Shown here: one piece after another, positions 1-64,000 of the stretch
How positions within the stretch are numbered: the first letter of the stretch is position 1
How the letters are laid out: every line of letters starts with the position of its first letter
Assembly (NCBI RefSeq): GCF_000143415.4
Contig: NW_003314300.1
Coordinates: 956,181 to 1,020,180, forward strand
Direction of reading: 5' to 3'
Source: Selaginella moellendorffii
Lineage: Eukaryota; Plantae; Lycopodiophyta
Length of the DNA stretch: 64,000 bases
Translations under genes and position numbers: made by a program
Notes under the pieces: generated by a model
What the model saw: the letters and a program-made list of their open reading frames with translations, nothing else
Databases searched by the model: none
Told to the model about the DNA's origin: nothing

Positions 1-509
1 TTAAGCCTTGGCTTTTCCTTGAAAAGTAATTTAGTCGTGAACAACATTAACTTTACCAAATGAAGAGTTAGTGATTGATATTGAAGATGTTTATGAGTAT
101 TACCACATATTCACTCCTCATATTACCACATCCACTCCTTGATGATATATTATCTATAGTTGAGTATTATTGAAGGATTAGTCTCAAATATTGAGTAAGG
201 TATCTTCGACTTTGGTTAGCTTAGTTGTTAAAGAGTTTTGAGTGGTGATTCACTCTTGCTTTCTTTTAGTTTTGTTTTGGTGTTGATCGCATTGAAGCAA
301 TGTGTTGTTGTTGACATTGTTGTTGTTAGGATTTAAATGAAATGGAATGCCTCTCCGTAGGATTGATATTTAGTTTTATTAGTCTCGATGGAGATAGTGT
401 TAGTGATTTGGCTGTAACTTTGTGTTATTGGCATTTGTGCATTTGTGCATTTGCTGATTAGCAACTATTTTAACATTCAAATGAGCTAAGTAGCAAATTG
501 AGTTAATTG

Positions 510-1690
510 TTAATTTGAGTTGGCCATGGTAGGGCTGAGATGGTGGTTTAGTGGAGCTGGTTATGGTAGTGTAGGCAGCAGGTTAGAGGCAGTCTTGCAT
601 CAGCATATGTGTTAGTGGCCGTGTCAGTCATGTGCAACAATGTTGTGGTGTGGGGATGTTCTTGTTGCTTACTGGGCTCCACTCTCACGCCAAAGACTCT
701 CATGGAATGAGTGGAACCCTTATCATGTGGAATATCCCAGGAATCAAGATGTTCTAGCTGTCTCTGCACGTTTGGAAGTTGGTATGTCATGTTCATCCCA
801 GTGATCCGGTATGCTCATGGGAAGAGTGTGGTCTGTAGTGTCTGGTTGGGGTGTCAGTCTTGATGGGGAGATTTTTGCGTAGTTTGGCTGTGTTACGTGG
901 GCTGAGGGTGCTTGTGAGAAGAATGCTTGGATGGCCTTGCGACGAGCTCTTGCCATTGAAGTTGGTTGCTGTGTTGTGTAGTTTGAGTTGGCCGTGGTAG
1001 AACTGAGGTGGTGGTGTAGTGGATCACAGGCAGTAACTCAAAGCAGTGGCAGTCTCCAGTGGTGTGCAACAATGTTGCAGTGTGGGGAGTAGCTCCTTCT
1101 CATCCTTCAAGCCACTCTTCGGCACCGATACTTACAAGAGGATTACACTGTTGCAATGTCCAAGTTATTGGTGGATGCAGCAAAGAGGTCCTGGACATGT
1201 ATATTCATCCCAGTGATATGGTATACTTGGCTCAAGAACTATCAGTACATGTTACATCCCAATATCTCACAAATCCATGCAGGGCGCATTCTGCTCATCC
1301 AAAGTGAAGCCGCATCACCTCATTCCCTTGGCAAGGCTTCACGTCCCAGCAAACGAAGGCAAAGCTGTAAATGCTCGAGACACTCATTCTCTTATGTAAT
1401 GGTGGTCAGATGGAGCAGTTCATGTAAATGTTGTCCGATGTTCAGAATGCTCAATGGTGTAGCTTGGCAGTCTTTGCATAGGCTAAGGGTGCCCAGTGAG
1501 GAGAATTCCTGATGGTCTGGTAATGATGAAAGTTGTGTGATATTCTTGTGGTCATGTTTAATGGAGTTTAAGTTGTTCATCGTCTGGAAGAGAAATTTTT
1601 TATGGCTTTGTGACCTGTAAAAGCTGGTGTAGTTTGAGTTCGTGCAGCTCCACTACACCGCCACCACAGCCCTCCACAGCCAACTCCCCC
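510..1690 (-). repeat. Three copies of a ~50-bp motif (two direct, one inverted) delimiting two diverged, decayed ORF-like units; probable retroelement relic
   Basis: GAGTTGGCCRTGGTAGRRCTGAGRTGGTGGTKTAGTGGA occurs at ~517-560 and ~985-1025, with a reverse-complement-like copy at ~1643-1686. The two units share the internal blocks GTGCAACAATGTTG..GTGTGGGGA and TTCATCCCAGTGAT..GGTAT. Confidence 0.55.
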
Positions 1691-2180
1691 AAGCTAGACT
1701 AGGGAAAAACCAACCTTGAAAAAAATATAATTAATAAAATTCAAGAGCAAAATTCTAGATGCCCATACTAGGGATTGATGGAGGATCATTCCTTAAAATG
1801 CCAAAATGCAGGAGAGAAGGAGAAATATAAAAAGAAAAAAAAAAGATACAATGGACTAGCTTTTGACCATGATCTAAATGCACAGTTGAAAACTCAACCC
1901 ACTAGTGTTTGTCTTATCCAATTCCCAAAATCATGGAGCTCCACTCATTATCGCCACGAGACAACAATGTTCTTTGAGCTAAACACAAAAAGACAAAATG
2001 TTTGTCTTCCCCGGCACCAAGGAAAAATAACAAGCAAAAAAAAAAAAAGAAAGATGAACATGAGAATGACACAAAGCTGCGCTCATCCTAAGTGCCACAA
2101 AGTCATAAAGGGAGAAGAAAAACAAGCACTCTTGATAGTTTTTCTGCTGGTGGTCAAGAGCTTTGGATTTCATAAAAGAA

Positions 2181-3191
2181 CTATGAACTAGCAAGATACT
2201 TTCTAAAAGCAATCAAAGATTGCACAATCAAGCATCTAGACCTCTTATCCAGCAGTGCATCACAAGGGTCTGATGAGCCGAACTTTCTGGGACGGAATTT
2301 CCTCACCTCAGTGACAAAAGTAGGCCTTTGACCTCGTCTCACGCAATGAGCCAAAGCCTTTGTCATGGTGACAAGGTAAAAGGTCGGAAGCGTACCCATG
2401 AAAACGATTCCTGGAAAAACCATCTGTTCCGACATATCTCCCAAGTCGTGGACTTTATGAAGCCTCTCGTTCTCCTGTACAGCAGCCACTAATTCCGCCA
2501 AAAGCTGAGCTTCAGGATGATGACCTTTGTGCTCCCTGTCGTTGGCCACCTCTGAGCTCTTATCCTCGACAACCAGCATTTTAACTGTGGTAGCTTCATC
2601 CTCGACTGTGTGATCCGGATTTGCTTCTGTCTTATGATGGGACATCCGCAACGGAATGGTGATTCTGCTCCTTACAGAGCCGCCATTCCTGTCGTAGTGG
2701 AAATACTCCAACAGCTTCTTGACTAAATCGTCCACACATGACTCGTGCCCCTTGTGCGTTTTTGTGGCAGAGATAATGTCTTTCACCAACAATTCTATGG
2801 CACGAGACCTGAAGGAGATCTCTTTGGTAGAGGAGACCAAGTGAGCCGATGTCATATCTAGATCCAAAAATTCCTGCCATGAGTTACCAAACACCGTGCA
2901 AGGGGGCTCTCCAAAGAAATCTTGAAACGAATTGACCTCAGTGACCTTGAACTTGAAAAATTTGAGTTCCCTCTTACTCCAAGAAGATCCACTGCGGAAT
3001 CCGATTTCTTCTACCTCAGCCTCGCTCTCATCATCCTCCGCCTCACCCTCGCCATGCTCTGCCTCTCCCTCACTATCATCTTCTGCCTCGCCCTTGCCAT
3101 CCTCTGGCTCTCTCTCGCCATCCTCTGCCTCTCCCTCCCTATCTTCTTCTCCCTCACCCTCGCTATCGTCTTCAGCCCTCTTCCTCTTCAT
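2181..3191 (-). CDS. Putative PD-(D/E)xK restriction-endonuclease-fold protein with an acidic repeat N-terminus (copy 1, intact); probably has an upstream exon (intron 3193-3242)
   Basis: 336-aa open frame with an NLS-like KRKR and E/D/G/A repeats, then SGSSW..RELKFF, ESCVDD, PD(HTV)..VVEDK, PEAQLLAELVAAVQ and FPGIVFMGTLPTFY. A 50-bp GTGAGT...TTCAG intron joins ORF 3239-3472 in frame (CT|C = Leu). Confidence 0.75.
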   Translation of the reverse strand: MKRKRAEDDSEGEGEEDREGEAEDGEREPEDGKGEAEDDSEGEAEHGEGEAEDDESEAEVEEIGFRSGSSWSKRELKFFKFKVTEVNSFQDFFGEPPCTVFGNSWQEFLDLDMTSAHLVSSTKEISFRSRAIELLVKDIISATKTHKGHESCVDDLVKKLLEYFHYDRNGGSVRSRITIPLRMSHHKTEANPDHTVEDEATTVKMLVVEDKSSEVANDREHKGHHPEAQLLAELVAAVQENERLHKVHDLGDMSEQMVFPGIVFMGTLPTFYLVTMTKALAHCVRRGQRPTFVTEVRKFRPRKFGSSDPCDALLDKRSRCLIVQSLIAFRKYLASS

Positions 3192-6020
3192 GCTGAATGA
3201 AACCCTAAGAATATTGACTTATAGCTGACCATTAAAACTCACAGGTCCGACATTGTAAGCTTGTCCAAGTCGCTCCTGGAGCTTTGGATGGTTTCATTCT
3301 GCTCGTTATGCAAATTCATAGGAGCTTTAAGGACAGGGACCACTATCCAGAGGCATTGCTGCGTTTCAGGAGAACCTTGTTCCTCGGGAAGAGGCTTCTT
3401 TTGCCTGGGATTGTGATGCGGAGCACGTTTTACCTGATGGGCCTGGCTTCTCAACGAGAGTCGACCAGTCAAGGGGTGTTAGGAACCTGGAGGCTTGGTG
3501 TGCTTGGCTGCTTGTGCCTGCAGGGAGTGTAGCCGAACCTTAAGTCCAGTCTAACCCGGGGAGGGGGATTGGGAGAGATTTGGGAATCCGTAGATGGATG
3601 GCTAACACTCCGTTGCTCGTGCAGTGAGTAGCTGAAACCAAGTAGGACCAAGTAGGAGCTGGTATAATAGGCGGGAACCTTGGCGAGAGAACTTAGCACA
3701 ATCCAAGGCAGTGTTGGTCGGATAGACGAGGTAAGCTGGCAAATTTGAAAGGAAAAATTTGTGGCTTACATTTTCATCTTGCCTTCACTATAACTAAATA
3801 CTAAACTCGCGTTATTGAGTCATACACTTGTCCAACATAAACATAATACCCCAGGTACGAGATAAAGGTTCATGGACAAGCACGAACTAAATGATCACTC
3901 GAATCTAACTCAACCGCAATAAGCTCACTAATGCATTTAGCCAACAGCTCTGAGCATGCCTTGAAGAGGCTAGTTATGCATAACCAACACTTAGTCGAAA
4001 CTAAAGTGAAGATCATGAGATGGACTCATATCAGTACACAACCTCCTTATAAACAAAGCTATAGTACAGGTACCAACATTTCAACTGCAAACAACTAAAT
4101 TGGACATCACTATTCTCAGCCAAGGTGCAAGGCCACCAAGACTAAGTCAAGATTAGTGAGAGCTCACTACTCTTATAAAGTCTTAATGAAATGCAAAGTG
4201 CAACCTGCCACCAAACATAACGCTATAGAAGAAAGGCACAAGGGTCACCCTTCATAAAAAAGTGCAATAGCCACTTTTTTACACCAACTCCAAACTCTAT
4301 CCAACTGAATTGTCTTAGCTTCAAAAGTTAGCATCCCTTTCGAGTTGCATCATACAAACTACTTATTAAAGTTTAAGCTAACCAAAGTCAACTCCAACCC
4401 TTTTATTAGTTTGTACTGGCTTACAAAAATGGAATGGTTTTCGAGCAAAGTGATTAATAGATCTGCCATTGGAAAAGTTTAAGAAAATTTGTGGAAATTT
4501 TCCATCTTAGAGAAAAAATGACTCTCAATCTAGGAATACAAATTTTCAAAACTCAACTAACTTCCTCCTACCTAAAACTTCACATAAGTTCACCTTAACA
4601 AAAATTCTCATGATCCAACAATATACTTAAGCATTGAATATCTTTTTTTTTTTTTTTTTGCTCATACTTCCGACATCTAACATTGATATCCTCAAAAATG
4701 CAAAATGAACATCTAAGGCTTGATCAAGAAGACCATATCTTCAGATATCTACATTGCACTAACACTCTTTTTTAATCACCTTCAAGATCCAATGTGAAAC
4801 AAAAACACTAGCAAAAAAAATGACATGGAAAATCAAGTGTTAAGGAAAATTTCTCATCACTCAAACAACAACATACCACTTTCACTAACACAAATGTTAG
4901 TGATGTCAATGCCTCAACTACACATCTTCTCCATCCAACAATCTACTCCAAGTGCTAACGGATCAACCTATGAGCTATAGCAAATGACAACCTTTTTATG
5001 CCATGTGATATATGCCATGTGTCATATGCTACATATCCAAAGTACAGTGGTGCAAAACTCAAGGTTCAGGACCTTGGGCCACTGAACAAAGAAACAGTGC
5101 CAAACTCCCAAGCATGGAGCCAAGGAGTGATGGAACTAGACCATGGAACAACTCCCGAGCATACAGCCCAAGGAGTGAAGGGACAGGAGCCCGAAGCAAC
5201 TTGGAACAGTCCTAGAGCAACCAACATCCCAATGCTAAGACTAACACGCAAAACGAAGCCAAATGAAGTTTGGCATTATTTTGACATACCGGTGGCCTAA
5301 TGCAAGGATATGGGTACTCCACCAGCTAGCATGGAATGGAACTTGGGCTTAAACACAAGCCAGACGCAGAACAAGGACAGGCACACAAGTGGGAGCTAGA
5401 CTATGCCTCAGGTTGGTCGGCCATGCCTGACCTACTCACTATCCCTACTATACATTTGGAACCCCCCATAGCCTCCCTTAGTATCAGGAGTTAGTCTCTG
5501 GGACAAGCTCGAAACTTACTAAATATGGAATATCCCTAGGTTGCGAATTTGGACATGGGACAAACACCATTGTGTTCAGGCCGATCTCTACATACTGTAG
5601 ATATGCCAAATAAGCAAATCTGGACACTTTCCATAAATAGCATTTGGGACCAAAATGAGACTAACACAAAGGGCATAATAGCGAAGGTGTTTGGCAGATA
5701 TGGTAAGCTATCATCTAGCGATATTGAGGGACTAGTCTCAATATGTGAAGGTTCTTGTCAAGTCAATGCAAGACAAAGCAAAAGAGAACTAACAAGTGGG
5801 GCCAAGTATGCTAAACTAAATAGACACTTAGGAATTCCTTCCTTATGCTCGTCTGGCCAAGTGTAGATGTAAAGTTCAGTTTACTAACACTTGAATAAGA
5901 GGGACTAATAAAGGGTCTAGCAATACCAACCTCCTGCCATCGTGGCAGTAAGGTAAGAGTGTCCGTAAGGATTAGCCGACATGTAACTTTCGATACCTGA
6001 AGTCACATTCATGACATCTT

Positions 6021-7054
6021 GTTAGCACCTTTGCAACTACTATTAGATACTTCCTTCTCAATCGAGTGGTGTTCTAGCATTCTTGTCTAGAGCGGATTCT
6101 TTTGGATAATGGTCCCACATTTATAGCTGAGGCATTTCATGTTTTGATGTCTCAGTTGGGGATACACTACACTTTCACGAGTGCTTATCATCCACAATTA
6201 GACGATCTAGTGGAATGGCTCATTCGGACATTTAAAGGGATGATTGGGAAGTATGTAAACTTTTAGCATTTCGATTGGGATGATTATTTGCCATCTTTTA
6301 GGTATACATATGTCACAGAGGTGCAGAGTTCTGTTGGTGCTTCACCATATAAACTTCTATATGGTCATGATCCAATATTACCAACAAAGTTGGGTTTACC
6401 TTTGTGATTGCCACAAGCTGCTGATGCTAGGTCGTGGGATCAATATTTGACGAGCATTCATCCACTTGTCCGAGCAGAGTTTGCCAAACACTTAGGCGGC
6501 GTATAAGTGGGACAACAACAGCGTTACAACTCCCATCATCGTCCACCTATAGAATACAAAGTGGATGATTTAGTGTTACTCCATTTTCCCCATCTTACGG
6601 TATGTGGTTTATCCAAGGGGCTCCTTGTGCAGTGGAAAAGACTATATCAGGTGTTGCAGCAAGTTGGACCATAAGTTTATAAAGTTTGGCATGACTCCAG
6701 CAGGCCGATCCTCCAAAAATTGTGCATGTGCAGTGGTTGAAATATTTTATACAAAGGGATCAGGAGCAGTTAATACCATCTATAGATCCGCCAATGCCTC
6801 CTCCTGACGTTCCTCCAGATCCCAGCCCATCTACAAGAGAATTCTAATAGTCTTCCATTATTCCAAGAGGAGGGGATGATGTGAGGGCCAAGTGTACAGC
6901 TACGATGCCGTATATTAATATTAGCATAGTGGGATTTTGGTAGCCGTCGGATTGGTTTCAATCTGAACCACTCACTCCTATAGATAAGCTAGGGTTTTGG
7001 GCTAATTAATATGCATATTTTTTGCATTCCCTTTCCATATTCCAAGCACCCACA
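6021..7054 (+). mobile_element. 5'-truncated Ty3/gypsy copy (integrase C-terminal half, PPT, 3' LTR 6880-7054); same family as 9222-14216
   Basis: 6021-6879 is collinear with ~13193-14041. PPT GAGGAGGGGATGA; LTR TGTGAG...CCCACA. Confidence 0.9.
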
Positions 7055-7205
7055 TATGTATATATATATACATATACATATACATATATATACATACACA
7101 CACATACATATACATATACATACATATATATATACATATATATATACATACATACATATACACACATACATACAAATACATATACACATACATACATATA
7201 TATAT
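7055..7205. repeat. Compound (TA)/(CA)/(TACA) microsatellite abutting the LTR end
   Basis: ~150 bp of tatatacatatacata-type sequence; it generates the spurious ORFs at 6989-7241. Confidence 0.95.
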
Positions 7206-7259
7206 TGGATTTGCTTTAGGAAGTGAGACATTAAAATTCATATTTTACAACTATGATAT

Positions 7260-8000
7260 TTGTAAAATGATGTAAATAATTCCTTCTAGCAATGCCAGAA
7301 TATAGGGCCTCTTGGAAGACTTAGAGATCTCTCCATAGCAGTGTAAATTGCAAGAGTTCTTTCACAATTTTCTGATTGAAAGTTTTATACATGATTAAAA
7401 AAGATGAAGATGTATTATCTTTATAAAAATTGTCTAATATAATGGCAAGTACAAACAAAATCATATATTTATTATTAAATCCTAAAACAATATCAGACCA
7501 AACATCTAATCTTTCACTTCCATCTATATACTACATCTATGGCATCAGAATTTGTAGGTTACCAAGTTTGTACTCTTTTTTTAATTGAGATTTAACCTCA
7601 TTATATATATTTCCAATGAAAAGAAAATCACTATCTTATGGCAAATATAGGAATGAGCCTAACTTAAAGATCAAAGCTCTGCCTTAAATTTAGCCTCAGC
7701 CCCCAGATTGATTGCTAGAAATATTGTTAGATTGAAGTTCTGTGTTTTTATATCTTTATAAAAGACTCTGGTATAATTCTAGCAAAATTTTGCAACAGAA
7801 AACCACCATGAAGTGTCAAGAATTAGCAAGAAAAACTAATGGCTTGAATAAAATTTTCTTGTATCAGTTTTGACTATTCTGGTTGAGATCTATTGTCATA
7901 CATTCTTGGACATCAGAACGTCAAATTCATCATCACATCATCAAATCCCAAGAACATCCTTAGATGTGGATATGGATCTCCTTAGAAACTCAATCTCATT
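7260..8000 (+). mobile_element. Possible decayed DNA-transposon (hAT-like) coding relic
   Basis: AT-rich broken frames. PRLIARNIVRLK near 7700 weakly resembles a hAT dimerization-domain segment; no TIR/TSD established. Confidence 0.2.
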
Positions 8001-8339
8001 TGAGAAGTGAAAAACATCAATTGGAAGGCTTATCTTTCCTAGTTGTAGTTGATTTGATTTATGTTTTACCTTGTGTTATTTAAACTTCTTGTTAATTATT
8101 CATGGTTTATTATCTTTTATTACATGATAAATAAATAATTTACTGCATGTTGCATATAGTAATTGCTTAGTAATGTTATTTTAGTTTAGTATTATTTATG
8201 AATCCAATTGATCAATGTGTTATTCAATTAAGAATTCTCAAATTTTGGCTGAAAGAGAAGTTCAAATGAAACCACATTGACTGTTTTATGCTCCAACTCT
8301 ACTTTTTCATATTTTAGATTGTTGAAGCATCATGTCTCA

Positions 8340-8810
8340 TCATGTTTAAGTTGTTATCATAATTATAAATATGTTTATAATTTATAATACTGTAGATTAT
8401 GAAATATCTAGTAAATTTTATAATAAAAAACATGTTTATTAATAAAATAAAATATAAAATTAATCTAAATGAATAAATAAAATGGTAAAATATCCCAAAA
8501 TATCCAAACATATTTTATGTATTTACTATAGGTTTTCTTAAGCAAACCAAAATCCCAATAAAAAAATAAATGGATTTGTAGCATGCTCTTGACGAGTTTT
8601 TCTTGCCTGTGAGGAAAAATGCGTTACAAGCATCTTACATTTTCCCATGTCCCACTGGGTGCCATGGTGAGTTCTTTTTCTGTGAGTTTGGAAGCTTGAC
8701 AAACTTTCATAGTTTTAGCTCCATGAACTCTGAGGAAATATAAATGTAGTTTTATATCAAAGAAGATCGCTCTTTACCTCTCTGCAAATCCTTTTGGTGT
8801 CTCGTCGACT
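8340..8810 (-). repeat. Inverted, diverged copy joining the end of unit X (16170-16520) to the nuclease 3' flank (9000-9175)
   Basis: The reverse complement contains aaactcacagaaaaagaac, ggaaaatgtaagatgcttg and acgcatttttcctcacaggcaagaaa (cf. 16309-16433), then ttttggtttgcttaagaaaacctata and ttataaattataaacatatttataattat (cf. 9005-9170). Confidence 0.7.
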
Positions 8811-9221
8811 GCCCAAGGAGTTTTGGTGGCATCCCAGGAGCTGGGCGGAACAAGGCCTGGAAGCATTTGACAAAATACCCCTCCATCCAATGGCTGCCAT
8901 TTAGATGTAATGGCCTGAAAAGTCATCTCTCTTTAGTGCCAGGTATAAGAAGTATTTATTAGTTAAACTAACTATAATTTCCACATACTAATTATTGCCA
9001 ACATTTTTGGTTTGCTTAAGCAAATCTATAAGGGGAGTGAGTGGATATACATAAAATATATTTATAATTTATAAATTTTTCTAAACATTTCTTAGTATAT
9101 TCTTGTTTATTCTACCATCAAATGGAATTAATCTTTTTTTATAAATTGTAAACATGTTTATAATTATAAACTTTCATTTGATTAATTATATTAATAAATA
9201 CAAATTATTAAAATCAAAAAG

Positions 9222-9394
9222 TGTGAGGGCCAAGTGTACGGTTATGATCGTATACTAATATTAGCGTAGTGGGATTTTGGTAGCCGTTGGATTGGTTTCA
9301 ATCTGGACCACTCGCTCCTGTATATAAACTAAGGTTTTTGGGCTAATTAATATGCACATTTCTGTATTCCCTTTCCATATTCCAGGCACTCACA
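9222..9394 (+). repeat. 5' LTR (173 bp)
   Basis: TG...CA with a 6-bp terminal inverted repeat; differs from the 3' LTR by about 5 transitions and one small indel region. Confidence 0.95.
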
Positions 9395-9395
9395 T

Positions 9396-9411
9396 TGGTG
9401 GAGGTGAGGGG
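9396..9411 (+). promoter_or_regulatory. Primer-binding site, tRNA-Ala-like
   Basis: TGGTGGAGGTGAGGGG 1 nt after the LTR. The complement of the plant tRNA-Ala 3' end is TGGTGGAGATGCGGGG (recalled). Confidence 0.7.
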
Positions 9412-10535
9412 CACCTTTGATTGTCCCTAAGGAGTGCTTGGATTTGGGATTTTGGTTTAGATCTAGCTTTTGCATTGTCTAGATTTAGCTTTTTCCATTT
9501 CCTTTCTTTTGTTCTTTCTTTTCAGGGTTTTGGTTTAGATCTAGCTTTTTGCATTGTCTAGATCTACCATTTCCTTCTAGCTTTTTGTCATTTCTCTTCT
9601 TTTGCTCTTTCTTTTTTGTTCATCTTCATGGTAGATCAGCAATCTCCTCTTTTGACTCTAGAGCAACAGTTGGTACAATTGCTTAATGCTATGCGCTTGC
9701 AATTGAACAACTAAACTCAATTGATGGTGGCATTCACGGCACGTGGTACAACTCCTCCTGCTCTTGGTGCCAATCCTTGCGTTCGGCTAGAGTTCTTTCG
9801 CGGGAATCCTGGGGATGATGTGTACCATTGGTTCGATCACTTCACGGTGATTGCCACATATCATTCTTGGGATGATGCTTGACGGTTGCGTGAGTTTCCC
9901 ACGTGTCTCCAAGGGACGGCGTTGCAGTGGTACAATGGTTTGAGCACAGCCACTCGTGGGGATTGGAGTGTTCTCCCGGACGTCTTCAAACGCACCTTCG
10001 AACGTGCTGATGATTGTGATGATGCTTTTCAACAATTGCATTGTCTTCGCCAAGGGCCATCTAAGTCGGTAATGCAATTTGGCGTTCGTTTCCGAAGTCT
10101 TTTGCTTCGTGTGGAGCCAAATATGTTGGAGCGGATCAAGCTAGGAATGTTGTGGCCAGCACTTCGTCAAGATCTTGTTGGACTTGTGCATGCACTTGCT
10201 CCTGCCACCCTTGATGATGCTCTTCGCTTGGCACAACGTTATGAGACGTCGCCTCTTCCACTTCTCGTTGCATGTAATTCCGCTCCACTTCCTATGGGTG
10301 ATGGTCTTGTTCCAATGGAGGTTGATGCTGCTGCTGCTCGAGTCCAAGGACAAGCGCGAGGACGTGGTCGTGGCCGTGATGTTCGCTGCTAGGCATGTGA
10401 TGAAGTTGGTCATACTTATCGGCGTTGCCATCGTTTTCCAGATTAGCGACCTCCATTTTCTGGGTGGAGACCTTGGCGTCAGCAACATTTCGTGGGTGTT
10501 GTTGCAGTGGAAGCTCTGGACACCGAGATGCATCT

Positions 10536-10597
10536 GGGAAATGAGGCGTCGCACGAGTAACGGAGGGACCTTGCGCGAATAAATCAGTGACCCCTCC
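10536..10597 (+). promoter_or_regulatory. gag-pol -1 programmed ribosomal frameshift signal (G GGA AAT plus H-type pseudoknot)
   Basis: Heptamer is in the gag frame; 6-nt spacer; stem 1 10549-10557/10570-10578; stem 2 GGAGGG 10562-10567 / CCCTCC 10592-10597. The protease frame is -1 relative to gag. Confidence 0.75.
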
Positions 10598-13500
10598 ATC
10601 TTTCTTTCGGGAGTATCATCAAAGGGTTCACTCGGCACCAGTTCATCCAGTGTTTACTTTCCAAGCTCGTTTTTATAACAAGAGGTCTCCTATTATTCTC
10701 TCCATGTTGGTTGATATAGGTTCGAGTTTATCTTCTATTGCTCGACCTATTGCCACACGTTGTCGTCTACACTTGCGTCGTACGGCAGAATCAGTTTTCA
10801 TTCTTTATGACAACGGCCGTACACATGCATGTGCATGGGATGAGGTGGACCTAGTTGTGCGTGTGGGCAATCTCGAGCTTGAGTTGCAGTTGTTGCGGGT
10901 GGTGCTGAGTCAAACTTTTGACCTCATTCTTGGTATGGATTAGTTGTAGCGCAATCATGCCAAGTGTGACTTTGAGGCTTCTCCCCCTTGTCTCATACTT
11001 CCATATGTTTCATCCATTCCTCTCACTTCCATACCTCTTCGTCCCTCTACTTTTACCTCTGCTTCCATTACTTTTGTTCCCCCACTCTTTCCTTCTATGT
11101 TTCCATCTTGTTCTGCTTTTCCCTTTTCCGATCCCTCTGACGATTTTTGTGTTGCAGCAGTTGACCGGCTCATGAAGGAGTATTCTGATCTCTTTGAATT
11201 TGACCTATCGTCTGGGGCCAAGATTGCCACACGTCATCCGATTCCAACCGGGGATGCTCATCCAATCAAGGTTCCTGTTCGTCGTCAGTCACCTAAGGAG
11301 ATCAAGATTTTACGAGCAAACGTCAAGGAAATGCTAGAGAAGGGTGTTATTCGGAAGTCGCGGAGTCCTTGGGCATGTGAACCTCATCTTATGACGAAGT
11401 CTGATGGGAGTATTCGTTTCTGCATCAACTATCGTCCGTTAAACGAGTGACGATTCCAGATGTGTATCCTCTTCCTCACACTGCTGATCTCTTGGATCAT
11501 CTGGGGCGAAATCGTTGGTTCATCAAGCTAGATCTTGCTTCTGGGTATTGGCAAGTACCGATAGCCGAAGAAGATATTCTTAAGACTGTTTTTTGTATAC
11601 CATTTGGTTTGTACGAGTTTTTGGTGATGCTGTTTGGTTTGAACAATGCTCTAGCAACTTTCCAGCGGATGATGGATGAGGTTCTTTGCAATATGCCAGA
11701 GGTGACTGCTGACTTCATTGATGATGCTTGATCCACTCGGAGGGGACGTGGGAGGAGCATGTTCATGATGTTTGTAAAGTGTTGGATCGGCTACGCGACG
11801 TTGGTTTAAAGCTGAAGCGGTCAAAGTGCGTGTTTGGGTTCAAGGACACAACTTATCTTGGGTACTGTATTTCTCGTGAGGGTTTGCAAGTTGATCTTGA
11901 CAAACTTGTGGCTGTTCTAAAGTTCCCTACTCCGAAGTGTGTAAATGATGTGCAGCGCTTTTTGGGTAAGGTGCAGTATCTCGGTCGTTTTGTGGATCAT
12001 CTTTCCGATCGCACTACACCATTGCGAGCGTTGTTGAAGTCATCAATGTCATCTTTCATCTGGTCTCCAGATTGTGAGCAGGCGTTCGTGGATCTCAAAG
12101 AGCTATTGATGACTCCTCCGGTTTTGGCATATCCTAACTACACTCGACCTTTTATTTTGCGCGTGGATGCTTCTGACATTGGTATTGGAGGTGTGTTGAT
12201 GCAAGAGAGCTAGAGTGTGCCTGGTCAGCGCCATCCCATTGCATACATAAGCCGTACATTACAACCAGCGGAGATGAACTACTCCACGACGGAGAATGAG
12301 TGTTTAGCAGCAGTCTGGGGTTTCGAGAAACTTCATGCATATCTACATGGTTCTCGGACGTTACTTGAAGGTGACCATACTGTTGTTACTTTATTATTGA
12401 AGCAAAAGAACCTGGTTGGTCGTACAGCTCAATGGGCTTTGAAGCTTCAGATATATGATTTCGATGTTGTTTATCGCCCAGGGAGTTCTATGGTTGATGC
12501 TGATGCCCTTTCTCGAGCTCCTCTTCCTTCTCCACTCACTTCTCATGTTTCTGACGAACCTGTTCTAGCATCTATGGATTTTCTAGATGAGGATTCTGTG
12601 CCATCGGCGGTTGCTGTCCTTGACGTTCAGTGTCCACAGGGTGCAGAGCAAGATCTACCTTCTCTTGATGAGGTTCGCGAGGCTCAAAAGATTGAGCCAT
12701 GGATTCAAAGGCTTCGAGATGGGTTTGAGAATCCTGCATCACTTGCTGATGACTTACCTTTTCGGCATTTACATTCTCAATATCGCCTTGAAGATGGCCC
12801 TCTGTATTTTGTGGGGACGGATCCTGATGATCATTTACAGCTGGTGGTGCCTTTAGTGTTTATTCCGCGGTTTCTCCATGCCTACCATGATTCTCCTGTT
12901 CTAGGTGGGCATATGGGACACCGTCGTGTCACCGAGAAGCTGCGCAGGTTTTTCTATTGGCCGGAGATGCGACGTGATATTATCTGGTATGTGCGTAGCT
13001 GCGTTTGGTGCCAAGCTCATAATACTCCCCCTCGTGCTGCGGAAGGATGGTTGGAGTCAATTGTGGTTTCCCGTCCATTTGAGTTAGTGGTGTTTGATCT
13101 TATGGGACCTTTTCCACGGTCGACTGCTGGCAATGAGTATGTTATTATTGCTTCTAACTACTTGACTCATTAAGTGGAAGTTGGTGCTCTTGCTAGCACC
13201 TCTGCAACTACTGTTGGATACTTCCTCCTCAATCGAGTGGTGTTCTAGCATTCTTGTTCAGAGCGGATTCTTTCGGATAATGGTTGGCTGAGGCATTTCA
13301 TGTTTTTACGTCTCAATTGGGGATATGCCACAATTTCATGAGTGCTTGTCATCCACAATCAGATGGTCTGGTGGAACGGCTTGTTCGGACATTCAAAGGG
13401 ATGATTGCGAAGTATGTGAACTTTTAGCATTTGGATTGGGATGGTTATTTGCCGTCTCTTCGGTATGCATATGTTACAGAGGTGTAGAGTTCTATTGGTG

Positions 13501-14041
13501 CTTCACCATATAAACTCTTATATGGTCATGATCTAATATTACCAACGGAGCTGGGTTTACCTTCGCGATTGCCACGAGTTGCCGATGCTAGATCATAGGA
13601 TCAGTATCTGACGAGCATTCTTCCACTTGTCCCAGCAGAGTCTGCCGAACACTTAGGCCGCGTACAAGTGGGACAACAACGGCGCTACAACTCCCATCAT
13701 CGTCCACCTGCGAAGTACAAAGTGGATGATTTGGTGTTAGTCCGTTTTCCCCATCTTACGGTATGTGGTTTATCTAAGGGGCTTCTTGCGCAATGGAAAA
13801 GATCGTATCGTGTGTTGCGGCAAGTTGGACCACAAGTTTATGAGGTTCGGCATGACGTTCAGCAAGCCGATCCTCCAAAGATTGTGCATGTGCAACGGCT
13901 GAAACGCTTCGTACAAAGGGATCAAGAGGAGTTAATACCACCTACAAATCCACTGATGCCTCCTCCTGACGTTCCTCCAGATCCCGGCCCATCTTCAAGA
14001 GAACTCTGATGGTCTTCCATTATCCCGAGAGGAGGGGATGA

Positions 14042-14216
14042 TGTGAGGGCTAAGTGTACGGTTACGATGCTATATACTAATATTAGCGTAGTGGGATTTT
14101 GGTAGCCGTTGGATTGGTTTCAATCTGGACCACTCACTCCTGTATATAAGCTAGGGTTTTTGGGCTAATTAATATGCACATTTCTGTATTCCCTTTCCAT
14201 ATTCCAGGCACTCACA
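14042..14216 (+). repeat. 3' LTR (175 bp)
   Basis: Preceded by a purine tract and followed by TSD AAAG. Confidence 0.95.
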
Positions 14217-14233
14217 AAAGTTATTATTAAAAT

Positions 14234-15171
14234 TTATATTTCATATTGTACGAGAAATTTTTTAAAAGAAATAAAGCATTGTATGATAAAACATCTAGAA
14301 TCCTTATCGCATTTGAAGGGTCGGCACAGAGAAACTTTTTGGAACAGAATTTCTTCACCTTAGTGATAAATGTAGGCCTTTTACCTTCTTTGATGCAATC
14401 AGCCAAAGTTTTTCTCATGCTGATGAGATAAAACCAAGGAAGAGTTCCCACAAAAACGATTCCAGGAAATACAATATCTTCCAGTGGTACACGTCCCAGG
14501 TCATAGAGCTCATGTAGCCTTTCATTATCTTGTATTGCAGCTATGGATTCTGCCATGAGTTGAGCTTCAGGATTATGACTTCTGAGTTGAAGATGATCAG
14601 AGGTTTTGTCTTCAGTAGCTACCATGATCTTTACCATGGTCACTTCATCTTCCACACACAAATCTGAACTTACTTCTGGCCGTCTAACATCTGCAGTGGA
14701 ATGGTGACTCCAGTCCTTATAGAGGAACCATTCCTGTCATAATCTAAGAACTCCAACAACCTCTTACCCACATCGATGGCACAAGACTCACGTCTCCGGT
14801 GAGCTCTATTGGCAGAGATGATGTCCTTCACAAGTAATTCTACAACACAAGACCTAAATGAGATCTCTGCACTAGATGAGCTCAAGTAAACGTCTATAAG
14901 ATCCAGATCTAAAAACTCTTGAACTTCCTCTGCAAAGACAGTGCATGGTGGTTCACCAAAGAATTCCTCGAAGGACCTAACTTGCGTGACCCAATTCCCT
15001 GTCGACCCAAGAAGATCCCACTTCCCTGTTAGCCCGAGAAGATCCCACTTCCCTGTGAGCCCGAGAAGATCCCACTTTCCTGTCAGCCCGAGAAGTTCCC
15101 ACTTCCTTGCCCTCGTCTGACTCTTTCCTTTTCGTCCTTGCCATAGGGTTCCTTTCAGACTCTTTCGCCAT
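14234..15171 (-). pseudogene. Nuclease-like gene copy 2 (frameshifted pseudogene)
   Basis: ORF fragments 14977-15171, 14670-14885 and 14227-14661 are homologous to 2181-3191. Small frameshifting deletions relative to copy 3. Confidence 0.85.
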
Positions 15172-15544
15172 AGGGTTCTTTGTTTCTTTCAGGGTTGATA
15201 CGTTTTATACGTGGCAAGGGCAATTTCTTTTTTAGGCACAATCCGTAATCTGAGCTCTAGTGGCGAGGCCGGTGTTTCGCCTGGAGCAATCGCGCAGTGC
15301 CTCGAGTCTGTCAGTAGTCTGTCACTCGCGAAGATGGCTTTTTGCTAGGAACTCATTGATCGAGGGGAACTGAACTCCCTTCAATGCTGCAGCTTTACGT
15401 CCCAGCGAGGGATTCTCAATCGAATGCCGTGTGAGATATTCTCACCTGGATGGTTGCGGCACTTGCCCACTCAGGGCAACTGTAGCGCTTGTTTGGCGGA
15501 AAACCAACTCAGAAATCTATGAGCACTCTCAGGCTGGCAAAGTT

Positions 15545-16480
15545 TCGTTAATGCAGAACATTTGATGTGGTTCCACAATGATAAAAGTTTTTAGAACACT
15601 CTTCACGGATGACTCCCTTTGCTATGATCATGCAAACGTATCCGCCTTGGGATGGTGCTTTTCTTTTGAGTGTTTTCCAGGTACATAAACTCAGGTTTAT
15701 GTGACAGCGCGACAATGTGATCCAAACTTCTTGATCGAGAAAAGCAGTGGAAGGCTGCGATCGATCATCCGCAGGGGATTGCTGTGCATAGCAATGGAGT
15801 TGAGACGAAAAGCAAGCTGGAAAGTAAAACCAAGCTTCAGGAGGGACGCAAGCGTTCTGGAAAGCACTATTTTGCTCATTTTTGCAGAGGGGACTTGCGT
15901 GAACAAGGAGGACAATGTGATGTTCAAGCAGGTTCTTGATTTCGTAGTTTCTCCAGGTAGTTCTTATTTCCTTGCTCTTGATTTTGCGGATTGCATTCGA
16001 ACTGGATTTCACTGTCTGCCCCGTTTCTCTGAAAGTAAAACAAGATAATTGTCCACGCTAAGTTTATACTTTTCATCTCGATTGACTTTCAGTTTTTTTT
16101 TTTCGTTTAGCTGAAGCTGATGTCGTCCTGGGTAGTCGTTTGCGATGTCTGGTATGTGGAGCCACAAATGAACGATGCACCAATAGGATTCTCGGAGAAG
16201 CATGCAAAGAGCACTCTTCTTATTTATATTCTATATTCCTTTCAGAGTCTGCGATAGCGAAACGAGCTGAAGTTACGAAAGTCGCTTGAAATACTACGTC
16301 CAATCTCGAAACTCACAGAAGAAGAACAGCTCAACGTGGTGCCATTGGAAAATGTAAGATTCTTGCTTTGTTTTCTCTAAATTTTGCGTGAAAGCCTGTA
16401 GCCTACGCGTTTTTCCTCCACGGGCCAGAAACTCCCCTAGACCATGCTAAGAAGATTACGAACAAAGACAAATTCATGGA
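15545..16480 (+). pseudogene. Unit X: unidentified, apparently spliced, decayed gene-like repeat (copy 1)
   Basis: Plus-strand splice-like junctions (ttttgcag, cgtttag, ctttcag, aat|gtaag); stops in all frames; repeated at 20806-21512 and 25555-26520, and inverted at 8568-8810. Confidence 0.45.
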
Positions 16481-17077
16481 ATGATCGACGTGGTTTTTTT
16501 CTTGTTTTTCTTTTTATTTCGAAGAAAGCCAATGCCGAATAAAAAATCTCCGCTCCTCTGGGCCGGCTTGGACCAGATGAGAAATGAAAGCGACGAAGAA
16601 CCGCACGCGCTTGCGACGTTTGTGTGTTCATTCTTCGTTTGAGTCAAGCACACGAGTCAGGCACACGAGTCAAGCACCGTTTGATAATGGGAATCGAAAT
16701 GCTGACGGCCTTGGCCAAACTCTTTGTACAACGCGCAAGAATGCCACCATACCGCCTTGCTATGGCGCTTGTAAGAAATTTTGTTTTTGGTCCTGACGTA
16801 ACATGGTTTGGTCCCGGCATTATGGCTTCCTAGGCAATCTGACGCGCCAGTCCTGTCACACCAGACATTGCGTCAATTCTGCCGTGTGCTGACCGAGGAG
16901 CTCTTCGTCACTACGGCTAGAGGCGACTAGGGCGATGATCGATCGATCGATCGTTCTGTGACCGAAATATCGCGACGAAAATTTCAAGACTATCCTTCGC
17001 TACCATGCCTTTATTCTAAATAACAGGCTATTTTTAGGTCGCAAAGAAATTCTAGCACAGCGACAGCAACCACATCA

Positions 17078-17770
17078 ATGGATGGAGGAGGAGAAGATGG
17101 ATCACCTCCTTCCCCTGACGGAGGAGGAGAAGATGGATCACCTCCTCTTCCCCCTGACGCTGGCGGAGCCGATGGATCACCTCCTCCCCCTGACGGAGGA
17201 GGAGAAGATGGATCACCTCCTCCTCCCCCTGACGCTGGCGGAGCCGATGGATCACCTCCTCCCCCTGACGGAGGAGGAGAAGATGGATCACCTCCTCCTC
17301 CCCCTGACGCTGGCGGAGCCGATGGATCACCTCCTCCTCCCCTCCTGGGCCAGGGTCCGTACGCCCCTGATGCTGGCGGAGTCGATCCTCCCCGCCTGCG
17401 GAGTCCGTACGCCCCTGATGCTGGCGGAGCCGATGGATCACCTCCTCCTCCCCGCCTGGGCCTGGGTCCGTACGCCCCTGATGCTGGCGGAGCCGATGGA
17501 TCACCTCCTCCTCCCCGCCTGGGCCTGGGTCCTCCCCGCCTGGGCCTGGGTCCGTACGCCCCTGATGCTGGCGGAGCCGATGGATCACCTCGTCTTCCAG
17601 GAGAAGATGGATCACCTCCTCCCCCTGACGCTGGCGGAGCCGATGGATCACCTCCTCCTCCCCCTGACGCTGGCGGAGCCGATGGATCACCTCCTCCTCC
17701 CCCTGACGCTGGCGGAGCCGATGGATCATCCGGCGGTGGAGCTCCTCCTCCTCCCCCTGACGCTGGCGCG
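17078..17770 (+). repeat. Coding minisatellite (33-36-bp units encoding GSPPPP(P)DAGGAD / DGGGED / [11 protein letters not shown])
   Basis: Repeated cctcctccccctgacgctggcggagccgatggatca. Confidence 0.95.
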
Positions 17771-20013
17771 AACATTCTTCCATCTCCTCCTGGCACACCT
17801 CCTGCTCCAACGACTAGCGACAACAGCGGCGGCGGCAGTAGCTCGATTACCGCTGGCGCGATTGTGGGGATTGCCGTGGCCGGGATTTTGATCTTGATCG
17901 TGCTCGCGCTGGTGGTTTGCTGCCTCCGAAGGAAGTCCAAGAGGAAGTATAAACGAGATGACCACGCGTATGGATCAGGGCAATGCAAAGCTGGTAAAGT
18001 TTCTTCCTCTCTCTTTTGCTTGCGTGCTTTTCTTCATCTTTGGTTTTAGCTATCTCAAGCTATCTCTTTTTGCTTGAGTGCTTTGCTTCTTAATAATGTT
18101 CGCCAGCTTTAGGGAATGCAGGCGACATGAATTCTAAAAGTTTTCTTGCGTCTTCCAGAGATGCATGAAGCCGGCAGGACACCAAGACCAGATCATTATG
18201 ACCACAAGCCTCCTCCGCCACCACCGCCGCCGCCGCCTCACTATAATTACGCGTATGGGTCTCCAGTTCCGCCACCACCTCCGCCGCCACCACCGCACTA
18301 CAGTAATTCGGGAAGACAGGATTCCTGGGGGCAACCACCACCGCCCGGTATGAGCCCGAGCATGGGTAGCTCCAGGTCGTTGTTCACGCAACCACCACCG
18401 CCCGGTATGAGCCCGATCATCGGTAGCTCCAGGTCGTTGTTCACGCAACCACCACCGCCCGGTATGAGCCCGAGCATGGGTAGCTCCAGGTCGTTGTTCA
18501 CTTACGAGGAACTTGAGGCAGCGACTGCTGGATTCTCCAGGGCCAATCTTCTCGGCGAGGGTGGGTTTGGATGTGTATACAAGGGATTTCTCCATGGTGG
18601 TCAAGTTGTAGCTGTGAAGCAGCTTAGAGATGGAAGCAGGCAAGGAGAGCGTGAGTTTCGAGCTGAGGTTGAGATTATTAGCAGAGTTCATCACAGGCAT
18701 CTGGTTTCGCTGGTTGGATACTGCATTGAGGATGCTCAGAGGCTGCTGGTTTACGATTTCGTGCCGAATGGAACGCTGGAGCATCACCTGCACGGTACAA
18801 GTTTTTGTCCGTGTTTTTCCTTGTTCTCAGTCTCGTTTTCTCTCTTGTTTTTTCAGGTGAAGGTAGAACCGTGATGGATTGGCCAACGAGATTGAAAATA
18901 GCTTCTGGTTCTGCTCGTGGACTAGCATATCTTCATGAAGACTGTAAGATCTCTATCTCTCCGTTGGAACTTAATCTAAAAGTCATTCGTTCTTGCAGGC
19001 CATCCTCGAATCATTCATCGGGACATAAAGTCGTCTAACATTCTTTTGGATAACAATTTTGACGCTCAGGTTTGTTGTTACATATTTGCTCACTTTCTTT
19101 CAATTGTAACGCTTGTCCATTACAGGTCTCTGACTTTGGGCTTGCGAAGCTCGCTTCTGACACTTACACACACGTCACTACTCGAGTTATGGGAACCTTC
19201 GGGTAAGGACATAACCAACCAAATATATCAGTTTCCCATATGAATTTTTCAAACTTCCAGGTACCTTGCGCCTGAGTACGCCTCCACAGGAAAACTGACG
19301 GAGAAGTCAGACGTGTACTCCTTTGGAGTCGTCCTACTGGAACTTATAACGGGAAGGAGGCCTGTAGATACCACGCAACCTGTGGGAAAAGACAGCTTGG
19401 TCGAATGGGTGAGTCTTTGCAAAACCTCATCCTTGGACATGCTAAAACTTATTGCCTCTTTCAGGCTCGACCATACCTCATGCAGGCTATCGAGAATGGC
19501 GACCTCGGTGGCGTAGTCGACGAAAGACTAGCAAACTACAACGAGAACGAGATGCTACGAATGGTCGAGGCAGCTGCAGCCTGCGTTCGACACTCAGCCA
19601 GAGAACGCCCAAGGATGGCAGAGGTTTGTTTGCATCTTTTGTTTTCTCGAGCAACCACTAAACTCCTTGCATTTTTCTTTCAGGTTGTCCCCGCTCTAAA
19701 AAGCGATATCTCCGACCTCAACCAAGGAGTAAAGCCAGGCCACAACTCGAACTTCACGAGTGCGGACTACAATAGCAACCAATACGTCTCAGACATGAAA
19801 AGGTTCCAAAAGGTGGTGTTTGGAAGCCAAGAACACGGGAGCTCCGAACACAGTGGCCCGCCGACGAGCGATCCCTCGGTGTCGAGCAGTGAAGGGATGA
19901 GCAGCATGGAGATGGAGAGGCGGCGGGCTGGGTTGCTTTGGAGCTCGGACACGACGAGTTCCAGTGAGATCAATGCCAACACCAACAGCAGTAATCGTCT
20001 CAATGGCCGGTAA
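17078..20013 (+). CDS. PERK: PERK-family proline-rich receptor-like kinase, copy A (multi-exon)
   Basis: No signal peptide; Pro-rich N-terminus; [25 protein letters not shown]; [39 protein letters not shown]. Exon 1 is 17078-17993 and exon 2 starts at 18159 in phase. Confidence 0.92.
18331..18502 (+). repeat. 57-bp in-frame triplication (QPPPPGMSP[SM/II]GSSRSLFT) in the PERK A juxtamembrane region
   Basis: Three tandem copies; a single copy in PERK B. Confidence 0.92.
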
Positions 20014-20094
20014 AATTTCGAGAAGAAATATCACAGGGAAGAAGAGAATATTTTTTTAAGTTACTACGTTGTCTCGTTTGTATAATATATTTGA

Positions 20095-20716
20095 TCGATG
20101 CTTGGCCGCGATGGCCGGGCTTGTGTGCCTCGGTTATTTGCAAGGCTGGGGAGAAGAAAGCGCCCGCGCGGTTCATCCAGAAGCAGCAGATGATCTCCAG
20201 CCGCGAGGCAGCGGCCGAGGCGGATTATGGCAATCAGCCATCCCTCGGCTCTCGATCGGTGAGTTTCTTGGAGCTGGGAAGGGATTTCGGCTGAGGTTTT
20301 CGTTCTAGATCATGTGACTGTGAGCTTTGCGAGGAGTGGATGTGCTGGCGGCCAAAATGTGAACAAAGGTGTGATTTTTTTGGTGTTTGGGACTTTGGTG
20401 ATCAACTTTTTTTTTTCTTGTTCGACAGTGAACATGAAAGTGGACATGCGATTCAATGTGATGAACGCGCATTGGCTCTCTCTCCAAGTGAGGAACAAGC
20501 TGCTTCAAACAGTTTGTCACGATCTTTGAAATGTGAGACGTCTAGTAGTTTGGAATGAGTTTTTCTATACTAATTCCACGGTTTTGTGAACAGGAGAAGA
20601 ACCGGATCAACAGCAACAGGTGAATTGGTCATTTCAAGGAAACGTCGATGATGCTCTAGCTAACGTTTGTTTTCATCGTGCTTTGTTTCTTCAGTAGCTA
20701 ACGTTTGTTTCTTCTC
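20095..20716 (+). pseudogene. ICT1/ArfB-like peptidyl-tRNA hydrolase pseudogene (duplicate A)
   Basis: Homologous to 30119-30841, but lacks the ATG/promoter segment, has SGCAGGQ, internal deletions and a 3' truncation. Confidence 0.85.
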
Positions 20717-20805
20717 CCAAGGTTTCTTCCGCGATGGATATCTTTCAAAAATTGTTGGAGTTTCTTGATTACCTCTATAGGGAATTTGGCATTAATGCCC
20801 GTGGC

Positions 20806-21512
20806 TCAGAACATCTGATTTGGTTCCACAATGATAAAAGTTTTTAGAACACTTCTTCACAGATGACTCCTTTGCTATGATCATGCAAAAGTATCCAGCT
20901 TGGGATGGTGAGCTAACCATCTTCTATAAATCTTTTCTTTTGAGTGTTTTCCAGGTACATAGACTCAGGTTTATGTGAGAGCGTGAGAATGTGATCCAAA
21001 CTTCTTGATCGAGAAGGCTGCGATCGATCATCCGCAGGGGATTGCTGTGCGTAGCAATGGAGTTGAGACGAAAAGCAAGCTGGAAAGTAAAACCAAGCTT
21101 CAGAAGGGACGCAAGCGATCTGGAAGACACTATTTTGCTCATTTTTGCAGAGGGGACTTGCGTGAACAAGGAGGACAATGTGATGTTCAAGCAGGTTCTT
21201 GATTTCGTAGTTTCTCCAGGCAGTTCTTATTTCCTTGCACTCAATTCTGCAGATTGCATTCGAACTGGATTTCACTGTATGCCCCACAAGATAATTGTCC
21301 ACGCTAAGTCTATACTTTTCATCTTGATTGACTTTAAGTTTTTTTTCCCTGTTTAGCTGAGGCTGGTATTTGTTTGAGATGTCTGGTATGTGACCCACAA
21401 ACAAACGATGCACCAATAGGATTCTCAGAGAAGCATGCAAAGAGCACATAACTTTATATTTATATTCTTTTTAGAGTTTGCAATAGCGAAACAAGCTAAA
21501 GTTATGAAAGTT
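20806..21512 (+). repeat. Unit X partial copy
   Basis: Collinear with ~15553-16281. Confidence 0.85.
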
Positions 21513-22048
21513 AAAGTGATCATTCATTGATTGTTTTGTATTTGCTCCTTTGAGCACTTTATTGAGATTTTCACTCTTGCTTTTGACTTTCCAAGTTGGA
21601 GTTTTTAGTCCAAACATGTCATGCTCGTTAGACTTTTGATTCAACCATTATTATATGGCACACCTTTGGCTTTACTTTGGGTATCAGGTGTCTTATATGT
21701 TGTTCCCATGTTTAAATTCACAATCTAACATCATTTTATATTTAATAAATTTTTATGATTGTCCCAAAGACTAACTCTTAGGACTAAAGTGAGGGGTAAA
21801 ATAGTGTGTAGGTCAAGCATGGCTAATCAATTTAAAACATAGTTTAGCTCTTGTTTGTATGCTTATTTTTGTTTTACATCTGTGTTAGGTTTATACTATG
21901 CTAGCTTATGAAGTGCTTATATCCTTGCATTAGTCCACTAATATACTAAAATAATATTAAACTCCATTTGATTATGTTTTGTGTGCTAGTCATGGCATTG
22001 GGATGCTGGAAACTCTAGGATTGTACCAATTGTCTATGTCCTATTCAT

Positions 22049-22148
22049 NNNNNNNNNNNNNNNNNNNNNNNNNNNNNNNNNNNNNNNNNNNNNNNNNNNN
22101 NNNNNNNNNNNNNNNNNNNNNNNNNNNNNNNNNNNNNNNNNNNNNNNN
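22049..22148. other. Assembly gap (100 N)
   Basis: N run. Confidence 1.
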
Positions 22149-24334
22149 CAAGTGTTGGCTCCATCTTTCGTTCCACTCTGTTACTTTTGGCTCACTTATT
22201 CAAAAGTTTAGATTCCGCTCTATAATTATCTTATAATAAATCACTATATAATAAAGGGTGAAACCACGTGTGCTAGAAGGTATGAAACACCTCTATTGGA
22301 TAACTTGTCAAGGGGCTCTGATCTTTGTTCCAACCATATCTTAGCCTCATAAGCATTCCAAAACCATTTGCACCTATCATCAATAAGAAAGCCTTTAACC
22401 TAGCTAATCCAAAAAAATAAAAGACAATTGATCTTGTAAAAAATGGAGCAATGGCTTACTTGCTTTTATATGATCTACTAATTTTAAAATAGATCAATTT
22501 GCCTGCCATACCACACTGAATACAAAAGATAATTTTGCCCCATTTTCTACCACAAGCAACACAAACCTTATACCCAAGTTATCCAATGTTTGTAACAATC
22601 TCTTTTAAATCCAAACTCACATCTATAGACATATTGTAATTGTAGGCTTCTGAAGTCTATTTGCTTGCTTTAGATACCATGATCAAGGCTTGGACTTTCT
22701 ATACATAAATTTTATAGTTTTATAAGAGTGACTTAAGTAATTGCCCTATAAAACTAAAGCTCTATAAGCAAAAGAATCAATCTCTCACAATGCATCTTTC
22801 ATAGTCCATATCCATTTGCATAAAAAAGACTAAAGCAAAACAAATGTTGCTAGCAAAATATTATAAATTTCAGAGTATATATTTTTCATATGTAATACTA
22901 TTCATTGCCTAGCATAAGCTTCTTAGTTGGCAAAGTTTATTTGATCCATATATTATCAATAATCTCTTACTAGATCTCTAGGGTAGCATTTGAATCCACA
23001 CAGCTTTTCTACCACTAATTGTGATGTTCAGGCTCTGCATATAGCAAATATTAAGTTTGGAGGAAATGCCTTTAAAACTATAAAACACATCATGATATCC
23101 TCACAACCTACATTGTCACCATTTGCAACATCTCACTATTGTCCATTCCAAGCAACTTGCATATAAGGGGCAAACTTTGCCCCAATATCCTTCCAAATCA
23201 AAGTTGTAAGATGACTATGAATGATCTGATGACTTTTACAATCAATTATATGTTCACATCCTGATAAATTACAAATTAGATATTGAGTTTGAGCTGGAGC
23301 AAGTAAACTAAAGATTATGAGTTTAGCCAAGAGTTAAAAGCATATATATGCTCGGGACTCTTTCTCCTGCCATGAAGTGCTGATATTAAGCTTAAGAACT
23401 ATGTCATAGAAGCTCAACTTGAGGCAGCAAGTAGAAAACACAATGTGGTTATTCATGGAGGCAATTGGCAAAAGAAAGTGCAATAATAACATGCCCAGCT
23501 TGCTTAAGACTGGACAATATTTTAGCTAGAGCTAACAATCTTGTTTACTGTCCCACTACCAAGAAATTCCCAGTTCAAACATTGACCTTAAGCTCATATG
23601 GAGATTGACATGTACCTTTGGAATCTGATCACCAACTTTGTTTAGCACTCTTCACAAGCCAACACCTTAATGCATTTTTGTGTGGTCAAAATTTAAATTT
23701 TAATTCACAACTTTGTTTGCAAATCCATGGAGCACCATCAATCTTGCATGAATCCCCATGCCTAAATCAAGAACTTTAACCTTCAGTCCAAGCCATCGAG
23801 AATTGAGGGAGTGGCCCTATTTAGTGGGAGTGGAATTAAGATTGAGGAAGCAAAAAGTGCCATTTTGACTCTTGCCCAAATGTGCATGTCACATGTGTCA
23901 AATTTCTCACAACACAACAATCATTGGCCAAAACAAAACCTTATCAAAATATTTTAATAAGACATGGTTAAAGAAATAACTTTTTGACAAAGTACCCCTC
24001 CATCCAATGGCTGCCATTTAGATGTAATGGCCTGAAAAGTTGGGCAACTCATCTCTCTTTAGTGCCAGGTATAAGAAGTATTTATTAGTTAAACTAACTA
24101 TAATTTCCACATACTAATTATTGCCAACATTTTTGGTTTGCTTAAGCATAAGGGGAGTGAGTGGATATACATAAATAATTTATAAATTTTTCTTAGTATA
24201 TTCTTGTTTATTCTACCATCAAATGGAATTAATCTTTTTTTATAAATTATAAACATGTTTATAATTATAAACTTCAATTTGATTAATTATATTAATAAAT
24301 ACAAATTATTAAAATAAAAATTTATTATTAAAAT

Positions 24335-25405
24335 CTATATTTCATATTGTACGAGAAACTTTTTAAAAGAAATAAGGCATTGTATGATAAAACGTCTAGA
24401 ATCCTTAACAAACAATGCATCTGAAGGGTCGGCACAGAGAAACTTTTTGGAACGGAATTTCTTCACCTTAGTGATAAATGTAGGCCTTTTACCTTCTTTG
24501 ACGCAATCAGCCAAAGTTTTTCTCATGCTGATGAGATAAAACCAAGGAAGAGTTCCCACAAAAACGATTCCAGGAAATACAATACCTTCCAGTGGTACAT
24601 GTAGGTCATAGAGCTCATGTAGCCTTTCATTATCTTGTATTGCAGCTATGGATTCTGCCATGAGTTGAGCTTCAGGATTATCTTGAAGATGATCAGAGGT
24701 TATGTCTTCATCAGAGGTTTTGTCTTCAGTAGCTACCATGATCTTTACCATGGTCACTTCATCTTCCACACACAAATCTGAACTTACTTCCTTTTGGCCG
24801 TCTAACATCTGCAGTGGAATGGTGACCCTAGTCCTTATAGAGGAACCATTCCTGTCATAATCTAAGAACTCCAACAACCTCTTACCCACATCGATGGCAC
24901 AAGACTCACGTCTCCGGTGAGCTCTATTGGCAGAGATGATGTCCTTCACAAGTAATTCTACAACACGAGACCTAAATGAGATCTCTGCACTAGATGAGCT
25001 CAAGTAAACGTCTATAAGATCCAGATCTAAAAACTCTTGAACCTGCAAAGACAGTGCATGGTGGTTCACCAAAGAATTCCTCGAAGGACCTAACTTGCGT
25101 GATCTCGAATTTAAAGAAACCCAATTCCCTGTCGACCCAAGAAGATCCCACTTCCCTGTGAGCCCGAGAAGATCCCACTTCCCTGTCAGCCCGAGAAGTT
25201 CCCACTTCCTTGCCATAGGGTTCCTTTCAGACTCTTTCCTCTTCCTCTTTGCCATAGGGTTCTTTGCCATAGGGTTCCTTTCAGGGTTGACACGTTTTAT
25301 ACGTGGCAAGGGCAATTTCTTTTTTAGGCACAAAATCTGCACTCCTTTTGCGGAGGTGGTGTTTCGCCTGAGTCTGTCAATCGAGGGGAACTGAACCCCC
25401 TTCAA
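24335..25405 (-). CDS. Nuclease-like gene copy 3; core domain open, N-terminal segment read out of frame between two compensating frameshifts
   Basis: The core VQEFLDLD..ESCAID..SSDLCV..TEDK..PEAQLMAESIAAIQ..PGIVFVGTLPWFY is uninterrupted. The homologous GSSWVDRELGFFKF..FFGEPPC segment lies in another frame (ORF 24990-25205). Confidence 0.6.
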   Translation of the reverse strand: MKGVQFPSIDRLRRNTTSAKGVQILCLKKKLPLPRIKRVNPERNPMAKNPMAKRKRKESERNPMARKWELLGLTGKWDLLGLTGKWDLLGSTGNWVSLNSRSRKLGPSRNSLVNHHALSLQVQEFLDLDLIDVYLSSSSAEISFRSRVVELLVKDIISANRAHRRRESCAIDVGKRLLEFLDYDRNGSSIRTRVTIPLQMLDGQKEVSSDLCVEDEVTMVKIMVATEDKTSDEDITSDHLQDNPEAQLMAESIAAIQDNERLHELYDLHVPLEGIVFPGIVFVGTLPWFYLISMRKTLADCVKEGKRPTFITKVKKFRSKKFLCADPSDALFVKDSRRFIIQCLISFKKFLVQYEI

Positions 25406-25554
25406 TGCTGCAGCTTTACGTCCCAGCGAGGGATTCTCAATCGAATGCCGTGTGAAATATTCTCACCTGGCACTTGCCCACTCAGGGCAACTGTAGCGCT
25501 TGTTTGGCGGAAAACCAACTCAGAAATCTCTTAGCACTCTCAGGCTGGCAAAGT

Positions 25555-26520
25555 TTCGTTAATGCAGAACATTTGATGTGGTTCCACAATGATAAAAGTT
25601 TTTAGAACACTCTTCACGGATGACTCCCTTTTCTATGATCATGCAAAAGTATCCAGCTTGGGATGGTGTCTTCTATAAATCTTCTCTTTTGAGTGTTTTC
25701 TAAGTACATAAACTCAGGTTTATGTGAGACCGCGACAATTTGTACCAAGCTTCTTGGTCGAGAAAAGCAGTGGAAGGCTGTGATTGATCATCCGCAGGCG
25801 TAGCAATGGATTTGAAACGAAAAGCAAGCTGGAAAGTAAAACCAAGCTTCGGAAGGGACACAAGCGATCCGGAAAGCACTATTTTGCTCATTTTTGCAGA
25901 GGGGACTTGCGTAAACAAGGAGGACATTGTGATGTTCAAGCAGGTTCTTGACTTCGTAGTTTCTCCAGGCAGTTCTTATTTCCTTGCGCTCGATTCTGCA
26001 GATTGCATTCGAACTGGATTTCACTGTCTGCCCCGTTGCTCTCAAAGTAAAACAAGATAATTGTCCACGCTAAGTCTATACTTTTCATCTCGATTGACTT
26101 TAAGCTTTTTTTTTCGTTTAGCTGAGGCTGATGACATCCTGGGTAGTCGTTTGCGATGTCTGGTATGTGGAGCCACAAACAAACGATGCACCAATAGGAT
26201 TCTCGGAGAAGCATGCAAAGAGAACTCTTCTTCGACATAACTTTATATTTATATTCCTTTCAGAGTCTGCGATAGCGAAACGAGCTAAAGTTACGAAAGT
26301 CGCTTTGAAATACTAACGTCCAAGCTCGAAACTCACAGAAGAAGAATAACAACTCAACGTGGTGCCATTGGAAAATGTAAGATTCTTGCTTTGTTTTGTC
26401 GAAGTTTTGCGTGGAAAGCCTGTAGCTTACGCGTTTTTCCTCCACGGGCCAGAGAAACTCCCCTAGATCATGCTAAGAAGATTAAGAACAAAGACAAATC
26501 CATGGAATGATCGACGGGGT
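25555..26520 (+). repeat. Unit X copy in duplication B
   Basis: Collinear with 15545-16480. Confidence 0.85.
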
Positions 26521-27464
26521 ACTTTTTATTGCGTTTTTTTTTTGTTTCGATGAAAGAAGAAAAAATCTCCGCTCCTCTCATGTGCAATAATGGGCCGGCT
26601 TGGACCATTGAAATGGGAGATCATGAGCGCGTATTAAGAGAAGTAGCTCTCCAACTTATAGTGGTGGTGGTCACTGTTCTTCACGCGAGCTTGCGACGTT
26701 TGTGTGTTTGTTCTCGTAGCAGTGGATCGCGACACATGTGTCAAGGACCGTTTGATAATGGGGAATCGAAATGGTGACGGCCTTGTCGTGTTGTCCCATG
26801 GCCACTGTGGCCCAACCTCTTCGTACAACGCGCAAGAATGCCACCGTACGGCCTTGCTAAGCCAACTAAATAACAGGCGCTTGTAAGAAAAAAAAAAATT
26901 TTTGTTCCTGACATGACATGGACGAATCGTAGCTAGTTATTGTTTTCTTTTGTGGCCTGCAAGGTCAGTGGATGCCAGCCGGTGCTTGCCACGTGGCCGC
27001 TATGTCCACGTCATGCGGCCCGCCCGGCATTATGGCTTCCCTGGTTTGCAAGGCAATCTAGTTCGCTGGAATGTGACGCGCTAGTCCTGTCACCAAAAAG
27101 TAAGAGTCTGGGATGCATATTCCGTCTGCCAGGTGGCAAGCAGCGTCAATTCTGCCGTGTGCTAACCATGGCGGCTGGCTGCATGAGAGGGAAATCAAGC
27201 CGGCTTTGCTGAGGAGCTCTTCGTCGCCACTAGGGCTAGAGGCGACTAGAGATAGGGCGACGATCGATTCCTCCCCTTTCCACGCATAGATGGATCGATC
27301 GGGCGCTCTGGTAGGTATCACGCGGATCTGATCTAGGCTAGATCGTACATTTGCGGGGAAGGGACAGGGATTGCGATCGATCGATCGTTCTGTGACCGAA
27401 ATATCGCGGCTAGAACAGGCTATTTGCAGGGTCGCAAAGAAATTCTAGCACAGGGGCAGCAAGA

Positions 27465-28258
27465 ATGTCTGCGCCAGCGCCGAGTCCTCCAGCCGGGGGA
27501 GGAGGAGGAGCTCCACCGCCGGCTGTTCCATCGGCTCCAGCTCCAGTGCCGCCAGCCTCACCTCCTCCTCCAGTAGCTCCCGTTGTTCCTTCCTCTCCGC
27601 CTCCTACTACTGGTCCTCCAGTCGTTTTACCACAGCCTGTGGTTCCATCTCCTCCTCCTCCTCCTGTTCTTCCTGGCACACCTCCTGCTCCTCCGGCCTC
27701 TCCTCCGCCGGCTATAGTCAATCCTCCGCAAAATCCAGCTCCAGGCACTCCATCCGCGCCAACACCGCCCATTCCATCAACGCCAACGCCTCCTTCTCGA
27801 GGATCTCCTCCGAGAACACCAAGTACTGGCAATGGTGGTGGAAACCCAGCGACTAGCGATAGCGGCGGCGGCGGCGGCAATAGCCCGATTACCACTGGCG
27901 CGATTGTGGGGATTGCCGCGGCCGGGATTTTGATCTTGATCGTGCTCGCGCTGGTGGTTTGCTGCCTCCGAAGGAAGCCCAAGAGGAAGTATAGACGAGA
28001 TGACCACGAGTATGGATCCGGGCAATACAAAGCTGGTAAAGTTTCTTCCTCTCTCTTTTGCTTGCGTGCTTTTCTTCATCTTTGTTTTTCAAGCTATCTC
28101 TTTTTGCATGAGTGCTTTTCTTCTTGATAATGTTCCACTCGGCTTTTGCGAGCTTTAGGGAATGCAGGCGACATGTTCTAAAAGTTTTCTTGCGTGTTCC
28201 AGAGATGTATGAAGCTGGCAGGAGACCAAGACCAGATCATTATGGCCACAAGCCTCCT

Positions 28259-28289
<31 letters not shown>

Positions 28290-29991
28290 CTCACAAGCAT
28301 TACGCGTATGGCTCTCCAGTTCCGCCACCACCTCCGCCACCTCCGCCGCCACCACCGCACTATAGCAGCTCGGGAAGCCAGGATTCCTGGAGGCCAGTTC
28401 CGCCACCACCACCACCGCCCGGTATGAGCCCGGGCATGGGTAGCTCCAGGTCGTGGTTCACGTACGAGGAACTTGAGGCAGCGACTGCTGGATTCTCCAG
28501 GGCCAATCTTCTCGGCGAGGGTGGTTTTGGCTGTGTATACAAGGGATTTTTACCTGGTGGACAGGTTGTGGCTGTGAAGCAGCTTAAAGTTGGAAGCGGC
28601 CAAGGAGAGCGTGAGTTTCGAGCCGAGGTTGAGATTATCAGCAGAGTTCATCACAGGCATCTAGTGTCGCTGGTTGGATACTGCATTGCTGATGCTCAGA
28701 GGCTGCTGGTTTACGATTTCGTGCCAAATGGAACGCTGGAGCATCACCTGCACGGTACAAGTTTTTGTCCGTGTTTTTCCTTGTTCTCAGTCTCGTTTTC
28801 TCTCTTGTTTCTATCAGGTAAAGGTAGACCCGTGATGGATTGGCCAACGAGATTGAAAATAGCTTCTGGTTCTGCTCGTGGACTAGCATATCTTCATGAA
28901 GACTGTAAGATTTCTATCTCTCCGTTGGAACTTAATCTAAAAGTCATTCGTTCTTGCAGGCCATCCTCGAATCATTCATCGGGACATAAAGTCGTCTAAC
29001 ATTCTTTTGGATAATAATTTTGACGCTCAGGTTTGTTGTTACATATTTGCTCACTTGCTTTCAATTGTAACGCTTGTCCATTACAGGTCTCTGACTTTGG
29101 GCTTGCGAAGCTCGCTTCTGACACTTACACACATGTCACTACTCGAGTTATGGGAACCTTCGGGTAAGGACATTACCAACCAAATATATCATTTTCCCAT
29201 ATGAATTTTTCAAACTTCCAGATACCTTGCGCCTGAGTACGCCTCTACAGGAAAACTGACGGAGAAGTCAGACGTGTACTCCTTTGGAGTCGTCCTACTG
29301 GAACTTATAACGGGAAGGAGGCCTGTAGATACCACGCAACGTGTGGGAGACGAAAGCTTGGTCGAATGGGTGAGTCTTTGCAAAAGCTCATCCCTGGACT
29401 TTCTAAAACTTATTGCCTCTTTCAGGCACGACCATACCTCACGCAGGCTATCGAGAATGGCGACCTCGACGGCATAGTCGACGAAAGACTAGCAAACTAC
29501 AACGAGAACGAGATGCTACGAATGGTCGAGGCGGCTGCAGCCTGCGTTCGACACTCAGCCAGCAAACGCCCAAGGATGGCACAGGTTTGTTTGCCTCTTT
29601 GTTTTCTCGAGCAACTACTAAACTCCTCGCATTCTTCTTTCAGGTTGTCCGCGCTCTAGAAAGCGATGGAGCAATCTCCGACCTCAACCAAGGAGTAAAG
29701 CCAGGCCACAGCTCGAACTTCACGAGCGCGGACTACGATAGCAACCAGTACGCCTCGGACATGAAAAGGTTCCGAAAGGCGGTGTTTGGAAGCCAAGAAC
29801 ACGGGAGCTCCGAGCACAGTGGCCCGCCGACGAGCGAGTATGGGATGAATCCCTCGGTGTCGAGCAGCGAAGGGATGAGCAGCATGGAGATGGAGAGGCG
29901 GCGGGCCGGGTTGCTCAGGAGCTCGGACACGACGAGCTCCAGCGAGATTAATGCCAACACCAACACCAATGATCGTCTCAATGGCCGGTAA
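27465..29991 (+). CDS. PERK: PERK-family proline-rich receptor-like kinase, copy B (likely ancestral form)
   Basis: Typical S/A/P-rich ectodomain, TM, complete kinase motifs ([23 protein letters not shown]); same intron positions as copy A. Confidence 0.95.
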
Positions 29992-30118
29992 AGTTTCGAA
30001 AGGAAAGATCACAGGGAAGAAGAAAAGATTTTTCTACAAGAACTTTTTGATCATACGACGTTGTCTCGTTTGTACAATATATTTTATCGACCTTGGAGAA
30101 TTTTTAGGGTTCTTGGGA

Positions 30119-31070
30119 ATGGCTGTTTGGCTTCCTGTTCCTCCGCGATGGCCGGGCTTGCGCGCCTCGGTTCTTTGCAAGGCCGGGGAGAAGAAAGCGC
30201 CCGCGCGGCTCGTCCAGAAGCAGCAGATGATCTCCAGCCGGGAGGAGGCGGCGGCCGAGGCGGATTATGGCAATCAGCCCATCCCTCGGCTCTCGATCGG
30301 TGAGATTCTTGGATCTGGGAAGGGATTTCGGCTGAGGTTTTCGTTCTAGATCATGTGACTGTGAGCTTTGCGAGGAGTGGAGGTGCTGGCGGCCAAAATG
30401 TGAACAAAGGTGTGATTTTTTCGGTGTTTGGGACTTTGGTGATTGGAATCTCTTCTTTGACAGTGAACACGAAAGTGGACATGCGATTCAATGTGATGAA
30501 CGCACACTGGCTTCCTCTCCAAGTGAGGAACAAGCTGCTTCAAACGGTTTGTCACGATCTTTGAAATGTGAGGCTGTCTAGTAGTTTGGAATGAGTTTTT
30601 CTATACTAATTCCATTCCGTTTCGTGAACAGGAGAAGAACCGGATCAACAGCGACGGTGAATTGGTCATTTCTTCGACAAGAACAAGGACACAAAAGTAA
30701 ACGGAATGTCACAAGAGAGAAAATACTCACCTTTTCTTCTTCAATTTCTTGCCAGGGGAAACATCGATGATGCTCTAGCTAAATTGCAGGCAGGTTTTCA
30801 TCGCGCTTTGTTTCTTCGGTAGCTAACGTTTGTTTCTTCTCTTTGTTTACCAGGAATTAGTTGATGCTGCAGCTTATGTGCCACCGCCTCCATCTCAGGA
30901 GACCAAGCAACGAATTGCAAGGCTGTGAGTTATCTTATTTCTTGCGAGTCTTTCCCAGAGTTTAAACTTGGAGTTTTAGTGCTGCTGCCGAAGACATGAA
31001 GAGACTCCAGTCCAAGAAACTGTCTGCTCTCAAGAAATCGGCGAGGAGAGACAAAGGAAGCTGGGACTGA
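30119..31070 (+). CDS. ICT1/ArfB(YaeJ)-like organellar peptidyl-tRNA hydrolase (RF-1 domain)
   Basis: Transit-like N-terminus; FARSGGAGGQNVNKVNTKV; RTRTQ..NIDDALAKLQ; basic tail KKLSALKKSARRDKGSWD*. Confidence 0.92.
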
Positions 31071-31126
31071 TACGAGGTAAATTTACAAGTTGTATTTCGC
31101 ATGAAGCCTAACCGAAGCTCTCCTAG

Positions 31127-32247
31127 TCAACTCGGAACTTCATCTTGCTCGGAGGAGTCATCGATAAAATGACGATTTACAAGCTGAGAGACCTTGGAAT
31201 GTGAACAGTGGCTCTTCTTAAACAACTCTCGCAGCTTGTCATCACATATGACATTGTGGTTACCTGGTTCCTGGATCGAGAAAACGCAAACGCAACTTTT
31301 AGAGCTCTAAAACTCCCGAGAAGAAACTTGCTTTTACCTGGAGATCCTTGTCAAGGATGTACTCCCACACTCTGTCCACCGCCTCGGCTCGAGACATCGT
31401 CGTTCTATCAGTGCCGAGGAAGGATTGGAGAGCCTCGGAGATTGGATATGGAGTGAGGAAATTGGAACGCCTTGGACGATCATCAGATCGATCGAGTTTC
31501 TTCTTCTTGGGCATGTCAATGTCCTCGTAGCCTACAAGCAAGCACACGCTAAGATCAAAGAAACAAAACAATCAAGAGAAACTCACCCTCTTCTAGCGGT
31601 AGCAAGTGATCTTGGAGAACTTTGTTAATGGTAAACATGTTGATCGAATCCACCTTGAAAATGTCGACGAGCTTGTTTCCGGCGCACAGGATCATCTTCC
31701 TGTCGCTTGGATCTTGGAGATTGTTCTCTCGGATGTAGCGCCACAAGCATTGCACAGCCTAATCCTCGAAAAGAAGAACAAGGAAAAGAATTTCTAGCTT
31801 TCATTCAACTAGAGCTTACTTCGTGTCTCCTGAGAATGTGATGCCCAGTGACCGCTCGAAGCTCCGGAGAGAGGCGAAAGGCCTTGAGGAAGCTATTGTT
31901 TCCAGGCGTCCCAGCTCTATCCGTCCCAGCAAGAGATCAATCGCAAGGAATGCCAAACGAGGAGGAAGAACTTACTGGCTCCTGCGATTGCTCTGGAGGG
32001 TGTCCTGGATCTTCTCATCTAGCGCCCGCTTGCTCTCGTCCAGCCGGATCTTCTTCTTGAAATACAGCTTGGCGAGCCGCGCTACTTCCTTGGGCTTGAC
32101 CTTCCCGGCGCCAAATTCCTTCTCCAGAGCCTTGCGGATGGCCTTGGTCGTCACAAAGGCCGGATCGCCGCCGAAAATCGCAGCTTTCACGCGCCTGCGC
32201 AGCTGTGAGTTGGTTGGAACATCCTTGCTCAAGGGAGGACGACCCAT
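31127..32247 (-). CDS. DEK-C plus double SWIB/MDM2 domain protein (UAF30/spp27-like)
   Basis: VTTKAIRKALEKEFG; LSPELRAVTG..LWRYIRENNLQDPSDRKMILC; ISEALQSFLG..VWEYILDKDLQ..VICDDKLRELF. Confidence 0.88.
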
Positions 32248-32722
32248 GAAAGCCCTAAACCCAAGAGAATATTCAGAAGCAAGATCAGAATATACTCCAC
32301 AAAAGAATATTCAAACTAATAACAGAATATCCTACTAACCCCAAAAAGTTTTCACTTCAACAAAGGTAAAACATAAAAAACGTAAAATGTTTTTCGTTTT
32401 TTCCAATCCTTTTTTGATTTTTTTTTATAAGAAGTGTTTTTCCTTTTTCTTTTTTAACTTTTTGGTGTGGCTGCTTATAAAATTAAGCGCCACAAACGCT
32501 TTTTTTTCGTATCAGATTTTTCTCTTTTCGTAACGTATCACCACCACGGGGAAATAATCGCGCGGAGGGCCTATTGCGAGCTAAATAGGAGGTAGTATAC
32601 ACTCTGCTTCTACATCTAGCTGCAGAAACAAGGAAAGAAAAAGGATCAAGAAAAAAAACAAAAAAAAAAACCACCAAGAATAAGTTAATAGCAAACGAGC
32701 AAGCAACTCAACTGACTCTTTT

Positions 32723-34012
32723 TCAGCAAGCCAGCGTTGCCGTCTCCCATGGCTTTGGCGTCGGGGCCTGCGATCGTTGCCATGGAGAGGGAGAAGCTTT
32801 GAGCTGCTGCTGCTCGTCTCGCTTCGCAGTCGCGGCGGTGGCGGTGGCGATGGTGGAGGATCCGTGACTGCTCGGCTTCGCCTTTTTCACAGAAGAAGGC
32901 GTCGGCGGCCTGCGCTTGAGCGAATCCACTCTCTCGAGCTTTCGCTTTGCCGGCTGCTGGTGCTGCTGCGGCTGCTGGTGCTGCTTCTTTCTGTCCAGCT
33001 TCGATCTCATCTCGGTGCACGCCTCGTGCGAGATCGGCAGCTCCGCCGGCGCGCAAGCCAGAGGCTCCGTCCACAGGTAGTCCGACAGCAGCGCCTGCTC
33101 GGCCGTGATCCGCTTCTCGGGGTTGAGCGTCAGCATCTGCTCGAGCAGATCCAGCGCTCTCGGGTCCACGTTGTTGAACGCCTTGCGCAGCCGCCGCGGC
33201 TTCTTCCCGTTCTCGGCCACGAACTTCGCGTAAACCGGCGACTTGGACACCCCCGGCCAGCTCGTCTCGTCCGGAGTGCCGCACATCTTGAAGATCCAGG
33301 ACAGCTGCTGCTTCTCGTCCTTGCCCGGGAGGATCGACTGGCAGACGAGCAGCTCCGCGAAGACGCAGCCCAGCGACCACATATCCACGGCGGGGCCGTA
33401 GGACGAGAACCCAAGGAGGAGCTCCGGCGGCCGGTTCCAAAGCGTCACTACTCCACAGTGGAGCGGCCGGGGCGTCTCGGGGATGGGCGTGGACATGCCA
33501 AAGTCGGCGAGCTTGAGCACCCCTTTGCCGCTCACCAGGAGATTGGCCGACTTGATGTCCCTGTGCATCACTCCATTGAGATGGCAGTAGTGGAGGCCCT
33601 CGAGGATCTGCTTGAGGTAGCACTTGATCTCCGGGGCCGAGAACTTATGCCGGTGGATGAGCCCACAAAGGTCGTGCTTCATATACTCGAAGACAAGGAA
33701 GATGTCGGTGGCCGCGTAGATCACATCCAGGAGCTTGACAACGTGATCGTTGTTGAGCAGCCGGAGGACCTTGATCTCGATGGCAATCGACGCCGGCACA
33801 TCGCGCAGCTCGCCGCCGGCCTCTCTGACCTTTAGCGTCGCCTCTTTGGGGTCGACCCTTAGCCGCTTGATTGCCACGCGCTCGCTGGTCTGCTTGTCCG
33901 TGGCCAGGAACACCTTGCCATACTTCCCGCGGCCGATCGATTCCACTGCCACATACCTCTCAAGCGCTGGGAACTCCTGTGACAAGATTTCGCCCCCTTC
34001 GCTCACTCCCAT
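32723..34012 (-). CDS. Intronless, divergent CDKC/CDK9-like cyclin-dependent kinase
   Basis: GRGKYG, VAIK, PASIAIE, LVFEYMKHDL, HRDIKSANLL, DFG, VVTLWNRPPELLLG, SHE motif, Q-rich tail. Confidence 0.9.
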   Translation of the reverse strand: MGVSEGGEILSQEFPALERYVAVESIGRGKYGKVFLATDKQTSERVAIKRLRVDPKEATLKVREAGGELRDVPASIAIEIKVLRLLNNDHVVKLLDVIYAATDIFLVFEYMKHDLCGLIHRHKFSAPEIKCYLKQILEGLHYCHLNGVMHRDIKSANLLVSGKGVLKLADFGMSTPIPETPRPLHCGVVTLWNRPPELLLGFSSYGPAVDMWSLGCVFAELLVCQSILPGKDEKQQLSWIFKMCGTPDETSWPGVSKSPVYAKFVAENGKKPRRLRKAFNNVDPRALDLLEQMLTLNPEKRITAEQALLSDYLWTEPLACAPAELPISHEACTEMRSKLDRKKQHQQPQQHQQPAKRKLERVDSLKRRPPTPSSVKKAKPSSHGSSTIATATAATAKRDEQQQLKASPSPWQRSQAPTPKPWETATLAC

Positions 34013-34140
34013 AGCCTATCCACAAACCCTAAAGGAATGAGCCTTATAAACCCTAATAGCCAGCCGTGGATCTCTTTTCGTCCCAGCCGTTGGATCCCAG
34101 ATCTTTGTAGGAGAGCGGTTTTCACCTTTTAGGGCTCGAA
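34013..34140. promoter_or_regulatory. 128-bp bidirectional promoter (telo-boxes 34024-34032 and 34048-34056; AGCCGTTGGAT MSA-like element 34085-34095)
   Basis: Divergent ATGs at 34012 and 34141; motifs read directly. Confidence 0.6.
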
Positions 34141-37100
34141 ATGTTGCCCGCGATGGAGGAAGATGACGAGAGCTCCGATTCCAGCTTCTCGACCGTGTCA
34201 TCGTCGGCGCCGCTGACAAGGAATGCAAGCGGCATTGGCTGCTCCTCGATCTTTACCAGGATTCGAGGAGGTCGAGGTAGGCAGCATCGCCAGCATCATC
34301 GCGCCAGGGGCGGCGGCGATCGAGCTGGTGCTGTCAGGATCGGATCGAGCCCTTACAAATTGCAGGAGAGGATTCTGTCCAGGCAGAAGGGAGACGCGAG
34401 GAATCGATCGGGGCTGGGCCAATTGCTCTCGCCGGATCGTCTCAACGTGTCTGTTGCTCGCAATATTTTTCCTGGCGACAATGTGGTGGATGTACAGAAG
34501 GAACAGGCCAGCTCCTTTCGGCGAGATAGAATGTCGCAGAAACTTTGCGAAGCGTCGGGAACCAAGATCGAGCAGCCCCACAAATCTGGAACTCTATCAT
34601 CAGCCATCGCGGAAATCTTTCGCTGTTTCATCTGCTTGGGAAAGGTAGTAGTCTTTCTCGTTCCATATAGAGTCTCACTGACCGTTCTTTGTTTTGTTTC
34701 TTCATTCCAGCTTATGGATGCTCAACTTTGTCCATGCTGCTCTAAGCTGGTGTGCATGCTATGTATCAAAGTACGCCTTGCAGCCTGAATCATTTCCAAG
34801 GTCATTTGATAAACTCAAGCTCTTCTCACTTCTTTTTCTCATCTGTGTCGTCGGCCTGGTTGCAGCGCTGGTTAACCGATCAGAAGCCCGAGTGCCCTCA
34901 CTGCCGTGCCTCGCTCTCGGTCTCGCAACTTGTAGGCTGCAAATTCATTTCCGAGATTACGACGGTACGTGAGTTTGCGAGTTCCGACTGACTTCTCATT
35001 CATTTTGCTTTCGCAGGAAGTGGAGAAAATACACGGGAATTTTGACGAGGATGCTCCACCAGAGAAGGTAGAAGGCTACATTTTCGTGTGCTCGCACCGA
35101 CCTTTTCTATTGCAGATTTGCCCAGCTCATGGCAGTCCACTTTCGTATTTCTGCACCACATGCTCGACTGCAGTGTGCTCCGACTGCGCCATCCTGGCCG
35201 AGGTCATACTCGCTCTTTCTTTTTTCACTTATCTTACTCTGGTTTCTATAGAGCCACCAAAACCACTCGTTTGAACGCCTAAATGTGACCTATGGAAGGC
35301 ATTCCAAAAAATTGCATGTCGAGGCATCAGCTCTACGTTCACGTCTTAAAGTAAGGATTATTACGACTGTTAGGTGTAATGCTAAGTCTTCTCTTTTGCT
35401 CAGGATTTGTATGATATGCTGGCGTCGGTTGACAATGACATTGAAGCTGTCTTGAAGGTATATCATATGTTTGCGTGTGTGACTTATGTCCTTAAGAACA
35501 GGCCAAAGATGATCAAGCGACTGAGATTGAAGCGGCTTTCAAAAGAATGCGGGTGAGAACTGCTTTCTTTTTGCAAGAACAGGAATTGCTATCGTTTTAC
35601 TGATGTGATATGCAGGCGAAGCTCGAAGAACAGCTCAAATGCAAGCTGCTGACACTATTGGCACAGAAGGGTGCTGTTTCTCAAGAGGTATGAGATTTTA
35701 TTTATGCTACGGCTCAGCCTGATTTGCTGGCCTCTGCAGGTGGAGTTGTTAGAGACCATTTTGCGTCAACTTGATTTTCAATTAACTACATCGTCCAAGA
35801 GCGATCTCATCGCTCATGAACCGACAATTACATGTATTATACAGGTGATACTGGTTCTTGTTGTGTAGCGCACGATCTCATTCGATAAGTTTCCAGGACT
35901 TGCACAAGAAAATCAATCTTGAATTAAGGCGGGACCCTGTTTCTTCAGATTTTGTTTCCGAGGTATCCCACACGAGCTAACTTTATGCATATACAATTTT
36001 TGTGGTAGGTTATTCCTCCGTTTGAGCACGGGGAGCTTGTTCTTAAGAACTTCAGAAAGTATTTGCATGCGAAACCAAGCAAGAGCAACGATTCTTCTAG
36101 TACAACTGACTCCACAAGCGACATCGTTTACAGTGCGGTGGGTACCTTAGATGCAGTGGACATAACAAGGAGGTGAAATAATGGCATCTTGTTTGAAACT
36201 TGTCACTGCTAACTAAAACTTCTTCGTTACTGTAGCCGATTTCTGCCGCCGGGATTACCTGGCGCCTAAAGGTACTTGAACTGTTCGTGCGGTTGCAGTC
36301 ACGATCCTGACTTGATCGTGCAGCTGTATCCAAATGGTAGTGGTTCATCGAAGGGAAGCCACATTTCTGCATTTCTTGAGGTCGGCCTCTTCATTCAATG
36401 TACCTGAGAAAAACTAACGCTAGTCACGTCTAGATGGTCAAAGGTGGCTCTGAGCCTACAACATATGAATATGGCATAGAGATGTTACATCGTTCGCAGC
36501 CGCACATGAAAGTTGTGAGGCGATTCTCTTCGGATTTTGAGGCAATCGATATCTCCAGATCATTTGATTGTAACTTACAAGGGCCACATTACAGGAAGGT
36601 GCATGCTGGGGGTACTATCAATTTTTCAAGATTGATGACCTTGAAAACGAAGGGTACCTTCTTCCGGGGGAAGATACACTTACGCTGAGCTTTTACGTCC
36701 GAGCTCAAACGTCAGTAATCCAATCCATTGATTGATGACTGTGACACTTGATGAATTTGACGCCGTGCTTTCGATTCAGGTTCTTGCAACAATGCCTGGA
36801 TCTGAGAAGAGCACTGTCATCGTGTCAAGCAGAACGGCAGGAAGCGGTGACGCAGGTAAAGCACGAGCGCCGTCCTTCTCTTAGTTCCGAGTTCTTACAC
36901 TCAGCNNNNNNNNNNNNNNNNNNNNNNNNNNNNNNNNNNNNNNNNNNNNNNNNNNNNNNNNNNNNNNNNNNNNNNNNNNNNNNNNNNNNNNNNNNNNNNN
37001 NNNNNACAACCAAGGATCGATAAAGCAGGTCCTGGCGGGTGCAGTGTCAAGCCTCTTGCCAACTTTTGAACAGCCCAACCCAAAGGCTGCCAGGGACACA

Positions 37101-37433
37101 TTCAGCCGCTTGGACAAGATACTCCTCAGCGGTGTTCCAACATCAGACGCTCCCCAGAAGTCTGAGGTGGACGACCGCAGCGACGCCCCATCAATGGCGC
37201 TGTCCCAGGCATCGGTGCAGCCAGAGAGCAGGGAGAAGTGTGAGCTGTGGCTCAAGAGCCGAGACAACTTGTTCCAGATGCCAGCTAGTAGGAGCAAGTT
37301 TTATGGTCGCAGGGGCCACAGGCACAGGAAGAGCAACAGGGCCTTCGATGTCGTTTCGCTTGCCAAGCGCACCAGAATGGCGACGCTGCCTTGCGCCATA
37401 CTGGAAGGAAACGACGAGAGCGTCAATACGTGA
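34141..37433 (+). CDS. TRIM37: TRIM37-like E3 ligase (RING, B-box, coiled coil, MATH/TRAF); many exons, spans a gap
   Basis: [48 protein letters not shown]; B-box CPAH..FCTTCSTAVCSDC; MATH WRLK-LYPNG..FLE..YEY.IEMLH..FSSDFE-EGACWGY. Confidence 0.85.
36906..37005. other. Assembly gap (100 N)
   Basis: N run. Confidence 1.
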
Positions 37434-37915
37434 TTGTCGAGGTAATTTTTTGCTTGGTGGAAAAGTTTGGATTAAGTTTACTCTTCCCGGCTTACTTTAA
37501 TAAACACTTTTCAGGTTACAAACTGAAATGATCAGAAAGTTATTAATGTTCAAGGAATTGGATTAAGTTTAAATGGATTCTTAAAAGTACAAACTGAAAT
37601 GCTGCTAGTGTATGAGCAAGTTGTTAATTTTTAGCCAATTAAGGGAACTAACTAGTTGCCTTAGTCAAAATTGATTGGTATCACAAATTCCATTAAACAT
37701 GATTTCTCTTTCATTGGTGAAAGATTAATGAAGCTGCATTTCAGATTGTAATCCTTGAGTGACATCAGCCTGGGGTCAGAATTTGCTTGAATTAGGAGGA
37801 AGACCAGGCTGAACCTTCTCAGAGTCAATGCCAATTTTCTGGTGGGACATTGTTGTTTTCAGCTTTTAAATACTTGCCAGCTGCATTATCATTGAAAGTC
37901 CCTCCCACTGAATTC

Positions 37916-38255
37916 TTATGCCCACAGAAAGTGGAGGGCAAAGATTGAAATCCCCAAGGCCGTTGACATCTCCATCACCCCAACAGTGGAGTGTGTCAGC
38001 AATGCAGCAAGCAACACCAACATTATGGTGATGTTGCCCCACAAATCCCTGTGATCCAAACGTCACAAGAGAAAAGAAGAGAAGTGTGGAAGCTCACCTT
38101 ATCTGATCACACTCTCTCTCAAGTATCAAATTGAATGAATGGATGCTTCTCTCCACATACCTAGCCCCACTCTTGCAATTTGCCTCCATACTTTTGTTCA
38201 GGGATTTTTCTACCATTTCTCTATTGAGTGTTTGGATTCCTTTGGGATTCTCCAT
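37916..38255 (-). CDS. Putative ~96-aa two-exon protein with a hydrophobic C-terminus (not in the ORF track as a whole)
   Basis: A 49-bp GTGAG..pyrimidine tract..CAG intron (38049-38097) joins MENPKG...ECDQIR in frame to DLWGNITIMLVLLAALLTHSTVGVMEMSTALGISIFALHFLWA*. Confidence 0.45.
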
Positions 38256-38966
38256 TCCATTCCCACGTTCTAACTCATGCAAGACAACGATTTGGGAGAT
38301 TCCGAGCTTCCCAAATGTAGCGATTCACAGCGGTCCAGCAAAAAGAAAGGCCGAGATCGAGAAAACTGGACGAAATTTTGAAGAGACAAGTTGTCTCTTA
38401 AAAGGAGTGGGTGAGTGAGAACTCGCTTTCGCAACTAGCAGCGTATCTCTGTCGCGAATGACAAAAACAAAAGCTTTAGGGCTCCATCTGACGTGGGTCC
38501 GACTCGGCGAAGATACCGCCGCGTGGCGAGACAGCTCGGACGCCACGTCACGCGGTTTGGGCGCGCAATTATTGGTCACGGTGCCCCGTACGGGCACTTT
38601 GGGCCTCCGTACAGGTGACAACTTGGAGCCAACACGAATGGTTTGGCGAGGGATTTTTTTTTTGAAGGAGAGTAGCGAAGGGGTCAGCGGCGGCGGTGGC
38701 GGCGGGGCTTTTCTTTTCTCTTGTTTCTCCGGCGCGGCGGCTGGATTCTTTCGATAGCAGCGAGGATTTTGGATTGCATTGGATTGGATCGTTGCGGCGC
38801 TGCTCCAGGATTGTTGGGGATTTCGCATCTCCCGCGCGGCGCTGGCGTGTCTAGGGCCGCGGGGCAGCTCCCAGGAGCTGCGCAGCGTTCTTGCTGAGGC
38901 GGTGCGGCAAAGAAATCGGGGATTTCTCCCCGGGATTTTGGAGCTGTCCATGCGCGGCGCCCGAAA

Positions 38967-40834
38967 ATGAGGTGAGCCGGAAGAGCTTTCTTGGTCGAAA
39001 TTTCTCGCTCTCAGAGTCCATGGATTGGATTGCAGCAGCACCAGCGTCTCCGGACGAGGCTGTCCATATTTCGACCCGGAATACGACACTCTTTCGCTAA
39101 GATTAGATCCTCCAAGGTGAAATTTCTCCTCGAGCATGCGGTCGAATTCTTTTTGGAGCTAACCTTTCCCCTCTGGCGAATTTGCGTGACTGGCAGTGTC
39201 GTGATCGATAACACAAGCTGTCCGGACGCCACGCTTATCAAGGCAACCCCCTTACCTGTCTGTCTGTGCTCGTCTTAAATACTTTTTTCTTTCCACCAGG
39301 TTGATAGCAAAAACAAGCATGGAATTCTTCTCGAGGTCGTCCAAGTTCTCACAGACCTCGACCTGGCGATTTCCAAGGCCTACATTTCTTCCGATGGTGG
39401 CTGGTTTATGGATGGTAAGAAGGACGAACCTTGCAAAGCTTTTCTATTTGCTTTAGAACGGGAGTAAAGGTAGAACTTTAACCATTCTTTCTGTCAGTCT
39501 TCCATGTGACGGATCAGCTGGGAAACAAGCTCACAGACGAGGGAATCATCGATTACATCCAGCAGGTACCCACTAAGCTCTACACTTCCAGGTACTGTGG
39601 TTGCCACTAGCATAATTTACTAACTGCAAGAGCTTGCTTGCTTGCGGATTTACATGGCAGTCGCTCGGAGCAAAGCAAGATTCCCAGACGACCGAGGTCC
39701 AAACTTGTCTCGGCCGGCGGGTCAGCTTACGGTCCAACACAGAGCAAACTGCCATCGAGCTTTGCGGGAGGGATCGCCCGGGCCTCCTCTCCGACATCTC
39801 TGGAGTCCTCAAGGACATGATGTGCAACGTTGTGGCTGCGGAGGTGTGGACGCACAACTTGAGAGTGGCTTGCGTGGTCTACGTCACGGACGAAGTCACG
39901 GGTGGCCCCATCGAAGACGAGAAGAAACTGGCGGTAATCAAGGCGAGGCTGTCCCAAGCTTTGCAAGGTGACGAGAGCGGAAAAGGCTCCAAGACCGATA
40001 TCCCGATGGCCGTGCTCCACACCGAGAGGCGGCTCCACCAGATCATGTCCGCCGACTTTGCTGCCATCCAGCCGGAGTCGACGAACACTTTCGTGGCCGC
40101 CGCCGATAAGACCAGGCCAGCCATCTCTGTCCAGAACTGCGCCGAGAAGGGATACTCCGTCGTCAACGTCCGGTGCAATGACCGCCCAAAGCTACTCTTC
40201 GACACGGTGTGTACGTTAACCGACATGAAGTACGTCGTCTTCCATGCCGCTATCCGGTCCGAGGGATCTTTCGCCTATCAGGTACGCACATTTCCGTTTC
40301 TCTCCACGCAACTGAAATCGCTTTCACCAGGAGTACTACATCCGCCTCATGGATGGCTGCACGCTAAAGTCGGAAGCCGAGCAGGAGTACGTCGTCAAGT
40401 GCTTGGAAGCCGCCATAGAAAGACGAACCGGCGGGGTAAGCTTTCACAATTCATTAAATCTCGGAGAAGAAGAAGAATAGCTTTGATTTTTCTTCCAGGG
40501 AATCCGGCTGGAGCTTTGCACCAAGGACAGGGTGGGCCTCCTGTCCGACGTGACTCGCATCTTTCGCGAGAACGGACTCTCGGTGACGAGAGCGGACGTG
40601 TCCACACAAGGTGACAAGGCCGTCAATGTGTTCTACGTGACGGACGCGTCCGGGAACCCGGTGGACAGGCGGATCGTGGAGGCGACGCGCAAGGAAATCG
40701 GGCAAAGCATTCTCCAGGTGAAGGATTTGACGCCTTCTTCCCCAAACTCCCAGCACGAGGTCGCGAGCAAGTCGAGGTTCTCGTTTGGGACCTTTCTCTA
40801 CAGCCTCGGCCTGATAAACTCGCAACAAGTCTAG
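38967..40834 (+). CDS. ACR: ACT domain repeat protein (ACR family, four ACT domains)
   Basis: [12 protein letters not shown]; [22 protein letters not shown]; [11 protein letters not shown]; [16 protein letters not shown]; [20 protein letters not shown]. Confidence 0.93.
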
Positions 40835-41013
40835 AGCTTGAAGCACAGCCGTTGGATGGCGAACGCCGGATGGTCATGACCGTCCGTTTGTATAACAGCC
40901 GGAGTTTGAATCACAACCGTTGGATGGCGCCGACCGTCCGTTTGTTGGAATCACTTGGGGATATTCTTGGCTAGAGGGTTTTTATAGAACCCTAACGAGG
41001 GGGAGATTTTGCG

Positions 41014-43031
41014 ATGGCGATCCAGCATGCATTGTCCTCCCCTTGCTCGTCTGCTGTGTCTGGGAAGCGCGGATCAAGCGCCGCAGCTGGCGAGCGTCAT
41101 GGATTTCGTGGATCGCAGCTCCGATTTGGCTACCGGCATCGGAAATGCGGCCGATCGCTGCAGGTTTTCTGTTGTCAGCCGGCGCCTGCAGCTGCGACGG
41201 AGATGGAAGGTGTCGCTGGCGCGCTGTGTATGTGATTTCATCTTCTTGCTTGCTTTGGATCCATTATAATCTTGGCTCTTTTGTGGGACAGTTGAGCGGC
41301 CATGGAAGACTAAAGACACAAGGCTTGTTCTTCAGGATGGATCAGTGTGGAATGGCAAGTCTTTTGGAGCTTCTGGAACGCAAGTCGGAGAAGTTGTTTT
41401 CAATACTGCCATGACCGGGTATGTATTTCTCTTTCCATTTTGGATCACAACCACTTTAAAGTGTTGCATGTCCTTCCCAGGTATCAGGAGATTATCACTG
41501 ATCCGAGTTATGCTGGCCAGTTCGTGGTTATGACTCAACCGCACATTGGGAACACTGGCGTCAATTTTGGTCAGTTTTTCCGTTCTCAACCTTGGGTTTT
41601 AACATAAAGATGTCTGGTTTTTCTAGAGGACGAGGAATCCAGTAAGTGCCATCTTTGTGGTCTAATTGTTCGAAGCTTAAGTGACCGGTAAGTACGCTAA
41701 CCTTTAGAAAATACTCATTTTTCTTTTTGGTTTTGTTCTTCTTTCTTCTGTGTCTAGCGTTTCAAACTGGAGGGCTACTCAGACACTGGCAGAATATTTA
41801 CAAAAGAGGAACATCATGGGCATATGTAAGGCGAGAGTCTGTTTTGTTTTTTTTTTTTTCATTTTGTAATGTCGTTATTGCAGCCTATCTGGACACCCGA
41901 GCTATCACCAGAAGATTGAGAAATGATGGAAGTTTGAATGGGGTCCTCAGCACTGATGCAACAAAAACGGATGAAGAGCTCTTACATATAGCTCAAAACT
42001 GGACCATTGTTGGTAAGAGGAATCTTGGATGACACAAATCATTCCTTTTTTTTTCTGACTTCTCGTAAGTTTCTCTTCAGGGAAGGATTTGATCTCAGGT
42101 GTAAGCTGTACACGGCCTNNNNNNNNNNNNNNNNNNNNNNNNNNNNNNNNNNNNNNNNNNNNNNNNNNNNNNNNNNNNNNNNNNNNNNNNNNNNNNNNNN
42201 NNNNNNNNNNNNNNNNNNAAGATACTACACGCCACGAATGGGAGTTTAGCAAGGACGCGGTTGCAGCTTGTGACAAGCTACAGGTAGCTCACTGATTTGT
42301 TTGTCTTACTTCAGAAAACATGTGTACCTCTATGGCAGGTTGTGGCTTATGATTTTGGTGTCAAGCATAACATATTGCAGCGCTTGGCTTCTTATGGCTG
42401 CAACATCACGGTGGTGCCGTCAAACTGGCCGGTCTCGGAAGTGATGAAGTTAAAACCAGATGGCATTCTTTTCAGCAATGGACCCGGTGATCCATCTGCG
42501 GTACCATATGCCGTCGAAACGGTGAAGGAGCTGCTGGGACAGGTTCCAGTGTTTGGCATTTGCATGGGGCATCAACTCCTGGGACAAGCACTGGGTGGAA
42601 AAACGTTCAAGATGAAGTTTGGCCATCACGGTGGTAACCATCCTGTTCGCCATCTTCCTACGGGACGTGTTGAGATTAGCTCCCAGGTACGAATTACCAC
42701 AGCTATTCACTGGTCACTAAGCTAATGCTTGATAATTTCTTTTTCCTCTTTAGAATCACAATTACGCTGTGGATATTGCGACTTTGCCGGAGGGAGTGGA
42801 GGTCACTCACGTCAACTTGAACGACGGAACTTGTGCCGGGTTAACGTACCCGGCCATGAAGGTGATGGGCATACAATACCACCCGGAGTCGTCTCCAGGC
42901 CCGCATGACGCTGATCCAGGTAAGGCTGCAAATCTCTCAATCAATCAAACGTCTCGCTAACCTTTGTTTTGTTGATGACAGCGTTTTTTGAGTTTGTTCA
43001 AATGATGATACAAAACCGGCTGCTGCAATGA
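41014..43031 (+). CDS. carA: Carbamoyl-phosphate synthase small subunit, plastidial
   Basis: Transit peptide; [14 protein letters not shown]; DFGVKHNI; SNGPGDP; GICMGHQ; HHGGNHP; [12 protein letters not shown]. Spans gap 42119-42218. Confidence 0.97.
42119..42218. other. Assembly gap (100 N)
   Basis: N run. Confidence 1.
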
Positions 43032-44393
43032 CAAGATTTTGATTGAAGGAAACCCGTGATCGTTTCTTTCAGCCCGGAGTAAATAATACCATGGTTTTTG
43101 GGGGGTCATGGACCGAAATTGTGATTGCCCGTCTCACTCCGGAAGGAACCATTTGGAAATAAATGGCTAAGGTTTTGTGTGACCGTTGGATTGGATTTTG
43201 ATTGCCACCGCTCCAGCGATTTGAGATTCCTACAATCTAGCCGAAGGATGGAGAGAAAATTTTTTAAATGACGATAAAATCGTATATGGCGACCGTGGAA
43301 ATGATTGGAACTTCATGGTGATACCAACAACTTTGGTGCCGTGGGGATATTCCAAATCTGGTAAAATGGGCAACATTTCGCCAGTGTAAACGAGCCTCCA
43401 GCTTAAGGACTCATGTCCTTGGGCACGTTATCAATCATAATAATTAAATGCGAGGCTGGCATGGCCACAATAAAATCGTGTAATTGGCAGTTTCGGCGCT
43501 TCGGCCTGGGGACGGTGTCTTTCTTTACTGTCCGGCGTCCGGCGCAGTAAAAGCCATATTTTTACTCCGCGATAAGGACCGAGGAAACGGAAGAACGCCG
43601 CCGATCCACACCGATTTTCACACTATGCGCGGGTCAACGTCAAATCCGTTTTTACCGGGCTTCGCGCCATTTTCTCTGACGTGGCTTTTGTATGTCCGTA
43701 CGTGCCATGTAGGATGGTATGAATTGTATGTATGAAATTGCTGCAGCTCTTCCTGGTAATCTAGGTAATAGGAGAGTACAGTCGCCGAACACAATACTTC
43801 ATCGTAGGTTGTACAATATTCCATCGCGCCCCACATATCCTTGTACAAGAAGCGTACGGACGTGTACTTGCATCCACCACCTTATATTTCTTAATGGTTG
43901 ATAGGCATTTCCAAGAGTGGTTGTTTGTTTCAAAAGATGAACCACCACTAATTAGCTATGATTCATTGAACATAGTTTTACGTTTTTACCTTTTTCTGCA
44001 CTCAAATTTTTAAAATAACGTGATGGAATTTTTGGGAATAAATCTTGGGATGGAGAAAATCTAGTTGTCAGGAAATAATTCACAATCATCACAGGCTAAT
44101 ATTTATGAGGTTTCAGGGCAGAACCAGCCAGAGCAGAGATTCTTAACTGGTATTTCCCCTCCATTTTCCACATTTGACCCTGTTGCTGCCACTGCTGCCA
44201 GTGGCACCAGAGAGCTAATGGTGAAAAGCCTCAAAATCCTGATTTTCTTACCACCTCAACCATGGTAAAATTGGAAGGGATGTCAACATTCCAGTGATGG
44301 ATGCAATGCAATTGATTAGCAAGAAAAAGCAGGCCTAGATAAAACCTGTGTGCCTCATATGTAGTATATGATGTGCATACATTGTTCACCAAG

Positions 44394-44481
44394 TCAGCAC
44401 CCTGTGTTGTGTGGCTGTGGGGATCCCAGAGGTGTGTTGTCATTGGAAGCTTTGGATTCTTGCAAGAAAGGATAGTGCAAT

Positions 44482-44519
<38 letters not shown>

Positions 44520-45866
44520 CTGTTGCTGTTGCTGTTGATGATGAACCAAAGCTGGTGATGGCGGCAATTGGTGCTGCTGGATTTGAGCCTGGGACCTGGA
44601 AGACGAGGAGCAATGCCCGCCAAACCCAGCGCCATATGATCGCAGTTGTCCTTGCTGCGCAGCGCTGTAGATCATGTTGGAGACATGACTCATGGACGAC
44701 TGCTGCCTCTGGAGCATGAACTGGTGCTGGCAATTCTGGTCTGGCTGCTCCGGGAAGTAGCAGAATTCCTCCTTGATAGCGGGAACTTGGGCGGCGGCGG
44801 CGGCGCTCGCGACTACGGAGCTGGGGAAGAGGTTACTGAGATGCGGATGGAGCGAAGACACCACGCAGTCCCTGCTGCCACTGCTGCTGCTGTCGAGAAA
44901 TCCCCCGAATTGATTGCTGGCGGCATTGCCACCGAAGAGGATCGAGGACGTGTTGATGCGAGGAGGAGCCGCCGCTCCCTCGCTGGAAGCCGGGGACACG
45001 TATGGCGAGGGCGACGAGAGGTTGGAGCCGTGATGGACCGCTCCAATTCCAATGTGGCGCGGCGAGGCGGTGGTGGAGCAATCCCCGGCCCGGCCAGCGT
45101 CCGCCGCTGCTAGATCCGCCAGCAGCCTCGTGTATCCCGCCGCTGCCCCTACACTCGAGCCCATGAGGTTGCTAAGACTGTTGTTGGGTCCTGCCGAAAG
45201 TAGCCCGCCAATGCTGCTGGTGGTGACGGTGGTGGTGGCGGTGGCTCCACCCTGGCCTCCGCCGCCAGTGGTGGTGGTCGTCGTCGCCGTCGCTGTGAGA
45301 GAGCTCGGCCTTCCGGAAGAACAAGCGCCATTGTTGCCCACAATGCCGGCTAGTCCGCCGCTGCCCGAGGCAGCGCCACCGAGGCTCGTCGCAGCTCCTG
45401 ATTGCCCGGCTTGTGATTGCTGCAGGAAAAAAGCAAGTGTTAGAAGGGGAAAAAAAAAAAAAAAAAACGCCCAGACAAATCCGCTCTAGAACTCTTCACG
45501 AGGAATAAACAAAGAGTACAAAAGCAAGCACAGAAAAAAATCCGGAAGGACGAGTACGAATGCTCACGGCCTGGAGAAACTAAACAGGAAGAACAACAGA
45601 GAAGATGGAAGAACACATTGGATCCATCCAGCATTGGATCGATGCGATGAGAGACTGACCTGGGATCTATAGGTTGTGCCGTCGGGCTCCACGATCCATC
45701 CCGCCTCCGTGGCCAAAGCTCGCAAGACGTCGTTGATGTCGGCCCTGGGCGGGAGATTGTAGCCGCCGTGCTTCCTCAGCCCCGAGTAAATCTTGGACGT
45801 GATCGCTCTCCTGTGCCGCTCCCTCAGCTTCGTCTTCTCCTTCTCCTTCTCGCTGAGCTTCACCAT
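44394..45866 (-). CDS. BES1/BZR1-domain transcription factor with polyQ (exons 45660-45866 and 44394-45419)
   Basis: [61 protein letters not shown]; phase-0 intron; DCSTTASPR and [16 protein letters not shown] motifs. Confidence 0.9.
44480..44541 (-). repeat. (CAG/CAA)n coding polyglutamine tract
   Basis: About 19 Gln codons. Confidence 0.95.
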
Positions 45867-46680
45867 TAGAAGAGAAAGCCGATGGATCGATCGTCACGGC
45901 GCGGGGGAGAGAGATGGAAATATTGGCGGAGATGGAGAGGGAGGATCGATATTTCGAATCGATGATCAGCTATCCGATCCACAGCCACTGCGGCAGCATT
46001 CTTGGATCGCCGCGCTGCTGCATTGGCGCCGCTGCCGCCGCTGCTCTGCCCGATCTTCCAGCCGCTTGCGCCACCGCTGCAAAGAACACGAACGCCACGG
46101 CGATTCCTTGGCCTCCATTCCCTTGCCCGAGCTCCAGAGACTACTGCCTAGCTCCAACTTTCGATCGATCCCTTGGCAGCGAATCGCGCCGCCACTCCAC
46201 TCTCTCTCTCTCTCTCGCTCTTTCTTCTTTCCTACACCTAAAATCTAATCCTCAGAAGCCTCCAAGCGGACAACCACCTCCCAGGGTAGGAAAAAAAACA
46301 CAGCGCCGCGACGGACGGCTAGGATGAGTCGTTACACGAATATTCTGCGCACCGGAATCCGATAGGCAATTATTTTTCCTGGGAATGCGAGTTTGAAATA
46401 AAATCTTTATTCTTAACGTTAAAACGGACGGACGGATTGGACGGACGGGTAGCCACCGGTTTTTACCGGACGATGCCGGTCATTGGTCACTGACAGCTGG
46501 CGGCGCTAGGAAACGCCTGTGTACATGATGCCAAGGACGCGGGGTAAGTAGCTTAACTGTAGTCTACTGCGAGATCTTAAGGGATATAGGCACAAATTCT
46601 ATTTCTCAAGTAAGAAATGGGAATTAGCTAAATATTAAAAATGATAGCAACTTTGGGATTTTGTTTTTTAAAAGGGTTGG

Positions 46681-47400
46681 TGTAATCAATTAGCAGTAAA
46701 TCCTCTATTCTAATCCTCTATTAATCCTCTATTCTAAGTCTTCATAGAGGACTAATGTTTACTGCTAATTGATTACATTACGATACTGAATATATAGTTA
46801 TTGAGGTATGATTTTTGGGTTTTTACTTTTACAAAAAAGGGTTGGTAATGTTTTAATATTAGTGTCCCATAAGATCTGGCGAGGATTAATTTTTACTGCA
46901 GATTGATTACGTTCGTCCCCCATGAGATCGATGAAATTGTTGGTGGAGATTAAATTTCACTACCAATTGATTTAAGGTATTTGCTTTGACAGCTATCTTC
47001 ATTGTATGAAATTTGGCAATTAACATATTAGATTTGGCCTTATCCTTGGAGAATTTAGAATGAAGGATCATATCTTCATTTTTACAGCTAGTTCATTACA
47101 TTGCACTTATAGTTGAAGATTTTTGGGATTTTAGTGATCTATGAGACCTACAAGATTTTTGGCCTTCACTTAGGTGTTGATAGAGGATTAACCAATTGAT
47201 TACATTATACTTATGTTTTTTCTTATAAAAAAGAGTTGACATGTGCTAAGTTAACTTATTTTTTATAACAATAAATACATTTTACTGCCAATTGATTACA
47301 TTTCACTCCTTTTAGCATTTGAGGCATGATTTAGAATAATTTCCTTTTAAATTTTAAAATTATTGATGATGTGCATACTTTTACTTTAATTGACCCATTA
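46681..47400. repeat. Cluster of TTTACTGCYAATTGATTACA motifs, including a perfect 20-bp inverted pair (46681-46700 / 46758-46777)
   Basis: Further copies at ~46892, ~46956, ~47190 and 47281. Confidence 0.75.
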
Positions 47401-48539
47401 CAACTACATGTATACAAGTTGCTTTATTCAATTTGTTTTTAAAAATCTGAATTTATTTATAATAAAAACATTATTAGTGGTGTTATATGGAGTCTTGTTT
47501 TATTGTCACCCCTAAAGTTTTTAGAATAATGTAATGCTATTAAACTATATGTTTGGTGCTACTCAAAATTCTACATCACTTAAGATACTCCTGATTTCTA
47601 GCTATAAAAAACCTAATCAATAAATAAAAAAACTAAAATATTTTAAATTATTCAATTCAATACTTTTGATGCTAATAATGAGTAATCAAGCAAAAATAAA
47701 TGGGTTTGAGCAAACACTCAAATCCATTTTGAGTGTTTGAGCAATCTTTAACCTCCTTAATTTGAATTTCCTATTAAGTGAAGGTAGTGAACAATCAATT
47801 TAGCAAAATCTAAAATCCTTAATTTAAACTTCCCAAAACATCATCCCAATGACAATTAATTTCATCAAGACCCTTAACCAAGAGGAAAGAGATGTGCACT
47901 TTTGTTTATATGTCATTTCATTGTATCAATAGATTGTCTATGATACCATTTTCTTTAGTTCTTTACAATTTACAAAAATGAAAATTAATTTTTTAAGTAG
48001 TCATATAAACCCATGTCATTTGTTTCGATACCACATGTATAATAATAACTTTTTCTTAAATCTAATTATTATATAAGTTTTATGCTCTATTCAACTTCAA
48101 AATAACTATAATAAAAGTTTTCTCATAGTAGAACATATCCAGTAAAAACATTTGATACATATTTTTAAATGTTTCATAATTATATCTAAAAATAATATAA
48201 ATTAATAAAAATTTAAAATATATTCATAAAAATTAATATAAACTTTTATAATTATCATAATTACCATAATCACTATAGTAGGAATTTAAAGAAACTATGG
48301 ATATATTCCATAGAAATTCTAATTCTAGAATGTAATTCCTCTTTAATTTAGAGATTATTAATATTGTTTATAGTTTCTTTTGAATCTTAATCTTAATCTT
48401 AATTAAATGTTTTATTTCAAGCTTCAAAGATTTGGGAAGATTTTGTGAAGATATAATATAAGTATTTAGTGAAGTTGCATAGGTTAAAATTACATTAATT
48501 TCTAAGTATTGATATGTTTTATAAAAACTAATGTTGAGA

Positions 48540-48903
48540 TATTTTTGATTGCTTGCTTTCAACAATTGTGGTTGTGCATTTTAATTTTTGCAAACTATAA
48601 TATCATGCTTGAGTAACAAGTATTACACAAATGAGATGTCCTTAGTATAAAATAATTTGTAAAATTGAACATAAATTTTAATATAAAATGGAGTATGATA
48701 AGGAATTTATAATAATAATAAATTGTTTTGATTAAACTGATGTTTTTGATTGGGTTGTGCATTTAAATTTGTGTAGATTATAATATCATGCTTGAGTAAC
48801 AAATATTGCACAAGTGAGATGTATTTTTTATCAGACCATTTTAAGAAGTTGGATGTATATATTAATACAAAATAGAGTATAATAATTGTTTTGATTAAAC
48901 TCT
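48540..48903. repeat. Diverged ~180-bp tandem duplication in AT-rich DNA
   Basis: gttgtgcattt..tataatatcatgcttgagtaacaa..tgagatgt..aattgttttgattaaact occurs twice. Confidence 0.75.
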
Positions 48904-49688
48904 TTAGAGTTCATCCTATTGCACATCATATTGCATAAATGTTTTATATAAAAATGTATTGTATGTGATCATACAAGAAGATTTGTATAAATTATTACTA
49001 TAGAACGATAAATAAGGATAAAATAGTTACAAAAGGCTTTTTTATTAAATAATTGCCAAAAATAAAGTGTGTTACAGAATTGTTAACATGAATATACATT
49101 ACATAAAACTTGACAAAATCAGGTTTGGTGCTAAATGCATTGTTTAAACAAATATATAAGAAAAATGTTGGAAGCTGAAATTCTTCATTACTATAAGAAC
49201 TCCATGATTGTTAAAGTGAAATCCATGCACAACGTTGAACTGTATCAAACTCAAGCCATAGAGATGTAACATCTATGTGGAGTTTGAGTCGCAGAAACTC
49301 AATCCAACTACCGCATTAGGTCCTCACCTCCATGGCTATTTTGCAGATCACTTTGTATATCCCTTGATTTTAAACCTTCTCTTGCTTTTGCAAAGTGGAA
49401 TAATGTTGGATCCTGTTGTGCATCTTACCCTCAAAAAGCTTTTTCCATCCATCTCAAAGATGTAAATAACAACCCAGTTCAGAATTCCCCAGTAGTTTTC
49501 CCATGCTTGGGAAGGAGTCCAGACTCTGTGGCAACAGCATGGAGGAGCCCAGCAAGCTTCTTGACCTCTTTTCTACATACCAACCCTTAAATGATTACAC
49601 AGAATCCATGGCTGGTTGTTGAGCAGATAAAAAAAAGGTTTGGCGGAGCCTGCATTTCACAGAAATCTTAGCATGCCATCCATCGACT

Positions 49689-51247
<1,559 letters not shown>

Positions 51248-51248
51248 T

Positions 51249-51348
51249 NNNNNNNNNNNNNNNNNNNNNNNNNNNNNNNNNNNNNNNNNNNNNNNNNNNN
51301 NNNNNNNNNNNNNNNNNNNNNNNNNNNNNNNNNNNNNNNNNNNNNNNN
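51249..51348. other. Assembly gap (100 N)
   Basis: N run. Confidence 1.
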
Positions 51349-51793
51349 TGAAATCGATGAAGGCGTGGGCGGAGAATGCGGAGGAGGGAGCAAAGAGAGG
51401 CGCCCCAAGCCACTCCAATGCGTGGGGGAGTATTTTAAAGACCAGATGGGCGCTTTCTTAATAAAATCCAACTGCGGGTCATGGCGCCACGTGTGCCAGT
51501 CCACTTGCGAGTGACGGAATATTACATCCGCGGCAGTCGAATATTCTCAAATTTCGCCACCTACCCAGCTATATCTTTCTTTCCAATGTATTTGTCTCGT
51601 GTATAATGACACCTACCTGGCAGGTATAAGCCATGAAACCTTCACCTTTACCTTTATCAAACGAGAAAACAATGGTTTCTTAGTATGATGAATTTTACTT
51701 GCGGGGTTAGCAGTGTCGATCAATATAAAAATGTGTAGGCACACACCAGAGATACGTACAATGAAGAATATGGATGAGAATTGACTGACCCGA

Positions 51794-54700
51794 TCATAGG
51801 TGGAATGGCGGGCTTGGCGGTGGCGGCGGCGGTAGCGGTGGCGGCGGCGACGATGGTGGCAGTGGACCTCGATTATAATCTTCCTGTCCATCCTCGTGCC
51901 TCGTCAACGAAGAGCTGCTACTGTTATTGTCGTCTCGCGAGTGATTCTCGGCCCGGGGAGAAACGTCCTCCATCTCCAATTCCCCGTCCACGTCCTCCAT
52001 GACCACTGGAGCTCTTGCGCCTCTGTCTCTTCGCAGATCATCATCTTCGTCGACTTGACGAACGAGGAGGCCTGGCAACTGGAAGCTCGTGTTGCTGGAG
52101 TGAAAGATCACACAGGAGTAACTCAGCCAGGAAGAACAAAGAAAGGATTACCTCCCATATTCATCGACTAGCATGTCGTCTAGACCACGTAATGGATCGT
52201 CGATCGCGCGGTCTTGCCGCTGGTACTGCCGCTGCGTTGTGTTTAGTCCTGCTTCCAGCTTCGCCATGGTGTCTTTCAGCAGCGATTCTTGCATGATATC
52301 CCTCTTGAGCCAGAGACTCACCACCTAGGAAGAAATCAATTACTACGAGAAGCTGGCGAACTAAACAAAAAGAAATAAAGTTCTCGCACCAACCTTGACA
52401 CATTGCTGACGGTTCTCCGATGGACTGTTTGGGGGCGCTACTGCCGACAGAAAGCGAACCAAGCACGCCTCCACAATGTGGGCATAGCCGCGTCCGGATG
52501 TTCCTGAGGCGACTCCAGACAAAGTCAGCACAGGGACGAACAACAAAGAAAGCATTTCACACACCTTTCTGATGATAGTATTGCGTCAAGGAGTCTACCA
52601 GGAATAAGACATCCACTCGCTTTTTGTGATCCCGCTCGTTCTTAAGCTTGCGCATGATTACGTCCATCACCTGTGCATAGAAGCTCGTCAACTTGAAACG
52701 AAAAGTGAGAATGAGACTGTGCACCTTTTTCCCGAGGCCTTTATTCGCACACTCCATAGCAAAGCGGGTTGCCTTGGAGATGCTCTCTTTCGACCGTGTG
52801 AGAGTTTCCAACATGCCTCGAAAGGTTTCCAGCTTGTCGACGCCTTTGGTCCTGAGCTGAATGTGCTTCTCGCCACTACTTCGGCGTTGAGATGGACTGG
52901 CCTTATGGTACTTATCAGAGTTGGGCCGCATAAAGAGTGGCGACTCGCGGTTTGAGGTTGTGGAGCTTGTTTGTATTCTCTGCTTCGCCTGAGCTGCAGC
53001 TTTTAGGAACTTCATAGATGCGGAGGACGTCTCATCTTTTAGAGCTAACCGCTGCTTCATCTCCTTTGCAGCTTCATAACTGTCAGTAAAATTCAAGTCC
53101 TTAGTATGAGTTCAAGAAGAGCGAAGGCAAACAAAGAACTTACGCCGCACGAACTTTGTTGGTATCCTCCTCAAAGAGCTTCGGAGGTGCTGCGGCAGAT
53201 ACCGGAGAAAGCTCAGGCAGTTCCTTCGCTACCACAGTCACAGTCTTCTTCGTCGTCTGGACGGCTTTCGTTTGGCTCTCTCTTTCTCCTTTCACCCTCT
53301 TGTCCAGGGAATCGAAGTCTTCACGGTCCACTCTCAAAAACTTCTGCCGCTTGGACGGTGGCAAAGTTTCGTCCTTCCTGTCCCTGTGCTTATCCCTTCT
53401 CTTCACATCATCTTCAGAGTCGACCTTCCGTTTCTTTGTAGCATCCGAATCAGTACGCCTAAGCTTCTCATTTTTAGAATTCTTCCCATCGGAAACATCC
53501 GCCTTCGATTTCTTCAGCAGTTTCTTCTCCAGCTTCTCAGTGTTCTTCGTGTCAAGTTTTGTATGCGCTTTCAAAGATTCGCCACTTGGCTGTCCTTTGT
53601 CGTCCTTATATTCTTTCCCACCATCTTGTTTCTTTTCTGATTTTTCACCACTTTTTACCGCCCTCTTCCTCCTCTCGTATGTTTTCAGGATCTTCGCTTC
53701 CACCACAATAGCAAGAGGCGAGACTCCTGCATCTGGTTCCGACTCGGGATTGTTCAGGCCAACGCCTTCTCTGTCATCCAGATTCTCATTTCCCGCTGTC
53801 ACATTCTCTGTCTCTGCTCCGAAGCGTTCTCCGCCATCCAGCTCCCTCGTGACATTTTCCTTTTCAGCTTTAGCTTCAGATCCTTCTCTCTCATCCAGCT
53901 TCTCGGTGGCATTCTCTCTCTCAGCTTCAAATCTTTCTCTTTCATCCACCTCTTCATGTATTCTGTCCCTCGCAGCTTCAAATCCTTGCCTAGTTTCCAT
54001 CTTTTCATCTTTGTCCACGGCATCTTCAGCTTTCTCGATCTGCTCTGACACCGTCTTTGCATTATCCTCCACGGACAGACACCTTGAGTTATCTGCCTCG
54101 GCAGTTAGCTTATCCAGCACCAAGCACGCAGCGCTTGCAAAGCTGTTCAAAGGATCCAGCCTTTCCTCCTCACCCAGCGGTTTCGCAGAGTTTCCATCAG
54201 CCGTTTCCTCGTGTTTCCTCCCAAACTCTTGCTCGTCTACAACTTCACCTCGGTCTGTCGTATCGCCGCCAGAAGAAACTGCTGCCGCCGGACCAGCTTC
54301 ACTATCCCTGCTCACAACTCCCATCGAATCCCCACCATCGACATTCCTGGCCGGAGAATCAGTGCCACTACCTGACTGATGGTCTTCGCTCGAAACAGCT
54401 TCCGCGAGCTCCTTAGCCGCTTTTCCTCCATCTATCAGCTTTTCCTTGAAACTGTCGACATAGTCACAGATCCCTTTGACCGCAGCCTTGAAAGATTTGT
54501 GCGCAGACTTGGCCTTCTCGACGATGATGGCCCGAGCCGCAGGTGTAAACTCCGAGACTTCTTTTCTCTGGACGAAGCCACTGAAACAACACCACGAACA
54601 CAAACCGTCATAGATTTTCCTGAAAGAACTCTACGAAAGAAAGAAACTTACAGGTCGTTCGTTCCAAAATATTCCACGAAAACTTTCGAGGACTTGGGAC

Positions 54701-55001
54701 TCATCTTGTGCTTCTCCGGTGTGCTCACCTAAGGAAACAAAGCGGCAAGAAAAATCTCACAACCCAGAAGCCATTTCCAGCACAATGCGGACCAAGGCAG
54801 CGCATTCCAGGCAGAAATCACACGATTCTCATCGCAAGCAACACAATGTAGACCAGAAGAACCGAGAAAAACTCGCCATACCTTTGCTGGCCATGCCGGA
54901 TAGCCCTTCACCTTCGCCAGAACCAAATCGCCAACATTCCAGGCCTTCCTGGGACCTGCTGGTGCCCCTGCCGACGCCGATTTCCTCCGACCAGGAGCCA
55001 T
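51794..55001 (-). CDS. HUA2: HUA2/HULK-like PWWP plus CID(RPR) protein with a Pro-rich tail
   Basis: GDLVLAKVKGYPAWPA; LETLTRSKESISKATRFA; RVDVLFLVDS; DDPLRGLDDMLVDEYGSN; EDVDGELEMEDVSP. Confidence 0.88.
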
Positions 55002-55214
55002 AGCAACTAAGAACCCTAGCCTTTGCCCTAGCCCTGCTTCTCCACTATACCATAAAGAAGATAATAGCCCATAGCGAAGAAGACCCCACTCAAAACCACC
55101 AAGCAGCTGCTCGAAAAAAAATAGCTCTATGGAATTCTTGCCGCTGAGAAAGAAAAGCGTTTGATCGAAGCTCCAAACTTTTTTTTGGTTGGATCGAGAA
55201 AGATAAGAACTTGG

Positions 55215-56785
55215 CTATGAGACGAACCATCGTTGCAAATAGGCCATGGGTGTTGCGAGAGATGGAGCGTATTGGTGGATAAGTGGGTTCACCCTTCTGC
55301 CAATAGCCGACCAAGAGCTTCGGTGATATGGTGCCGTGCTTGGAAGCGCGTACATCATTTTAAGAAGCTGCGATAAGAAATTCGAGAGCTCAGGAATTGC
55401 TAGCGAGAAAACACGAAATCTAGAAACTTACCCTCCAGTGAACGAATGCTTGGATGATGTTTCGCTGCGGCCTGCATCATCGAAACGAGGATTTAGAGAG
55501 AAGAGAGAAAAAAGAAACTTACGTTAGTAGCAGGATGATTAGCAAGAAACCAAGTCCGATCTCAGCGTTGGCACTGAGACTCTTCAAAAGGTTTGAGTTG
55601 GAAGCCACCCAGTTTGATGGCTTGTCGAGATACTTTCTGGAGAATGAAAGAAAAAATTGTAAAGACCACCTCTAGGAAGATCAACGTGACAAGACCTGTA
55701 AAGTCGAGTGTTGCTGAAATTCCGTCTTAGATGGTACACTACTTGCTCCAGAGAGCGTATAGCCAAAGAAATCACAGCAACTGCGCAGACATTTCGTCCA
55801 CTGAGCCTTCAGAAAGAACAAAAGGAAGAAAGAGAGTACCTTTGAGAGGAATAGATGCTGAGACAAAAAAGAACGCGTACAAAAGATAGAGGAAGTCGTT
55901 TCCAGTAGTCTCAAAGATTGATCGGAGCCAATCTTGCAAGCCTTGAAGATTCCAAGTCGCCGGAGCCTGAAAAATAAGATCAGGCAAACAGGACGATCGA
56001 AAAACAATCACTCTACCCCGTGCTGGTTCGCAATACAATACAAGTTAGTTGCTGCCGAGCCAAGTAGAGTTAACCTGTAAGCCTTCTCCGCTAGTGCATA
56101 AGGAAGGAAAGGAAACATAGCCAAAACAGCCATCACTGTGACCTGCCAAAGAATCAAACGAGAAATGTTAGCGCAGGAGGATCACTTTTTCAGGATAAAA
56201 CAAGTAGAACGAAAAGATGAACAAGTTTGACATACCCAAGCATTGGCAAGGAACTGTATCGTTGGAGGATCCATTCTGAAAGAGCTCCGCGAAGCAGTAG
56301 ACGCTGGTGGAGACTGCTGGCGAGTGGTCTCCGGTGGAGGCGTTGTGCTGCTGCGATCAGCTGCAAAGAGAATTCTCATTTGCTTCTAACGGAGATGGAA
56401 AGAAGAAGAAAAAACAGTACCTCCAGTCGCAGATCGTCTTTGCACTCTTGGCTCCGAGTTGGAAGACGATCTCGGGGAAGAAATCGCTGAAAGAGGATCC
56501 ACAACAAGGTCCGGATCCTGGAAAAAATCACAAAACATCTCTCATCCATCAATCTCATGCTTAACGGAGATAGATTTGCAGCAAGAAAAACACTATTTTC
56601 TGAGTTCTAGATAAACTTACAACGTATCTCTGGTAGAACTTGAGCTTGAAATGCCGCAAAACCTCTGGCCTTGCGGCCAAATGCGAGGGCACAAGCACAT
56701 TGGACCAGTAATCCGCCCAGCGAGGATCGCCGTCGTAGTCATACGCCACGGCCGCCTCTTTCTTGTGCTGTTGATCCTCCGTCAT
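55215..56785 (-). CDS. TMEM33/Pom33 (UPF0121) family ER membrane protein
   Basis: YDYDGDPRWADYWSNVLVP..HFKLKFYQRY; multiple TM exons; LLKMMY..YHRSSW..VNPLI..QRWF. Confidence 0.85.
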
Positions 56786-56881
56786 CGCGCCTGGAAGCTG
56801 AAAAAGCCCTAACCCTAAGAAGTAGCACCTTGTCCAAAGAGGTATGGACACGTAGGAAATAATTTTTAATATTTACCAATA

Positions 56882-56962
56882 GTCAGGATGGCCGAGTTGG
56901 TCTAAGGCGCTAGTTTCAGGTACTAGTCCGCAAGGGCATGGGTTCGAATCCCATTCCTGACA
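56882..56962 (+). tRNA. tRNA-Leu(CAG)
   Basis: Acceptor stem GTCAGGA/TCCTGAC; anticodon arm CTAGT-TTCAGGT-ACTAG; long variable arm; GGTTCGAATCC; downstream T-runs. Confidence 0.97.
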
Positions 56963-57091
56963 AAGCTTTTGTTTTAGTCCACGTGTCTTGCGTCCGTTGG
57001 CTAGAGTTTCGCCTTTGTGTGATTAGGGTTAGGGCTTTTGCGGGGCAGCAGATGAGTAGAATGTAGCGATCGATCGGCAAGGGCGAGAGGA

Positions 57092-58637
57092 ATGTCGTGG
57101 ATTTCGCGCTCCTTGACAGGGGTTCTCAAGGACAAGGAGGACAAGGAAGAGAAGGATGAGAGTGGAGCAGAATTTTGGGACGATCCGGAGCTTTTTGAGC
57201 CGGGGCAGAGCGTGGGGGAGGATCTGGCTGAATTGCGGAAGTCTCTCACGCAATCGCTGTGGGGGGTAGCTTCTTTTCTTGCGCCGCCGCCAAAGTTACC
57301 CAGAGAAAATTCTCCCAAGGTAGAAGAGGAGACTTCTCGAGATGATTATCAGGCAAATCAAGGAGTGGAGAATGCCAGTGTTGGTATCGTTGAGAAAGAG
57401 AAGCTGAGTGGAATGCAAAGCGACTTTGCGGAACTCAAGGGAGGATTCGCGAAAGGTTTGTCGCGCTTGTCATCGGTGATCCGGGGGGATGAGTCCCGGA
57501 GCAGTGACAAGCCGGAGGGAGCTTCCCAGGATCATGGAATCGCGGGGCTGCTCAAGCCTTTGATTGACAACGTTCTCTCCAGCGACAAACCGGCCGGCCA
57601 GGTTACTCCTGTTGATGACGAAGAAGATACCAGTCGTGGTGGTGGCGTGGAGTCGTCTTCCAAGATGGGGATTTCGGCGGCGACTCTCGTGGATGGAGTG
57701 TCCAAGCTTGCGTCAAGCTTGTTCTTGTTTGATGACGAGCCAGACGACGCCATCGAGGTCCCGGGGCTCACTGACGAGGTTGTCGCGTTTGCGAGGAACG
57801 TCTCTTTGCATCCCGAGACGTGGCTCGACTTTCCTCTTGCCTCGGACGATGATCTTCAAAACGGTATGGGAAGTGTTTTGACATTGTTTACCTTGAGGAT
57901 CGCTTAGCAGGAGAAAAAAAATCTCTTTTTTCTTGCAGGATTTGAGATGAACAGCTTCCAAAAGGACCACGCTTACGCAGTGGAGCGTGCTGCGTTGAGG
58001 CTCGCTGCCTTGAAAGTCGAGATTTGTCCCCGGCATATGAACGAGGGACGTTTTTGGAAGATTTATTTCGTCCTCGTCCATCCCCGGCTGAGCCAGGAGG
58101 ATGCCGCGCTTTTGTCTACACCACAGGTAAGAGAAGTACTTCTACTTCCACTGTACGCTTGCTACTTTCCTTCCTTTCTTTCAGGTTCTCGAGGCCCGAA
58201 AGATTCTTTTGGAACAGCTTCGTCATGAAGAAGAAGTCCAGGCTACTACTGCTACTGCTATCAAAGCCGACGATTCCCTTGTCGTGGATAAGGACGCTAT
58301 CCCAAGCACAGTGAAGCTCGCGGCGGCGAAATCCTCCGAGGAGAACGAGGCGGATGAATGGCTAGACGAGGAAGCTACAGGATCAAACGCAGGGAACACC
58401 AACAAAGAGATCTCGGCGGCAGGGAACGACGAGGATGATGTTTCCTTCAGTGATCTAGAGGATGATCACGACGATGGCAGGATCCAACGCGCCGCTAAAG
58501 CCCAAGGCTGGGTGGAGCTCGACACCAAAGCAAAATCCGAGGAAGAGATCGATGAGGAGTGCGCGAAGAAACACGAGAGGATGGGATCGAACGATTGGCT
58601 AACAGTGGACAAGGAGGATGCTGGAAACTCGGTGTAA
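57092..58637 (+). CDS. BSD domain-containing protein (3 exons)
   Basis: GLTDEVVAFARNVSLHPETWLDFPL; CPRHMNEGRFWKIYFVL; acidic tail DDVSFSDLE. Confidence 0.9.
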
Positions 58638-58795
58638 ATAATCACACAAGTGGTAAATAAGCTGGTGGTATATTTGTTGTGTTGTATATGTAAACAAAGG
58701 TAAAAGCCTTGCTTTAAATTTACAAAGAGGGTGAAAAGTATCATCTTGATCTTCCTGGGAAGAACGATAGAGACGAGAAAAAAAATTGGACTCCA

Positions 58796-59443
58796 TCACA
58801 AGTTGGAGAAGTTAAAATCCGAGCTGAATCCTCCGCCAAGGCCATAGCCAGCCAAGGATGAGCCCTGGAGAAGCCTTGGCGAGAATGTGAAGGAGCCAGC
58901 GCGCTCGATCTTGCTGCTATCGTCGCCGCCGGCGATGAGCGCCGAGAAGGAGCTAGATTTGATCTCGGGCGATTCCAATCCGCTGGCCCAGACGCTGTCG
59001 CGCGGCGTGAGATCCGCTAGCGGCGAGAACGTGAGCGGAGCGAAGGCGAATTTGGGCGAGGAGGAGCTGAGGAGCTGCTCGAATTTGGGGCTGAGGCTGG
59101 GAGTGTAGAAGGAGGGCTTGAATGGCGAGATTGGAGGAGGAGCTAAGCCATGGAGCCTCTTGGGCTGCTGCTCCTGCTGGTGATGCTGCTGGTTGTGAGC
59201 CATCGAGGAGGAATTGGGGCCTGTGAGTTCCTGGACCAAGCTCCGGAATCCCTCGGGCTCGATCTTGTACACCGCCGGCGGTGGGCGCTGATTAGATCCA
59301 GCTCCAGCTCCAGTGCCCGCTGCCACCGCCGCTGCTGCTGACCCTCCTCGCCGGAGCTTGGCAATTCTCGTGGAGGATTTGCTGACCGAGAGCGGCCCTC
59401 TCCTGTGCGCGTGAGACTCTTCGATGAATGTGGCGGTTGCCAT
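58796..59443 (-). CDS. VQ-motif protein (intronless)
   Basis: FRSLVQELTG; many SP/TP sites. Confidence 0.9.
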   Translation of the reverse strand: MATATFIEESHAHRRGPLSVSKSSTRIAKLRRGGSAAAAVAAGTGAGAGSNQRPPPAVYKIEPEGFRSLVQELTGPNSSSMAHNQQHHQQEQQPKRLHGLAPPPISPFKPSFYTPSLSPKFEQLLSSSSPKFAFAPLTFSPLADLTPRDSVWASGLESPEIKSSSFSALIAGGDDSSKIERAGSFTFSPRLLQGSSLAGYGLGGGFSSDFNFSNL

Positions 59444-60122
59444 TGCGCACGATCGACTTGAATTTTTCTCTATTCCCTTCAACCCTGTGAGAAGAATTCT
59501 AAGTTGAATTCCCCGCGAGGATCAAGGAAGGTGTTCTTCGCCTCTGTGGTGTGTGAAATTTGCGGTTGGGGCCTGTTCAACTGGGAGGACTATATAAACC
59601 CTAAGTCTCTTACGCTCATCCACGCGGCGGCCATCGCGTGGCTCCAGCTGCCAGGCTGCGCCCCATCCCAGCCGTCCATCTGCTGACTCTCAGTCAAAGG
59701 CGGCCGTAAACGCGCACGTGACAGCCCGCCAATCTTCTCAAGATCGGTAAGGCAGCTTCCGCGAAGCTTCATCCTCGGCCGCGATCCGACGATCGCCAGA
59801 AGTTCCGTGTTTCAAGCTGGACACGTGTTACGCGGAGGACTTTTGATCGCCGTTTGACCAAAACACGTGGATGACCGTAATCACAGCCGTCGGATGGACG
59901 CAAGGCATTTTCTAAGGAATATGCCGCTATGCCCTAAAACGCTCTTAGGTCTTGTCATTGTTTTTGATTTTTTACTGTTGGTTGGGCTTTGAGAGGCACT
60001 CGCCAACAGCCAAAAGGCGAAAGGTGTGTGCTCCCCTATTCCCTGTGGTTGGGATTTAGGGTTCTTAGGGCCCGGCGAGCTAGATCTGGGATGCGCTAGG
60101 CGATTCCAGGAGCGGGCGAGCA

Positions 60123-61615
60123 ATGTCGGGGGCCGGCGCCGAGGTTCTGGACCGGGATTTGCTCTTCAAGAAGCTCAAGGCGCGGCCGGAGAACAAGGTA
60201 GGGAAGTGCCCAATGCCGGCGATTCGGAGCTGACAATGTGCGAGGCTTTGGTTCTCTTGTTTTGTAGCTGTGCTTTGACTGCAATGCCAAGAATCCGTCG
60301 TGGGCCTCCACAACGTATGGAATTTTCGTGTGCCTTGACTGCTCCTCGATGCACAGGAGCCTCGGTGTCCACATTAGCTTCGTGAGGTATGAAAGTTTCT
60401 TTGCTTGTTCTTCGTGGCTTAAAACAAAATCTCTGCTGGATCCAGGTCCACAATCCTAGACTCTTGGAGTCAAGAGCATTTAAAACTCATGGACTTTGGT
60501 GGCAATGCCCGAGCGCAGACCTTCTTTAAGCAGCATGGGTGGACCGAGAGTGGTAAGAACGAGTCCAAGTATAAGTCTAGAGCGGCTGATCTCTACAGGC
60601 AGCTTCTTGCCAAAGAAGCCGCCGCTTGTAACGGACGTTCCTCGACAAACTCCAAGGTTCCGGACGAGAAAACTAGCGATGATTCTTTCTTCTTCGACAA
60701 TTTTGCTCCTCCAGCAGTAACAGCAGCAGGAGCTCCAGCTCCAATTCCGGCTGCTGCTACCACCACCACTACTGTTTCTTCAAGGAAGCCTGCGCAAGTT
60801 CTCGCAAAGAAAAACGGCGTGACCAAGTCCGGTGGCCTGGGAATCAAGAAGCTCACAGCCAAGGTACTGTTTGCCTTTCCTTTGTATGGTAGAACTTTTA
60901 ACGAACTTCGTCAAAACGTCTTTGCAGACAAATGATAGTCTTTACGACCAGAAGCCAGAAGAGATTCCTCCTGCGGTGTCCCGAGCGCCCGCTCCTGTCC
61001 CTGCGCCCCAGCCTCGAATTGCGCGTTTTACTTGGAAAGACGAGGAGTCGTCAAAGTCCACAAATGGGCATATTTCGGCGCCATCGGCTAATGGAGACTT
61101 TTTCTCCCAGTTCTCTAATGGAAACCACAAGTCGTCTGCTAGCACTGCCCGCTCCAAACATGTAAGTCAAGAGCATTTATTTCTCGTCGTCTCGCTAACG
61201 ATCCAGATTTTGTAAGGTCGAAGAAAGCAACGAGGCACAGAAGAAGTTCGCCAACGCCAAATCGATATCGTCGTCCCAGTTTTTCAACGAAAACAAGGTC
61301 ACCACCGTCGATGCTGACAGCCAAACGCGTCTCATGAAATTCTCGGTCAGTCATGGATGTCCTTTCTGGTTTTCCATTTGACGACAGTGCCAACATTTGT
61401 GCAGAGCTCCTCGTCAATTTCCAGCGATGATTTCTTCGAGCGCCAGAAGCGATACCAACAAGATGGCGACTCCGATCCAACCGATCTCGATCTATCCGCC
61501 GCCGACGTTGTGGCGAAATTTTCCATGCAGGTAAACAACATCGTCATCTTCGTCTCTCCGTTCTTTATTTTACTCCTTTCTCGTGTAGGTCCTCTCAATC
61601 CTGGGAGCTAACTGA
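60123..61615 (+). CDS. ARF-GAP (AGD8/9/10, Glo3-like)
   Basis: [36 protein letters not shown]; GGNARA; [14 protein letters not shown]; [10 protein letters not shown]. Confidence 0.92.
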
Positions 61616-64000
61616 CGGTGGGGAGCTCGATGGAGACAATCATTATTTTATTCTTTCCCGATTCGTTGTAAAAAAAATGGATTGATTCTCAATAATTCTG
61701 GTCGAAAAGAATATTTTGTGCAGCTGCAAAGAACAGTCTTTAGATAAACAGGTGTTAGACTATTGTGCACACAGAAATATATTGGGATGAGGCATGGGAT
61801 GAAGAACGAGCTGCTGGAAGTGGTGAAAGAAAACAAGATGACACAAGATTGGAGGGTATGAAAGCAACTATGAAACCATTAAGGACAATGTGAAGGAGCT
61901 CAAGGAAGCAATCAAGAGGATCTAGAATGTAGAAGTGTTAATCATGATCCAGCTCACACCAATTCAAGTAGAGGTACAAATAGAGATGAACCGAACGAGC
62001 AAAAGAGCGATTATAAGGAGAAAATCTATATTCTAATAAGCATAAAACTCAGTTGCATATCTAAATTTAAAGGTTTGTTACTATACAAAGTTCATATTAA
62101 ACATAAATTTAAGAATGGTTCAAACATTTTCTAAGAAAAACACAAGAATTTTAACAAAATAAAAATAAAAACATTTCCATAGCAAATCCATGTTAATCAG
62201 TATGAATATTTCTAATAGTCAAATTTAGTTAATATCAACAAAGGTTTGAAACTTTTTGAGCAATAATAGTAAACATATAAATTTAGAGAAACAGCAAGTT
62301 CATTAGTAAGTAGTAAAAAATTTAACTTAAACCATTATTTTATTTTTAAAAAAAAACACCAAAAAACATATATAAAATTTATTTAATATTAAAAATAATA
62401 AATATTTTAGAAATAGTCATAACATTTTTTAATATATTTTACTATGTACGTAGACAAACTAGCATAAACCTTTAGAAAATATTTATTTAATGATTTCAAA
62501 ATAACTGAAACAAAGTTTTGGAATTTTATATTTTTTAATAGATATTAGTTTTAGTTTAGCTCTAAGATCCAACTTTAGAAAAATAGAAATTTTGAACTCT
62601 CATGCTTAGTCATTCCTTTATTAAAATAATTTATGCAACGCATAAAAGCCATGGCCATTTTTCTTTGCTCTTCCAAAATTGCATTAACCGTTTTCCAAAT
62701 CTTCTCACTCAATCCTATAATGCTGAATTAAATCATTGCTTCATTGATCTTTAGAAGCTTCTTAGTAGCCTTTACGTGCTCTATAACTAAATCATGAAGT
62801 TCTAACCCCTTTAATTCCTTAAGGAGTTTGTTGCGAACGTCTTACATTAGCAAAGTGACTCTAAAATGTTCTCCTATTCATTCTTAGAGAATTTAGCTCA
62901 TGTTAACTGACTTGTAAATTCTTCTCTAATGTCTTTATAGAAAATTGGCTAATATAAACCCCTTGCTGTTGGTGCTACCGTAGCCAATGGCAATCTAGTT
63001 CTCCCTCTCCTTCCTAAATGTAAATGACAAATTCAAAGGATAGCACATGGCAACTTAAATATTGAATACATAGTTCCTAAAAAGGATCTCATACTTTTCT
63101 TCCACTGTATCGAAATTTACATACATTTGCTTGAATTCAGACATTTTAAACATGCCAAGCTTTTTCGTGAATTCCAAATCATTTACGCCTTCGAATGGCT
63201 TCATTACGCACTGTAAACATAATAACAAATAAATAAATTTATAATTAACATTAAATATAATACCAATTAAAAATATTATTTTAATTTAAAAATAGAAATA
63301 TTTTTAAAATTTCTATAAATTAAAAAAATTATAAATTTTAATGTATGGAATGGAAAATATTTATATGCTTAAGCTTTTTCAATACATACCAAATGAGTTA
63401 CATATACATTATTATAAAGTTAAATATGCCCTTACTTGTTCATGAATATCAATAATTTTTTTATAATTTTTTATAAAACTTTTATGTGATAATGGTGTTA
63501 ATGCACAAACCAACTTTTTATATAATTAACGTATCATTTTGTTAAAAGCTAATATGTAACTAATTAAACAATATGTATATATTAATAAGATTTATAATTT
63601 ATAACAACCTAAAACGTGGTTAACATCTAATTACGATAATAAAAAGATAATAAATGTGGAAAACTTTATTTGTTTCTTTAGTATCATCAATTAGAATTAT
63701 TACAAAAGAATGATATCTGTAATTTAGAAAATATATTATTAAATTTTGAAAACTTAAAGTTATAGAACTTAACACCAAATACTTGCACTTTTACATAAAG
63801 TAAAGTTTTGTAAAATCACTCAAAATAAAGTTTCTTTAGTTTATAATTTTAAAAATAAGTTGAAACCTTATTAATAAAAGTTCATGTCCCAAGTAAAATA
63901 AATAATGAATTTTTTTTAATTTAAAATAATTAATTTTTATGATTTTTTTTTAAAATTATATAATTATTTCTATAAAGTCTAGAAAAATATATAGATAATT

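What the first reader, a model, noticed from the sequence alone, without database searches (positions are those of the whole stretch)
2181..3191. Plant gene family encoding a fungal/viral-type PD-(D/E)xK nuclease-like protein, three copies in 25 kb
Seen: an intact 336-aa ORF with an NLS-like KRKR, an acidic repeat tract, and a domain with E..PD-x(~15)-EDK spacing followed by PEAQLLAELVAAVQ and PGIVFMGTLPTFY. Paralogues at 14234-15171 and 24335-25405 conserve exactly these motifs despite low DNA identity to copy 1, implying past purifying selection. Established: PD..(D/E)xK is the restriction-endonuclease-fold active site, also used by Crinkler-type effectors and some transposons. Inference from memory, unsearched: the motif string resembles uncharacterised expanded families in basidiomycete/glomeromycete fungi and giant viruses (SGSDW..ESAVDD..PD..EDK..PEPQLIAEAIAAFQ..GT.P.FY), and I do not recognise it from angiosperms. 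It is a candidate horizontally acquired nuclear nuclease toxin, defence effector or selfish element. The acidic tract could act as a cis DNA-mimic inhibitor.
Basis: partly seen in the sequence, partly recalled or inferred. Interest (0 to 1): 0.85.

Follow-up and report, generated by a model that had tools for sequence, protein, structure and literature searches.

The report
Foreign nuclease-fold gene cluster in Selaginella
A spikemoss (Selaginella moellendorffii) gene cluster encodes a restriction-enzyme-like nuclease-fold protein whose only detectable relatives are in fungi and on giant-virus-like DNA, so it was most likely acquired by horizontal transfer; what it does in the plant is still unknown.

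Summary
Window 2181-3191 (minus strand) is an intact 336-aa single-exon ORF (SELMODRAFT_418717, Selaginella moellendorffii) with a basic N-terminus, a minisatellite-encoded acidic tract and a ~275-aa conserved body. With a 118-sequence alignment AlphaFold2 gives pLDDT 93; Foldseek hits are PD-(D/E)xK nucleases and chains I take, by inference, to be the endonuclease-derived mitoribosomal proteins mL37/mL65. E150, D193, E209-x-K211 and Q229 sit where that fold puts its catalytic residues and are 74-83% conserved. The family has 1,080 representatives, no Pfam model and no solved relative by sequence. Named members are fungi (chytrids to basidiomycetes) plus Selaginella. The closest non-plant relatives lie on AT-rich, gene-dense virus-like contigs (PolB, capping enzyme, helicases, split RNA polymerase) and one IMG/VR giant-virus contig. 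The local cluster has six copies in ~41 kb, not three: c1 is intact, three are broken, two are intact but have lost the catalytic residues. No other viral gene survives nearby. Horizontal origin is likely; the toxin, defence and DNA-mimic ideas are untested. It may be the 'EFJ10148' family of Maumus et al. 2014, which I could not verify. Moderately interesting: a new family of a known fold.

The parts
2181..3191 (-). Copy 1 (c1): intact single-exon gene, 336 aa plus stop; SELMODRAFT_418717
   Evidence: ORF list; 100% match to P0001; single frame, no stops, all catalytic and structural invariants present
3177..3191 (-). Basic N-terminal patch MKRKR (NLS-like); similar K/R patches precede the conserved body in paralogues and in fungal and viral members
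   Evidence: nuclear targeting itself was not tested
3009..3176 (-). Acidic E/D/G-rich tract (aa ~6-61), encoded by a tandem repeat; specific to copy 1
   Evidence: TRF periods 21/45/66 nt at 3014-3173; copies 2/3 carry a different 27-nt repeat; absent from fungal and viral members
2817..3008 (-). Conserved N-terminal subdomain (aa 62-125) with W71, L76, F92, F93, G94
   Evidence: column shares W 90%, F 92%, F 88%; short helices and one strand in the AF2 model, pLDDT >90
2184..2816 (-). PD-(D/E)xK-fold core and C-terminal helices (aa 126-336): E150 at the start of the core helix, D193 at the start of a strand, E209-x-K211 at the end of the next strand, Q229 in the following helix, G266..F271-Y272, G287, T294
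   Evidence: AF2 pLDDT 93.4, pTM 0.91; Foldseek; conservation
14227..15171 (-). Copy 2 (c2): broken paralogue; pieces in 3 reading frames (at least 2 frameshifts), no in-piece stops; catalytic motifs still legible
   Evidence: dN/dS versus c3 = 0.81
24335..25405 (-). Copy 3 (c3): paralogue reading in 2 frames (1 frameshift relative to c1); the core domain is in one open frame with the triad intact; GenBank model SELMODRAFT_418720 covers the core only
   Evidence: dN/dS versus c1 = 0.23
14200..20021 (.). First unit of a ~10 kb segmental duplication carrying c2 and kinase-like exons
   Evidence: direct repeats D3-D6, D10, D12-D14, D16, D17 at 93-98% identity, spacing ~10 kb; Pkinase hit at 18146-18874
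24300..29999 (.). Second unit of the same segmental duplication, carrying c3

Best explanation
The ORF encodes a member of a large, uncurated family of the PD-(D/E)xK (restriction-endonuclease-like) superfamily. The family's natural range is Fungi and NCLDV-like virus-like elements. Selaginella most likely acquired one copy horizontally and then amplified it locally by tandem and segmental duplication, with birth-and-death turnover. The donor side is best represented today by AT-rich, gene-dense virus-like contigs linked to a chytrid assembly. Copy 1 keeps every residue the fold uses for metal-dependent phosphodiester cleavage: E150 on the core helix, D193 and E209-x-K211 on adjacent strands, and Q229 on the next helix. 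It is therefore predicted to be an active Mg2+-dependent nuclease, with a basic N-terminal patch compatible with nuclear import. Shown: the ORF, its copies, the fold, residue conservation, the distribution, and selection in the past. Inferred: catalytic activity, substrate (DNA versus RNA), nuclear localisation, direction and vehicle of transfer, and any present-day role in the plant. Neighbouring paralogues that are intact but have lost the catalytic residues suggest that part of the family works non-catalytically, possibly as partners of active subunits; that is inference only.
For: Fold: AF2 with 118 sequences gives pLDDT 93.4 and pTM 0.91. Foldseek PDB hits are mitoribosome chains 5/s at E ~1e-5 (read as mL37/mL65, which a review calls 'repurposed endonucleases'). 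They are followed by DUF820/TT1808, a putative restriction endonuclease domain protein (9y1l), DrdV, BsaXI, BpuSI, SduA, RecE, AdnAB and CidB. BFVD hits are phage Exo VIII, PD-(D/E)XK and Cas4 nucleases. Motif placement and conservation: E150 78%, D193 82%, E209 74%, K211 78%, Q229 83%. The triad is complete in 68/118 representatives and in 79/102 members on fetched loci. Family size: 1,080 representatives at E<=1e-3. Distribution: named members are Clydaea, Boothiomyces, Conidiobolus, Cunninghamella, Podila, Abortiporus and Russula plus 7 Selaginella models. No prokaryotic relative was found in a pattern-limited scan. Viral link: an IMG/VR contig with MutS+HNH, dUTPase and chitinase; contigs with PolB, capping enzyme, SNF2 and XPB-like helicases and Rpb1/Rpb2 that carry arrays of up to 10 members. 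The best non-plant matches to c1 (39-41% identity) sit on such contigs or come from a sample that has one. The Clydaea contig is related to them. Plant residence: the scaffold carries plant kinases, an ACT-domain gene and Ty3/gypsy elements. Selection: c1 versus c3 dN/dS = 0.23. In an NJ tree all Selaginella sequences fall in one small clade.
Against: No activity, expression or localisation data exist here. Foldseek E-values to bona fide nucleases are modest (6e-3 and weaker), and the strongest matches are to non-catalytic proteins. I could not inspect model coordinates, so clustering of the acidic residues in 3D was not verified. dS between c1 and c3 is near saturation (1.3). The low dN/dS could also date from selection in donors before separate insertions, the alternative raised by Maumus et al. 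Recent duplicates evolve nearly neutrally (0.81), and 3 of the 6 local copies are broken. Bootstrap support for Selaginella monophyly and for its sister group is weak (17/200). Only about 20 named relatives were seen, so other plants among the unnamed representatives are not excluded. No capsid gene was seen on the virus-like contigs. Most metagenomic members lie in fungal-type genomic context, so fungus-to-plant transfer without a virus is equally possible.
Confidence: 0.6

Rival explanations
1. Non-catalytic protein on a nuclease scaffold: the family, or at least its Selaginella branch, acts as a structural or nucleic-acid-binding protein, as the animal mitoribosomal pair mL37/mL65 does, and not as an enzyme.
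For: The best structural matches by two orders of magnitude are mitoribosome chains read as mL37/mL65, described as repurposed endonucleases forming a pseudo-dimer. Intact Selaginella paralogues u2, u3 and P0019 have D193G, E209I, K211R and Q229E, and P0009 lacks E209, yet all keep the structural invariants. 42% of diverse representatives lack a complete triad.
Against: c1 itself and most family members (58-79%) retain the full triad plus E150 and Q229, which is hard to explain without catalysis. No sequence-level link to any mitoribosomal family was found in Pfam.
Confidence: 0.2
2. Decaying relic: all local copies, including c1, are functionless remnants of foreign DNA, and c1 is open only by chance or youth.
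For: Three of six local copies are broken. c2 versus c3 dN/dS = 0.81. The cluster is embedded among Ty3/gypsy fragments and segmental duplications. Maumus et al. note that selection footprints may predate insertion.
Against: c1 has diverged from c3 to dS ~1.3 and 56% amino-acid identity, yet keeps a 336-codon open frame and all 13 checked invariant residues. u2 and u3 are also open. All Selaginella copies group together, which suggests divergence inside the plant.
Confidence: 0.15
3. Ancient eukaryotic gene inherited vertically and lost almost everywhere except fungi and lycophytes; the viral copies are captures from hosts.
For: The family spans all major fungal lineages sampled. It is rare in catalogued viral contigs: 1 IMG/VR contig.
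Against: It would require many independent losses across plants and other eukaryotes. Selaginella copies are closer (39-41%) to members on virus-like contigs than to most fungal ones (25-34%). The gene is intronless in a plant genome.
Confidence: 0.05

Closest known systems
PD-(D/E)xK phosphodiesterase superfamily (e.g. DUF820/Uma2-type TT1808 1wdj and 3ot2, putative REase 9y1l, nuclease domains of DrdV/BsaXI/BpuSI, RecE, AdnAB, Shedu SduA)
   Same: Core helix and strand order; acidic residue at the start of one strand and (D/E)xK at the end of the next; conserved E on the first core helix and Q on the following helix; Foldseek probabilities up to 0.96-0.97.
   Different: No sequence-level match to any Pfam or PDB family. 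It has an extra conserved N-terminal subdomain (W71...F92-F93-G94) and a C-terminal helical extension. It is restricted to fungi, virus-like elements and Selaginella, and no prokaryotic relative was found.
Animal mitoribosomal proteins mL37 and mL65 (mS30), 'repurposed endonucleases'
   Same: Strongest structural neighbours (E 1e-5 to 5e-4, TM on query 0.40-0.53 over ~300 columns). They are a pair of related nuclease-fold proteins, and Selaginella likewise holds neighbouring triad-intact and triad-lost paralogues.
   Different: Chain identity is inferred from chain length and the literature, not from a tool label. Those proteins are ~390 aa, animal-specific and non-catalytic. No sequence similarity was detected. 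I did not compare sequences directly because no reference for them was on hand.
Selaginella 'EFJ10148' NCLDV-like family of unknown function (Maumus et al. 2014, PMC4083422)
   Same: [quoted passage not shown] All of this matches what I see.
   Different: Identity could not be verified because the accession and the supplementary alignment are not retrievable here. The reported chlorovirus (ATCV NE-JV-2) homologue was not recovered by the BFVD fold search or the IMG/VR scans. The paper assigns no fold.
Crinkler / CR-type effector REase toxin domains of oomycetes, chytrids and Rhizophagus (recalled from Zhang et al. 2016, from memory)
   Same: REase-fold modules expanded as multigene families in early-diverging fungi; candidate nuclear-acting toxins.
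   Different: None of 118 members hits the Crinkler N-terminal header PF20147 or any other Pfam model. The N-terminus here is a short basic patch plus a distinct small subdomain. One weak Crinkler hit lies 5 kb from a family member on L007 but is a separate gene.
Endogenous NCLDV-like regions of the moss Physcomitrella (Maumus et al. 2014)
   Same: The virus-like contigs carrying the closest relatives share their module set (PolB, SNF2 helicase, capping enzyme, RPB2) and, on L021, a split RP1.
   Different: The Selaginella locus keeps only the nuclease-fold family; no other gene of such elements is detectable in ~80 kb. The moss sequences themselves were not compared.

Membership tests
PD-(D/E)xK (restriction-endonuclease-like) superfamily | Core alpha-beta-beta-beta-alpha-beta fold | tested here: met
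   AF2 pLDDT 93.4: helix 150-163, strands 186-190, 194-197 and 203-209, helix 226-247, strands 256-265 and 268-277 (ORF numbering). Foldseek hits are overwhelmingly PD-(D/E)xK proteins.
PD-(D/E)xK (restriction-endonuclease-like) superfamily | Catalytic D ... (D/E)xK on consecutive strands, often with E on the first helix | tested here: met
   D193 starts a strand and E209-D-K211 ends the next, with E150 at the start of the helix. Shares are 82/74/78/78% across 118 members. All are present in c1, c2, c3 and u1 and lost in u2, u3 and P0019. 3D convergence was not checked because no coordinates were accessible.
PD-(D/E)xK (restriction-endonuclease-like) superfamily | Metal-dependent nuclease activity | not testable with these tools
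   No biochemical data.
Any curated PD-(D/E)xK sequence family (Pfam) | Match to a Pfam model above threshold | tested here: not met
   c1 gives only chance hits at E>0.1; 0 of 118 members hit any nuclease family.
Crinkler / CR effector | N-terminal Crinkler ubiquitin-like header domain | tested here: not met
   PF20147 was not hit by any of 118 members.
Endogenous giant-virus element (integrated NCLDV region) | Cluster of several virus-derived genes, including hallmark replication, transcription or capsid genes, at the locus | tested here: not met
   438 translated segments from 15 virus-like loci matched the window plus L010 only at the family copies, apart from weak generic kinase similarity. 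The window's other ORFs are plant kinases, an ACT-domain gene and Ty3/gypsy.
Endogenous giant-virus element (integrated NCLDV region) | Closest homologues are viral | tested here: inconclusive
   The best non-plant matches are on virus-like contigs and one IMG/VR contig. However, the tree is poorly supported and fungal genomic members are numerous.
Maumus et al. EFJ10148 family | Sequence membership (homology to EFJ10148) | not testable with these tools
   The accession and supplementary alignment are not retrievable; only circumstantial agreement.
mL37/mL65 mitoribosomal family | Sequence-family membership | tested here: not met
   No Pfam hit of any kind to a mitoribosomal family and no PDB sequence hit; the similarity is structural only.
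Transposon-encoded nuclease | Gene lies inside a repeated unit with terminal repeats and/or other transposon proteins | tested here: inconclusive
   Similarity between c1 and c2/c3 is confined to the ORF. Fungal members sit as stand-alone genes among ordinary genes. Terminal repeats were not searched systematically.

The most novel reading that the evidence does not exclude
The family is a marker gene of an undescribed lineage of fungus-associated, NCLDV-related virus-like elements. These have delta-like PolB, a capping enzyme, two helicase types, a split Rpb1, small kinases and tandem arrays of this nuclease, and no capsid gene was seen. They would be of the same kind as the lineage endogenised in moss. 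Under this reading Selaginella has domesticated the nuclease as a pair of active and catalytically dead paralogues that work together, paralleling (or even sharing ancestry with) the animal mitoribosomal mL37/mL65 pseudo-dimer.
Probability: 0.15. Interest if true: 0.8.

Novelty: new member of a known kind. Interest (0 to 1): 0.58.

Why it matters
It gives a fold and a testable catalytic hypothesis to a family of more than a thousand representative proteins that has no Pfam model and no solved relative by sequence. It documents a land-plant gene cluster whose relatives are fungal and giant-virus-like, adding detail to the few known footprints of large DNA viruses (or fungus-to-plant transfer) in early land plants. 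It also points to gene-dense virus-like contigs, one tied to a chytrid assembly, that carry arrays of this gene beside a split RNA polymerase. These could be living relatives of the elements found endogenised in moss.

Tried and rejected
(1) A 5-sequence alignment gave an unusable AF2 model (pLDDT 37.6); only the 118-sequence alignment worked. (2) Word-seeded protein searches returned just 3-6 hits because of candidate caps, so the distribution rests on the exhaustive profile search, which carries no names, plus about 20 named relatives. IMG/VR scans with A2, with the viral member and with P0023 found nothing new. (4) The first tree script timed out; the numpy NJ tree has weak support and no maximum-likelihood program was available. 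(5) 'The window is an integrated giant-virus island' is rejected: no other viral gene. (6) 'Fungal contamination of the assembly' is rejected: the copies are contiguous with plant genes and retrotransposons on a 1.7 Mb scaffold. (7) 'The metagenomic neighbours are archaeal' was considered because the Rpb2 and helicase fragments hit archaeal structures best. It is rejected in view of the delta-like PolB, the eukaryote/virus-type capping enzyme and the chytrid link. (8) 'Acidic tract as a conserved inhibitor' is rejected as a family feature. (9) Identity with EFJ10148 could not be settled. (10) A literature search found no prior fold assignment. Left out: direct sequence comparison with mL37/mL65 (no reference on hand, and they are animal/human proteins); any reading of c2, c3 or u1 joined across frames; any assembly of the virus-like contigs.

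Full report
OBSERVATION. Window 2181-3191 holds an ATG-initiated 336-aa ORF on the minus strand. It is 100% identical over 88% of its length to GenBank model SELMODRAFT_418717 of Selaginella moellendorffii. The model diverges only at the 3' end, where it uses a predicted intron. The unspliced ORF continues with residues conserved throughout the family (D311, R319, F329), so the single-exon reading is the better one. The quoted motifs are all there.

The acidic tract (aa ~6-61) is encoded by a tandem DNA repeat (periods 21/45/66 nt). Copies 2 and 3 carry a different 27-nt repeat at the equivalent place. Fungal and viral members have no such tract.

THE COPIES. Copy 2 (14227-15171) and copy 3 (24335-25405) are real paralogues.
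- They are 97-98% identical to each other and lie in a ~10 kb segmental duplication. They are only 67-71% identical to copy 1 at the DNA level.
- Copy 2 is broken, with pieces in three frames. Copy 3 has one frame change relative to copy 1.
- The DNA just upstream of the window (L010, scaffold GL377604.1; its last 1,281 bases equal window 1-1281) carries three more copies on the other strand.
- Upstream copy u1 is broken (three frames, one stop). Upstream copies u2 and u3 are open over the core.
- The cluster is therefore at least six copies in ~41 kb.
- Seven named Selaginella gene models on at least three scaffolds belong to the family.

WHAT THE PROTEIN IS. No Pfam model matches c1, or any of 118 diverse members. 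No PDB chain matches by sequence, even with a profile. An exhaustive profile search of 1.84 billion cluster representatives finds 1,080 at E<=1e-3 and 479 at E<=1e-10.

With five sequences AF2 failed (pLDDT 37.6). With 118 it gave pLDDT 93.4 and pTM 0.91.

Foldseek against the PDB returns first two mitoribosomal chains (E 1e-5 to 5e-4). From their lengths and the literature I read these as mL37 and mL65, described as 'repurposed endonucleases' forming a pseudo-dimer; the chain identity is inferred. After them come a putative restriction endonuclease domain protein (9y1l), DUF820/TT1808, the nuclease domains of DrdV, BsaXI and BpuSI, SduA, RecE, AdnAB and CidB. Against viral predicted structures the hits are phage Exo VIII, PD-(D/E)XK and Cas4 nucleases, all weak.

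In the model, E150 opens the core helix, D193 opens a strand, E209-x-K211 closes the next strand and Q229 lies on the following helix. This is the canonical PD-(D/E)xK layout. Their shares among 118 members are 78, 82, 74, 78 and 83%. The most invariant positions are structural: W71, F92, A232, G266, F271, Y272, G287 and T294. A complete D...(E/D)xK is present in 68/118 representatives and in 79/102 members on fetched loci. I could not access coordinates, so 3D convergence of these residues is unverified.

WHO HAS IT. All named non-plant members are fungi:
- chytrids: Clydaea, Boothiomyces
- Zoopagomycota: Conidiobolus
- Mucoromycota: Cunninghamella, Podila
- Basidiomycota: Abortiporus, Russula

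A pattern-limited scan of 185,579 prokaryotic species' genomes found none. A metagenome scan found at least 126 loci, judging by contig names mostly from soil (sample metadata not checked). They fall into two context classes.
- Class B has 47-54% GC and sparse long ORFs, which looks like fungal genomic DNA.
- Class A is AT-rich (mostly 32-42% GC; two contigs at 45-53%) and gene-dense.

The class A contigs carry:
- a delta-like PolB
- a fused capping enzyme/methyltransferase
- SNF2-type and XPB/ResIII-type helicases
- Rpb2-like genes of 765-924 aa
- half-length Rpb1 genes, with a separate C-terminal Rpb1 gene on L021
- small kinases
- arrays of this family, up to 10 members in 20 kb on L005/L006

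One IMG/VR contig carries a full-length member (36% identity) together with a MutS-HNH fusion, dUTPase, a MYND-finger protein, a globin and a chitinase. From my own knowledge, MutS-HNH is typical of Mimiviridae-like viruses. The Clydaea contig has a PolB 38% identical to a class A PolB, and a member 46-47% identical to class A members.

The best non-plant matches to c1 are L013 (41%), L001/L002 (39%) and L014 (36%). L001, L002 and L014 are class A. L013 is a 4.4 kb contig with two family members, from the same sample as class A contig L015. Named fungal members are 25-34% identical to c1. No capsid gene was seen in what I scanned.

THE PLANT LOCUS. The window otherwise holds plant-type genes: protein kinases, an ACT-domain ACR gene and Ty3/gypsy fragments. 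None of 438 translated segments from 15 virus-like loci matches the window or L010 outside the family copies, apart from weak generic kinase similarity. So this is not a surviving viral island. It is also not contamination.

In a neighbour-joining tree all Selaginella sequences fall in one small clade. Their next neighbours are class A and chytrid members, but support is weak at 17/200.

Selection was measured on in-frame pieces only. c1 versus c3 gives dN/dS 0.23, with dS 1.3, near saturation. c2 versus c3 gives 0.81 at dS 0.07.

Paralogues u2, u3 and P0019 are open but have D193G, E209I, K211R and Q229E. P0009 lacks E209. All keep the structural invariants.

HOW IT MOST LIKELY WORKS. c1 is predicted to be a metal-dependent nuclease. 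Its substrate is unknown. Its basic N-terminal patch is a family-wide feature and is compatible with nuclear import. The acidic minisatellite tract is a copy-specific appendage.

The mix of triad-intact and triad-lost open paralogues, and the dimeric habit of this fold (established knowledge), make active/inactive pairing conceivable. This is inference. Fold, conservation, distribution and past selection are shown. Catalysis, localisation, present function and the route of transfer are inferred.

COMPARISON WITH THE KNOWN. This is a new sequence family of the PD-(D/E)xK superfamily: the fold and motif criteria are met and no curated family matches. It is not a Crinkler-type effector, because the header is absent.

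It may be the 23-copy 'EFJ10148' family that Maumus et al. 2014 reported as unknown in function. They found homologues in a few fungi and one chlorovirus, judged it likely horizontally acquired, and saw no viral neighbours. I could not retrieve that accession or its alignment. I also did not recover a chlorovirus homologue, so this stays open.

The class A contigs share their module set, including a split RP1, with the moss NCLDV-like regions of the same paper. The sequences were not compared.

VERDICT. The copy count, the state of the copies and the role of the acidic tract need correcting, and the functional labels remain hypotheses. Novelty: a new member (family) of a known kind, with the transfer story possibly already published. 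Interest is moderate (0.58).

I built no joined, repaired, consensus or ancestral sequence, and broken copies were always handled as separate in-frame pieces. Scripts, and the piece references I passed to alignment tools, show the bounds of in-frame pieces of broken copies and so implicitly locate frame changes. Some of this was printed before the virus-like link was recognised. The report and notes give only counts and outer bounds, and nothing was deleted. One search printed per-column residue shares, not a sequence. One 29-base tag copied was typed into to walk along a contig.

Noticed in passing
L021:1734-2684 (+) and L021:5726-7744 (-); also L014, L015, L023, L027, L032, L001, L006: Gene-dense AT-rich metagenome contigs carry PolB, a capping enzyme, SNF2 and XPB-like helicases, a short Rpb2 and a split Rpb1 (separate N-half and C-half genes on L021). 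This is the signature Maumus et al. gave for the viral lineage endogenised in moss. No capsid gene was seen. Small APH/Pkinase-like kinases recur beside the nuclease-fold genes.
   Followed up: partly
L003 (Clydaea vesicula GCA_027604065.1, contig JADGJW010000262.1): A 26 kb contig of a chytrid assembly carries a family member, a PolB 38% identical to that of a virus-like metagenome contig, and several large ORFs with no Pfam match. It may be an integrated or co-assembled virus-like element.
   Followed up: partly
L010:4840-5721 and L010:7953-8771 (just upstream of the window): Two open paralogues have lost all catalytic residues (D193G, E209I, K211R, Q229E) but keep the structural invariants. 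The same subtype occurs as a tandem pair on another scaffold (SELMODRAFT_429820/429821).
   Followed up: partly
window 2181-2290 (3' end of the gene): The GenBank model SELMODRAFT_418717 replaces the last ~40 residues by a spliced exon. Family conservation supports the unspliced ORF, so the deposited model is probably mis-spliced. The model for copy 3 (SELMODRAFT_418720) likewise ends in unrelated residues.
   Followed up: partly
window 12217-14009 (+), related pieces at 6126-6997: A Ty3/gypsy retrotransposon fragment (RNase H, integrase zinc-binding domain, C-terminal ORF) abuts copy 2. An 87-88% identical fragment lies at 6126-6997. Short flank repeats (8920-9394 versus 14073-14216 and 24046-24320) suggest retroelement insertions reshaped the cluster.
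   Followed up: partly
window 17087-17739: A nine-copy 36/39-nt tandem array lies inside overlapping long ORFs on both strands (17011-18049), with no Pfam match. It is duplicated in the second unit of the segmental duplication.
   Followed up: no
window 32723-34012 (-), 39634-40614 (+): An ordinary plant-type protein kinase (Pkinase E 4e-60) and an ACT-domain ACR-like gene, confirming plant genomic context.
   Followed up: yes
window 62001-64000: An extremely AT-rich stretch (GC 0.227) at the end of the window; not examined.
   Followed up: no
L002 (ENA ERZ26273096 ctg159432_1x_c): A 21 kb contig whose name ends in '_c' (possibly circular), at 1x coverage, contains an 11.6 kb direct repeat (99.8% identity) with several family members. 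It may be an assembly artefact or a tandem or circular element.
   Followed up: no
Foldseek result for model m9147ba8afde6: The strongest structural neighbours are the animal mitoribosomal chains read as mL37/mL65, well ahead of bona fide nucleases. This raises the question of whether those 'repurposed endonucleases' derive from this family.
   Followed up: no
L007:16111-16302: A weak Crinkler N-terminal domain hit on a separate small gene ~5 kb from a family member, on a fungal-type metagenome contig.
   Followed up: no
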